Shown in pieces: positions 1-64,000 of a stretch of DNA of 64,000 bases. The stretch's first letter is position 1; every line of letters starts with the position of its first letter. Both the position numbers and the translations under genes were made by a program. The notes below the pieces were generated by a model. It was not told the DNA's origin, made no database searches, and saw only the letters and a program-made list of their open reading frames with translations. Source of the DNA: Macrostomum lignano (Eukaryota); the NCBI GenBank assembly GCA_002269645.1, contig NIVC01001783.1, positions 1-64,000 on the forward strand, given 5' to 3'.

Positions 1-3000
1 TGTCAGTGACACACAACAACACACCAGGATGTAGTTGGTGACTGTGTCAGTGACACACCAACAACACACCCAGGATGCATTGGTGACTGTGTCAGTGACA
101 CACCAACAACACATCCAGGATGCAGTGGTGACTGTGTCAGTGACACACCAACAACACACAGGATGCATTGGTGACTGTGTCAGTGACACACCAACACACA
201 CCAGGATGCATTGGTGACTGTGTCAGTGACACACCAACACACACCCAGGATGCATTGGTGACTGTGTCAGTGACACACCAACAACACACCAGGATGCATT
301 GGTGACTGTGTCAGTGACACACCAACAGCACACCAGGATGCATTGGTGACTGTGTCAGTGACACACCAACAACACACCCAGGATGCATTGGTGACTGTGT
401 CAGTGACACACCAACAACACTCCAGGATGTAGTGGTGACTGTGTCAGTGACACACCAACACACACCCAGGATGCATTGGTGACTGTGTCAGTGACACACC
501 AACACAACACCCAGGATGCATTGGTGACTGTGTCAGTGACACACCAACAACACACCCAGGATGCATTGGTGACTGTGTCAGTGACACCCAGCACACACCA
601 GGATGCATTGGTGACTGTGTCAGTGACACACCAACAACACACAGGATTGGTGACTGGTGGACTGTGTCAGTGACACACCAACAACACATCCAGGATGCAT
701 TGGTGACTGTGTCAGTGACACACCAACAACACACCCAGGATGCATTGGTGACTGTGTCAGTGACACACCAACAACACATCCAGGATGCATTGGTGACTGT
801 GTCAGTGACACACCAACAACACACCCAGGATGCATTGGTGACTGTGTCAGTGACACACCAACAACACATCCAGGATGCATTGGTGACTGTGTCAGTGACA
901 CACCAACAACACACCCAGGATGCATTGGTGACTGTGTCAGTGACACACCAACAACACACCAGGATGCATTGGTGACTGTGTCAGTGACACACCAACAACA
1001 CACCAGGATGCTAGTGGTGACTGTGTCAGTGACACACCAACAACACACCCAGGATAGTGGTGACTGTGTCAGTGACACACCAACAACACACCCAGGATGC
1101 ATTGGTGACTGTGTCAGTGACACACCAACAGCACACCCAGGATGCATTGGTGACTGTGTCAGTGACACACCAACAACACACCCAGGATGCATTTGGTGAC
1201 TGTGTCAGTGACACACCAACAACACACCAGGATGCATTGGTGACTGTGTCAGTGACACACCAACAACACACCCAGGACATTGGTGACTGTGTCAGTGACA
1301 CACCAACACACACCAGGATGCATTGGTGACTGTGTCAGTGACACACCAACAACACATCCAGGATGTAGTGGTGACTGTGTCAGTGACACACCAACAACAC
1401 ACCCAGGATGCATTGGTGACTGTGTCAGTGACACACCAACAACACACCCAGGATGCATTGGTGACTGTGTCAGTGACACACCAACAACACACCCAGGATG
1501 CATTGGTGACTGTGTCAGTGACACACCAACAACACACCCAGGATGCATTGGTGACTGTGTCAGTGACACACCAACAACACACCCAGGATGCATTGGTGAC
1601 TGTGTCAGTGACACACCAACAACACACCCAGGATGCATTGGTGACTGTGTCAGTGACACACCAACAACACATCCAGGATGCATTGGTGACTGTGTCAGTG
1701 ACACCCAACAACACACCAGGATGCATTGGTGACTGTGTCAGTGACACACCAACAACACATCCAGGATGTAGTGGTGACTGTGTCAGTGACACACCAACAA
1801 CACACCCAGGATGCATTGGTGACTGTGTCAGTGACACACCAACACAACACCCAGGATGCATTGGTGACTGTGTCAGTGACACACCAACACACACCAGGAT
1901 GCATTGGTGACTGTGTCAGTGACACACCAACACACACCCAGGATGCATTGGTGACTGTGTCAGTGACACAAACAACACACCAGGATGCATTGGTGACTGT
2001 GTCAGTGACAACAACACACCAGGATGCATTGGTGACTGTGTCAGTGACACACCAACAACACACCCAGGATAGTGGTGACTGTGTCAGTGACACACCAACA
2101 ACACATCCAGGATGATTGGTGACTGTGTCAGTGACACACCAACAACACACCAGGATGCATTGGTGACTGTGTCAGTGACACACCAACAACACACCAGGAT
2201 GCATTGGTGACTGTGTCAGTGACACACCAACAACACACCAGGATGCATTGGTGACTGTGTCAGTGACACACCAACACACACCCAGGATGCATTGGTGACT
2301 GTGTCAGTGACACACCAACACACACACCCAGGATGCATTGGTGACTGTGTCAGTGACACACCAACAACACACCAGGATGCATTGGTGACTGTGTCAGTGA
2401 CACACAACAACACATCCAGGATGCATTGTGTGACTGTGTCAGTGACACACAACACACCCAGGATGCATTGGTGACTGTGTCAGTGACACACCAACAACAC
2501 ACAGGATGCATTGGTGACTGTGTCAGTGACACACCAACAAACACCCAGGATGCATTGGTGACTGTGTCAGTGACACACCAACAACACACCCAGGATGCAT
2601 TGGTGACTGTGTCAGTGACACACCAACAACACACCAGGATGCATTGGTGACTGTGTCAGTGACACACCAACAACACCCAGGATGCATTGGTGACTGTGTC
2701 AGTGACACACCAACAACACACCCAGGATGCATTGGTGACTGTGTCAGTGACACACCAACAACACACCAGGATGCATTGGTGACTGTGTCAGTGACACACC
2801 AACAACACACCCAGGATGCATTGGTGACTGTGTCAGTGACACACCAACAACACACCCAGGATGCATTGGTGACTGTGTCAGTGACACACCAACAACACAC
2901 CCAGGATGCATTGGTGACTGTGTCAGTGACACACCAACAACACACCCAGGATGCATTGGTGACTGTGTCAGTGACACACCAACAACACATCCAGGATGCA

Positions 3001-6000
3001 TTGGTGACTGTGTCAGTGACACACCAACAACACATCCAGGATGCATTGGTGACTGTGTCAGTGACACACCAACAACACCCAGGATGCATTGGTGACTGTG
3101 TCAGTGACACACCAACAACACACCAGGATGCATTGGTGACTGTGTCAGTGACACACCAACAACACACCCAGGATGCATTGGTGACTGTGTCAGTGACACA
3201 CCAACAACACACCCAGGATGCATGTGGTGACTGTGTCAGTGACACACCAACAACACACCCAGGATGCATTGGTGACTGTGTCAGTGACACACCAACAACA
3301 CACCCAGGATGCATTGGTGACTGTGTCAGTGACACACCAACAACACACCCAGGATGCATTGGTGACTGTGTCAGTGACACACCAACAACACACCAGGATG
3401 CATTGGTGACTGTGTCAGTGACACACCAACAACACACCCAGGATGCATTGGTGACTGTGTCAGTGACACACCAACAACACACCCAGGATGCATTGGTGAC
3501 TGTGTCAGTGACACACCAACAACACCCAGGATGCATTGGTGACTGTGTCAGTGACACCAACAAACACACCAGGATGCATTGTGACTGTGTCAGTGACACA
3601 CCAACACACCCAGGATGCATTGGTGACTGTGTCAGTGACACACCAACAACACACCAGGATGCATTGGTGACTGTGTCAGTGACACACCAACAACACATCC
3701 AGGATGCATTGGTGACTGTGTCAGTGACACACCAACAACACACCCAGGATGCATTGGTGACTGTGTCAGTGACACACCAACAACACACCCAGGATGCATT
3801 GGTGACTGTGTCAGTGACACACCAACAACACACCCAGGATGCATTGGTGACTGTGTCAGTGACACACACAACACACCAGGATGCATTGGTGACTGTGTCA
3901 GTGACACACCAACACACACCAGGATGCATTGGTGACTGTGTCAGTGACACACCAACAACAACCCAGGATGCATTGGTGACTGTGTCAGTGACACACCAAC
4001 AACACACCAGGATGCATTGGTGACTGTGTCAGTGACACACCAACACACACCCAGGATGCATTGGTGACTGTGTCAGTGACACACCAACAACACACCCAGG
4101 ATGCATTGGTGACTGTGTCAGTGACACACCAACAACACACCAGGATGCATTGGTGACTGTGTCAGTGACACACCAACACACACCCAGGATGCATTGGTGA
4201 CTGTGTCAGTGACACACCAACAACACACCAGGATGCATTGGTGACTGTGTCAGTGACACACCAACAACACATCCAGGATGCATTGGTGACTGTGTCAGTG
4301 ACACACCAACAACACACCCAGGATGCATTGGTGACTGTGTCAGTGACACACCAACACACATCCAGGATGTTGGTGACTGTGTCAGTGACACACCAACAAC
4401 ACACCCAGGATGCATTGGTGACTGTGTCAGTGACACACCAACAACACACCCAGGATGCATTGGTGACTGTGTCAGTGACACACCAACAACACACCCAGGA
4501 TGCATTGGTGACTGTGTCAGTGACACACCAACAACACACCCAGGATGCATTGGTGACTGTGTCAGTGACACACCAACAACACACCCAGGATGCATTGGTG
4601 ACTGTGTCAGTGACACACCAACAACACACCCAGGATGCATTGGTGACTGTGTCAGTGACACACCAACAACACACCCAGGATGCATTGGTGACTGTGTCAG
4701 TGACACACCAACAACACACCCAGGATGCATTGGTGACTGTGTCAGTGACACACCAACACACACCAGGATGCATTGGTGACTGTGTCAGTGACACACCAAC
4801 AACACACCCAGGATGCATTGGTGACTGTGTCAGTGACACACCAACAAACACCCAGGATGCATTGGTGACTGTGTCAGTGACACACCAACAACACACCAGG
4901 ATGCATTGGTGACTGTGTCAGTGACACACCAACACACACCAGGATGCATTGGTGACTGTGTCAGTGACACAACAACACACCCAGGATGCATTGGTGACTG
5001 TGTCAGTGACACACCAACAACACACCCAGGATGCATTGGTGACTGTGTCAGTGACACACCAACAACACATCCAGGATGTGGTGACTGTGTCAGTGACACA
5101 CCAACACACACCAGGATGCATTGGTGACTGTGTCAGTGACACCAACAACACACCCAGGATGCATTGGTGACTGTGTCAGTGACACACCAACAACACACCC
5201 AGGATGTATTGGTGACTGTGTCAGTGACACACCAACAACACACCAGGATGCATTGGTGACTGTGTCAGTGACACACCAACAACACATCCAGGATGTAGTG
5301 GTGACTGTGTCAGTGACACACCAACAACACACCCAGGATGCAGTGGTGACTGTGTCAGTGACACACCAACAACACATCCAGGATGCATTGGTGACTGTGT
5401 CAGTGACACACCAACACACACCCAGGATGCATTGGTGACTGTGTCAGTGACACACCAACAACACATCCAGGATGCATTGGTGACTGTGTCAGTGACACAC
5501 CAACAACACACCCAGGATGCATTGGTGACTGTGTCAGTGACACACCAACACACACCCAGGATGCATTGGTGACTGTGTCAGTGACACACCAACAACACCC
5601 AGGATGCATTGGTGACTGTGTCAGTGACACACCAACAACACACCCAGGATGCATTGGTGACTGTGTCAGTGACACACCAACAACACACCAGGATGCATTG
5701 GTGACTGTGTCAGTGACACACCAACACACACCAGGATGCATTGGTGACTGTGGACTGTGTCAGTGACACACCAACAACACACCCAGGATGCATTGGTGAC
5801 TGTGTCAGTGACACACCAACAAACACCCAGGATGCATTGGTGACTGTGTCAGTGACACACCAACAACACACCAGGATGCATTGGTGACTGTGTCAGTGAC
5901 ACACCAACAACACACCCAGGATGCATTGGTGACTGTGTCAGTGACACACACAACACACCCAGGATGCATTGGTGACTGTGTCAGTGACACACCAACACAC

Positions 6001-9000
6001 ACCAGGATGCATTGGTGACTGTGTCAGTGACACACCAACAACACACCCAGGATGCATTGGTGACTGTGTCAGTGACACACCAACAACACACCCAGGATGC
6101 ATTGGTGACTGTGTCAGTGACACACCAACAACACACCCAGGATGCATTGGTGACTGTGTCAGTGACACACCAACAACACCCAGGATGCATTGGTGACTGT
6201 GTCAGTGACACACCAACAACACACCCAGGATGCATTGGTGACTGTGTCAGTGACACACCAACAACACACCCAGGATGCATTGGTGACTGTGTCAGTGACA
6301 CACCAACAACACACCAGGATGCATTGGTGACTGTGTCAGTGACACACCAACAACACACCAGGATGCATTGGTGACTGTGTCAGTGACACACCAACACACC
6401 AGGATGCATTGGTGACTGTGTCAGTGACACACCAACAACACACCCAGGATGCATTGGTGACTGTGTCAGTGACACACACGCACACACCCAGGATGCATTG
6501 GTGACTGTGTCAGTGACACACCAACAACACACCAGGATTGGTGACTGTGTCAGTGACACACCACACAACACACCCAGGATGCATTGGTGACTGTGTCAGT
6601 GACACACCAACAGCACACCCAGGATGCATTGGTGACTGTGTCAGTGACACACCAACAACACACCAGGATGTATTGGTGACTGTGTCAGTGACACACCAAC
6701 AACACATCCAGGATGCATTGGTGACTGTGTCAGTGACACACCAACAACACACCAGGATGCATTGGTGACTGTGTCAGTGACACACCAACAACACACCAGG
6801 ATGCATTGGTGACTGTGTCAGTGACACACCAACAACACACCAGGATGCATTGGTGACTGTGTCAGTGACACACCAACAACACACCCAGGATGTATGGTGA
6901 CTGTGTCAGTGACACACCAACACACACCCAGGATGCATTGGTGACTGTGTCAGTGACACACCAACAACACCCAGGATGCATTGGTGACTGTGTCAGTGAC
7001 ACACCAACAACACACCAGGATGCATTGGTGACTGTGTCAGTGACACCAACAACACACCAGGATGCATTGGTGACTGTGTCAGTGACACACCAACAACACA
7101 CCAGGATGCATTGGTGACTGTGTCAGTGACACACCAACACACACCAGGATGCATTGGTGACTGTGTCAGTGACACAACAACACACCCAGGATGCATTGGT
7201 GACTGTGTCAGTGACACACCAACACACACCAGGATGCATTGGTGACTGTGTCAGTGACACACCAACAACACACCAGGATGCATTGGTGACTGTGTCAGTG
7301 ACACACCAACACACACCAGGATGCATTGGTGACTGTGTCAGTGACACACCAACACACACCCAGGATGCATTGGTGACTGTGTCAGTGACACACCAACAAC
7401 ACCCAGGATGCATTGGTGACTGTGTCAGTGACACACCAACAACACACCCAGGATGCATTGGTGACTGTGTCAGTGACACACCAACAAACACCCAGGATGC
7501 ATTGGTGACTGTGTCAGTGACACACCAACAACACACCAGGATGTATTGGTGACTGTGTCAGTGACACACCAACACACACCCAGGATGCATTGGTGACTGT
7601 GTCAGTGACACACCAACAACACACCCAGGATGCATTGGTGACTGTGTCAGTGACACACCAACAACACACCAGGATGCATTGGTGACTGTGTCAGTGACAC
7701 ACCAACAACACATCCAGGATGCATTGGTGACTGTGTCAGTGACACACCAACAACACACCAGGATGTATTGGTGACTGTGTCAGTGACACACCAACAACAC
7801 ACCAGGATGCATTGGTGACTGTGTCAGTGACACACCAACAACACCCAGGATGCATTGGTGACTGTGTCAGTGACACACCAACAACACACCCAGGATGCAT
7901 TGGTGACTGTGTCAGTGACACACCAACAACACACCAGGATGCATTGGTGACTGTGTCAGTGACACACCAACACACACCCAGGATGCATTGGTGACTGTGT
8001 CAGTGACACACCAACACAACACCCAGGATGCATTGGTGACTGTGTCAGTGACACACCAACACACACCCAGGATGCATTGGTGACTGTGTCAGTGACACAC
8101 CAACAACACCCAGGATGCATTGGTGACTGTGTCAGTGACACACCAACAACACACCCAGGATGCATTGGTGACTGTGTCAGTGACACACCAAACACACCCA
8201 GGATGCATTGGTGACTGTGTCAGTGACACACCAACAACACATCCAGGATGCATTGGTGACTGTGTCAGTGACACACCAACAACACACCAGGATGTATTGG
8301 TGACTGTGTCAGTGACACACCAACAACACACCCAGGATGCATTGGTGACTGTGTCAGTGACACACCAACAACACCCAGGATGCATTGGTGACTGTGTCAG
8401 TGACACACCAACAACACACCCAGGATGCATTGGTGACTGTGTCAGTGACACACCAACAACACACCCAGGATGCATTGGTGACTGTGTCAGTGACACACCA
8501 ACACACACCCAGGATGCATTGGTGACTGTGTCAGTGACACACCAACAACACACCCAGGATGCATTGGTGACTGTGTCAGTGACACACCAACAACACACCA
8601 GGATGCATTGGTGACTGTGTCAGTGACACACCAACAACACCATCCAGGATGCATTGGTGACTGTGTCAGTGACACACCAACAACACATCCAGGATGTGGT
8701 GACTGTGTCAGTGACACACCAACAACACACCCAGGATGCATTGGTGACTGTGTCAGTGACACACCAACAACACACCCAGGATGCATTGGTGACTGTGTCA
8801 GTGACACACCAACAACACACCAGGATGCATTGGTGACTGTGTCAGTGACACACCAACAACACACCAGGATGTTGGTGACTGTGTCAGTGACACACCAACA
8901 CACACCCAGGATGCATTGGTGACTGTGTCAGTGACACACCAACAACACACCAGGATGCATTGGTGACTGTGTCAGTGACACACCAACAACACATCCAGGA

Positions 9001-12000
9001 TGTAGTGGTGACTGTGTCAGTGACACACCAACAACACACCCAGGATGCATTGGTGACTGTGTCAGTGACACACCAACAACACATCCAGGATGTAGTGGTG
9101 ACTGTGTCAGTGACACACCAACAACACACCAGGATGCATTGGTGACTGTGTCAGTGACACACCAACACACACCAGGATGCATTGGTGACTGTGTCAGTGA
9201 CACACCAACAACACATCCAGGATGTAGTGGTGACTGTGTCAGTGACACACCAACAACACATCCAGGATGCATTGGTGACTGTGTCAGTGACACACCAACA
9301 ACACACCCAGGATGCATTGGTGACTGTGTCAGTGACACACCAACAACACACCCAGGATGCATTGGTGACTGTGTCAGTGACACACCAACAACACACCAGG
9401 ATGCATTGGTGACTGTGTCAGTGACACACCAACAACACACCAGGATGCATTGGTGACTGTGTCAGTGACACACCAACAACACACCCAGGATGCATTGGTG
9501 ACTGTGTCAGTGACACACCAACAACACACCCAGGATGCATTGGTGACTGTGTCAGTGACACACCAACAACACACCCAGGATGCATTGGTGACTGTGTCAG
9601 TGACACACCAACACACACCCAGGATGCATTGGTGACTGTGTCAGTGACACACCACAACACACCAGGATGCATTGGTGACTGTGTCAGTGACACACCAACA
9701 ACACACCCAGGATGCATTGGTGACTGTGTCAGTGACACACCAACAACACACCCAGGATGCATTGGTGACTGTGTCAGTGACACACCAACAACACACCCAG
9801 GATGCATTGGTGACTGTGTCAGTGACACACCAACAACACCCAGGATGCATTGGTGACTGTGTCAGTGACACACCAACAACACACCCAGGATGCATTGGTG
9901 ACTGTGTCAGTGACACACCAACAACACATCCAGGATGTAGTGGTGACTGTGTCAGTGACACACCAACAACACATCCAGGATGTATTGGTGACTGTGTCAG
10001 TGACACACCAACAACACACCAGGATGCATTGGTGACTGTGTCAGTGACACACCAACAACACACCCAGGATGCATTGGTGACTGTGTCAGTGACACACCAA
10101 CAACACATCCAGGATGCATTGGTGACTGTGTCAGTGACACACCAACAACACCCAGGATGCATTGGTGACTGTGTCAGTGACACACAACACACAGGATGCA
10201 TTGGTGACTGTGTCAGTGACACACCAACAACACACCCAGGATGCATTGGTGACTGTGTCAGTGACACACCAACAACACACCCAGGATGCATTGGTGACTG
10301 TGTCAGTGACACACCAACAACACACCCAGGATGCATTGGTGACTGTGTCAGTGACACACCAACAACACACCCAGGATGCATTGGTGACTGTGTCAGTGAC
10401 ACACCAACAACACACCAGGATGCATTGGTGACTGTGTCAGTGACACCAACAACACACCCAGGATGCATTGGTGACTGTGTCAGTGACACACCAACACACA
10501 CCAGGATGCATTGGTGACTGTGTCAGTGACACACCAACAACACACCCAGGATGCATTGGTGACTGTGTCAGTGACACACCAACAACACACCAGGATGCAT
10601 TGGTGACTGTGTCAGTGACACACCAACAACACACCAGGATGCATTGGTGACTGTGTCAGTGACACACCAACAACACCCAGGATGCATTGGTGACTGTGTC
10701 AGTGACACAACAACACACCCAGGATGCATTGGTGACTGTGTCAGTGACACACCAACAACACACCCAGGATGCATTGGTGACTGTGTCAGTGACACACAAC
10801 ACACACCCAGGATGCATTGGTGACTGTGTCAGTGACACACCAACACACACCCAGGATGCATTGGTGACTGTGTCAGTGACACACCAACAACACACCCAGG
10901 ATGCATTGGTGACTGTGTCAGTGACACACCAACAACACATCCAGGATGCATTGGTGACTGTGTCAGTGACACACCAACAGCACACCCAGGATGCATTGGT
11001 GACTGTGTCAGTGACACACCAACAACACACCCAGGATGCATTGGTGACTGTGTCAGTGACACACCAACAACACACCCAGGATGTGGTGACTGTGTCAGTG
11101 ACACACCAACACACACCAGGATGCATTGGTGACTGTGTCAGTGACACACCAACAACACACCCAGGATGCATTGGTGACTGTGTCAGTGACACACCAACAA
11201 CACCCAGGATGCATTGGTGACTGTGTCAGTGACACACCAACAACACACCAGGATGCATTGGTGACTGTGTCAGTGACACACCAACAACACACCCAGGATG
11301 CATTGGTGACTGTGTCAGTGACACACCAACAACACACCCAGGATGCATTGGTGACTGTGTCAGTGACACACAACAACACACCCAGGATGCTGGTGACTGT
11401 GTCAGTGACACACCAAACACACCAGGATGCATTGGTGACTGTGTCAGTGACACACCAACAACACACCAGGATGCATTGGTGACTGTGTCAGTGACACACC
11501 AACAACACACCCAGGATGCATTGGTGACTGTGTCAGTGACACACCAACAACACACCAGGATGCATTGGTGACTGTGTCAGTGACACACCAACACACACCC
11601 AGGATGCATTGGTGACTGTGTCAGTGACACACCAACAACACACCAGGATGCATTGGTGACTGTGTCAGTGACACACCAACAACACCCAGGATGCATTGGT
11701 GACTGTGTCAGTGACACACCAACAACACACCAGGATGCATTGGTGACTGTGTCAGTGACACACCAACAACACATCCAGGATGCATTGGTGACTGTGTCAG
11801 TGACACACCAACAGCACACCCAGGATGCATTGGTGACTGTGTCAGTGACACACCAACAACACACCCAGGATGCATTGGTGACTGTGTCAGTGACACACCA
11901 ACAACACATCCAGGATGTAGTGGTGACTGTGTCAGTGACACACCAACAACACATCCAGGATGTAGTGGTGACTGTGTCAGTGACACACCAACAACACATC

Positions 12001-13632
12001 CAGGATGTAGTGGTGACTGTGTCAGTGACACACCAACAACACACCCAGGATGCAGTGGTGACTGTGTCAGTGACACACCAACAACACATCCAGGATGTAG
12101 TGGTGACTGTGTCAGTGACACACCAACAGCACACCCAGGATGCATTGGTGACTGTGTCAGTACAACAACACATCCAGGATGTAGTGGTGACTGTGTCAGT
12201 AACACACAGGATGCATTGGTGACTGTGTCAGTGACACACCACACAACAACCCAGGATGCATTGGTGACTGTGTCAGTGACACACCAACAACACACCCAGG
12301 ATGCATTGGTGACTGTGTCAGTGACACACCAACAACACACCCAGGATGCATTGGTGACTGTGTCAGTGACACACCAACACACACCCAGGATGCATTGGTG
12401 ACTGTGTCAGTGACACACCAACAACACACCCAGGATGCATTGGTGACTGTGTCAGTGACACACAGGATGCATTGGTGACTGTGTCAGTGACACACCAACA
12501 GCACACCAGGATGCATTGGTGACTGTGTCAGTGACACACCAACAGCACACCAGGATGCATTGGTGACTGTGTCAGTGACACACCAACAGCACACCCAGGA
12601 TGCATTGGTGACTGTGTCAGTGACACACCAACAGCACACCCAGGATGCATTGGTGACTGTGTCAGTGACACACCAACACACACCCAGGATGCATTGGTGA
12701 CTGTGTCAGTGACACACCAACAGCACACCCAGGATGCATTGGTGACTGTGTCAGTGACACACCAACAACACACCCAGGATGCATTGGTGACTGTGTCAGT
12801 GACACACCAGCACACCAACCGGATGCATTGGTGACTGTGTCAGTGACACACCAACAACACACCCAGGATGCATTGGTGACTGTGTCAGTGACACACCAAC
12901 AGCACACCAGGATGCATTGGTGACTGTGTCAGTGACACACCAACAACACACCCAGGATGCATTGGTGACTGTGTCAGTGACACACCAACAACACACCCAG
13001 GATGCATTGGTGACTGTGTCAGTGACACACCAACAGCAAACCCAGGATGCATTGGTGACTGTGTCAGTGACACACCAACAACACACCCAGGATGCATTGG
13101 TGACTGTGTCAGTGACACACCAACACACACCCAGGATGCATTGGTGACTGTGTCAGTGACACACCAACAGCACACCCAGGATGCATTGGTGACTGTGTCA
13201 GTGACACACCAACAGCACACCCAGGATGCATTGGTGACTGTGTCAGTGACACACCAACAGCACACCCAGGATGCATTGGTGACTGTGTCAGTGACACACC
13301 AACAGCACACCCAGGATGCATTGGTGACTGTGTCAGTGACACACCAACAGCAAACCCAGGATGCATTGGTGACTGTTTCAGTGACACACCAGCAGCACAC
13401 CCAGGATGCATTGGTGACTGTGTCAGTGACACCCCAACAGCACACTCGGGATGTATTGGAGACTGTGTCAGTGACACACCAACAACACACCCAGGATGTA
13501 TTGGAGACTGTGTCAGTGACACACCAACAACACACCCAGGATGTAGTGGTGACTGTGTCAGTGACACACCAACAACACACCCAGGATGTAGTGGTGACTG
13601 TGTCACTCAGGAGGTATCGGTGAATGTGTCAG
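1..13632. repeat. 45-bp satellite array (~300 units, runs off the left edge); consensus GGATGCATTGGTGACTGTGTCAGTGACACACCAACAACACACCCA
   Basis: Directly visible tandem periodicity of 43-45 bp with many single-base deletions. The last degenerate copy (ggtgaatgtgtcag) is at ~13619-13632. Confidence 0.98.
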
Positions 13633-14077
13633 GTAATTTGCTTAATTAAACGCTTTAATTAAATTAAGGTAAATGTTCAGGAAGTAATAGACATAATTAA
13701 ATACCCAAGGTCATACAGCCAATATTTTATGGTATTAAAGGACATTAAGCGTCCTTAAAGCATCCATGGTGCTAACTCTATTTTTGGCTCTAGTGCAACC
13801 CGAGACGCCCAGCAACCGGTTATTGGGCTTAAAAATGGTGATGGAACTTCATTAATCCTATTCGTATATAAAGTGCTAAAATCGTTTTTTTAGTATGCTA
13901 GATTAACAATACTTGCTTGGTTGTGGGCGCGGGATTCAATGGGAAAGGAAAAGTGGTGAATGTTGAGTGGGAGAATGGGATTCTATATGCAATATATGGT
14001 CTATAATATGTGTAGTAACTAGCGTATCGATACTGAGCCATAATATATGCGTACGAATTGAGGAAATTGAGTGAATG

Positions 14078-14940
14078 AGAGGGTGACTGTGGGTGATTGA
14101 GGGTGATTGAGGGCGATTGAGGGTGATTGAGGGTGACTGTGGGTGATTGAGGGTGATTGAGAGTGATTGAGGGTGATTGAGGGTGACTGTGGGTGATTGA
14201 GGGTGATTTAGGGTGATTGAGGGTGATTTAGGGTGATTGAGGGTGATTTAGGGTGATTGAGGGTGATTGAGAGTGATTGAGGGTGACTGTGGGTGATTGA
14301 GGGTGATTTAGGGTGATTGAGGGTGACTGCGAGTGATCGAGGGTGACTGCGGGAGACTGCGGGTGATTGAGGGTGATTAGGAGTGACTTTGGTTGATTGA
14401 TGGTGATTTAGTGTGATTTAGGGTGATTGAGGGTGACTGCAGGTGATTTAGGGTGATTTAGGGTGATTGAGGGTGACTGTGGGTGACTGTGGTTGATTTA
14501 GGGTGATTGAGAGTGATTGAGGGTGATTGAGGGTGACTGTGGGTGATTGAGGGTGATTTAGGGTGATTGAGGGTGATTTAGGGTGATTGAGGGTGATTGA
14601 GAGTGATTGAGGGTGACTGTGGTGATTGAGGGTGATTTAGGGTGATTGAGGGTGACTGCGAGTGATCGAGGGTGACTGCGGGAGACTGCGGGTGATTGAG
14701 GGTGATTAGGAGTGACTTTGGTTGATTGATGGTGATTTAGTGTGATTTAGGGTGATTGAGGGTGACTGCAGGTGATTTAGGGTGATTTAGGGTGATTGAG
14801 GGTGACTGTGGGTGATTGAGGGTGATTGAGAGTGATTGAGGGTGATTGAGGGTGACTGTGGGTGATTGAGGGTGATTTAGGGTGATTGAGGGTGATTTAG
14901 GGTGATTGAGGGTGACTGTGGGTGATTGAGGGTGATTTAG
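14078..14940. repeat. 10-bp minisatellite (GAGGGTGATT / TAGGGTGATT / GTGGGTGATT variants) with a ~329-bp internal duplication
   Basis: 10-bp period. The diagnostic variant gagtgatcga occurs at 14331 and 14660. Confidence 0.95.
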
Positions 14941-15949
14941 ATTCATAAGTATTAAAAATAAGATTCATACATTCATACAGTACAAAAGAAGAAAAAACAC
15001 ACATTAATAATGGATAAAAGAAGAACTCCGTGCGCTACGCAGAGGACATCCAGTTTCTGGAAGTTTCTGAATCTTTTGCATCTCCCTTCGTACCGCCTAC
15101 AGCTGTGCACAGATCCATCACGTGTTTTTTTCCATCACGGGTGTTCGGTGTCTGACTGTTGGTACCTGGGTAAGGTTCAACGCGATGGTGACAGGTGAAT
15201 TGACAGCTCCCAGCTGAAGGTCCAATCCTTGGTAGCCCTCTTGTACAGGTGGCCTAGAAAGTCGAGCTACTGGTAAATTGCTTCGGCAGATCCCAGCCTA
15301 GTGCTAATGATGAGGTCTCTGGTTAGCATAGCCTAGGATATCTACAACCAGCTACCATTTTCTTTGGCTGACTCTACTTTGAACTAGAGAAAATTTCAAC
15401 AACTTTTTAAAGTTAGTAGAGAAGATGCAAAAAGTTCACTGTTTCGCTTTTTTCAAACTGTTTTTCCAGGAAAATCCATAAACAAACCGATGGGGAAAAC
15501 TTCAACCCAGGAACTTTAACTGATAAGATGAAAATTAGGAACCTCTGTCAGGGTTTTATGGATTATTGCTTTTCGAGGGTAGGGGAGGGGGGGGAGAGTC
15601 GATTATGTCCCCATGGGAAATTGAATCTTTGCCGTTGCAACAAACAATGCTCGCACAGACAAGAGTGAAGAAACTAAAGCTGAAAAGTAGGTTTAAAAAA
15701 TAGTAGCCAAAATGTTTATGAAAGCGGCACGTAAACCAAAATGAGATGATTAATTAAGAGGCGTCATTTATAGAAGACCGCATTCGCACACTTTTGATTT
15801 ATGACCCCACTAATCAGGGGGCGCGCGGTATTGGGGTGGCGCATCCCGACAGGGACCTTTAAAATATCTGGACTGAAAGGAATAGCTACTGGCCATGAAG
15901 TTTGTTGGGAAATTGAGCAGAAACTGAAAACTGTCTCCTCCGCATATGA

Positions 15950-16552
15950 GTGGGGGGCGCTTTTTCATCTGAATGGCGCCATTCCATTTTAGAGGGCGCC
16001 ATTTTCACTTTAGGGACACATTTTATTTTAGGGGGCGTATTCCATTTTAGGGGCGCCATTTCATATTAAGGGGCTCAACTTTATTTTAGGGAGTGCCATT
16101 TCATTTGACCATTTCAGCACCAGGGCGCCATTTCAGCTCCAGGGGTGCCGTTTCAGCATCAGGGGCGCCATTTCAGCATCAGGGGCGCCATTTCAGCACC
16201 AGGGGCGCCATTTCAGCACCAGTGGCGCCATTTCAGCCCCAGTGGCGCCATTTCAGCATCAGGGGCGCCATTTCAGCATCAGGGGCGCCATTTCAGCTTC
16301 AGGGGCGCCGTTTCAGCACCAGTGGCGCCATTTCAGCCCCAGTGGCGCCATTTCAGCCGCAGCGGCGCCATTTCAGCCCCAGTGGCGCCATTTCAGCCAC
16401 AGCGGCGCCGTTTCAGCACCAGGAGCGCCATTTCAGCCCCAGTGGCGCCATTTCAGCCCCAGTGGCGCCATTTCAGCCGCAGCGGCGCCGTTTTAGCACC
16501 AGGGGCGCCATTTCAGCTGCAGGGGCGCCGTTTCAGCCGCAGGGGCACCAAA
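15950..16552. repeat. 20-bp GGCGCC-core minisatellite (AGGGGCGCCATTTCAGCACC), degenerate at the left end
   Basis: Clean 20-bp period over ~16115-16550. Degenerate ggcgccattttaggg copies over 15950-16110. Confidence 0.93.
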
Positions 16553-17122
16553 AATAGTTAAATAAATAATTATTAAAACAGCCTTTGCAGATGCTTCATT
16601 GATCATATTTTGGCGCGGCGCGCAGGGTTACCAGTCCAGATCCCATTATAAAGACGTCCACGAATCGCGGCCATGAGAAATCTGGGCAAGAAAAAGAAAA
16701 AAGCGAAAATCCCCTAGAGGAAATCGCGGTCCCTCATCTCCTCTTCCTCGTCTCTGCGCCATTTGAGAGGAGACGGGCCGGGCCGCCTGACTCAAGCGGG
16801 GACGATCTGATTAAAATTGATGTCCCAATAACAGGCCTATAGTTACCTAGCCTCCTTCCCACTCCTTACCTATAGGCTCCATCAACTTGAGATACTTGAT
16901 CGCTAGTTTTTTTAGTTCAACCAAAACATCATCATTGCTTGCTCTGCAGTGAGCAGGTTGAAAACCTGTTGTGTGCTGCGGTAACTGCACTGTCTTAATC
17001 TCATTGAGTGCGTATCAAGTTTCTCTGTAAGCAAAATTTATTCAGGCAGTGGCTTTCGCTCTCAAATACTTTTCTGGCAGCTTTCATTCGCTAATAAAGT
17101 CAGCTCTAGTGTGTGAGAGGTG

Positions 17123-17772
<650 letters not shown>

Positions 17773-18133
17773 AAGAAGTGGAAAGAGTCTGGGAGAGCCT
17801 GAAAGATGATGCATACTTAGGAATTATTTGCATTTTCATAATTTTCTGAGAAACAGTCCCGTCTGTCTGGCCCGTCAGTATGGTTTATTGTCAGAGTTCT
17901 GCTGGCGTGCGTGACGAATTCTGTTTTGAAAACAATGGTGAAACAATGGCAAAGTAAAAAGAGAAAATTAAAACTCTGTATAGGAAAAGATCAATTGGCA
18001 TGCATTGTTCAAATTTGAGTGCAAAGCTGTAAAATCTCTGGGCTGAAAACCGAGAAATCATAAAGTCATAAAAATTTAGACTTGACTTTTTTAAATCATT
18101 GTCTAGTGTGCCCTAGAATTCTAAAACTTTATG

Positions 18134-18770
18134 ATAGAGGGGAGGGTGGACAGAGGATAGAGGGGAGAGTAGACAGCGGATAGAGGGGAGAGTAGACAGC
18201 GGATAGAGGGGAGAGTAGACAGCGGATAGAAGGGAGGGTAGACAGAGGATTGAGGAAAGGGTAGACAGCGGATAGAGGGGAGAGTATACAGCGGATTGAG
18301 GGGGAGAGTAGACAGCGGATTGAGGGGGAGAGTAGACAGCGGATAGAGGGGAGAGTAGACAGAAGATAGAAGGGGAGGGTAGACAGCGGATTGAGGGGGA
18401 GAGTAGACAGAAGATAGAAGGGGAGGGTAGACAGAGGATTGAGGGAAGGGTAGACAGCGGATAGAGGGGAGAGTAGACAGAAGATAGAGAGAGAGGGTAG
18501 ACAGAAGATAGAAGGGGAGGGTAGACAGCGGATTGAGGGGGAGAGTAGACAGAAGATAGAAGGGGAGGGTAGACAGCGGATTGAGGGGGAGAGTAGACAG
18601 CGGATTGAGGGGGAGAGTAGACAGCGGATTGAGGGGGAGAGTAGACAGAAGATAGAAGGGGAGGGAAGACAGAGGATAGAGGTGGAGGGTAGACAGCGGA
18701 TGGATTGGAGGGTAGACAGCGGATAGATTGGAGGGTAGACAGCGGATAGAGGGGAGGCTAGACAGTATAG
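18134..18770. repeat. 23-bp purine-rich minisatellite (GGGGAGAGTAGACAGCGGATAGA)
   Basis: agtagacagc recurs at 18191, 18214 and onward. Confidence 0.93.
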
Positions 18771-18915
18771 AAGCTGGGGAAAGTTAGATAGAGGAGATAC
18801 AAGTAAGTCCTAGAAAGTGCACGAATATTAGAATTTGCTCTCTGAGCCTAATTACAATTTATTGTGAGCTAATTTTAATCGTTAAGAGCTCAGAATTAGT
18901 TAAAGTGGGCACATA

Positions 18916-19039
<124 letters not shown>

Positions 19040-19614
19040 TCTATACGTAAAAGCACATTGTGAGCAGCCCACAAGCAGCGGAGACTAGAGTAATAAAAAC
19101 ATGCAAATCCGCCTCACTAAGCTTGCTGGTTAATATAATCTTGTGCAAGCCAGTGAAGCATTTACAAAAAAACTGGTCGGCATGCAGACAGACGGGACTG
19201 GTGTAATTAATAGTTTTTAACGAAATGCTCATTGACATGCTTTTTACTCTCTTTAGCTAGTCAACGTACATACACCGTATGAGACGACTTTACTTGGATG
19301 CAGAAGTAATTCGAATTTCGAATCGGACGGAACCTGGCTGCATCAATCAAATTGTGCTTTTTATTCCATCTGGAACTGCAGCTTGTACAGTACAGTATGG
19401 ATGCCTTCCTGTGCTCTCCAGCGGTGTTCTCTTGGTCCAGGCTTTCTTTGAGTAGTCGAACACAGATCGAGAGTATTTCCAGAATTTTAGTGCAGTTATG
19501 CCTGCATATAAAGAAAACTAATGGGGGACGCAGAGTCCTCTTAGGCGACCAAATTGTGTCTTTGAATCCCGTATGGTGTCAAGATGGGCCTCATCTTTTG
19601 TCTCATATTTTCAT

Positions 19615-20152
19615 TTGACATCAATATGTCTTAGTAACGCCAAGATGTGTCTTATGTGACGCCAAGATGTGACTTATGTGACGTCAAGATGTGTCTTATT
19701 TGAAGTTGATATGTGTCTCATTTGAAGTCAGGATCTGTCTCATTTGACGTCAAGCTGTGTCTCATTTGACATCAAGATGTGTCTCATTTGACGTCAAGAT
19801 GTGTCTCATTTGACATCAAGATGTTTCTCATTTGACATCAAGATGTTTCTTATTTGACGTCGAGCTGTGTCTCGGTTGACGCCAAGATGTGTCTCGGTTG
19901 ACTCCAAGATGTGTCTCGTTTGACGTCATTTGACATCAGGATGTGTCTTAGTTGACATCAAGATGTGTCTTATTTGACATCACGATGTGTCTTATTTGAC
20001 ATCACGATGTGTCTTATTTGACATCAAGATGCGTCTTATCTGACATCAGGATGTGTCTCATTTGACATCAAGATGTGTCTCATTTGACGCTAAGATGTGT
20101 CTTATTTGACGCCAAGATATGTGTCTTATGTGACATCAAGATGTGTCTTATT
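19615..20152. repeat. 22-bp minisatellite (GACATCAAGATGTGTCTCATTT)
   Basis: About 24 moderately diverged units. Confidence 0.92.
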
Positions 20153-22871
20153 TACAGCCACTGCCACTTACAGCCACTTATACACATGCACGCTCACACA
20201 GGGTCTACAGCAGCCCTGACTTTCTAATTGCCAGGCTGGCATGTTAGTCTGTCAGTCTGGTTAGTAGGTTTAGTCCGTTAAAAAAAATTTTTTGCAACCT
20301 AGCGTGAACAATGACATGTTGTCAGCTAGTTTTACTTATTTAACTGTCAATCAATCAGTCAGTCTGTCACTCATCCATTGTTTGACTTCAAGGTGTCAGC
20401 CAAGCTTCCTTAGGAGCCTCTGATTTTCTGCAGCGTTGTTTGACACTTGTCCCTTGATGGGATGTGAGTTCAAGGGATTTGGGTTGCAGTAGTGGGGAGG
20501 TATAGCTAGATACAGACTCAGACACTCACTGGCTAGGCTGGGAAGCTGGGAGCATGGGAGATTTGACTGACTGCAGCTTCAATGAGTCCATTGCATAGCT
20601 ACACGCATACGAGCCAATGCACGCGGTCTTCAAATCAATTAATCAAGATATTTGGAGGTGGATGGTTGGTGGCCTATGCGGGGCCAAGGTAGGTTAAGGG
20701 TTGGACACACTTCAGGTCTGAGAGGTATAAAACGGCCCCCTCACGTGCGTGACGCCCCGGATTGCCGAGGCCTGCATAGAGACTAGGCAACTAAGCCTGA
20801 GCTGCATAGCCCAGCTATGCCCATGCAGATGAATAATGAAAACCGTCTGGCCTTCAGCATTGCATAGGGGCAGCCTCTCTGCAGCCTTCTGCCAACCGGC
20901 CCTCAGTGCGTCTTGACTTGTCTGACAGCACCTTATAACTCCTTATAGATATAGGCGCAGCACGCATGCATAAATTGGCTGATAAATACTCGTACATTAT
21001 GAAGCTACGAGCTACATTAGATATCCTCAATTTTTGGCAACAGTAAAGTTAAAATTATATCAATCAATGAATAGATTATAAAAAAAGAAAATCGATTTTC
21101 CAGTCGGCTAGTAGGATTAACTAAAAAGAAAATATTTAGGGCTATGATTTTAATTGATATTAATAATATTTAATTGCTGATTAAAATATTTATTTGTTAA
21201 TTTTACAGGTTGTTAATTATTGTGATTTACTGTTATTTACCGTATCTACTTATTGTATATCATGTACGGGCGCTACACAAGTGCGCAATTTTCGTGAAAA
21301 TCGGTCGAGACATTTTTGCTGAAATCAATCACATATAGAGAATCGTGGACATAAAACTCTTTTTTACGGTTCTTATTCATTTATTTTTTAATTTTTTGTG
21401 CCACTGTTCTCCTCTAGTGCATTTATTTTCTTTTATTGTTCTTGATAAATTTCAATATAAAATGTATAATTATTTGCTTTTCAGCTCTAGCTATTTGAAG
21501 CTTAGGGTAGTAGTCTAAGCTTTTTAAGTTTTTTGGTTATTTTTACAAAAATTTTATTGATTCGCGTTTGGTTATTTTGTCGTTATCGATATTTGTTTAT
21601 TCTTTCTGTTCTTGTTAAATGAATACTCGTAATAACAAATATATTAACCTATGTATTCTACAAATAAATTTTAATAATAAAACACTGTTATATTGGACAA
21701 GCAATATTATTAAAAACCGCTGCAAACGTCATTTATAAACTAGCTCATACCTAGATATCAAATGGCTATACGAGCGTAGCTACTATTGTCCTTTATCATG
21801 TATCTCCCTGCAAAAATGATTTCGTTTTTTGCAAAAAGACAATCTTGTGAGTACAAATGCATTGATCGGTATGAAAGTTAATCCAGCACAAAAATCTACT
21901 AGCTAATGGACACAAAGCACTAAACAGGGCGAACAGAAAAGAAACGTTGACAGCAAGCAACAATCATTAACATCTATACGTCTGTCTGAATGGCCCCAAT
22001 AAGGAATGATATCGCTTTACATTTGGACAGATGCACTTTAGTATAGCTAAGAAAACAATTGCTTAAAAGTAATTACCTGTTGCATACCCCAAAAATAAAT
22101 TCAGATAGTATAAATTTAACTGTTGAAATTGCTATTAAAATATCCTGAGGTGTCAAAGAAACTCAGGGCTACCTCAAAGAAACTTACGGACACTTCAAAA
22201 AAACCCCAGTTGTGTAACTAAACAATCTTTCTTTGAAGTATTGAGCCCCCCCCCCCTTGGCTCAGACTTGAGAGAGAGTTGCACATGACGGTGGCTCAAC
22301 ATACAACGCAGCTCTTAACTCTTAGCAGTGATGTCGGCAAGAAGCTACAAAAAGTCAAAAAAGAAAAGACGGATGCAGAATCAGGTAGCTGTATGTGCTT
22401 GGAGCCAGCCAATAGCAGCACGGCAAACCTTGGCCTCCCAATCCCCAATCACCGTTAGCAATGATCGCCATGTGTAGAGACCGCCCAGGCGCAATAGGCT
22501 ACTGCCCCCTCTAAAATACACCCCCAAAGACGCAAGTCGACCACTCTGAAATCTCATCTCCCGTCTCTCACACTCTCTCTCTCCTGGTCTAGCTACCCAT
22601 AAAATTTCATCCTCATTACCTTTCTGAAGACGAGGCACCACGCGTCGTCTTCTGTCTTTCCTCTTTCCGAGATTCTGATTTGAGAAATCGAATAATACGT
22701 ACATCTAGCGCATTGTTTTAGTCACAAATTTTAGAAGCAAATTGAGCTGCAAAACCTCCGCTTTGGAAGGTAAGAAACTACTTACTGCCTTATTCATATT
22801 CCAGAATATTGAGCCGGCTTTGTTGAGTGATTTTAGCGTATAAGGACTTGTCGTTTGTCCCCCCCCAGCGA

Positions 22872-23640
22872 ATTAATTGAGGGATTCCCCTAATTAAACC
22901 CCTGAATCAACTGATTGATTCCCCTAACTAAACCCCTGAATCAATTAAGGGATTCTCCTAATTAAAACCCTGTATCAACTGCGGGATTCCCCAAATTAAA
23001 CCCCTGAATCAACTGAGGGATTCCCCTAATTAAACCTGTGAATCAACCGAGGGATTCCCCAAATTGAACTCCTGAATCAACTGATGGATTCCCCAAATTG
23101 AACTCCTGAATCAACTGAGGGATTCCCCAAATTAAACTCCTGAATCAACTGAGGGATTCCCCTAATTAAACTCCTGAATCAACTGAGGGATTCCCCTAAC
23201 TAAACCCCTGAATCAACTGAGGGATTCCCCTAATTAAACCCCTCAATCAACTGAGGGATTCCCCTAATTAAACCTGTGAATCAACCGAGGGATTCCCCAA
23301 ATTGAACTCCTGAATCAACTGATGGATTCCCCAAATTGAACTCCTGAATCAACTGAGGGATTCCCCAAATTAAACTCCTGAATCAACTGAGGGATTCCCC
23401 TTAATTAAACTCCTGAATCAACTGAGGGATTCCCCTAATTAAACCTGTGAATCAACCGAGGGATTCCCCTAAGTAAACCCTTGAATCAACCGAGGGATTC
23501 CCCTAAGTAAACCCTTGAATCAACCGAGGGATTCCCCTAATTAAACCTGTGAATCAACCGAGGGATTCCCCTAATTAAACCTGTGAATCAACCGAGGGAT
23601 TCCCCTAAGTAAACCCTTGAATCAACCGAGGGATTCCCAA
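22872..23640. repeat. 34-bp minisatellite (GGGATTCCCCTAATTAAACCCCTGAATCAACTGA)
   Basis: gattcccc recurs every 34 bp, ~22 units. Confidence 0.95.
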
Positions 23641-23894
23641 AAGTCATGGATCTGGTGTGAAATTATTCGAATCAAAGCCGGGATAAAATTAACCGATTAC
23701 TTTGCAGTCAATTAATACCCGCCTAGTAAAAAATCGATATATTTACGCTCGTATTTACGTAGAAAACACGGCTTCACGGTTAAAATAGACAAAACTACTT
23801 CTCAAACTGTCAACCCTATCATACTGACCTCAATCTAGCGAATTTCGACAGAAAAATCAATTTTTTTTCACGAAAACTATAGTTCTACGTGTTA

Positions 23895-23896
<2 letters not shown>

Positions 23897-23925
<29 letters not shown>
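23897..23925. repeat. (TA)n microsatellite
   Basis: Direct reading of the sequence. Confidence 0.9.
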
Positions 23926-23927
<2 letters not shown>

Positions 23928-24410
23928 ATATACATACAAATATTTATACTCAGCACCCTCCCTGGAAACCAGTTTACTCCACTTAGTAAATTCAATTTCC
24001 AAAGTTAAAGAAGATAGATAGAGTCAGATAAGGATGGCTAGATAGCTAGATAGTTGCCCCTATAACAGCAAGTGGGCTCCGGCGTGTTAGTTAACTGAAA
24101 ATGCCACTTCCTCCCTTTTCTCAAATACGTTCCTCTTTCCGCGACGACCGAAGTTCCTGAGATTTCCTAGCCCCCTACTCAGGCTGGAGAGAAAGCTTCT
24201 CAACTGACAATTGGTTTAAGCCCTGGCGGTGGCTGTAGTTGTATATCCTCAAATTCTATAGATATATGGATGCGCGGCATCTTTCTGCTGAAAAACTTTG
24301 CTGGATTTTTCCCCGTGACTACCGCCAGGCAATGCAATGCCCAGGTATTGTTTTGCTTTTTAAATCTTCCCAAATTAAGTATTCCCAATAAGGGTGAGGA
24401 GAAAGGGTGT

Positions 24411-24625
24411 CCGGGGCGTAGCCAGGATTTTTTTGTTTCGTGGGGCGCCATCATGGAGGCGCCATTGTGGGGCGCCATCGTGGTGGCGCCATAGTGGGGA
24501 TGACATCGTGAAGGCGCCAAGCAAAAGCACCAGAGGGCGCCAAGCACCAGAGGGCGCCAAGCACCAGAGGGCGCCGAGCACCAGAGGGCGCCAAGCACCA
24601 GAGGGCGCCGAGCACCAAGTTGCGC
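24411..24625. repeat. GGCGCC-core repeats (19-20-bp units, then 17-bp GAGGGCGCCAAGCACCA units) downstream of a GGGGCGTAGCCAGGATTTT terminus-like motif
   Basis: About 5 copies of the 17-mer at 24530-24620. The core is shared with the 16-kb and 27-kb arrays. Confidence 0.8.
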
Positions 24626-25094
24626 CACAAGTTTAGCAAGGAAATTTAATCCAAATGACGGCCAGTCAAACCTCGGCCACTTCTCACTTTACCTCAGTCC
24701 TCAAAACAAACCCCCTTCATCTTGTCCAACGCATTAGCATCGCCGCACATTAGAGCGATGACGTAATAACGCCGATTTCAACTCAACGCCTTTAAGTGAG
24801 AGAGTTGGACAGGGAATAAGAAGCAATATAAATTGTGAGGGAGAATCTCTCCTAAATCTACTTGTGAAGCCTTATAACTAAATATTTTTTCCTTTAAAGC
24901 TTTCTTCTGCTTTCGTGAAATACTCTAACGACAACTTTTATTAAAACACATTAGCTTGATTAGCTGGGAACAGATGGAGTACAGATAATGCGCCTTTACT
25001 ACATTTTACCTAGATTGAGCACTCTCTGAACTGTGTTAAAATATCTAATTTACTCGTTGACTTCTTGAGGATTTTTTTTTACCAACTTAACCCG

Positions 25095-25630
25095 TCTAGT
25101 ATTTCTTAGAAATGTCATCGATCCAGTATTTCTTAGAGATGCTACTACGCTCGTAGTTAGAGTATTTATTAAAAATTCAGTTGTCAAGCATTTCCTAGAA
25201 AACTCATCTAGCAATTCTTAGAAACTTCACAACCAACAAATTCTTAGAAGTTTCACTAGTCTAGCATTTCTTAGAAATGTAACTAATCTAGTATTTCTTA
25301 GAAATGTCACTAGTCTAGCATTTCTTAGAAATTTCACCAGTCTAGTATTTCTTAGAAATGTCACTAGTCTAGCATTTCTTAGAAATGTCACTAGTCTAGC
25401 ATTTCTTAGAAAAGTCACTAGTTTAGTATTTCTTAGAAATGTCACTAGTCTAGCATTTCTTAGAAATGTCACTAGTCTAGCATTTCTTAGAAAAGTCACT
25501 AGTCTAGCATTTCTTAGAAATGTCACTAGTCTAGCATTTCTTAGAAATGTCACTAGTCTAGCATTTCTTAGAAATGCCACTAGTCTCGCATTTCTTAGAA
25601 ATGTCACTAGTTTAGCATTTCTTAGAAATC
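25095..25630. repeat. 27-bp minisatellite (TTTCTTAGAAATGTCACTAGTCTAGCA)
   Basis: The 27-bp period matches the 9-aa repeat of the minus-strand ORF. The left flank is degenerate. Confidence 0.95.
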
Positions 25631-26122
25631 ACTCCTAAAAATGCCTGGCACTTCTACTGCAAAGAAAATTCTAAAATCACATTTTAAAACAGCCTCAAAT
25701 CGAAGCCTCATACACGACTCACGCGCTTCAGCTTAGCTCAAAAACCAATTCAGGCAGTCAGAACGGGAAGCCAATCCCCCAACAAATCATCCAGGTCAGC
25801 AGAGAGGTGAGACTCAGCTCACAGCTGTTGCTAAGGAGGTCGCGGTGGACAGGAAAAAATTCTACAGCATTCAGATGAGTCCACTCAGGCTCTCAGCTGA
25901 GCAGAATAGCCGTTGTTGCAGTTTCCTGGCAAAATGGAGAAAGCTGTATTAAAAAAACTGGATTTACAGGGCTTGGTAATGGGGATGAGGTTTTGCAACA
26001 ACAGGTCACTGCAGCTTAAAAGTCACTGAGAGGCTGCTGAGAGCAGGGGAACTCAACTGTGCTTCCTTGTTGCAGAAATTGCATTCCACTTCAGGGTGAG
26101 ACAGGTGGAGAAGAAGGAGATG

Positions 26123-26281
<159 letters not shown>

Positions 26282-26916
26282 TACCAGCGCAAATAACCAC
26301 ACGTCATCACCAAGAGCAAGCACCCCATGGCGGACCTCCCGCAGTCACTCAGAATTGAATATGGGAAATCAAGTCAAGCCAATAAAACGCTCATTATTTG
26401 CCTGGACTCACTGTGACTCCTGCTGACTCCACGATCATCTGTCCATCTCAGACATCCATTCTCAGTCAGTCTGGCAGCACGCGAAACGGCCCCAACCCCC
26501 TCCACAATCCTCTGCAAAAATGGTTATGCAAGCAATTTTGTCAAAGAAAGAGCTTCACTGCGTGCCACGTCATCAAGAAGGAGGCTGGGAGTTTGGCTGA
26601 GTAAAGGAATTCCTCCCAGTATGCGGTTTTTATCACTTCTCTCCAATCTTTTCCCGTGATGACAGTCTGGCAGTTAATCTCATATATATACTAATCCGCT
26701 CTGGCTTCTGGTCAACTTCAGCTGGTCAGGTATAAGGTCTAATCCGGAGCGTGGCCATAATCTGCCAGGTAGCATCTTTTGGCTAATTAATATGAGTCAA
26801 CATTTTCTGCTTCGTCCTCAATGCAGCTAGCGGGCGCGGGCGGGCGTATAGCCAATGTGGAAGGTGGCTGCGGCCCCACCTACCCCCTACCCCCACAATA
26901 GGCTGGCAAAGGGAAT

Positions 26917-27660
26917 GGCGCCCCTTGGTGCTGGCGCCCCTTGGTGCTGGCGCCCCTTGGTGCTGGCGCCCCTTGGTGCTGGCGCCCCTTGGTGCTGGCG
27001 CCCCTTGGTGCTGGCGCCCCTTGGTGCTGGCGCCCCTTGGTGCTGGCGCCCCTTGGTGCTGGCGCCCCTTGGTGCTGGTGCCCCTTGGTGCTGGCGCCCC
27101 TTGGTGCTGGCGCCCCTTGGTGCTAAAGCCCCTTGGTGCTAAAGCCCCTTGGTGCTAAAGCCCCTTGGTGCTAAAGCCCCTTGGTGCTAAAGCCCCTTGG
27201 TGCTGGCGCCCCTTGGTGCTAAAGCCCCTTGGTGCTAAAGCCCCTTGGTGCTAAAGCCCCTTGGTGCTAAAGCCCCTTGGTGCTAAAGCCCCTTGGTGCT
27301 AAAGCCCCTTGGTGCTAAAGCCCCTTGGTGCTAAAGCCCCTTGGTGCTAAAGCCCCTTGGTGCTAAAGCCCCTTGGTGCTAAAGCCCCTTGGTGCTAAAG
27401 CCCCTTGGTGCTAAAGCCCCTTGGTGCTAAAGCCCCTTGGTGCTAAAGCCCCTTGGTGCTAAAGCCCCTTGGTGCTTCCTTAAAATGGCGCCTCTTGTCC
27501 CTAAAAATGCGCCTTCCCCTAAAATGGCGCTCCTCCCTTAAAAATGGCGCCCCATACCCTATAATGGTGCCCTTTCCCTAAAATGGGCCCGCTTTCTCTA
27601 AAATGGCGCTTCTCCCTTAAAGTGACGCTTCTCCCCTAAAATAACGCCCCTCCCTTTAGA
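26917..27660. repeat. 16-bp minisatellite (GGTGCTGGCGCCCCTT switching to GGTGCTAAAGCCCCTT), followed by a degenerate AAAATGGCGCC...CCCT zone
   Basis: 16-bp period over 26917-27476. Degenerate ~20-bp copies over 27480-27660. Confidence 0.95.
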
Positions 27661-27890
27661 ATAATAAAAGCTTGCAACGAAGCAAGGGTAGAACGTGTGA
27701 AGAGGAGACGCCTGCCGCTATTTTACACACAGAAATCCAAAGCGGCAGAAACTGATGCCTACGGAAATATTTATTTGCCACTTGTGCCGCCGACGCTTCG
27801 TCGCATCCGTCGCTAGAAGCAACAGAGAGTGAAAAAGAAGAAGCAGAGGAGCAGATGAGGACGAGAGGATTACACCGTGTGACTTGCTCC

Positions 27891-27892
<2 letters not shown>

Positions 27893-27946
<54 letters not shown>
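27893..27946. repeat. (CT)n microsatellite
   Basis: Direct reading of the sequence. Confidence 0.97.
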
Positions 27947-27948
<2 letters not shown>

Positions 27949-28771
27949 TCACCTGGGTGGGGATTTTATCCCACCACCCAACTCCGTAGTCAGCCAAAGC
28001 CTTTCCCTCTTTCTCTCTCATGGGATTTCTCGGCGCTTCTTTTGCTGGGCCAATTTTCACATCCCACACGTGCACGCCCCGCTGCCTTGCTGAACAGGGG
28101 GGGGGGGAATTATATCTGTTCTCCCACTTTCCCTTTTGCTTAATTTCCTTGCAGGGCCGGGGAAAAAGAAAAAAAATGCCTATTGCAAAGGTATATCAGG
28201 TATTAATGCAATGCGTCCCGACTACACCGCTAAATGGAGCTTGAAAAAGTCGAACGAACGAATCTGTTTGAGGGATTTCCCCTTTCTCCTCTAGTCTATC
28301 GATAATTCCTTTCTTCCCTAAAATGAGAAAATTGTCTCTGAGTCACACTCCGGACGAGGTTTGGTAGGGTCGGTGAGAACAGAGTTAGAGCAGAGACTTC
28401 AGGTAGGTTTTAATAATAAGACAAATTAGTCTTAACCTTCTGTCCCAGTGTATGCATAACGTTATTAGAATAGATAAAATCTGCAGGAGGGTCGACGGAT
28501 TTCATCTCGTCTGTGACTTGATTATTATTCGATATACAGGCCGATTCTTTCCAACCGGCTCGGCCGGGGAGCCTGGCTGAGATTCGGGAGGGACATCAAT
28601 TAGTCACTTTGTGTCCAGCTCCTGGACTGTGCATTTATCTTTCATTAGGGCATAGGTAATTCTCCTCTCTGAGCATAGCTCTCTTTTTCTTTGGCGTGTG
28701 TGTGTGCGTGTGCTTCTCTTTTAATGGTTTTTTAATGCTTTAGCTAGGATGGAGTTGAATATGATTCATAT

Positions 28772-30330
28772 GGGGTAGAGTAGAGTAGGGAAGGGTAGGG
28801 CAAGGTAGAGTAGAGTAGAGTGGGGTATAGTAGAGTAGAGTGGGGCAGAGAAAAGTAGAGTGGGGCAGAGTAGAGTAGACTGGGTAGAGTAGAGTAGAGT
28901 GGGGTAGAGTAGAGTGGGTAGAGCAGAGTAGAGTAGAGTGGGGCAGAGTAGAGTAGAGTGAGGCAGAGTAGAGTAGAGTGGGGCAGAGTAGAGTATAGTG
29001 GGGCAGAGTAGAGTAGACTGGGTAGAGTAGAGTAGAGTGGGGTAGAGTAGAGTGGGTAGAGCAGAGTAGAGTAGAGTGGGGTAGAGTAGAGTGGGTAGAG
29101 CAGAGTAGAGTAGAGTGGGGCAGAGTAGAGTAGAGTGGGTAGAGTAGAGTAGACTGGGTAGAGTAGAGTAGAGTGGGGTAGAGTAAAGTGGGTAGAGCAG
29201 AGTAGAGTAGAGTGGGGCAGAGTAGAGTAGAGTGGGGCAGAGTAGAGTAGAGTGGGTAGAGTAGAGTAGAGTGGGTAGAGTAGAGTAGAGTGGGGCAGAG
29301 TAGAGTAGAGTAGGGCAGAGTAGAGTAGAGTGGGGCAGAGTAGAGTGGGGTAGAGTAGAGTGGGGCAGAGTAGAGTAGAGTGAGGCAGAGTAGAGTAGAG
29401 TGGGGCAGAGTAGAGTAGAGTGGGGCAGAGTAGAGTGGAGTGGGGCAGAGTAGAGTAGAGTGGGGCAGAGTAGAGTAGAGTGTGTAGAGTAGAGTGGAGT
29501 GGGGCAGAGTAGAGTAGAGTGGGTAGAGTAGAGTAGAGTGGGTAGAGTAGAGTGGGGTAGAGTAGAGTGGGGCAGAGTAGAGTAGAGTGGGGCAGAGTAG
29601 AGTAGAGTGTGTAGAGTAGAGTAGAGTGGGGCAGAGTAGAGTAGAGTGGGGCAGAGTAGAGTAGAGTGGGTAGAGTAGAGTAGAGTGGGGCAGAGTAGAG
29701 TAGAGTGGGTAGAGTAGAGTGGGGTAGAGTAGAGTGGGGCAGAGTAGAGTAGAGTGGGGCAGAGTAGAGTAGAGTGTGTAGAGTAGAGTAGAGTGGGGCA
29801 GAGTAGAGTAGAGTGGGGCAGAGTAGAGTAGAGTGGGTAGAGTAGAGTGGGGTAGAGTAGAGTGGGGCAGAGTAGAGTAGAGTGGGGCAGAGTAGAGTAG
29901 AGTGGGTAGAGTAGAGTGGGGTAGAGTAGAGTGGGGCAGAGTAGAGTAGAGTGGGGCAGAGTAGAGTAGAGTGGGGCAGAGTAGAGTAGAGTGGGTAGAG
30001 TAGAGTAGAGTGGGGCAGAGTAGAGTAGAGTGGGTAGAGTAGAGTGGGGCAGAGTAGAGTAGAGTGGGGCAGAGTAGAGTAGAGTGTGTAGAGTAGAGTA
30101 GAGTGGGGCAGAGTAGAGTAGAGTGGGGCAGAGTAGAGTAGAGTGGGTAGAGTAGAGTGGGGTAGAGTAGAGTGGGGCAGAGTAGAGTAGAGTGGGGCAG
30201 AGTAGAGTAGAGTGGGCAGAGTAGAGTAGAGTGGGGCAGAGTAGAGTAGAGTGGGTAGAGTAGAGTAGAGTGGGGCAGAGTAGAGTAGAGTGGGTAGAGT
30301 AGAGTAGAGTACAGTAGGGCAGAGTAAAGT
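28772..30330. repeat. (AGAGT)n pentamer satellite with a 20-bp GGGGCAGAGTAGAGTAGAGT superunit
   Basis: Direct reading. The ORFs here are YSTL-type repeat artefacts. Confidence 0.97.
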
Positions 30331-30902
30331 AGCATGAAAAACCAAATGCAAAAACCATAGATATGAGAAATCTGCTCAAACGGCGACAATACCAATCAGG
30401 CTTAGCCAAAAATCAAATCATAACCAAATGAGCACAGAGAAATAGCAGGATATTCTATAGCATTTTTATATTACAATAAAACATCTGTGAGGAAAGCCAG
30501 CCCAGTGCAGAGGAAGAAATGGGGGAAGCACAGAAATTCAATACCAACTCTGATTGCCATTTTCATTTTTAACCTTCCCCACTTGGGCAATTCACTATTC
30601 AAACTCGTGTCTCTCTGTGACCCTCGGTGCGAAAATCATATATTCCATAATTCTGTCTCTTTATTCGATTGTACGGGACAGATTTTTTTTAATACGCTCC
30701 GCCTCGCCTTAGAGTAGAGAGAGACAAAAGTGTTGTAATTGTCAACAACTTTTTTTTGAGGCCAGCTGACTCTTAAGTTGAGGGATTAGCCGTGAATGTT
30801 GAAGGCATTTCAGCAGAATCGAAAAGGGAGGCGAAACCTACTTAAAATGAGAGATTTTCGTTTTAAAAAGAGGGCGAGAAAAAATTGACTACCGAGGGGT
30901 TG

Positions 30903-31115
30903 GAGTAGAGTAGAGTAAAGTAGAGTAGAGTAGGGTAGAGTAGAGTACAGTAGAGTAGAGTAGAGTAGATTAGAGTAGAGTAGAGTAGAGTAGAGTAGAG
31001 TAGAGTAGAGTAGAGTAGATTAGAGTAGAGCAATGTAGAGTAGAGTAAAGTAGAGAAGTATAGAGTAGAGTAGAGTAGAGTAGAACAGAGTAGAGTATAG
31101 TAGAGTAGGGTAGAT
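30903..31115. repeat. (AGAGT)n pentamer array
   Basis: Direct reading of the sequence. Confidence 0.95.
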
Positions 31116-31899
31116 TGTGGCAGAGTAGTTTTATATACCAAGTACACTCCTTTTTTCTGCTAACAGTTAAAAACTGCTCAATTGCGCATGTTAGTTTTAA
31201 GCAAAAGCAGAAGCCACTGATCCATTTGTCTGCCTTGCACAATAAAACCCCGCCTTCCAAAATCTCGCCGGTCTTAGTTGTTTAATTAATTAAAATCGGG
31301 ACTGAGCTCACCAGACCTGCCGTTTGGCAGTCGTTTATAGAATTTGATAGCTGAGCCTCCGCACCCCCAGCCTGTCTAAAAATAGGAGCAGATCAATAAA
31401 AACAGACAAATGCAATTAATGCCCGAGCCAGAGTGCCTAGGTTTGCATTACAGAACAGTTTCTGGGTAGAAATGCAATCGATTTGATTTTTGTCGTGTTC
31501 AATGAATTTGTTTTAGTGCGTTTTTTGTTTTAAACGATCGTTAAATTAGTTAATGTGCGAGTAAGTTCATGAGTGAGTTTCTGAGTGAGTCCGTAAGTGA
31601 GTTTATGAGTGAGTTCATGAGTGAGTTCATGAGTGAGTTCATGAGTGAATTCATGAGTGAGTTCATGAGTGAGTTCATGAGTAAGTTCATGAGTGAGTTC
31701 ATGAGTGAGTTCATGAGTGAGTTTCTGAGTGAGCTCATGAGTGAGCTCATGAGTGAGTTCATGAGTGAGTTCATGAGTAAGTTCATGAGTGAGTTTCTGA
31801 GTGAGTTCATGAGTGAGTTCATGAGTAAGTTCATGAGTGAGTTTCTGAGTGAGTTCATGAGTGAGTTCATGAGTGAGTTCATGAGTGAGTTCATAAGTG

Positions 31900-32054
31900 A
31901 ATAAATAAAGCTTAAGATCAACATTTATGGCGAAAACCAACGCGTTTCAACCCACTAGGGCCGTCGTCAGGGTATATTCTGCTAAATTTTCGCCATAAAT
32001 GTTGATCTTAAGCTTTATTTATTTGCTATTAATTAAGCGAGCAACTCTACCACA
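31900..32054. mobile_element. ~150-bp foldback insertion (perfect 37-bp inverted repeat around the hammerhead motif); probably a Penelope-like pLTR/retrozyme remnant
   Basis: 31900-31936 is the exact reverse complement of 31987-32023. gttcataagtga occurs on both sides of the insert (31889-31900 and 32055-32066). Confidence 0.6.
31936..31973 (-). ncRNA. Minimal type I hammerhead ribozyme motif of the kind associated with Penelope-like elements
   Basis: The minus strand reads acc-CUGACGA-C-GGCCC-UAGU-GGGUU-GAAA-C-GC-GU-U-ggu. It has both core boxes, stem II with two G-U pairs, a palindromic ACGCGU stem III, a GUU triad and a short stem I. Activity is not shown. Confidence 0.65.
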
Positions 32055-33309
32055 GTTCATAAGTGAGTTCATGAGTGAGTTCATGAGTGAGTTCATAAGT
32101 GAATTCATGAGTGAGTTCATGAGTGAGTTCATGAGTAAGTTCATGAGTGAGTTCATGAGTGAGTTCATGAGTGAGTTCATAAGTGAGTTCATGAGTGAGT
32201 TCATAAGTGAGTTCATGAGTGAGTTCATGAGTGAGTTCATGAGTGAGTTCATGAGTGAGTTCATGAGTGAGTTCATGAGTGAGTTCATGAGTGAGTTCAT
32301 GAGTGAGTTCATGAGTGAGTTCATAAGTGAGTTCATGAGTGAGTTCATGAGTAAGTTCATGAGTGAGTTTCTGAGTGAGTTCATGAGTGAGTTCATGAGT
32401 GAGTTCATGAGTGAGTTCATGAGTGAGTTCATGAGTGAGTTTCTGAGTGAGTTCATGAGTGAGTTCATGAGTGAGTTCATGAGTGAGTTCATGAGTGAGT
32501 TCATGAGTGAGTTCATGAGTGAGTTCGTGAGTGAGTTCATGAGTGAGTTCATGAGTGAGTTCATGAGTGAGTTCATGAGTGAGTTCATCGGTGAGAACCG
32601 CCTCAGCTAACTCCCTGTCAAGCGCTTTTCTACGCCATCATCGGGAGTCTGCGACCCCCCCCCCACATCAACCACATCCCCCACCGCGCCCGCAATTACA
32701 AGGTCGGCATATCAAAGGCGAGCACCAACCCCCTCACCCCAAGCAGTATCGGATTTCATCTTTTAGAAGCAGTTGGACGCAACTCAGAGTTTGAGTCGAT
32801 TGGAACAAGAAAGAGTGACGTAGAACTCAGCTTTGTTGTGGGTTTTGTACACTGGCCAACCGCCAGTTTTCAGAGAGCCTCCTAAAGGCCTTTGTTGACC
32901 GCTCATGCCCTGTCGTCTTCTGGCGGTTCCTTTCTTGTTGTTGATTTTTTGCAAGAGACTCTGCAGTCTCAACCCCTCCCCCGGTTTGCTTTGCCTCTCG
33001 TTCGCCAGAGTTCTTTTTCTTCCTCTGAAGAATTAAAAAAAACTTCGACTATTTTTCTGGTTGTTGATTACGTAATCAAAAGAAAATGTTAAGGAAATTC
33101 CCTTGAAGGAGAATCCTCGTGGCTATAGCCAAGCAGAGTAAGAAAACGATCGAACGCTAAATGGACAAAAACCTTCTAGTAGGAAATCTTCAGTTTTTTA
33201 GGAAGCCCCTCTTTGTTGTTGTGGCAGAGCGGGGCTTCAAGCGAAGCTGAGTTTGAAAATAGGGGAGGTGAACCTTGACCCCGGAGCTGACCAACAGTTT
33301 TTAATTAGT

Positions 33310-33668
33310 GTAAACTAGGCGCTAAACACTAAAGTGTAAACATAAACTAGGCGCTAAACACTAAAGTGTAAACATAAACTAGGCGCTAAACACTAGAGTG
33401 TAAACATAAACTAGGCGCTAAACACTAGAGTGTAAACATAAACTAGGCGCTAAACACTGGAGTGTAAACATAAGCTAGGCGCTAAACACTAGAGTGTAAA
33501 CATAAACTAGGCGCTAAACACTGGAGTGTAAACATAAGCTAGGCGCTAAACACTAGAGTGTAAACATAAACTAGGCGCTAAACACTGGAGTGTAAACATA
33601 AGCTAGGCGCTAAACACTAGAGTGTAAACATAAACTAGGCGCTAAACACTAGAATGTAAAAATAAACT
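33310..33668. repeat. 32-bp minisatellite (AAACTAGGCGCTAAACACTAGAGTGTAAACAT), ~11 units
   Basis: aaactagg recurs at 33312, 33344 and onward. Confidence 0.96.
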
Positions 33669-34104
33669 AAAAATAACTTTGTCCGGATTTTTCAAAGACA
33701 AATCATTATTATTGCTTTTAATTTCTAGAATTGAGTTGAAGCCATCTCATCATCGGCAGCAAGTTTCTCAAGCATCTTTGTAATTATTTAGGGGTTAAGG
33801 GGGGTTGAAAATAGAGGTAGGACTTTCAACGAATATTTGATATAAATATATCTTAATTTGCAGTTTCACAAGTGACAATAGCTTTTAATTACTGTGTTTA
33901 TATCTGCATAGATCATTTGCCAAATAATTGGCATATATGAACAAGTATGTAAACATGTAAGGCAAAGTATTTATGGAAATCCGGACTGCAAAATCCGAAG
34001 CGAATCTAGCCATGCTTTATAGCTGTGGATCTGAATGTTGACTTGTGTATTTATTGCCAGCCTTTACCGATGGTAATAACTAATCTTAGGTTTCAAGAAT
34101 AGGT

Positions 34105-34670
34105 AGAGTAGAATAGAATAGAGTAGATTAGAGTGGGGTAGAATCAAGTAGATCAGAGTGTTGAGTGGATTAGAATAGAGTAGAGCAGGGTGAGTGAGTG
34201 GAGTAGAGTGGGGTAGAGTAGAGTGAGTACAGTGGATTAGAGTGGGGTAGAGAAGGTTAGAGTAAAGTAAAGTACAGTAGAGTAAAGTAGAGTAGATGGA
34301 GTAGAGTGAGTAGAGTGAGTAGAGTGGAGTAGAGTGAGTAGAGTGAGTAGAGTAGAGTAGAGTGAGTAGAGTGAGTAGAGTGGAGTAGAGTGAGTAGAGT
34401 GGAGTAGAGTAGAGTAGAGTGAGTAGAGTGAGTAGAGTAGAGTAGAGTGAGTAGAGTAGAGTAGAGTGAGTAGAGTAGAGTAGAGTGAGTAGAGTAGAGT
34501 AGAGTGAGTAGAGTAGAGTAGAGTGAGTAGAGTAGAGTAGAGTGAGTAGAGTGAGTAGAGTGAGTAGAGTGAGTAGAGTGAGTAGAGTAGAGTAGAGTGA
34601 GTAGAGTGAGTAGAGTGAGTAGAGTGGATGGAGTAGAGTAGAGTGAGTAGAGTGGGCAGATCAGTAGAGC
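34105..34670. repeat. AGAGT/AGAGTGAGT purine-rich array
   Basis: Direct reading of the sequence. Confidence 0.94.
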
Positions 34671-35769
34671 AGAATTGAGCAGTCAGCTGTAGAAAGCTCA
34701 GTCATTTTTGCAAGCCGCAGCTCAAATTTCATTTTATACTCCCCTTTGTGAGTAAAAAACTCAGGGCTATGCTCAAAACTTCCTGCAAGCTCACAAACAA
34801 TAGAGGTAATTTTTCAAAAGCCCCCCCCCCAACACGAGGTGGGGTGTTTAAGTTGACAGACGCTTTTGAGGCCTCCTTGCCACCTTGCTACAGTCACGTG
34901 TGACATTAAAATGTCACTGATAGGCGATAACACCAACTCAACCGTGCATAGGGATATATTGAGTGCTGAGCCGGTTGAGTCCATGACTCATTTTGCATAC
35001 AAAATGAAGCCAAGAAGGGTGTTAGGTAATCCCCGCCGCCACCTTGACAGGACCCAAACCCACCTACCCATCAATTACATCAAACGTGTCAAGTCACAAC
35101 CCTCTGTAGCAGCTAAATTTTTAAGGCCTACTTTTAGAGAAGTGGTGAAGATTGATATTTATCCAACCCAAAATTACGAGAAGAGGCCAAAGTGTTAAGT
35201 CTCTGCAGCCCTCATCTAAGCATCTGGTTTGCAGTTGCCGCCAGCGTCCGCAGAAATCTTGGATGACGGCAAAAAAGATAGAAATATGCAATTGCTTGTT
35301 TGCACCTCTTCTCTACCCCCCCCCCCAAACCATCTGGACCTCATACTTTCTCTCTCTTCCCATTTTGGGAAGAAAATGTTTTACAAATCCATTTCCAGAT
35401 TCCCTAAGCCTGTCCCGCTCTGCTTCACTTTGAAGAGGCAGGAGGCGGCTGCAGGACAGAGGGGGGGGGAGGGTTGAAATATTATTGTATCTCGCCAAGG
35501 TGCGATGGCAGCCCTGTCAATCACCTGTGTATTCTTACAAATTCTAAACAGGTTTCTAAGAGCTGGCATAGCGCTGATTCGTTGAACCAAGAAGAGAGTT
35601 GAATTGCTTGAAGAAGAAAAAAGTGAAAGCGAAAAATATTGGTGTCCTTATGTCTCCGTTTAAGTGTGTTTAGCAATCGGGCAGCTGTGATTGCTTTAAG
35701 GTCCGCTGGAATCCCAGCCTCTGTAAATGGGAACAGATTTCATTGCTTCACATCAGGACTCAGATTTAA

Positions 35770-36045
35770 GATGGTAAAGAGGGAGATGGTAGAGAGGGAG
35801 ATGGTAGAGAGGTAGAGAAGGTAGATAGAGAGATGGTAGAGGTAGAGGGGAGACAGGGAGATGATAGAGAGGTAGGGGGAGAGAGGGAGATAGTAGAGAG
35901 GGAGAGAAGGTAGATAGAGAGATGGTAGAGACAGATGGTAGAAGGGAGATGGGAGAAAAGTAGATGGGAAGATAGGAGAAAAATGGAGAAAGTGAAGAGA
36001 TGAAAAAGGGTTAGACAAAAGGTAGACAGAGGTTGGGCAGAGAGG
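35770..36045. repeat. Degenerate GA-rich low-complexity repeat
   Basis: gagatggtagag-like units. Confidence 0.8.
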
Positions 36046-36448
36046 CATACAGAAACAAAGGAGATTTAGCAGCGGACAGCAGACCCCCCAGTAGTGCCAG
36101 ACAAATCTACAAGCAAAAGTGAATCCGGCAGCAAAAGTAAGCGCGGCCTCAGGTAAAAAAGTGTACGCGGTTCACAATTTTTTGGCAGGCATAATTAATT
36201 TTGACAAGCGGGCCAGCCAACTCTCGTCATCATTGTCATCCCCCTTCTGTGAAGTAAGCGTGGATGTCCGCTCACTCGTGCATTTATTAGTGAACAAAAG
36301 CGCTCTAGCTATTCCCTGCGCTAGCAATGGAAATTGAGGATTCAAATTTCTGGGGAAACTTCTGCCTGTTAACTTGCAGCAGTTAATATTGCATTTCAGA
36401 ATTCACCTGAGCACTGAGTAGAAAGGCCACTCCGAGGCCGTCAGCGTC

Positions 36449-36527
36449 ATGATGGAGCCGACGAAACCGTCTGATGTTGTTTCAGTGCTTCTGCTTTTAA
36501 CAGCCATGCCGAATTTGGTTTGCACTG
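36449..36527 (+). CDS. L1CAM: L1CAM/neuroglian-like protein, coding exon 1 (signal peptide MMEPTKPSDVVSVLLLLTAMPNLVCT)
   Basis: ATG followed by a hydrophobic core. The G|GTGAGT donor is phase 1 and matches the phase-1 acceptor at 36743/36744. An acceptor-like ttgcatttcag lies ~50 nt upstream of the ATG. Confidence 0.8.
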
Positions 36528-36743
36528 GTGAGTTCTGACGGCTGCCTGCGAGAGATTGGGAAATGGCATTCCGCTGACTCCTGATAGTGTACGCCTGGCA
36601 TGTACACTATCTGTGCCTTGGGGGCTGGCCCTCATGGCCCTCAGGACCAACCCACAAAGGCACAGAGTCAGGACCGCTGTACACTCTGTGTGAGCGCGTG
36701 TTCTGTGTTCGGAACGACTGTCGCCCCCTCCCTCGTCCTCCAG

Positions 36744-39256
36744 TCCTGCTGCCGCCCTCCATCACGCGCCAGCCGGCCGCCGAGACGCCGTTCATCCCGG
36801 GGGAGCCGATCCGGCTGGACTGCGATGCTTCACCGCCTGGCAGCGTCGAGTTCGCCTGGCTGCGCAACCGGGAGACGCTCAGCCTGCGGGACGGCCGTCG
36901 GCTAGCTGGCGGCGCTCTGATCATTGAGTCGCCGACGTTAGCGGACGAAGGCGTCTACCAGTGCCTCGCTGGCAACCGCTTCGGCTGGGCGGCCTCCCGG
37001 GTGTCGCAGGTCCGTCAGGCCGTTCTGCAGCCGTTCCCCAACGCCAGGAAGCCTCCGATTGAGAAACTGGTAGGTGACAGCCTGCGCATCCCATGCGAGT
37101 CGCCAGTCTCGTACCCGACCGCCACAGTGCTGTGGTACAAGACTGACGATCTGACCAACCGGCTGAGCACCCTGCCGATGTCCAACCGGATTGCCATTCA
37201 TCCTACTGACGGTTCGCTTCTATTCGCCAATCTGCTCCTGGAAGACGGCAACGCTGGCTACCAATGCGGTGCTAGAAACGATTTTGTCAGGCGAACAGTT
37301 GAAAGTCGAGCGCACCGACTCACCGTTCGACAGGGCGGCGACAGTTCGACAAAGCGACGACCGGCCGAGCTGATGGCCCAGAGCGACTCGCGACCGCAGC
37401 TGCTGGCCAACAGCACCGGCGATCTGTTCTGCTTCTTCAGCGGCTACCCGACCCCGCAGATCCGATGGCGTCGACCGGTTGCTGACGGCTCGGACCAGCT
37501 GCTCGAGGCCGGCACCCGCCTTCAGCTGCTCTCCGTTCGGACGAAAACTCACGCCGGAACCTTCGAGTGCTTCGCTGTGAACGGCGGCAGCAGCGCACCG
37601 GCCTCCGCTAAGTTTCAAGTAGCCGTCGTGTCGCCGCCCCGATGGCTCGATCGACCTGAAGGCGTCGCCCTGGCCGAGGGCGCGGCCAGGCACGAGTTCC
37701 GCTGCCGGGCCGAGCCGATGGAAGGCCATCCCAGCTGGTTCGTCAACGGCCGCCCGGTTCAGCCGATGAATCCTTCGGAGCCGCACCGGCTGATCTTCGA
37801 GAACCTGACGGCGGCCGACTCGGCCATGGTGCAGTGCAACTGCAGCAACTCGCACGGCTACATTCTGGCCAACGCGCACCTGAGCGTGCTCAACCAACCG
37901 CCAGTGTTCACAGAGCCGCCGCCGCCGGGCGGACTGAAGACCGCGGCCGGAGTTGCCAAGCTGGTCATCCCGTGTCGGACGTTCGCGGCGCCTAAACCGG
38001 ACATCTGGTGGAGCCGCGACGGTCAGCGGCTGGACGGGGACTCCGGCCACTACAGCCTGGAGCAGAACGGCGACCTAGTGATTCGTGACGTCCAGCTGTC
38101 CGACGCTGGCCGCTACAAATGCCTGGCCAGCAACCGGTTCGGCAGCAGCGAAGCAGAGTCCAGCCTGACTGTCCGCCAGCCCACCGAGATCCGCATCCCG
38201 CCGGAGTCGCAGACAGTTGTCGAAGGCGCCGAAGTTCGCCTCGCCTGCACGGCTGTCACGGACGTTGGCGAGGCTGGCAGCCTTCGGCTGACCTGGCTGA
38301 AGGACGAAAAGCTGGTTGACTTCGGCAGCCGGCCGGGTCTGCTGCACAGCGGTCAGCACGACGGCACTTTGGTGATCTCGCGGGCCCGACCGCAGGACAG
38401 CGGCGTCTACTCGTGCAACGCCAGCAACGGGCTGGACTATGACGTCAAGAGCGCCCGCCTAGTGGTCACGGGCCGGCCCGGCGCGCCCGCCGACCTACGA
38501 GTCGCCTGCGACACGCCGGCTGCCAAGGCGACGCTCCGGTGGACAGCCGGGCCGGACAATAACTCGCCGGTGCGGCGACACATTGTCGAGTTTGCGACGC
38601 AGTTCGACGATCACCTGTCGGGAGTCTGGCGCTCGGCCGAGTTGGCTTCGGCGGCGACAACGGCAAACTCAGCCACTGTCCGGCTTCGTCCGAATCTTTT
38701 ATATCGATTTCGAGTCCGAGCTGTGAACGACGTTGGGCCGGGCGACGCCTCCGAGGTTGTCGGCGCGCCGCCAAACTGTCGGGTGCCGCCCGACCGACCC
38801 GCCGTCAATCCCGACGGTCTCCGGGCGGAGGGCAGCCGGCCGCACAGCCTGACAGTCCAGTGGCAGCCGCTGTCACCGCTGGACTACGGAGCGGACGGCC
38901 TGGCGTATGTTCTGCAGCTGCGGTGCATCGACTGCGCTGGGACGCCGATTAACCGACCGTTCGAGAAGATCGTGTCGGATCCTAAAGTCGATCAAGTCGA
39001 CATTGTCGAACTGATCATAGACGGTCGCTCTTATCCGGTAGAAATTTACCGGCGCTATCTGGTGACGCTCGTTGCTAGGAACTCGCTGGGCGACTGTCGG
39101 GAGCGACCAGCTGAAGTTCTGGGTTATTCTGGGGAGCTGCAGCCCCTGGTGGCACCAAGCGACCTCCGGGTGGCCACGGAGTCCGCGGACGCCGTTGCGG
39201 AGAATTCGGCTGTGCTAGCTTGGTCGCTTGGCATCGACCCGACTGTGGACGATAGG
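36744..39256 (+). CDS. L1CAM: L1CAM/neuroglian-like protein, coding exon 2 (six Ig domains, FN3-1, FN3-2 and the start of FN3-3)
   Basis: Six C...W...C Ig repeats; Ig4 VQCNCSNSHGYILANAHLSV is typical of the L1 family. FN3 motifs include YRFRVRAVNDVGPG. Acceptor cctccag, donor AGG|GTGAGT (phase 0). The symbol is family-level; orthology is not established. Confidence 0.92.
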
Positions 39257-39309
39257 GTGAGTGAGGTTGCTTGCCTCGGGAATGCACTTTTTATTCAGGA
39301 ATCCGGAAA

Positions 39310-39600
39310 AATTTTTTAAGAATCCCAAAACTTTTTAAAGAATTCCCAAAACGTGTCTAGAAAATCATGAAACTTTCCCCAAAATACTGAAACTTGTCCA
39401 GGAATCTCAAAAAAATTTCATAAATCCCGAAACTTTTGCAAGAACCCTGATACTTCCTTAAGAATCTCAAAACAAACCTATTTAAGAGTTCTAAAACTTT
39501 TATAAGAATCCCGAAAAATTTATACATCTAGATCGTAGATCGTTAAATTTTTCAAGAATCTGCGAACATTTCCAAGAATCCAGTAGCTTTTACTGGAAGA
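39310..39600. repeat. Degenerate ~21-bp AT-rich repeat (aagaatccc..aaacttt) in L1-like intron 2
   Basis: Recurring aagaatcc and aaacttt motifs. Confidence 0.6.
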
Positions 39601-39642
39601 TTTGTAGTTTGAATTATTTACTCAGCTTGCTCAATTAATCAG

Positions 39643-40012
39643 CTACTCAGCTACTCAGCTACTCAGCTACTCAGCTACTCAGCTACTCAGCTACTCAGCT
39701 ACTCAATTACTCAGCTACTCAGCTACTAAGCTACTCAGCTACTAAGCTACTCAGCTACTCAATTACTCAGCTACTCAGCTACTCAGCTACTAAGCTACTC
39801 AGCTACTAAGCTACTCAGCTACTCAATTACTCAGCTACTCAGCTACTCAGCTACTCAATTACTCAGCTACTCAGCTACTCAGCTACTCAGCTACTAAGCT
39901 ACTCAGCTACTCAGCTACTCAGCTACTCAGCTACTCAATTACTCAGCTACTAAGCTACTCAGCTACTCAGCTACTTAGCTACTCAGCTACTCAGCTACTC
40001 AGCTACTCAGCT
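39643..40012. repeat. 8-bp minisatellite (TACTCAGC)n in L1-like intron 2
   Basis: Direct reading of the sequence. Confidence 0.96.
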
Positions 40013-40043
40013 CATCCCCTCACGCCTCCCACACGCCGCTCAG

Positions 40044-41196
40044 GTCCGCGGTTTCTACCGCGGCTTCCGCATCGAGTGGTGCGCATGGAACTCCAGCGAG
40101 GCGGGCTGCGCAGCTGGTCTGAACCGGTCGCAGGACGTCATCTACCGGGAGGCGCCGGTTTCAGGCTCCTCTTCCGCTTCATCATCATCAGCAGCATCGT
40201 CTACATCGACCCTCTCGCTGCCGCTGCAGTTCAAGGAGCGGCTGTTCCGCCTTCCGGGAGACACGAGCATCCAAGCGTGGGTCCGCCTGCTCAACAAGCG
40301 CTACGCCGGCCCGCCCAGTGAGGCCATCGAGTTCCGCACTCTGGAGGGCACGCCAGGTCAAGTGAGCGAGTTTGTGCTCAGCCTGACAGGTGTTAATCAT
40401 TTGGAGTTCGGCTGGTCGCCGCCGCAGCAATGCAACGGCCGCTTGACTGGCTACCAGTTGGCCTACCAGGAGATCCGCGAACTGCTGCAGGCCGACATTG
40501 TCTACACGCCACCAATCAATGACCCGTCGCAACGTCGCGGTCTGATCGCTGGCCTGAAGCCGAACACCAACTATCGGGTGTACATCTACGCTCGAACAGC
40601 CAAAGGCAACGGTGAGCCAACGTTCCTGGACGTCAGGACGGCTCCGCCCAGCAGAGACTGGCGAGGCGGCGGACCGTTCACGGTAATCCCCGTCGGTGAC
40701 CGGGCGTTGAACGTCACCTACAACCCGGGCACCGGGTCGCGATCGATGTTCTATGTGCAGTACCGCGAGTTGCAGGATGCGAAGTCGCTGGAGCCAAAGC
40801 AGCACGAAGAGCAGCAGGAGCAGCAACAGCAACAGCAGCAGCAGCAGCAGCAGAAACAGCAGAAGCAACAGCAGCAGCAGCAGCCGGCCCCTCCGCCACC
40901 GCCAGCCTGGCTGGAGACCAAACGAGAGCTGCAGCGACGCTGGATTCTCATCGACAACTTGGCCAGGAACTCCTGGTACGAGGTGCGCGTCATCGCGTCC
41001 GAGGATGGCGCCGCGGCCGCCTCCTACACGGAGCCGGTGCGGGCGAGGACCGGGTCGAACCGGCGGCTTGGCGGCGGCCTGCTGGATGGCGCCGGTTCCA
41101 CCTGGCTGGTGTGCATGTCCCTCATCCTGCTGGTAGTGGCCGTGTTCCTCCTGTTCATGTGCTTCGTGCGGCGGCGGCGGGGACGGCCGGAGTACC
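40044..41196 (+). CDS. L1CAM: L1CAM/neuroglian-like protein, coding exon 3 (rest of FN3-3, FN3-4, FN3-5, TM helix, RRRR stop-transfer)
   Basis: Acceptor ccgctcag|GTC (phase 0), in frame with ORF 40362-41204. FN3 motif LKPNTNYRVYIYART; TM WLVCMSLILLVVAVFLLFMCFV; donor C|GTAAGT (phase 1). Confidence 0.9.
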
Positions 41197-41206
41197 GTAA
41201 GTGATG

Positions 41207-41207
41207 C

Positions 41208-41296
<89 letters not shown>

Positions 41297-41300
41297 CAGA
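41207..41300. repeat. (GACA)n microsatellite filling L1-like intron 3
   Basis: Direct reading of the sequence. Confidence 0.96.
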
Positions 41301-41329
41301 GCAGTCTAAGACTCCCTGTCCTCCGGCAG

Positions 41330-41527
41330 ACCGCGGCAAGCCGATATCGGCGGAGGACGAGGCTGCGGCGCAGAGGATGTGTGCCACCACCGACCAGCCG
41401 GTGCAGCTGTCGCCGGCCACCCCGCTTGGCCAGCAGACGGTGACTCAGACACGGCAGTGCCAGCTGCAGTTGCAGGGCTACAATTCTAACAACGGCATCC
41501 GTGATCAGAAAGCCTACGCTTTTGCTG
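41330..41527 (+). CDS. L1CAM: L1-like protein, coding exon 4 (cytoplasmic tail)
   Basis: Acceptor ccctgtcctccggcag; 198 nt open in phase 1 to phase 1; donor G|GTGAGT. Confidence 0.7.
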
Positions 41528-41602
41528 GTGAGTTTTCCGCAAGGTTAACAAGATGACGCAGGTGTGTGCTCTGATGGAGAGAGATTTTCCATTTAAAATA
41601 GC

Positions 41603-41971
41603 GACGCCAAACTAACGGTTGCCAAGGACGCTAAAGAACTGGCGCTTAGAGACGCCAAACTTACGGTTGCCAAGGCCGCTAACGAACTGATGCTTAGAGA
41701 CGCCAAACTTACGGTTGCTAATGACGCTAAAGAACTGGCGCTTAGAGACGCCAAACTAACGGTTGCCAAGGACGCTAAAGAACTGGCGCTTAGAGACGCC
41801 AAACTTACGGTTGCCAAGGACGCTAACGAACTGATGCTTAGAGACGCCAAACTTACGGTTGCTAATGACGCTAAAGAACTGGCGCTTAGAGACGCCAAAC
41901 TAACGGTTGCCAAGGACGCTAAAGAACTGGCGCTTAGAGACGCCAAACTAACGGTTGCTATTGGACGCTAA
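41603..41971. repeat. 48-bp minisatellite (7.6 units, ABC-ABC 144-bp higher-order pattern)
   Basis: Units read directly; variant types recur every third unit. Confidence 0.94.
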
Positions 41972-42449
41972 TGAGCCAATTCTTGGCGGGACAGAAGAGC
42001 CTCAGCGCGATAATCTGGGCAGGAAAAGTTCCTGCGGGAAAGTATCCCCAGACGGAGCATCCTGCTTTCCGTCTAGAAAACAATTTAGGCAATTAATTCC
42101 GCCGATCGCTAATGGATGAAGCGTGGCAGCTGAAAAGATCTAGAAGTCATCACTTGAGGGTATATTCACTGGGAAGAATTAAGTACCTCAGGCGATGGGT
42201 CGCGTAGATTAGGGTAGATTAGGCTTTCTGTCCATCTCTATTTGCACCTCTCTGTATGAATCAGTTAAAGACCGCGGGCAGCATGCATGCACTTCGCTTA
42301 CTTCCGTCTTTGCTGGACCCGTTAGAGATACAAATCACACTAATTATTGTGGTGGCGTGTGGGACTGGAAAGTGCGAAAGCTTTGTTGACGATAATTTTC
42401 GGCTATTCTCGCTGTTGCAGCTGCATATGGCAGTAGATAAAAAGAGGGT

Positions 42450-43700
42450 AAGGGTGAGACAGTAGATATGAGAGGATAAAGGTGAGACACTAGATAGGAA
42501 AGAGTAGGGGTTAGACAGTAGCTAGAGAGGTTAGAGGTGAGACAGTAGATAATGAAGGGTACAGTTGAGACAGTAGATAATGAAGGGTACAGTTGAGACA
42601 GTAGATAGAAACGGTAGGGTGAGACAGTAGACAGAGAGGGTAGGGTGAGACAGTAGATAGGAGAGAGTAGGGGTGATAAAGTAGACAGAGAGGGTAGGGT
42701 GAGACAGTAGATAGAAAGGTTAAAGTGAGACAGTAGATAGAAAGGGTAGAGGTGAGACAGTAGATAGAAAGGGTAGGGTGAGACAGTAGATAGAAAGGGT
42801 AGGGTGAGACAGTAGACAGAGAGAGTAGGGTGAGAAAGTTGATAGGAGAGAGTAGGGGTGAGACAGTAGACAGAGAGAGTATGGGTGAGACAGTAGATAG
42901 AAAGGTTAGGGTGAGGCAGTATAGATAGGAGAGAGTATGGGTGAGACAGTAGACAGAAAGGGTAGCGTGAGACAGTAGATAGAAAGGGTAGCGTGAGACA
43001 GTAGATAGAAAGGGTAGAGGTGAGACAGTCAGACAGAGAGGGTAGGGTGAGACAGTAGATAGGAGAGAGTAGGGGTGAGACAGTAGACAGAGAGGGTAGG
43101 GTGAGACAGTAGATAGAAAGGTTAGGGTGAGACAGTAGATAGAAAGTTTAGGGTGAGACAGTAGATAGAAAGTTTAGGGTGAGACAGTAGATAGAAAGGG
43201 TAGGGGTGAGACAGTAGACAGAGAGAGTAGGGTGAGAAAGTTGATAGGAGAGAGTAGGGGTGAGACAGTAGACAGAGAGAGTATGGGTGAGACAGTAGAT
43301 AGAAAGGTTAGGGTGAGACAGTAGATAGAAAGGTTAGGGTGAGGCAGTATAGATAGGAGAGAGTATGGGTGAGACAGTAGACAGAAAGGGTAGCGTGAGA
43401 CAGTAGATAGAAAGGGTAGAGGTGAGACAGTCAGACAGAGAGGGTAGGGTGAGACAGTAGATAGGAGAGAGTAGGGGTGATAAAGTAGACAGAGAGGGTA
43501 GGGTGAGACAGTAGATAGAAAGGGTAGAGGTGAGACAGTAGATAGAAAGGGTAGAGGTGAGACAGTAGATAGAAAGGGTAGGGTGAGACAGTAGATACAG
43601 AAGGATTAGGTGAGAAAGTAGATGAAGAGGGTAGGGGTGAGAGACAGAGAGGATAGGGGTGAGACAGTAGATAAGAGAGAGTAGGGGTGAGACAGTAGAT
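42450..43700. repeat. Degenerate 24-26-bp purine-rich minisatellite (GGGTGAGACAGTAGATAGAAAGGGTA)
   Basis: gtgagacagtag recurs throughout. Confidence 0.92.
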
Positions 43701-43909
43701 AGGGAAGCGATATACTTGTAAATGCAATTCAGTTAAACAGCTTGTGCGCTGAGTCAGTCAAGCCAGGAAGGAGCCGGTTAGACAGGGGGACACAAGGAGA
43801 AGCTGATAAAATCACAAGTTAGGGATAGCTTATTTTTACAGGCACAAGCACAACTAATACATGCAATATACAGCTTTCTACAAGACATCGTAAATGCCGG
43901 CCGTTTCAG

Positions 43910-44175
43910 ACTGCACTCACAGCTTGACCCGCGATAACTGCATGGACTTGGCGTCATCAGCAACTACTGGCAAGGATCGTCTGTGCGGCGGCGGCTACTC
44001 GACAATCCGCGGTCCAATGATCCCAATCAGTGAACTGCCCGGCTGCGTACCCGCAAGGGGCGGCTATCAGTACAATCATCACCATGGCAACCACGTGGGC
44101 TCTATGCCATACAGAGAGCCGGCTTCAGTGCACACGCTAACTACTAATGCAGCCAATGCTACTACAATGATTTGA
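43910..44175 (+). CDS. L1CAM: L1-like protein, probable last coding exon, ending ...NAANATTMI*
   Basis: Acceptor ccgtttcag|AC in phase 1, compatible with exon 4. It is a GC-rich, coding-like island and ends in a class I PDZ-type T-x-I motif. Confidence 0.6.
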
Positions 44176-44224
44176 TCAATCTGCGTGGCTGTGTAATACA
44201 ACGGCCATTCTTGGAACAAATCTA

Positions 44225-44425
44225 AAACGGCCCTTGTAAGGATGGTACAAAATCGGCCCTTTTAAGGAGGATACCAGAAGTCTTTTAAGGATGATAAAAA
44301 ACGGTCATTCTAAGAACGAAAACGAAACGGTCCTTGATGACGACTATAACAAAACGGCCCTTCTAAGGACGATAACAAAACGACCCTTCTAAGGACGATA
44401 ACAAAACGGCCCTTTTAGGACGATG
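44225..44425. repeat. Degenerate ~28-bp repeat (AAAACGGCCCTTCTAAGGACGATAACAA) in the presumed 3' UTR
   Basis: About 7 diverged copies. Confidence 0.75.
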
Positions 44426-44879
44426 ACCCAAACAACCATTTTAGGTGAGGGGGGGGGGGAAAGAAGAAAGTAATATAATGGTCTTGAAAAGAGAATTCTT
44501 TGTTGGATATCATAGAAACAGAATTACCAAGTCATTCCATAAAATTCATATACACCACACTGTATTTCTGATTATTTGTCAATGCATCCAGTAAAAAAAT
44601 ACTCATTGAAAGTTCAGTCATACTACTCACAGGCCCCTCGCCCCCCCCCCCCGAGTCAATGCGAGTATTGTGCAGTGCAAACTAACTTAATTGTAACTTT
44701 GTAATTGTTTGTCAATGCGTTTTGTTGTTAGCTTCGCGTACTATACTTGTAAATTGTTGTAACATAATACACCCGTGCATTGACCGTTTTGAACTGCATC
44801 GAAGTTGTCTTTTATTATCCGCTAGTCCTGTTCCAATATCACAGTTTAGAGCATGAAAAAGACAACCCCTTATTTGTAA

Positions 44880-45150
44880 CTTAATAATAATAATAATTGA
44901 TTGCACCTGCCCTTAATTGGGTCAGATGTGCAACCGACAGCTCAGCCGCAGCCATTGCGCGGCGCATCTGAAGGCTGCGTACGGCTGTTCAGTCCAAGGA
45001 CTGGGGGGTCGCCACACACCCTTAATCAACCCCAGCTAATGCTGGCATCCATTTTACAGCTGGGTGAACTGAAGCAATGCAGAGTTAAGTGTCTTGCTCA
45101 AGGACACAAATTATTTCCAGTGGGTCGAACCCCCGACCTTTCTACCTTGA
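44880..45150 (-). mobile_element. 5'-truncated tRNA-derived SINE with a CORE-like central domain
   Basis: On the minus strand a B-box-like GGTTCGACCC is followed by TTGTGTCCTTGAGCAAGACACTTAACTC...CAGCTGTAAAATGG, which resembles the MIR/CORE domain, then an (ATT)n tail. No A box is seen. Confidence 0.6.
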
Positions 45151-45764
45151 AATAAATAAACAATAGAAATAAAACAATTGTTTTAATTGACCAAGCAAGA
45201 GTTTATAATAGTTTTTTTGCCATTTTACTAATATAATTAAACCAAACAAGTGACAAATACAAACTACATTGAATTTTATAATTGCCAAAAGCAAACATCG
45301 CACACACACAGCAGGAGTGGAAAGCGGGCGGGTTGTGCGGGACAGAGTCAAATGCCAGTAGTATATTACTTATAAGTAGCATAGCTGGATCATTCAATCC
45401 TGCTATGTTTCGACGGATTTTAAACATAACCAACAGTATACGGAAACTGCTGTACAGTTTTTAATCTGGGAGTGGGCTTTGCAACAAAAAAGCACAAAGA
45501 AAACGGTACATACTACTTACTATAAACGTTAATGCATCAAACAGATATGCGTTAACATCATATACACTTAAATACGATGTATACATAACAATGTGTATTA
45601 TACTGCAACAATGCCGCTATAATGCAATTTACACATCAAATCAATTTTTAATATGCTGCTTATAGTAGTATTCATGCCACAATGGAGTAGCACTGATAAG
45701 CCACATCTAATCATTAGTTTATCACATATCGAATTACTATCTACGAGTACCCCATATTTAATCA

Positions 45765-46155
45765 GTATCTATCATATATCTAATCATTATCTATCCGATA
45801 TATCTAATCATTAACTATCTCATATGTCTAGTCATTATCTATCCCATATATCTAATTATTATTTATCCCATATATCTAATTATTATCTATCCCATATATC
45901 TAATCATTATCTATCCGATATATCTAATCATTAACTATCTCATATGTCTAGTCATTATCTATCCCATATATCTAATTATTATCTATCCCATATATCTAAT
46001 TATTATCTATCCCATATATCTAATCATTATCTATCCCATATATCTAATCATTATCTATCCCATATATCTAATCATTATCTATCCCATATATCTAATCATT
46101 ATCTATCCCATATATGTAATTATTATCTATCATATATATCTAATCATTATCGATC
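45765..46155. repeat. 24-bp minisatellite (CTAATCATTATCTATCCCATATAT)
   Basis: The 24-bp period matches the 8-aa repeat ORF. Confidence 0.93.
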
Positions 46156-46799
46156 CCCAAATCTACTTACTATGAATCTTGTATCTCATAATTAATACAC
46201 CACCTCCTATGATACACAAGATGGCAAGTTATTTACAAAAAATGTAACTTTCTCACTACAGTGAACAAGTACCAGTTAATATAAAAAATTTCTACCTTAA
46301 TTTTTGGAAAAATGGGATTTTAGGTTGACTAACACAGGGCTGCAGGCACGCAAGTATATGGAATATAATTGAAAAAAAACGAAATTAAGCCGGAGAAAGG
46401 AATAACAGAGTTGAAACAAATAATAAAACAATTTAAGTGACTGCAATTAGTGAGTCAATAAAAATGGCTAGCTAGATAGGAACAGGGAACATAATGAAGA
46501 AAATAAAATAAATTTGTTTTCCCAAACAACTTTCAAAGTTTACTAAACGCAAAGATTATTAAGAAACAACGCGCAAAAATAAATCTGCACATTTCAAACT
46601 TAAAGACTACTCACAAGTAGAAACGAAGGAAAACACATTCTACACAATCAGTAGCAGTTAGGCAAATGTTTTAAAAAATGATTGATAATAAACAATGAAA
46701 TTAATAACTTATTCAGTAGGAAGAGGCACGAATTAAAAACTCAAATGTCGAATGTCGGATAAGTCCTATTGATCCCCTGGTTAAAAGTTAATTTCATAA

Positions 46800-49367
46800 C
46801 CTATCAATATGCCATTTCCTAAATCTATCAATATGCCATTTCCCAATCTATCAATATGTCATTTTCAAAATCTATCAATATGCCATTTCCCAATCTATCA
46901 ATATGCCATTTCTCAAATCTATCAATATGCCATTTCCTAATCTATCAATATGCCATTTCCCAATCTATCAATATGCCATTTCCCAAATCTATCAATATGC
47001 CATTTCCTAAATCTATCAATATGCCATTTCCCAATCTATCAATATGTCATTTTCAAAATCTATCAATATGCCATTTCCCAATCTATCAATATGTCATTTC
47101 TCAAATCTATCAATATGCCATTTCCTAATCTATCAATATGCCATTTCCCAAATCTATCAATATGCCATTTCCTAATCTATCAAAATGCCATTTCCCAATC
47201 TATCAATATGCCATTTCCTAATCTATCAATATGCCATTTCCCAATCTATCAATATGCCATTTCCCAAATCTATCAATATGCCATTTCCTAATCTATCAAA
47301 ATGCCATTTCCCAATCTATCAATATGCCATTTCCTAATCTATCAATATGTCATTTCCCAATCTATCAATATGCCATTTCCCAAATCTATCAATATGCCAT
47401 TTCCTAAATCTATCAATATGCCATTTCCCAATCTATCAATATGTCATTTTCAAAATCTATCAATATGCCATTTCCCAATCTATCAATATGTCATTTCTCA
47501 AATCTACCAATATGCCATTTCCTAATCTATCAATATGCCATTTCCCAAATCTATCAATATGCCATTTCCTAATCTATCAAAATGCCATTTCCCAATCTAT
47601 CAATATGCCATTTCCTAATCTATCAAAATGCCATTTCCCAAATCTATCAAAATGCCATTTCCCAAATCTATCAATATGCCATTTCCTAATCTATCAATAT
47701 GCCATTTCCCAATCTATCAATATGCCATTTCCTAATCTATCAATATGCCATTTCCCAAATCTATCAATATGCCATTTCCTAATCTATCAAAATGCCATTT
47801 CCCAATCTATCAATATGCCATTTCCTAATCTATCAAAATGCCATTTCCCAAATCTATCAAAATGCCATTTCCCAATCTATCAATATGCCATTTCCTAATC
47901 TATCAATATGCCATTTCCCAATCTATCAATATGCCATTTCCCAAATCTATCAATATGTCATTTCTCAAATCTATCAATATGCCATTTCCCAAATCTATCA
48001 ATATGCCATTTCCTAAATCTATCAATATGTCATTTTCAAAATCTATCAATATGCCATTTCCAAAATCTATCAATATGCCATTTCCCAATCTATCAATATG
48101 CCATTTCCTAATCTATCAATATGCCATTTCCCAATCTATCAATATGCTATTTCCCAATCTATCAATATGCCATTTCCTAATCTATCAATATGCCATTTCC
48201 CAATCTATCAATATGCTATTTCCCAATCTATCAATATGCCATTTCCCAAATCTATCAATATGCCATTTCCCAATCTATCAATACCCTGGTATGTCATTTT
48301 CAAAATCTATCAATATGCCATTTCCCAATCTATCAATATGCCATTTCCCAAATCTATCAATATCCATTTCCCAATCTATCAATACCCTGGTATGTCATTT
48401 TCAAAATCTATCAATATGTCATTTCCCAATCTATCAATATGTCATTTCCCAAATCTATCAATATGCCATTTCCAAAATCTATCAATATGTCATTTCTCAA
48501 ATCTATCAATATGCCATTTCCCAAATCTATCAATATGCCATTTCCCAAATCTATCAATATGCCATTTCCCAATCTATCAATATGCCATTTCTTAATCTAT
48601 TAATACGTCATTTCTCAAATCTATCAATATGCCATTTCTTAATCTATTAATACGTCATTTCTCAAATCTATCAATATGCCATTTCCCACATCTATCAATA
48701 TGCCATTTCCCAAATCTATTAATATGTCATTTCCCAATCTATCAATACCCTGGTATGTCATTTTCAAAATCTATCAATATGCCATTTCCCAATCTATCAA
48801 TATGCCATTTCCCAAATCTATCAATATCCATTTCCCAATCTATCAATACCCTGGTATGTCATTTTCAAAATCTATCAATATGTCATTTCCCAATCTATCA
48901 ATATGTCATTTCCCAAATCTATCAATATGCCATTTCCAAAATCTATCAATATGTCATTTCTCAAATCTATCAATATGCCATTTCCCAAATCTATCAATAT
49001 GCCATTTCCCAAATCTATCAATATGCCATTTCCCAATCTATCAATATGCCATTTCTTAATCTATTAATACGTCATTTCTCAAATCTATCAATATGCCATT
49101 TCCCACATCTATCAATATGTCATTTCCCAATCTATCAATATGTCATTTCCCAAATCTATCAATATGCCATTTCCAAAATCTATCAATATGTCATTTCTCA
49201 AATCTATCAATATGCCATTTCCCAAATCTATCAATATGCCATTTCCCAAATCTATCAATATGCCATTTCCCAATCTATCAATATGCCATTTCTTAATCTA
49301 TTAATACGTCATTTCTCAAATCTATCAATATGCCATTTCCCACATCTATCAATATGCCATTTTCCTA
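46800..49367. repeat. 23/24-bp satellite (CTATCAATATGCCATTTCCCAAT), ~2.6 kb, lying between the 3' ends of the two genes
   Basis: Direct reading of the sequence. Confidence 0.97.
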
Positions 49368-49561
49368 CCTATTACAACAGACACCAATAGAGCACAGCAA
49401 GACAGAGAATATTAAATAATAATGTTAATTAATTAACAAACAGAAATTTACATTGAAGCACACAGTACAAGCACACAAGGGTTAGTGATCGAGGCGCTAC
49501 AGAGTGTCTGTAATGTTAAATTACTATAGATAACAGGTAATGCAATACTAGCATACGAACG

Positions 49562-49834
49562 CTACACGTCGCCCCCCTGATACAGGGCGGTGGCTGACGG
49601 GTACTCGCTGGCTACAGCCGCGGCAGCGGCGGCGGCAGCGGCAGCAACAGCAGAATTGTCGCCATAGTAACCAGGCGGCTGCTGCTGCTGCTGAGCCATG
49701 CCGTCCTCCATCTGTTTAATCAGCTCGACGCAGCTGTCGTCCAGCCAGCGTTTCAATTCGGCGTAGGTTACCAGCATGATGTTCTGGGAGTCGCGCGACA
49801 CCAGGCACACTCGCTGCTGCGACCCCATGTCCAG
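49562..49834 (-). CDS. PAN3: PAN3, last coding exon (C-terminal knob domain plus poly-Q/poly-A tail)
   Basis: LDMGSQQRVCLVSRDSQNIMLVTYAELKRWL aligns with the PAN3 LDAG...ISLISRDEKSVLVVTYSDLKR segment. Acceptor accccaacccag (phase 0); TAG stop at 49562-49564. Confidence 0.9.
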   Translation of the reverse strand: MDMGSQQRVCLVSRDSQNIMLVTYAELKRWLDDSCVELIKQMEDGMAQQQQQPPGYYGDNSAVAAAAAAAAAAVASEYPSATALYQGGDV

Positions 49835-50380
49835 CTGGGTTGGGGTGAGCGAATAAACAATTGGTCAATAATAATCCAACTAAACTGCCGCTGATTAGGT
49901 AGGAAACCACCTTTTCTAAGAAACATACACTGCAATTTCTAGGAAACAAAATCTGACCTTTCTCTGAAACGGAATACTGCTTTATTTGAAGCCACTTTCT
50001 AAGAAACAGAACCCACCGTTTCTAGGAAACAGAAAGTACCATTTCTGCGAAAAATAAAGTGCAATTTAAAAAATAGAAACTGTTATATCTATGAAACAAA
50101 TACTACCAATTCTAGGAAAATAGAGACAGCCATTTCTAAGAAACAGAGCCCACAGATTAATAAAATAAATAGATGGGCCACTCAGGCATATATACTTAGT
50201 AAAACAGCTTTCGACTTCAGTTCAGTAGCAAAGAAGAATACATAAGCTATTTCATAAGAATAAAGCCAGCTGAAATGACTTTGATAAGTTTAGAAGCCCA
50301 AGTTTGCAGGCGTAAACAGCTTGCTAATTGGTTCAGCAATAATGTACATTATCCAGTCCACTGAAATGTACATGGCAGCT

Positions 50381-51774
50381 ATAATAGTAATAGAAGGCCG
50401 CCCGTCAGCGGCTGTACCAGCTTCAGGGCAGCATTTGCCGTGCCATCACAGGTGCGTACCCGTCCACCCCTTACGAGGGGCTGAACACTATCCTTAACCT
50501 ACCTCCGCTTCACCTATTTATTAGGGCGGAGGCTATGAAGTCTGCCTCCCGGCTTATCAGAGATAAAACGTTAAATAACGCGCCCTCTGGCTTTATGCCA
50601 ATGAAAACATTAATCCCGCATATGGACTTTGTCCGCCGCGACCTTAACAACATCCACATGGACCTGGGCAATGTGGATAGTCGACCTCCCGCCCTCAACA
50701 TCAGGAGGGGCTTCAAGACCGCCATCCCTGGCCGAGACAACATTCCGCTGGATGTCGGTGTGAACCGGCGCAGCCAGGGCATTCACTGCTTCACCGACGG
50801 CTCGCTGTTCAACGGCCGCGCTGGAGCGGGTATTGCCATTTTCCACGAGGGTAAGATGCTTCTCCAGGAAAGTCTGCACCTCGGTGAGAACACCTCAGTT
50901 TTCCAAGCTGAAATTTGCGCCATTGAGCAGTGTGCCCAGCAACTGTTTCAGGCGAACATTAATAATTTTGACATTAATTTCTACACTGATAGCCAAGCTG
51001 CTATTAAGGCCTTAACCACTGAGAATATCTCCGCTGCTACAGTATCTCAATGCCACCGCAGTGTGCAATCTCTCTCAGTCCTTAACAGGATTAGAATTAT
51101 CTGGACACCTGGTCACAGCAACATCCTGGGCAACGAGCTCGCGGACTCTCTCGCCAAGGAGGGCAGCAACCCAGACGGCAACCACCGTCTGATGAGGCTA
51201 CCCACCCCCAGGTCGCAAGTCACCCGCCATATCAACAGGTGGCTCCATCAGCAGCACCAGCTCCACTGGAACAGCTGCACCGAGTACAGGCAGAGCCGCT
51301 CTGCCATGCCTAACCTGAACAGGAAAGTCTCTGATTATCTGATTTCGCTTAACAAAACCGACCTCAGGGAGATGTGCATGGTCCTAACCGGCCACGGATT
51401 CTTCCAGAGACATATATCGTTGCAAACCGGTTGCCCTCCCACCTGTCCCTTCTGTGGCATAGGAGAGGAGACCGCGGAGCATCACGTCACCTTCTGCCCT
51501 TACTTCAACAAGGCGCGGCACAAATACCTCGGCCACCCCCAGCGGATGGACGAGCTGACCACCGCGGACAATATCCGAGACCTCCGCGCCTTCGTCCGGG
51601 ACTCCGGCCGGATGAGGGTCGCCGATGCCTCCACTGCGGACCTGCCGACTACTGGCGGGGACTGGGCGCACCCCCAAGGCTAATCCTTGTGCTCTTTTAC
51701 CTTGGGGTTGCGATAGGGGCCTCGCGGCCTATTCGCGGCGCCTGCGCCCCCCGTCAGTAGTAAGTAAGTAGTAA
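50381..51774 (+). mobile_element. 5'-truncated non-LTR retrotransposon (I/R1 group, LOA-like): RT thumb end, RNase H, CCHC-like knuckle and 3' tail
   Basis: The frame is open over 50394-51683. It has ITGAYPSTP...LNLPPLHL (post-RT thumb); [20 protein letters not shown] and [15 protein letters not shown] (RNase H); and LTGHG...[16 protein letters not shown] (TAG/TAAG)n tail follows, and the 13-bp TSD GTACATGGCAGCT is at 50368-50380 and 51775-51787. Confidence 0.93.
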
Positions 51775-52444
51775 GTACATGGCAGCTTTAAGCTGGAATT
51801 CCGAGAAAGGCAATAAAAATTGGGGCTTGGCGGGGGGGGGGTAGTGTGGAAAGGCGCGGTTGGAAGGTTTAAGCTGGGACCTGGGGGTAAAAACCAATAA
51901 ATGTCTTGGCTTTAAAAATACATTTAAATGCTTCTGTTTAACTTACTACTGAACTGAAAGTAGCTTACACGCAAATATTTTCTGAGAAAAAAAACGCATT
52001 TTCTCAGAAACGGAAACCCGCTTTATTTGGAAATACCATTTCTGCGAAAGAGAAAGTGCAATTTAAAAAACTGTCATTTCTATGAAACAAAATCTGTCAT
52101 TTCTATGAAACAAAATCTGCCATTTCTAGGAAACAAAAACAGCCAATTTTGAAAAGAAGACACTACGAATTTTCTAAGAAACAGTCGTCACCCTTTCTAA
52201 GAAACAGAAGCTAACATTTATGATAAAGAATAACTATCTTTTCGGATCAATCCTAAACAAACGACTCGTTTATATATCCATTCCAGGAAACAGAAACGGT
52301 CGTTTCTAAGAAACAAAATCAAACTTTTCTTGGAAACAGAATCTACTGAACTCAGAAAACAATAAAACTGTCATTTCTTTAGGAAAATTCCAATTCTCAA
52401 CCGCGACAAAAACACAAACAAACAAACAAACAAGCATTACAAAC

Positions 52445-52769
52445 CCGTTGCAAACAGCTGACAATGTGAGCCAGGTCAATCCATGGATAGGCACCGCTGG
52501 GGTCGGTCTGGTGAAAGACGAAATCGCGGAAAAGTTTCAGCATGTACCGATCGCCAGTCTCGGCCCAGGCCGGATCTGCCGGCAGCTCCCGCTCGCAGAC
52601 AGTGTTCAGCTTGCTGGCCAGCCTGAATAAGCGGCCGTTTTCTAATTGTTTGGTCAGTTGAGCTTCCAGAAAGTCCACGCGCTGCTGCGACTCGCACAGG
52701 TGATCGAAAAATCGGGCACCAATTGCGGGCATCACGTCGTAGATTGATCTGAGTGGGCGGCGAGTCACT
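52445..52769 (-). CDS. PAN3: PAN3 exon (coiled coil and C-terminal domain)
   Basis: RSIYDVMPAIGARF, ENGRLFRLASKL, WAETGDRYMLKLFRD and PWIDLAHIVSCL are hallmark PAN3 segments. Acceptor ctacag (phase 2; an in-frame alternative lies 6 nt upstream); donor CGG|GTTTGT. Confidence 0.95.
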
Positions 52770-53322
52770 CTGTAGCTGATTGTGTCACTCTGTAGCTGAT
52801 TGGGTCACTCTGTAGCTGATTGGGTCACTCTGTAGCTGATTGGGTCACTCTGTAGCTGATTGGGTCAACCTGTAGCTGATTGGGTCAACCTGTAGCTGAT
52901 TGGGTTACTCTGTACCTAATTGGGTCACTCTGTAGCTGATTGGGTCACTCTGTAGCTGATTGTGTCACTCTTTAGCTGATTGGGTCACTCTGTAGCTGAT
53001 TAGGTCACTCTATAGCTGATTGGGTCACTCTGTAGCTGATTGGGTCACTCTGTAGCTGATTGGGTCACTCTGTAGCTGATTAGGTCACTCTGTAGCTGAT
53101 TGGGTCACTCTGTAGCTGATTGGGTCACTCTTTAGCTGATTGGGTCACTCTGTAGCTGATTGGGTCACTATGTAGCTGATTGGGTCACTCTGTAGCTGAT
53201 TGGGTCACTCTACATATAGCTGATTGGGTCACTCTGTAGCTGATTGGGTCACTACATATAGCTGATTGGGTCACTCTGTAGATGGTTTGGGTCACTCTGT
53301 AGATGGTTTGGGTCACTCTGTA
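52762..53322. repeat. 20-bp minisatellite (TGGGTCACTCTGTAGCTGAT), ~28 units, filling PAN3 intron 3 and overlapping its acceptor
   Basis: Direct reading of the sequence. Confidence 0.97.
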
Positions 53323-53373
53323 CCCCATTTAACACACAGTAGAGTGGAAAAAACACAATGCCAAGCTACAAAC

Positions 53374-53942
53374 CTGCTCAAACCATAAATTAGCTGCCTT
53401 ATAACCGAGGCCAGATCTTTCGAATAGGCCCTAGTAATGAGTTCAATTGACGTATTCAAATCTTGCAAAGCAACAGTAGTACCACAGGACAATACAAGCA
53501 ATAATTTTCCCAGGTCAACCAAATCCTGCTGTTTAGCCTTGACTAATTCCTCTTCAGCTTGGGCTGGATCACTGAAACTCGCGCCAATAGCGCCTAGAAT
53601 TTCTCTGGCGCCCAGACAGTTCACTCGCAGTCTTGGCCGCTGCTGTTGACCAGCTCTAGAAGCTTCCACATCGATAATTATCTTAGACGGGTCCAACAGT
53701 CGGACAGCCCGACTGTGCCTGGCGTGACAGGCCCTGACAGCGCTGGCTAGCTGCAGCAGCATGTGCCACACAATCGCTTCGGATTGAACGTGCGATTGCG
53801 AACGAGATTTAATAGACGATATCGGCCGGGCTTGACCGTCGATATTGAAGGGAGAATTGAAACCGTTCACTTTTAACGGGTCAGAGCAGTGCGACGATAG
53901 CAGGGTGGTGCTGCCGGGGAAGAAGTCCGTTACTAGGCACAC
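53374..53942 (-). CDS. PAN3: PAN3 exon (pseudokinase C-lobe)
   Basis: VCLVTDFFPGSTTL, EAIVWHMLLQLASAVRACH, LLDPSKII, RLRVNCLG and QQDLVDLGKLLLVL. Acceptor gatcccag (phase 0); donor AG|GTTTGT (phase 2). Confidence 0.93.
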
Positions 53943-53999
53943 CTGGGATCGGGGATGGGAATGTGCGGAGAGCATGCTGGTTATCAAGGGGTCCTCGAA

Positions 54000-54600
54000 C
54001 AATAATGAGAGAAAGAGAGAAGAAAGGGGAGAGAGGAAGACAGGATGTAGGAAGCTAGGGATATGGAGCTGAAGAGTCCAGGGAGATGGGAGAGGGATCG
54101 TGGGAGAGATATAGATAAGAGAAGAAAATAGAAGAAAGGTAGAGTAGGAGAGAGATGAGAAGGGTAGAGGGATATGAGAGGGGATCGATAGAGATAAGAA
54201 GAAGAAAGGGAGATTAGAGCAGCAGAGATGAGAGGGCGAGAAAGAGGGGAGAGGAGAGAGAGGGAGAAGAGAGCTGAGAGAGAGAAAGAAGAGAGGTGAT
54301 AGAGGGAGATGAGAGCAGTCACACGAGATAAGAGGGGGAGAGAGGGAGAAGAGAGCAGTAGAGATGAGAGAGGAAGAGAGCAGTAGAGATGAGAGAGGAA
54401 GAGAGCAGTAGAGATGAGAGAGGAAGAGAGCAGTAGAGGTGAGAGAGGAAGAGATTAGTAGAGATGAGAGAGGAAGAGAGGAAGAGAGCAGTAGAAGTGA
54501 GAGAGGAAGAGAGCAGTAGAGATGAGAGAGGAAGAGATTAGTAGAGATGAGAGAGGAAGAGAGCAGTAGAGATGAGAGAGGAAGAGAGCAACAGAGACAG
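54000..54600. repeat. GA-rich low-complexity region with a 25-bp unit (GAGAGCAGTAGAGATGAGAGAGGAA) in PAN3 intron 2
   Basis: Direct reading of the sequence. Confidence 0.9.
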
Positions 54601-54647
54601 CAGACACAGCAGACCAAAATGCCAGAAGAAGCAAGCCAGCAAATTAC

Positions 54648-55199
54648 CGAATCGTCTCCAAACGCATCTGTGGCAAAGACGTGGCGCACCGGCACCAGAT
54701 GAGGATGCTCCAGTTTGCGCAGCGACTCCAGCTGCTGGCCAACTAGCCTAGCTTGCATCTGGCCAACTCCAACAAATCGTCTCAGCATAACCCAGGTCTG
54801 ATCCTTGCCATTGAACGCTTTATAGCACAGGCTGGGCAATCCGAAAGTACCAGACCGTTTCAACTGAGTCTCCAACGGTGCCAGCTGCTCGTAGTGCAGC
54901 AGAGCCGGCGGCAAAGTCGCCGACAGTTGAGCATCGGGAACAATCAGCGCGAAGTGAATCCGACTTAGAAGGCTGCGCCTCAACTCGGCGTCCATATAAG
55001 TGACACCGTCGCCGCGTTCGGTGAACTGCGAGAATTCACCGGCCGGTAACTGGGCGTACCAGCTGGGCGAGGTCAGTTTGCCGGCGCTTTGCATTTTTTT
55101 CACTTCGTCCAGATTGTTGGCGTCGTAGAAACTGGTGCCGGCTACAAGTGACGCCGTTTGAGATCGATTGGCCGCTGCGGTTGCTGCCGCTGATATGGC
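54648..55199 (-). CDS. PAN3: PAN3 exon (linker and pseudokinase N-lobe)
   Basis: YMDAELRRSLL, GTFGLPSLCYKAFNGKD, LRRFVG and LEHPHLVPVRHVFATDAFGD match PAN3. Donor TCG|GTAATT. The acceptor (tgaaag|GCC) is weak, so the 5' boundary is less certain. Confidence 0.88.
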
Positions 55200-55249
55200 C
55201 TTTCATTCGTGTAGGATGAGTTTCATATCGCTATTTGCCCAACGGCAAG

Positions 55250-56060
55250 CCTAACTTTAGTGGGGATTCCCCTATTGCGATGCTGGCTGGCATTCCTTCA
55301 TTGGTTTTTTGGATCAGAAAGAATCCTTTTTGGTAAATGGAAATTTCCCTTGGTTTATGCATTAGGGAATCCACTTTTATTGGGTAAGATACTATTTTGA
55401 GGGACTTCCGGGAATCCCACTTCATTGGGTGGTATTTTCCTTAATTGATATTGAGGGGATTCCCCGTTATTTGGTGGGATTTTCCTTAATTGATATTGAG
55501 GGGATTCTTCGTTATTTGGTGGGATTTTCCTTAATTGATATTGAGGGAATCCCCCGATATTTGGTGGGAGTCCCCTTAGTTAATATTGAGGTAATCCCCC
55601 GTTATTTGGTGGGATTTTCCTTAGTTGATATTTACATAATCCCCCGTTATTTGGTGGGACCCCCTTAGTTAATATTAAGGGAATTCTCTGCTATTTGGTG
55701 GGATTTACGTTAGTTGATATTGACATAATTCTCCGTTATTTGGTGGGATTCCCCTTAGTTAATATTAAGGGAATTCTCTGCTATTTGGTGGGATTTACGT
55801 TAGTTGATATTGACATAATTCTCCGTTATTTGGTGGGATTCCCCTTAGTTAATATTAAGGGAATTCCCCGCTATTTGGTGGAATTTTCCTTAGTTGATAT
55901 TGAGGTAATCCCCAGTTATTTGGTGGGATTCCCCTTATTTTATATTGAGGGAATTCCCCTTCATTGGGTGAGATTTCCGATAGTTTTTATTGAGGGAATC
56001 CCGGAAATCCCCCTTGATTGGGTGGGATTTCCCTTAGTTTATATTGAAGGAATCCTATCA
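55250..56060. repeat. 45-bp minisatellite (GGGATTTTCCTTAATTGATATTGAGGGGATTCCCCGTTATTTGGT), degenerate at both edges, in PAN3 intron 1
   Basis: ttaattgata occurs at 55441 and 55486. The unit is itself a dimer of ~22-bp halves. Confidence 0.9.
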
Positions 56061-56156
56061 AAAAGCAGAATTTTGAGAATGGGTGCAATATTCCAAAATG
56101 GAATCTAAGAAATCCTGCTATTTGTAAAATTTAGCAAGTTATTTTCTAGCTCTCAC

Positions 56157-56300
56157 GTGCTGCCCAGTGATTAGGCTGCGCGAGTGCTGCGGCGTCATGC
56201 CCATGCCGTGCATTCGAACGCCAAGCGCCGCCGCCGCAGTCGCGCCGCTATTGCTGGCGTACTGCGTCTGCGACTGCCCTGTGGCACTGCGCGATTGAGC
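56157..56300 (-). CDS. PAN3: Probable most-5' detectable PAN3 exon (AQSRSATG...MHGMGMTPQH...GQH)
   Basis: GC-rich island of 144 nt, open in phase 0 to phase 0. Acceptor ttttttgcag, donor CAC|GTGAGA. No direct homology is recognised. Confidence 0.6.
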
Positions 56301-56690
56301 CTGCAAAAAAGTCAGCGAGTTCAATAAATTAAATGGGATTTAATTATTGATTATACATATTGAGATTAAGCGCTACTAACCTACTCTTAGTAGAATATTA
56401 ACAGGATATTTAAAAAATGAATTCAGCCGTTAAAGAATTTTCATTGTCTATGGCCAAAACTATGGTCAAATTTCACACAATACGCTAAAATTAAAGTAGG
56501 TAAAGTTTACTTGCTTGCTTCTAATTAATTAGTAAAGCAGAAAAATAGTACATTACGATTTGCGCTATAAAAACAGGTCGAGATTTTCACCCCCATATGG
56601 AATTAAGAATAAACAACAGGCATTTAACTCAATGTACACGAATGAACGCAAGACTGAAGAAACTCAGCCTAGGGGGGCAGGCTCAAACTA

Positions 56691-56945
56691 GCTCAGCCAA
56701 TGAGAGAGCAGTAAGGAGAGAGGTCAAAGTAAGACGGACGAAACAGTAGGCCCAATCTGGTTCAGCCAATGAGAGTGCAGTAAGGAGAGAGGTCAAAGTA
56801 AGACGGACGAAAAAGTAGGCCCAATCTGGCTCAGCCAATGAGAGCGCAGTAAGGAGAGAGGTCAAAGTAAGACGGACGAAAAAGTAGGACCAATCTGGCT
56901 CAGCCAATGAGAGCGCAGTAGGGAGAGAGTTCAAAGTCAAGACAC
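56691..56945. repeat. 69-bp minisatellite, ~3.6 units, each starting with an AGCCAATGAG box
   Basis: cagccaat at 56694, 56763, 56832 and 56901. Confidence 0.93.
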
Positions 56946-59581
56946 AAGCGGGCAAGAGGAAAGCCAAACCGTTTTCGGCATGGCTGGGGTACTAGCCCTT
57001 TTCTCTCTTGCTCGTTATTCGCGCGCACTGGATTTGCTTTTCAAGTTTTTCTGTAATATTCCACACTGGCACAGGGAGTGTACAAGCCTGACGATTAGAA
57101 AATCTAAAAAGGACCGCTGTACACCCTGTGTGAGAGTGTAGATAAGTGTATGACTGCGTACAATATTGGCGCACTTTTATGTGCTGGGGAGTCAGCAGTA
57201 TGGGCAGAATTGCCACAGCACTGTGTGTGGTACAATGTCGCCTTGCAGAGTACCCACAGCCCTTATTGTGTAATATATGAATATTGTCAAATTAAATATT
57301 TAAAGCAAGCTCACATAGAACTGGTTGGCATTGTCACTACTATTAGCAGTAGGCATTGAGGACAGCAGGCCGCCAGATCCATAAAAGAGTCGGTGGTCGC
57401 TGCTGCTCATCTGAATTTAACAAAATTTGTAAACAAGCGCTGAAATAAACATTGGGGAAAAGTCAGATGGAGCAGGAAAAATCTACTATAATAATGACTG
57501 GCTGTTGACTTACAACATTAGGCAAAGCTGAAACATAAATAGACTTTTATAGATGACAATTGCATAATATGCCAACATGGAAATGTCATCACTATAGCAA
57601 ATTGTAAATACTATTTTGCTAAGAAAAATTATTTGTTTTATTTCATAGTAAAATATTAGCATAAAACCATTGCAGATGAGCAATAAGAATCATAAAATTT
57701 AGTCCTAAAAGTGTAGCAAGGTTGGCTGCTATTTTCAGATCAACCAGAGCAATTTTGGGGTCTAAATTCATTATAGTCCATTGCTTGCTTGGAGTTATAC
57801 TGGAGGAAAACTGATGGAATTTCATCATTTACACAGGATTTATGCAGGCTTATACACAAACTAGGTATAATGCCTGCACTATAGAGAGGGGGGTGCAGGG
57901 CAGTTTGTACAAACATTTTTCAAATTTGTGCATTATAATTAAAATTTTAAAAATACATAAATATTGAAAAGATAATAAGATAAAAGTCTTTATGTTACAG
58001 CACAATTCCTTGATTTTAAGCATTGTTTTACTTTTTACAAATAATAAAATATGCAGTTATTTAAATTCTCTGTCTTATTCAAATACAAAGTAATTTACAT
58101 AGCAATTGAAACCCCAGTCACCTTTATTTCTATTTAGAGAAATGTGCAAAAAGATCATCTATAGTTTTTTTATACCAGCCATTTATGCAAATCTATTTTT
58201 CTATCAATTCTTATGCCAAGCATTTATGCTAGATTTAGATTTATGCCAAAGATTTCTGGCATAACTATAACAAAATAGACCATAGCAAATTTAGGATGTC
58301 ATCTAGCAGAAGTCAAATTTTTTTAATTCAAATAAAATACTAACATCTATACCTTAAACTTTACATTACCAAGCCTCTTTGATACAGAATTTGTACAAAT
58401 CTACAATAGATTCCAATAGACTACTAAAATCCAACAATTTATAAAGTTTTAAAATCCTAATATTTCTAATACTTCTTTCAAAATATTTAAGATTTTAAAT
58501 TTAATATGGATTGCAAAAAGTATATAGGATCAAGATTCTATCTTTACTCTATTATAGTATTTATGTCTAATTAGTATTACAATGGGCTAGCTAGCTATGG
58601 CTAGGGCCTAGCTTACTGGTTATACCAATGTGGATTTAAAAAAGTAGACAAACGCAAAGCCAAATTTTGAGAAGAATATAACTTTTACAAGCATTTTTAA
58701 AAAGCTTTATTAGATATAATTTTCTTTAACTTTATAGCTATAATTATAAATTAATAAGACTTATTGCCAAATTTGCCTAGATTGTCATTGAATTTATATA
58801 CATAATCTAATATATGTTCTATAGAACTTATACTATCTACAACACTTAGGCCAACTTTGACCAAGAAGTTCATAATCATAATCTATTCAACTCTTTTAGC
58901 TAAAATTATTAGGCCTACCCAAAATTCATTTTCAACATAAAAAATCATTAGTTATATTGAAAAAACTGGCAAATAGACTAATCATAATCCTAATTGTAAT
59001 AAGGATCTTAATAATCTGACTCTGATGTTGCGATTTTTTTTGTCACACTATAGGCCCTAGGCCTAGAAGTAATTTCAATTCTACAATTTTCAATCCTTAG
59101 AACTATTTTTGCATACTCAGCTATTGAAATGAAACGTTTTTAAAAAAAGAATATTTTCATTATGCCAATATTTTAGGCCTAGTTATTTAGAAATGTTTAG
59201 AAGTATCCATATTTGTTACTTCGAGGGCTGGCCGCTGGGCAACTTCTTGAGGTGGCAGTGGCACAATCCATATTGGGGCAGGTCTTCTGCCAGCCTTTTA
59301 TAAGTGGAAAGCACTTTATTTGCAGTATTTTCAGCTAAGCAGCAAATACCGTGTATTGCTGTGTATAGCTTTCTACTACACCTTGTCGCCGGATTGACTG
59401 GATACCAACTAAGACTATATATAGGGGCCTACCCCATTAATACCTGGCATGCTGAAATAAAATTTATAGGTTAAAAAGGTTTAAGTAGACAAGGCATTGG
59501 GCAAAAACTCAAGGCCTTTTCATATTGCTTGTTCTAGTTCTAGAACCAGATCCAATTTGTAAAGTATAACTTTTGTCTCCT

Positions 59582-59942
59582 AAACTAGAGGGATAAAAAT
59601 GCTTTACCCAAGTGCTTTAAAGTTGTGATTATTGAATGGCAATAACCAAGAAGAAAGTGAAAAATTGTGCAAATTGAAGCTGTAAGGCAGTCAAACATCC
59701 AGCAAAGTTACATAGTTATACTGCTTTTTTCTTGGAAGATCCGAATCGATTCTGGTTCTGTAATTGGTAATGTGAAAAGCCCCTCAGAATAAATTAAAAT
59801 AGCCATCTTCTTAGCCAAGATGCATGTACCGTCCCAGGAAAATTTCTGATCGAACAGTGCAAGTTCGAAGAAAATCGGTCCAGCCATTTTTTCTCTAATC
59901 GATTGCGTACAAACAAACAACTCATTTTTAGTATATAGGATT
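59582..59942 (+). mobile_element. Possible non-autonomous Helitron/Helentron-type element
   Basis: Starts AAACTAGAG and ends GAAAATCGGTCCAGCCATTTT...GTACAAACAAACAAC...TTTTAGTATATAGGAT. From memory this layout resembles Lep1/DINE-like elements. A similar gaaaatcggtc motif is at ~21297. Confidence 0.4.
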
Positions 59943-60039
59943 AAAATTAATAAAGTGTAATAGTGCTCAATTTGCGTGCGCGTGCACTTCTAGTGTTTTC
60001 TCCGTATTTCTTTCTGCGTCACCCCACCCCTGCGTATAG

Positions 60040-60300
60040 CCTTTTCTAGAAATTTCTTTTTGTTTCTGATTGGCTGAAAACGCGTGAATAACGAGCCCCA
60101 ACCAATAGAGTGCTTAGTGCCTACCCTATCGACGAAATCCGATTGGTTAGGATTTTCTAAGCTGCGTTTTTCACCCTGCCCTCCCCCATCGCGGTCAGTC
60201 TATTTAATCAAGTTTTGAAGTTGAAGTTGAAGTTTTTCTCTGACTAAAGAAGTCCCGGCAGTTCAAACTCAAGAATACGCGGCTACAAAAGTAACGAAAG
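60040..60300. promoter_or_regulatory. Promoter-like island: perfect HSE TTCTAGAAATTTC (60044-60056) plus three CCAAT boxes
   Basis: Motif reading only (ATTGG ~60069, CCAAT ~60102, ATTGG ~60142). The GC/CpG-rich island sits in an AT-rich background. Confidence 0.3.
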
Positions 60301-62254
60301 TTTTAAATAAGTTTCATAGAAACTAACGTACTAAAGTAAAATGTAGCGCAAAATGTATAAAAAAAATAAATATTTAGATCATGTTTTAAATATAAAATTA
60401 AATAACTTTTTTGAGTTCCTTTAAACATTTGCAGAAATGTATTTTTAAAGATAGCAATTTTTTAATTTACAATACCGTTCTATTTTGCCGGCATCTCAAA
60501 ACATAATTTATAGCGTAAAGTCTACTTAATTCGACAGTTAAAAGTTTGACCATTTATCTAATTTATATATATTTAAAAAGTTATGATGGGATTTTATTAT
60601 GAGCTAGTAGTGCTAAAAGTTAGGTAAAATTACTATGTATGCATATGCAATGCCTAGCTAACTAACATTTCGTAGATAAATCTGCAGCAGCAAAAAGCTT
60701 GTTAGGCCCTAGGCTGTTTCGCATATATACGTCTGTTTGACATTGGACCTGCTAACTTTTTTGCCCCTGTTTATGTTATGTAGAGAGAGTAAGAGACCTT
60801 ATCGGTTGTATAGACTATATGAAGTTTTATTTTATTTGACTCAATTTCAATAAAGCTAAGTTTTTCTCATTTCTTCTGATCAAAAGGTTGATGGCCAGCT
60901 TTTTTCAAGGAATATTTCAAAATGTGTAAGTAAAATTTTATAATTTTTTACTATTAAATTACATACTACTGTTAATGTTAATCATTCAGTTTAATTAATG
61001 ATAGGTTTGAATTGAAATTAAAAAAGTTTTAGGGGGCCTAGGGGACTAACTATATGGCGAAATCCAAAAACGTGGGATAAAATGCTAAAACAAATCTGCG
61101 GACATTCGACGGAAAGTAATGTATCTAAAAAAGGTTTTTGAAAGATAGATAGGTCTTTAAAAATAGTTCTAGATAAAAACTATTGTTTTCATGTTTTATA
61201 TTGTTGAATACTAACTACTGAATTCACCGGCTGTTTGGTTCACCGGATTTTTAACTTTATTTTTAAGGCTTAAAAATATACATAATCAATAACGCAAGTA
61301 AAACTAGAGATGCGCCTAGATTTTTGGCTCTGCGCGTTGCCCCTGGACATCAGGAGGGCGATTTTTGTTATTTTTTGGGGGGTGAAACCGGCGGTGAACC
61401 CAATAAATCCTTCCAGAGAGCTGAAAACCTGTCATGCAATATTTCAAAGCAAAATATAGGCAGATTTCGACGTGCGCATAAAATTTCTGCGTTGCTCCTG
61501 AACTGCAGGAGAACGTTTCTTGTTAAATTCCGGTGTTGAATGACTGCCGCTGAACTCCGCGGTGAACGAAATTAAGTGCGAAAAATAGTAAATTTTCCTA
61601 TTAAAAAAGTTATCAAAGTAAAGTTTTATCACTTTCATCAGCATTTTTGCTCTCACTTTTGTGTTGACTGTTAAGCTATTTATTTTAATGCAAAGCAAAA
61701 ATATTAAAAAATATTTCGAACTGCGAGTCTTTATTGTGCAACGTGGCAGCAGGCAGTTACAGCGCACTTGCGCATAAAAAATACATTATATTTATATGCC
61801 ATGTGGTATTTTTGTGGCCATACTTAATAATGAAGCCTTTTATGCTGTTTTACTTCCTATATTTTTAGATTTATTTTTCAATTATGTCTTGAAACATGCA
61901 GTCAAAGTGTTAATATCAGTATAGGCAATAAAATAAAATTGGCATTTCTTGGCTTGATGCTTTTTACAACTTGTTAAAACCTCTATTTTAATATTTCTTC
62001 TCTTCTAATAAGTCAAATTATAAACATAATATCTATTTAAGATTCCATAGTGCTTTTCCATTAAGTATAAATTCAATTATATCAGGTAGGCACTTAGTAT
62101 ACTTTTATAAAATAATAACTATAACATGCAGTAAAAATATTGACTATATACATCAAGAATTATTGATTTTTCTTGATTTGTAAATAAAAATATTACTCTG
62201 CAATTTCCAATATTTTTCATGTATTTTATGTAAAATGCGCAATTTCATGTGTTT

Positions 62255-62790
62255 TTTGTGTTTTCATCAGTTTAGCTTGGGCTAACTAGAAACTGCAGAC
62301 TGACAGAATGCATTTCTTTCTCCGGGATATTGCTTCTTTCTAAGTTAAAGAGACCAATATGCTCATTAGGAGTAGCTTTATGCCCAGAAGCATAGTACGC
62401 ACAATAAATTGTGTTTTTGTGTTTCCATTAGTTTAGCCTGTTATTGGGCTTTCTAGAAACTGCAGACTGACAGAATGTATTCCTTTTATGGATATTCCTC
62501 GTGTTGCTGAATTGTTGACATCAATGTTGTCACAAGCGATTTTTTGTCGTGCCATTGTCAAAATTGGCAATGTTGTTGCAACAACATTGATACATCTTTA
62601 CTACTTTACTATGAGTAGTGCAGCGAGAGTTGTGAATGAAATAAAGTAATTTAATTAGTTGTAATTTTATGTAATATTATATTTTTTGTGTTTCCATCAG
62701 TTTAGCCTGTTATTGGGCTATCTAGAAACTGAAGACTGACAGAATGTATTCCTTTTTCAGGGATACTGTTTCTTTCCAAGTTAAAGAGAC
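62255..62790. repeat. Three dispersed direct copies of a ~75-100-bp sequence (tttttgtgtttccatcagtttagc...ctagaaactgcagactgacagaatg)
   Basis: Copies begin near 62255, 62415 and 62685. Confidence 0.8.
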
Positions 62791-62899
62791 GAATCTGCTT
62801 CATACCAACGTCTTTATCGCTAAAATCACAGTAACACAATAAATTTGGAACCCACTTTCCCTTTTTACTCGCGTTTATTAATGATGCGTACACTGTTTT

Positions 62900-63245
62900 C
62901 GAAGCGCAAGGTCCTCTACCTGCGAATGCTGCTTTTTGTCGGCGTTTGAGTTGAGGCTACTGATGTTCAAGAAGCGACAGCTCTAGGACCAGATGGACAA
63001 GATGTCTATGCCACATTTCCTACTGCGGAAGTGAAAAAGTACGAGGATTTGATCAAGAAGTTTGATGTCTACTGCCAGCCTCTCTCCAACGAGACATTTG
63101 AAAGCTATCAGCTGCGCACCAGAATGCAAGGAGAAGCAGAGGACTTCGACCAGTTCATGGGTTCTCTATGCCAGCTCGTGAAGCACTGCAACTACAGCAA
63201 ACCTGACAATGACGAGATCAAGAACAGCATCTTCGATATCTTTGA
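62900..63245 (+). mobile_element. Degenerate Ty3/Gypsy gag fragment
   Basis: LGPDGQDVYATF...KKYEDLIKKFDVYCQPLSNETFESYQLRTRMQGEAEDFDQFMGSLCQLVKHCNY fits the Gypsy gag capsid pattern. It is frameshifted upstream and truncated downstream. Confidence 0.75.
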
Positions 63246-64000
63246 TAGCTTACAGCCTGGCCTTCTGGCTGTTGGGGTGAAGCGCGAGAAGCGTGGGCCC
63301 GCTCACAATACGCCCGAAGGTTCTTGGCCTGGTCTAGCGCGCGCTGGATCAGGCCGGACCTCCGGGTGCTCCTGGCGGGTCTGCGATTGCGATTTCCGGT
63401 TTCAGCAGCGCGAACTGCCCTACCAGGCATAGGATCGGCCGTTTGCCTCGGCTTCTTTGCTGGAGGAGCCTGGGCCCCAGTTCCGGTTTCGGAAGCCTTG
63501 GCATTCTTGGCTTCATCAGCTTTCCACTCCTCGCAACGGAGGATGGTCAGCTGAGTCAAACCAATATGGATTGTGGACTTAGGCGGCAAGTGCTCAGCCC
63601 AGTCATTAGAGAGCCCTAGGATCACTGTAGCCCCCTTCTCCTTGCGGGAAGTGGCGTGGTGTAGGAGCCCGTTGACCTCAAGGTCAGGGTGCAGCTTTAG
63701 CAATATTTGCCTAAGCTGATCTCCGGACTTAATGGCACTGCCGGCCGGGATCCAGACACGAAAGGGCTGGCGAAGACATGCTTGCCAAGCTTCTTGGGCC
63801 AGTTCAGCTTTGGCAGAAGCTCGCGTATACTGCGGCTGCTCTCCTCCGAGCTGCACCAGATGAAGATGCAGCCGTCGGTCTTGGCGGACTTGACCACGCT
63901 CACAGGGCGGCCCGCCAGGAGCTGGTCAATGAGCGCAGCATCGATGGTGCGCCAGGCACTGTCGAGCTCGTCGTCCGTGAGGTCTTGCTCTTCCCCGAAG
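63246..64000 (-). mobile_element. Non-LTR retrotransposon ORF1 fragment, DUF4780-like (LOA/R1-type gag), with one frameshift; continues past the window
   Basis: LTDDELDSAWRTIDAALIDQ...GCIFIWCSSEES...LPKLNWP in one frame joins RVWIP...LLKLHPDL...VILGLS...IHIGLTQL in another frame near 63780. This pattern is recalled for DUF4780. Confidence 0.6.

What the first reader, a model, noticed from the sequence alone, without database searches (positions are those of the whole stretch)
31900..32054. Hammerhead ribozyme motif caged in a perfect 37-bp foldback, inserted into a 12-bp minisatellite
Seen in sequence: 31900-31936 and 31987-32023 are exact reverse complements. The 50-nt loop reads on the minus strand uuuagcagaauau-acc-CUGACGA-C-GGCCC-UAGU-GGGUU-GAAA-C-GC-GU-U-gg. 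That gives both hammerhead core boxes, a stem II, a palindromic ACGCGU stem III and a GUU site (predicted cut between 31939 and 31938). The variant unit gttcataagtga flanks both sides like a TSD. Established: Penelope-like elements and retrozymes carry minimal type I hammerheads with palindromic stem III that cleave as dimers, and their pLTRs are often partly inverted. Inference: this is a tiny (~150 bp) ORF-less ribozyme element. Its long inverted repeat could replace the weak 3-bp stem I and stabilise a monomeric fold, and the same hairpin could yield endo-siRNAs. A satellite-targeting mini-retroelement of this design may be undescribed.
Basis: partly seen in the sequence, partly recalled or inferred. 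Interest (0 to 1): 0.85.

Follow-up and report, generated by a model that had tools for sequence, protein, structure and literature searches.

The report
Truncated Penelope-like retroelement insertion with hammerhead
The 155-bp foldback with a hammerhead-like motif is real, but it is most likely the ordinary scar of a Penelope-like retrotransposon that inserted two very short, opposed copies of its 3' end into a minisatellite, not a new kind of mini ribozyme element.

Summary
A perfect 37-bp inverted repeat (31900-31936 / 31987-32023) encloses 50 nt that carry, on the minus strand, a complete minimal type I hammerhead. The insert interrupts a 12-bp satellite and is flanked by GTTCATAAGTGA on both sides. 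A descriptor built from published PLE hammerhead features hits the window only here (chance about 1e-4 per window) and recovers validated hammerheads in real Penelope-like elements (PLEs). The proposed novelty is not supported. The layout is TSD | 87-nt hammerhead-bearing copy | 37-nt inverted copy | 31-nt one-sided extension | TSD. Spider and beetle PLE insertions fetched as controls have the same layout: perfect inverted arms, a 28-33-nt tail only beside the short inverted copy, and 14-15-nt TSDs. This matches the published PLE mechanism, in which both target strands are cleaved and extended from two internal RT start sites. The monomer is not predicted to fold as a hammerhead; helix III needs a dimer. 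Caveats: no parent element or second copy could be found because the source genome is not in any searchable collection; G10.1-C11.1 is replaced by G-U; a Poseidon-clade covariance model scores the motif at noise level. Verdict: a new member of a known kind, of low to moderate interest.

The parts
31559..32588 (.). Host minisatellite (GAGTGAGTTCAT)n, the target of the insertion; it continues in the same phase on both sides of the insert
   Evidence: TRF: period 12, 85 copies; sequence read
31889..31900 (+). Left copy of the putative target-site duplication GTTCATAAGTGA (11-13 nt; the boundary bases are ambiguous and the last A is shared with the arm)
   Evidence: it is the only CATAAG variant unit in the left half of the array
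31900..31986 (-). Longer, hammerhead-bearing 5'-truncated copy (87 nt, sense on the minus strand): 13 nt upstream, the min-HHR, then 39 nt downstream of the predicted cut. Its 3' end abuts the TSD with no tail
   Evidence: layout matches spider L007 and beetle L006
31936..31973 (-). Minimal type I hammerhead motif: ACC-CUGACGA-C-GGCCC-UAGU-GGGUU-GAA-ACGCGU-U^GGU; predicted cleavage between 31939 and 31938
   Evidence: Descriptor hit; coordinates; chance rate about 1e-4 per window; the same descriptor recovers PAc and other PLE HHRs
31900..31936 (-). Left arm of the foldback, which is the 3'-terminal 37 nt of the longer copy
31987..32023 (+). Right arm of the foldback: the short inverted 5'-truncated copy (37 nt, sense on the plus strand), head-to-head with the longer copy. 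It contains an ATG at 31999 preceded by TAA
32024..32054 (+). 31-nt one-sided extension ('tail') beyond the 3' end of the short inverted copy. Its end is AC-rich (CAACTCTACCACA), and it is open in the ATG frame (MLILSFIYLLLIKRATLPQ)
   Evidence: comparators have 28- and 33-nt tails in the same position; the published tail is 30-40 bp (PMC8557442, PMC11167929)
32055..32066 (+). Right copy of the putative target-site duplication GTTCATAAGTGA

Best explanation
The insert is a dead-on-arrival insertion made by the reverse transcriptase/GIY-YIG endonuclease of a Penelope-like element (PLE). The template was the 3' region of a PLE RNA, or of a non-autonomous RNA that the PLE mobilises. The enzyme made a staggered break in the 12-bp satellite and primed reverse transcription on both strands from the two adjacent internal start sites typical of PLEs. 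One cDNA ran 87 nt, through the element's minimal hammerhead. The other started 31 nt further downstream (the tail) and stopped after 68 nt. Joining the two head-to-head produced a perfect 37-bp inverted repeat around a 50-nt unique centre, a 31-bp extension at one end only, and an 11-13-bp target-site duplication. The hammerhead is a passenger relic of the parent's pLTR/ORF-start region. On its own it cannot form helix III, so it should be inactive as a monomer. The fragment has no coding capacity and is probably immobile. Shown here: the anatomy, the motif and its rarity by chance, and the identical layout in real PLE insertions. Inferred: the dual-strand priming history, the existence of a parent family, and the inactivity.
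For: (1) Motif: a descriptor taken from PMC4209133 (CUGANGA, 0-1 extra nt, helix II 4-8 bp, GAA, A...U palindrome, H17, helix I >=3 bp) hits the window once, at this locus. It gave 0 hits in 80 Mb of simulated strand, and the analytic bound is 1.2e-4 per window. (2) Positive controls: the same descriptor finds the experimentally validated PAc hammerhead with the cut after nt 29, as published. It also finds hammerheads at PLE units of a ladybird (4 in tandem), a spider, a goby and a metagenome contig, and nothing else in 68 kb. All have the 1-nt bulge, and most have a 3-bp helix I like the candidate. (3) Anatomy: real PLE loci have 99-100% identical inverted arms around a unique centre (L006 1031 nt, L007 76 nt, L008 up to 2244 nt). 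In spider and beetle the order is TSD (14-15 nt) | 28-33-nt tail | short inverted copy | long copy whose 3' end abuts the TSD, and arm end plus tail is colinear with contiguous PAc sequence. The window insert has the same order, with a 31-nt tail and an 11-13-nt TSD. (4) Geometry: from the cut to the two 3' ends is 39 and 70 nt here, against 56 and 90 nt in PAc and 55 nt in the spider. (5) Literature: PLE insertions are heavily 5'-truncated, often have an adjacent inverted truncated copy and a one-sided 30-40-bp tail, and favour micro-satellites (PMC8557442). The PAc enzyme cleaves and extends both strands from two internal RT start sites (PMC11167929). (6) Dimer-only folding, as published for min-HHRs (PMC4209133).
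Against: No RT or GIY-YIG coding remnant exists in the window (tblastn with PAc protein). No second copy of any part of the insert was found in the window or in the metagenome, viral or prokaryote collections, so the parent family is unseen and covariation cannot be tested. The highly conserved G10.1-C11.1 pair is G-U here, and helix II is 5 bp with two wobbles rather than 6-8 bp. A covariance model trained on five Poseidon-clade PLE hammerheads scores the candidate at 7.5 bits, below the window's noise of 8.8 bits. Rfam finds no hammerhead, although it also misses all nine bona fide PLE hammerheads. A TSD equal to one satellite unit cannot be strictly distinguished from an insertion between two like units. 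Whether 32024-32054 continues the element is unverified.
Confidence: 0.7

Rival explanations
1. One reading: a discrete, propagating ~155-bp ORF-less foldback element (a non-autonomous mini-retroelement). Its inverted repeat is part of the element, extends helix I so the hammerhead works as a monomer, and it targets satellites.
For: The motif is real-looking. Geometrically the 37-bp stem continues helix I across a 13-nt bulge. Non-autonomous PLE derivatives exist (PMC8557442; bioRxiv 10.64898/2026.07.22.740005).
Against: It is single-copy in the window and absent from all collections searched. The monomer MFE is not a hammerhead, and helix III (ACGCGU) cannot close intramolecularly. The inverted repeat, one-sided 31-nt tail and TSD are exactly what PLE insertion itself generates, so no special element needs to be invoked.
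Confidence: 0.07
2. A chance hammerhead-like motif inside an unrelated hairpin-forming insertion: a MITE or foldback DNA transposon, filler DNA from break repair with template switching, or a fragment of another repeat.
For: About 2 chance descriptor matches are expected per Gb of genome. The core deviates from consensus at 10.1-11.1. Neither Rfam nor the PLE-trained CM supports it. No PLE coding sequence lies nearby.
Against: The chance rate is about 1e-4 for this window. The motif lies at the position and orientation expected relative to the 3' ends and tail. The termini are not inverted repeats of each other and the right arm is 31 bp from the flank, unlike a MITE. The CM and Rfam negatives are weak, because both miss or barely score real PLE hammerheads.
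Confidence: 0.13
3. A hairpin-RNA gene (miRNA or endo-siRNA precursor) in which the 37-bp stem is the functional part and the hammerhead resemblance is irrelevant.
For: The hairpin is very stable (-67 kcal/mol, z = -9.5). There are weak, generic matches to plant miRNA-precursor models (38 bits against a gathering score of 211).
Against: The Rfam scores are far below threshold and reflect any long hairpin. A perfect 37-bp stem with a 50-nt loop is unlike animal pre-miRNAs. There is no conservation or expression evidence. siRNA production would be a by-product compatible with the main explanation.
Confidence: 0.04
4. An assembly or read chimera artefact that created the foldback.
For: Perfect palindromic junctions can arise from library artefacts, and PLE inverted structures are known to trouble assemblies (PMC8557442).
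Against: The unique non-satellite sequence, the asymmetric tail and the matching flanking units form a coherent biological structure identical to independent PLE insertions in other genomes. The arms do not resemble common sequencing adaptors (my own knowledge, not tested).
Confidence: 0.03

Closest known systems
Head-to-head, 5'-truncated Penelope-like element insertions (e.g. the Uloborus diversus locus L007 and the Tenebrio molitor locus L006 fetched here; described in Craig et al. 2021, PMC8557442)
   Same: Perfect inverted arms around a unique centre; the longer copy's 3' end abuts the TSD; the short inverted copy is followed by a one-sided ~30-nt tail; the TSD is 11-15 nt; the hammerhead lies a few tens of nt upstream of the 3' end.
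   Different: It is far more truncated (87 and 37 nt, against 2.1 kb and 76 nt in the spider). It has no coding sequence, no detectable sequence similarity to these Poseidon-clade elements, and it sits in a 12-bp minisatellite.
Poseidon_Ac (PAc) hammerhead and RT-initiation region (PMC11167929)
   Same: A min-HHR with a 1-nt bulge after A9, a 3-bp helix I and a palindromic helix III. Two 3' ends lie about 31-34 nt apart downstream of the cut. Both target strands are used as primers.
   Different: PAc has AUG overlapping A9-U-G10.1, G10.1-C11.1, a 6-bp helix II with a 7-nt loop, and ACGU. Here the bulge is C, 10.1-11.1 is G-U, helix II is 5 bp with a 4-nt loop, helix III is ACGCGU, and the first ATG lies about 20 nt after the cut. 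The CM built from this clade gives only 7.5 bits.
Drosophila virilis-type PLE hammerhead variants (also reported in rotifers, shrimps and mosquitoes; Cervera & De la Pena 2014, PMC4209133)
   Same: [quoted passage not shown]
   Different: The comparison rests on the paper's description only, because no sequences were available to align. The D. virilis variant also has a bulge within helix II and a 6-bp helix II.
Animal non-LTR retrozymes (PMC7229834)
   Same: Type I hammerhead, non-coding, small size, TSDs longer than 4 bp, probable PLE dependence.
   Different: Retrozymes are tandem multimers of 150-450 bp with canonical hammerheads that have loop 1-loop 2 contacts and a real helix III. Here there is one minimal motif, no tandem copy and an inverted repeat.
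LINE-1 twin-priming 5' inversions
   Same: Both involve two priming events on opposite strands and a head-to-head junction.
   Different: Twin priming inverts a different, upstream segment and makes no inverted repeat of the 3' end and no tail. The duplication of the same 3'-terminal 37 nt seen here is PLE-like (PMC8557442).

Membership tests
Penelope-like element (insertion product) | Sequence continuity with a parent element encoding RT plus GIY-YIG endonuclease that shares this 3' end | not testable with these tools
   The source genome is not in any searchable collection: window proteins are not on record and the best homologue of a window gene is only 41% identical. DNA scans gave only chance hits.
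Penelope-like element (insertion product) | RT / GIY-YIG coding sequence within the insert or nearby | tested here: not met
   No such ORF was found, and tblastn with the PAc protein found nothing in 64 kb. This is expected for a 155-bp, extremely 5'-truncated copy, so it limits the claim to 'product of PLE machinery'.
Penelope-like element (insertion product) | Inverted 5'-truncated copy adjacent to the main copy, giving near-perfect inverted repeats | tested here: met
   37/37 complementary arms, head-to-head. The same is seen in L006, L007 and L008 at 99-100%.
Penelope-like element (insertion product) | 30-40-bp tail extension at one end only | tested here: met
   A 31-bp extension at 32024-32054 lies only beside the short inverted copy. 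It occupies the same position as the 28- and 33-nt tails in the spider and beetle. Its identity as downstream element sequence could not be tested.
Penelope-like element (insertion product) | Target-site duplication of variable, LINE-like length | tested here: inconclusive
   GTTCATAAGTGA flanks both sides, and the variant unit is unique in the left half-array. However, its length equals one satellite unit, so insertion between two like units cannot be excluded.
PLE minimal hammerhead (Cervera & De la Pena 2014) | Core boxes CUGANGA and GAAA, helix II, short helix I, and U-H cleavage site in type I order | tested here: met
   Descriptor hit; coordinates; chance rate about 1e-4 per window; the descriptor was validated on PAc and four other PLE families.
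PLE minimal hammerhead (Cervera & De la Pena 2014) | Unpaired nucleotide between A9 and 10.1 | tested here: met
   C at 31963. The controls all have U at this position.
PLE minimal hammerhead (Cervera & De la Pena 2014) | Highly conserved G10.1-C11.1 pair | tested here: not met
   G10.1 (31962) faces U11.1 (31949), a wobble. All nine control hammerheads have G-C.
PLE minimal hammerhead (Cervera & De la Pena 2014) | Palindromic 15.2-16.2 / loop 3 (dimer-forming helix III) | tested here: met
   ACGCGU at 31945-31940. Cofolding forms the intermolecular helix only in the dimer.
PLE minimal hammerhead (Cervera & De la Pena 2014) | Membership of a multi-copy consensus family with covariation in the stems | not testable with these tools
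   No second copy is available.
PLE minimal hammerhead (Cervera & De la Pena 2014) | Self-cleavage (as a dimer and/or protein-assisted) | not testable with these tools
   This needs an experiment. Folding only shows that the monomer prefers an inactive fold.
Poseidon-clade PLE hammerhead (sequence and structure profile) | Significant score with a covariance model trained on PAc, ladybird, spider, goby and metagenome PLE hammerheads | tested here: not met
   7.5 bits in the correct register, below the window's noise of 8.8 bits. The model also gives a real Tenebrio PLE hammerhead only 16.9 bits, so it is narrow.
Rfam hammerhead families (RF00163, RF00008, RF02275-7) | Match at the gathering score or at a permissive E-value | tested here: inconclusive
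   There is no hit at gathering or at E<=10 on 351 nt. The same library misses all nine bona fide PLE hammerheads at E<=5, so the negative is uninformative.
Animal non-LTR retrozyme | Tandem repeats (two or more units of 150-450 bp), each with a canonical type I hammerhead | tested here: not met
   There is a single motif in the window, no tandem copy, and a minimal rather than canonical architecture (PMC7229834).
MITE / foldback DNA transposon | Terminal inverted repeats at both element ends, directly abutting the TSD | tested here: not met
   The left arm abuts the flank, but the right arm is 31 bp from it, and the two outer termini are not complementary.

The most novel reading that the evidence does not exclude
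The short arm may be a run-off cDNA made on a hammerhead-cleaved template. Its inner end (31936/31987) lies only 2 nt from the predicted cleavage site (31939|31938). If insertions of this PLE family often end there, that would be a genomic footprint of in-vivo hammerhead cleavage of PLE RNA, something the PAc study looked for and did not find. A second reading that the evidence does not exclude is that the foldback, if transcribed, serves as a hairpin source of small RNAs against the parent element's RT-initiation/ORF-start region.
Probability: 0.1. Interest if true: 0.55.

Novelty: new member of a known kind. Interest (0 to 1): 0.25.

Why it matters
If the main reading is right, this is routine repeat annotation: one more dead PLE fragment. 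It is a compact illustration (155 bp) of the complete PLE insertion signature: dual-strand priming, a one-sided tail and a hammerhead next to the RT start sites. It also shows that a PLE family with a D. virilis-like palindromic helix III and a G-U closing pair exists in a poorly sampled, probably lophotrochozoan animal lineage. There are two practical lessons. Rfam's hammerhead models miss PLE min-HHRs entirely. And perfect foldbacks with a ~30-bp asymmetry inside satellites should be read as PLE scars before anything more exotic is proposed.

Tried and rejected
(1) Rfam at gathering and at E<=10 gave no hammerhead, only generic miRNA-hairpin matches. A control later showed Rfam also misses real PLE hammerheads, so I did not use this as evidence against. 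(2) The bare core boxes are at chance level, so I replaced them with a full descriptor. (3) I searched for other copies by window self-BLAST, a metagenome scan (2 hits, both 20-26-nt chance matches in high-GC bacterial contigs), viral contigs and prokaryote genomes. Nothing turned up. (4) I looked up window ORFs in the gene-position index to reach the source contig or other haplotypes; they are not on record. (5) I tried to identify the organism through the Ig/FnIII exon. The best matches were 41% (a Logan transcript) and 34% (a cestode neuroglian), so the species is absent from the collection and the taxon stays uncertain. (6) tRNA/SINE origin: ARAGORN found no tRNA, and the A/B-box resemblance seen by eye was not pursued. 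(7) A covariance model from five Poseidon-clade PLE hammerheads scored the candidate at 7.5 bits, not above noise. I report this as a failed clade-level membership test. (8) I looked for closer hammerhead variants in three more PLE loci (hoverfly, Anticarsia x2) and found none. (9) I did not search the 19-aa peptide MLILSFIYLLLIKRATLPQ against the protein collection: it is too short for significance, and the species is evidently not in the collection. (10) The run-off-at-cleavage-site idea: arm ends in L006, L007 and L008 do not coincide with hammerhead cut sites, so I kept it only as a low-probability novel reading.

Full report
OBSERVATION. Positions 31900-31936 and 31987-32023 are 37-nt exact reverse complements separated by 50 nt. 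Neither arm recurs elsewhere in the window, even with 3 mismatches allowed, and none is expected by chance. It is the only strong inverted repeat in the 64 kb. As RNA, the region folds into a hairpin of -67 kcal/mol (z = -9.5 against shuffles). The ~155-bp insert (31900-32054) interrupts an 85-copy array of the 12-bp unit GAGTGAGTTCAT (31559-32588), which continues in phase on both sides. The variant unit GTTCATAAGTGA flanks it at 31889-31900 and 32055-32066. This CATAAG variant is otherwise absent from the left half of the array and occurs four more times on the right.

IS THE HAMMERHEAD MORE THAN CHANCE? The two core boxes alone are not: CUGANGA...GAAA occurs 4 times in the window against 3.7 expected. 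Rfam reports no hammerhead at gathering score or at E<=10 on a 351-nt stretch.

The literature on Penelope-like elements (PLEs) changes the assessment. Cervera & De la Pena (PMC4209133) describe PLE 'min-HHRs' with these features:
- an unpaired nucleotide between A9 and 10.1;
- a short helix I (2-5 bp);
- a long helix II;
- no real helix III, but a palindromic 15.2-16.2 (plus a 2-nt palindromic insertion in the D. virilis, rotifer, shrimp and mosquito variants), so that they act as dimers.

I encoded these features as a descriptor. It hits the window exactly once, at this locus. It gave no hit in 80 Mb of Markov-simulated strand. Its analytic upper bound is 1.2e-4 matches per window, about 2 per Gb.

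The descriptor is valid. It finds the experimentally characterised Poseidon_Ac (PAc) hammerhead at the tandem-unit junction with the cut after nt 29, as published. In 68 kb of real PLE loci fetched through the PAc protein, it hits only PLE hammerheads: four in tandem in a ladybird, and others in a spider, a goby (with the published U3-A8 covariant core) and a metagenome contig.

Rfam misses all nine of these bona fide motifs even at E<=5, so its silence on the candidate carries no weight.

Two tests count against the candidate. The conserved G10.1-C11.1 pair is G-U. A covariance model trained only on the five Poseidon-clade hammerheads aligns the candidate in the right register but gives 7.5 bits, below the window's noise of 8.8 bits. 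That model is narrow: it gives a real Tenebrio PLE hammerhead only 16.9 bits.

WHAT THE INSERT IS. That asymmetry is the key.

Craig et al. (PMC8557442) describe typical PLE insertions as heavily 5'-truncated, often with an inverted 5'-truncated copy immediately adjacent that forms inverted repeats. They carry a 30-40-bp 'tail' at only one end and show a microsatellite insertion bias. The in-vitro study of PAc (PMC11167929) shows that the enzyme cleaves and extends both target strands. It also shows that reverse transcription starts at two adjacent internal sites, that the tail is the sequence between them, and that the hammerhead lies just upstream.

I checked this anatomy directly in the control loci:
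- All three loci have 99-100% identical inverted arms around a unique centre: Tenebrio 1031 nt, spider 76 nt, goby up to 2244 nt.
- In the spider the order is TSD TTAATGATAAATGT | 28-nt tail | 76-nt inverted copy | 2.1-kb copy ending 55 nt after the hammerhead cut | TSD.
- In the beetle the order is TSD TACAGAATTATTCTA | ~33-nt tail | 1031-nt inverted copy | longer copy | TSD.
- In both, arm end plus tail is colinear with the contiguous PAc consensus, and the tail falls on PAc nt ~87-115, the published tail.

Read with the minus strand as sense, the window insert has the same order: TSD | 87-nt copy (13 nt + hammerhead + 39 nt) whose 3' end abuts the TSD | 37-nt inverted copy | 31-nt tail | TSD. 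The distances from the cut to the two 3' ends (39 and 70 nt) parallel those of PAc (56 and 90 nt).

An ATG preceded by a stop codon lies about 20 nt after the cut, and its frame stays open through the tail. This is compatible with a PLE ORF start near the hammerhead but is not significant on its own.

MECHANISM. The best-supported account is a dead-on-arrival PLE insertion. A staggered break was made in the satellite, both 3' ends primed cDNA synthesis on the PLE RNA's 3' region (one from the tail-proximal start site), both cDNAs aborted very early, and the two were joined head-to-head. The anatomy and its identity with real PLE insertions are shown. The priming history is inferred.

The hammerhead is a passenger. 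ViennaRNA predicts that the monomer pairs CUGACG with CGCGUUGG, which is an inactive fold. Stem II plus an intermolecular (A)ACGCGU(U) helix form only in the dimer. This agrees with the published inactivity of single min-HHRs.

WHAT COULD NOT BE DONE. The parent element was not found. The window has no RT/GIY-YIG remnant. The species is absent from the searchable collections: window proteins are not on record, and the best homologue of the neuroglian-like exon is 41% identical, with a cestode next at 34%. DNA scans of metagenome, viral and prokaryote collections returned only two chance matches. Family membership, stem covariation, insertion preference and cleavage therefore remain untested.

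RIVALS. A propagating 155-bp foldback element (0.07) is not excluded but is unnecessary. A chance motif in an unrelated hairpin insertion (0.13) is made unlikely by the descriptor statistics and the position-correct anatomy, and a MITE is contradicted by the 31-bp asymmetry. A hairpin-RNA gene (0.04) and an assembly artefact (0.03) have little support.

One coincidence is worth noting. The short arm ends 2 nt from the predicted cleavage site, as a run-off cDNA on cleaved RNA would. The three comparator loci show no such relation, so I rate this reading low (0.1).

VERDICT. The feature is most likely (about 0.7) a severely truncated, head-to-head PLE insertion carrying a variant min-HHR. That makes it a new member of a known kind and of low to moderate interest (0.25).

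Noticed in passing
window 31936/31987 vs 31939|31938: The inner end of the short inverted copy lies 2 nt downstream of the predicted hammerhead cleavage site, as expected for a cDNA that ran off a cleaved template. Comparator PLE insertions (L006, L007, L008) do not show arm ends at cut sites.
   Followed up: partly
L005, L007, L008, L012 (control PLE loci): Rfam 15 hammerhead models detect none of nine bona fide PLE minimal hammerheads even at E<=5. PLE min-HHRs are effectively invisible to standard Rfam annotation.
   Followed up: yes
L006 4935-4973 (+) and 1803-1841 (-): The Tenebrio PLE copy carries CCGAAGA instead of CUGANGA (U4 to C) in both perfect arms, which is probably an inactive core. 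The goby locus L008 carries the U3-A8 covariant core (UUGAAAA) in three copies.
   Followed up: partly
window 1-13605: A 13.6-kb array of a 45-bp unit (308 copies, 94% matches) occupies the first fifth of the window. Overall, roughly half the window is minisatellite arrays of many unrelated units.
   Followed up: no
window 15975-16550, 24438-24617, 26920-27654: GGCGCC-containing 16-20-bp satellites recur in both orientations (CCATTTCAGCACCAGGGGCG, against GCCCCTTGGTGCTAAA, which is roughly its reverse complement). This suggests one satellite family inverted about 10 kb apart.
   Followed up: no
window 28775-30332, 30903-31114, 34103-34669: GTAGA/GAGTA-type pentamer-derived arrays flank the host 12-bp satellite on both sides. 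The host unit GAGTGAGTTCAT may be related to them.
   Followed up: no
window 36587-39319 and 40362-41204 (+): Large exons of a neuroglian/L1CAM-like Ig/FnIII adhesion gene are separated by a (TACTCAGC)n array (39619-40012), with an (AGC)n poly-Q tract at 40798-40884. The closest database relatives are only 34-41% identical (a Logan transcript and the cestode Mesocestoides), so the source lineage is poorly sampled.
   Followed up: partly
window 50535-51683 (+): A 382-aa ORF with RNase H / RVT_3 domains, probably the 3' part of a LINE-like retrotransposon. It is unrelated to the PLE fragment.
   Followed up: no
window 31908-31917, 31940-31945, 32030-32037: The 155-bp insert contains HindIII/AflII (AAGCTTAAG), MluI (ACGCGT) and PacI (TTAATTAA) sites. 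This is probably coincidental (the palindromes follow from the AT-rich arms and helix III), but a vector or synthetic origin was not formally excluded.
   Followed up: no
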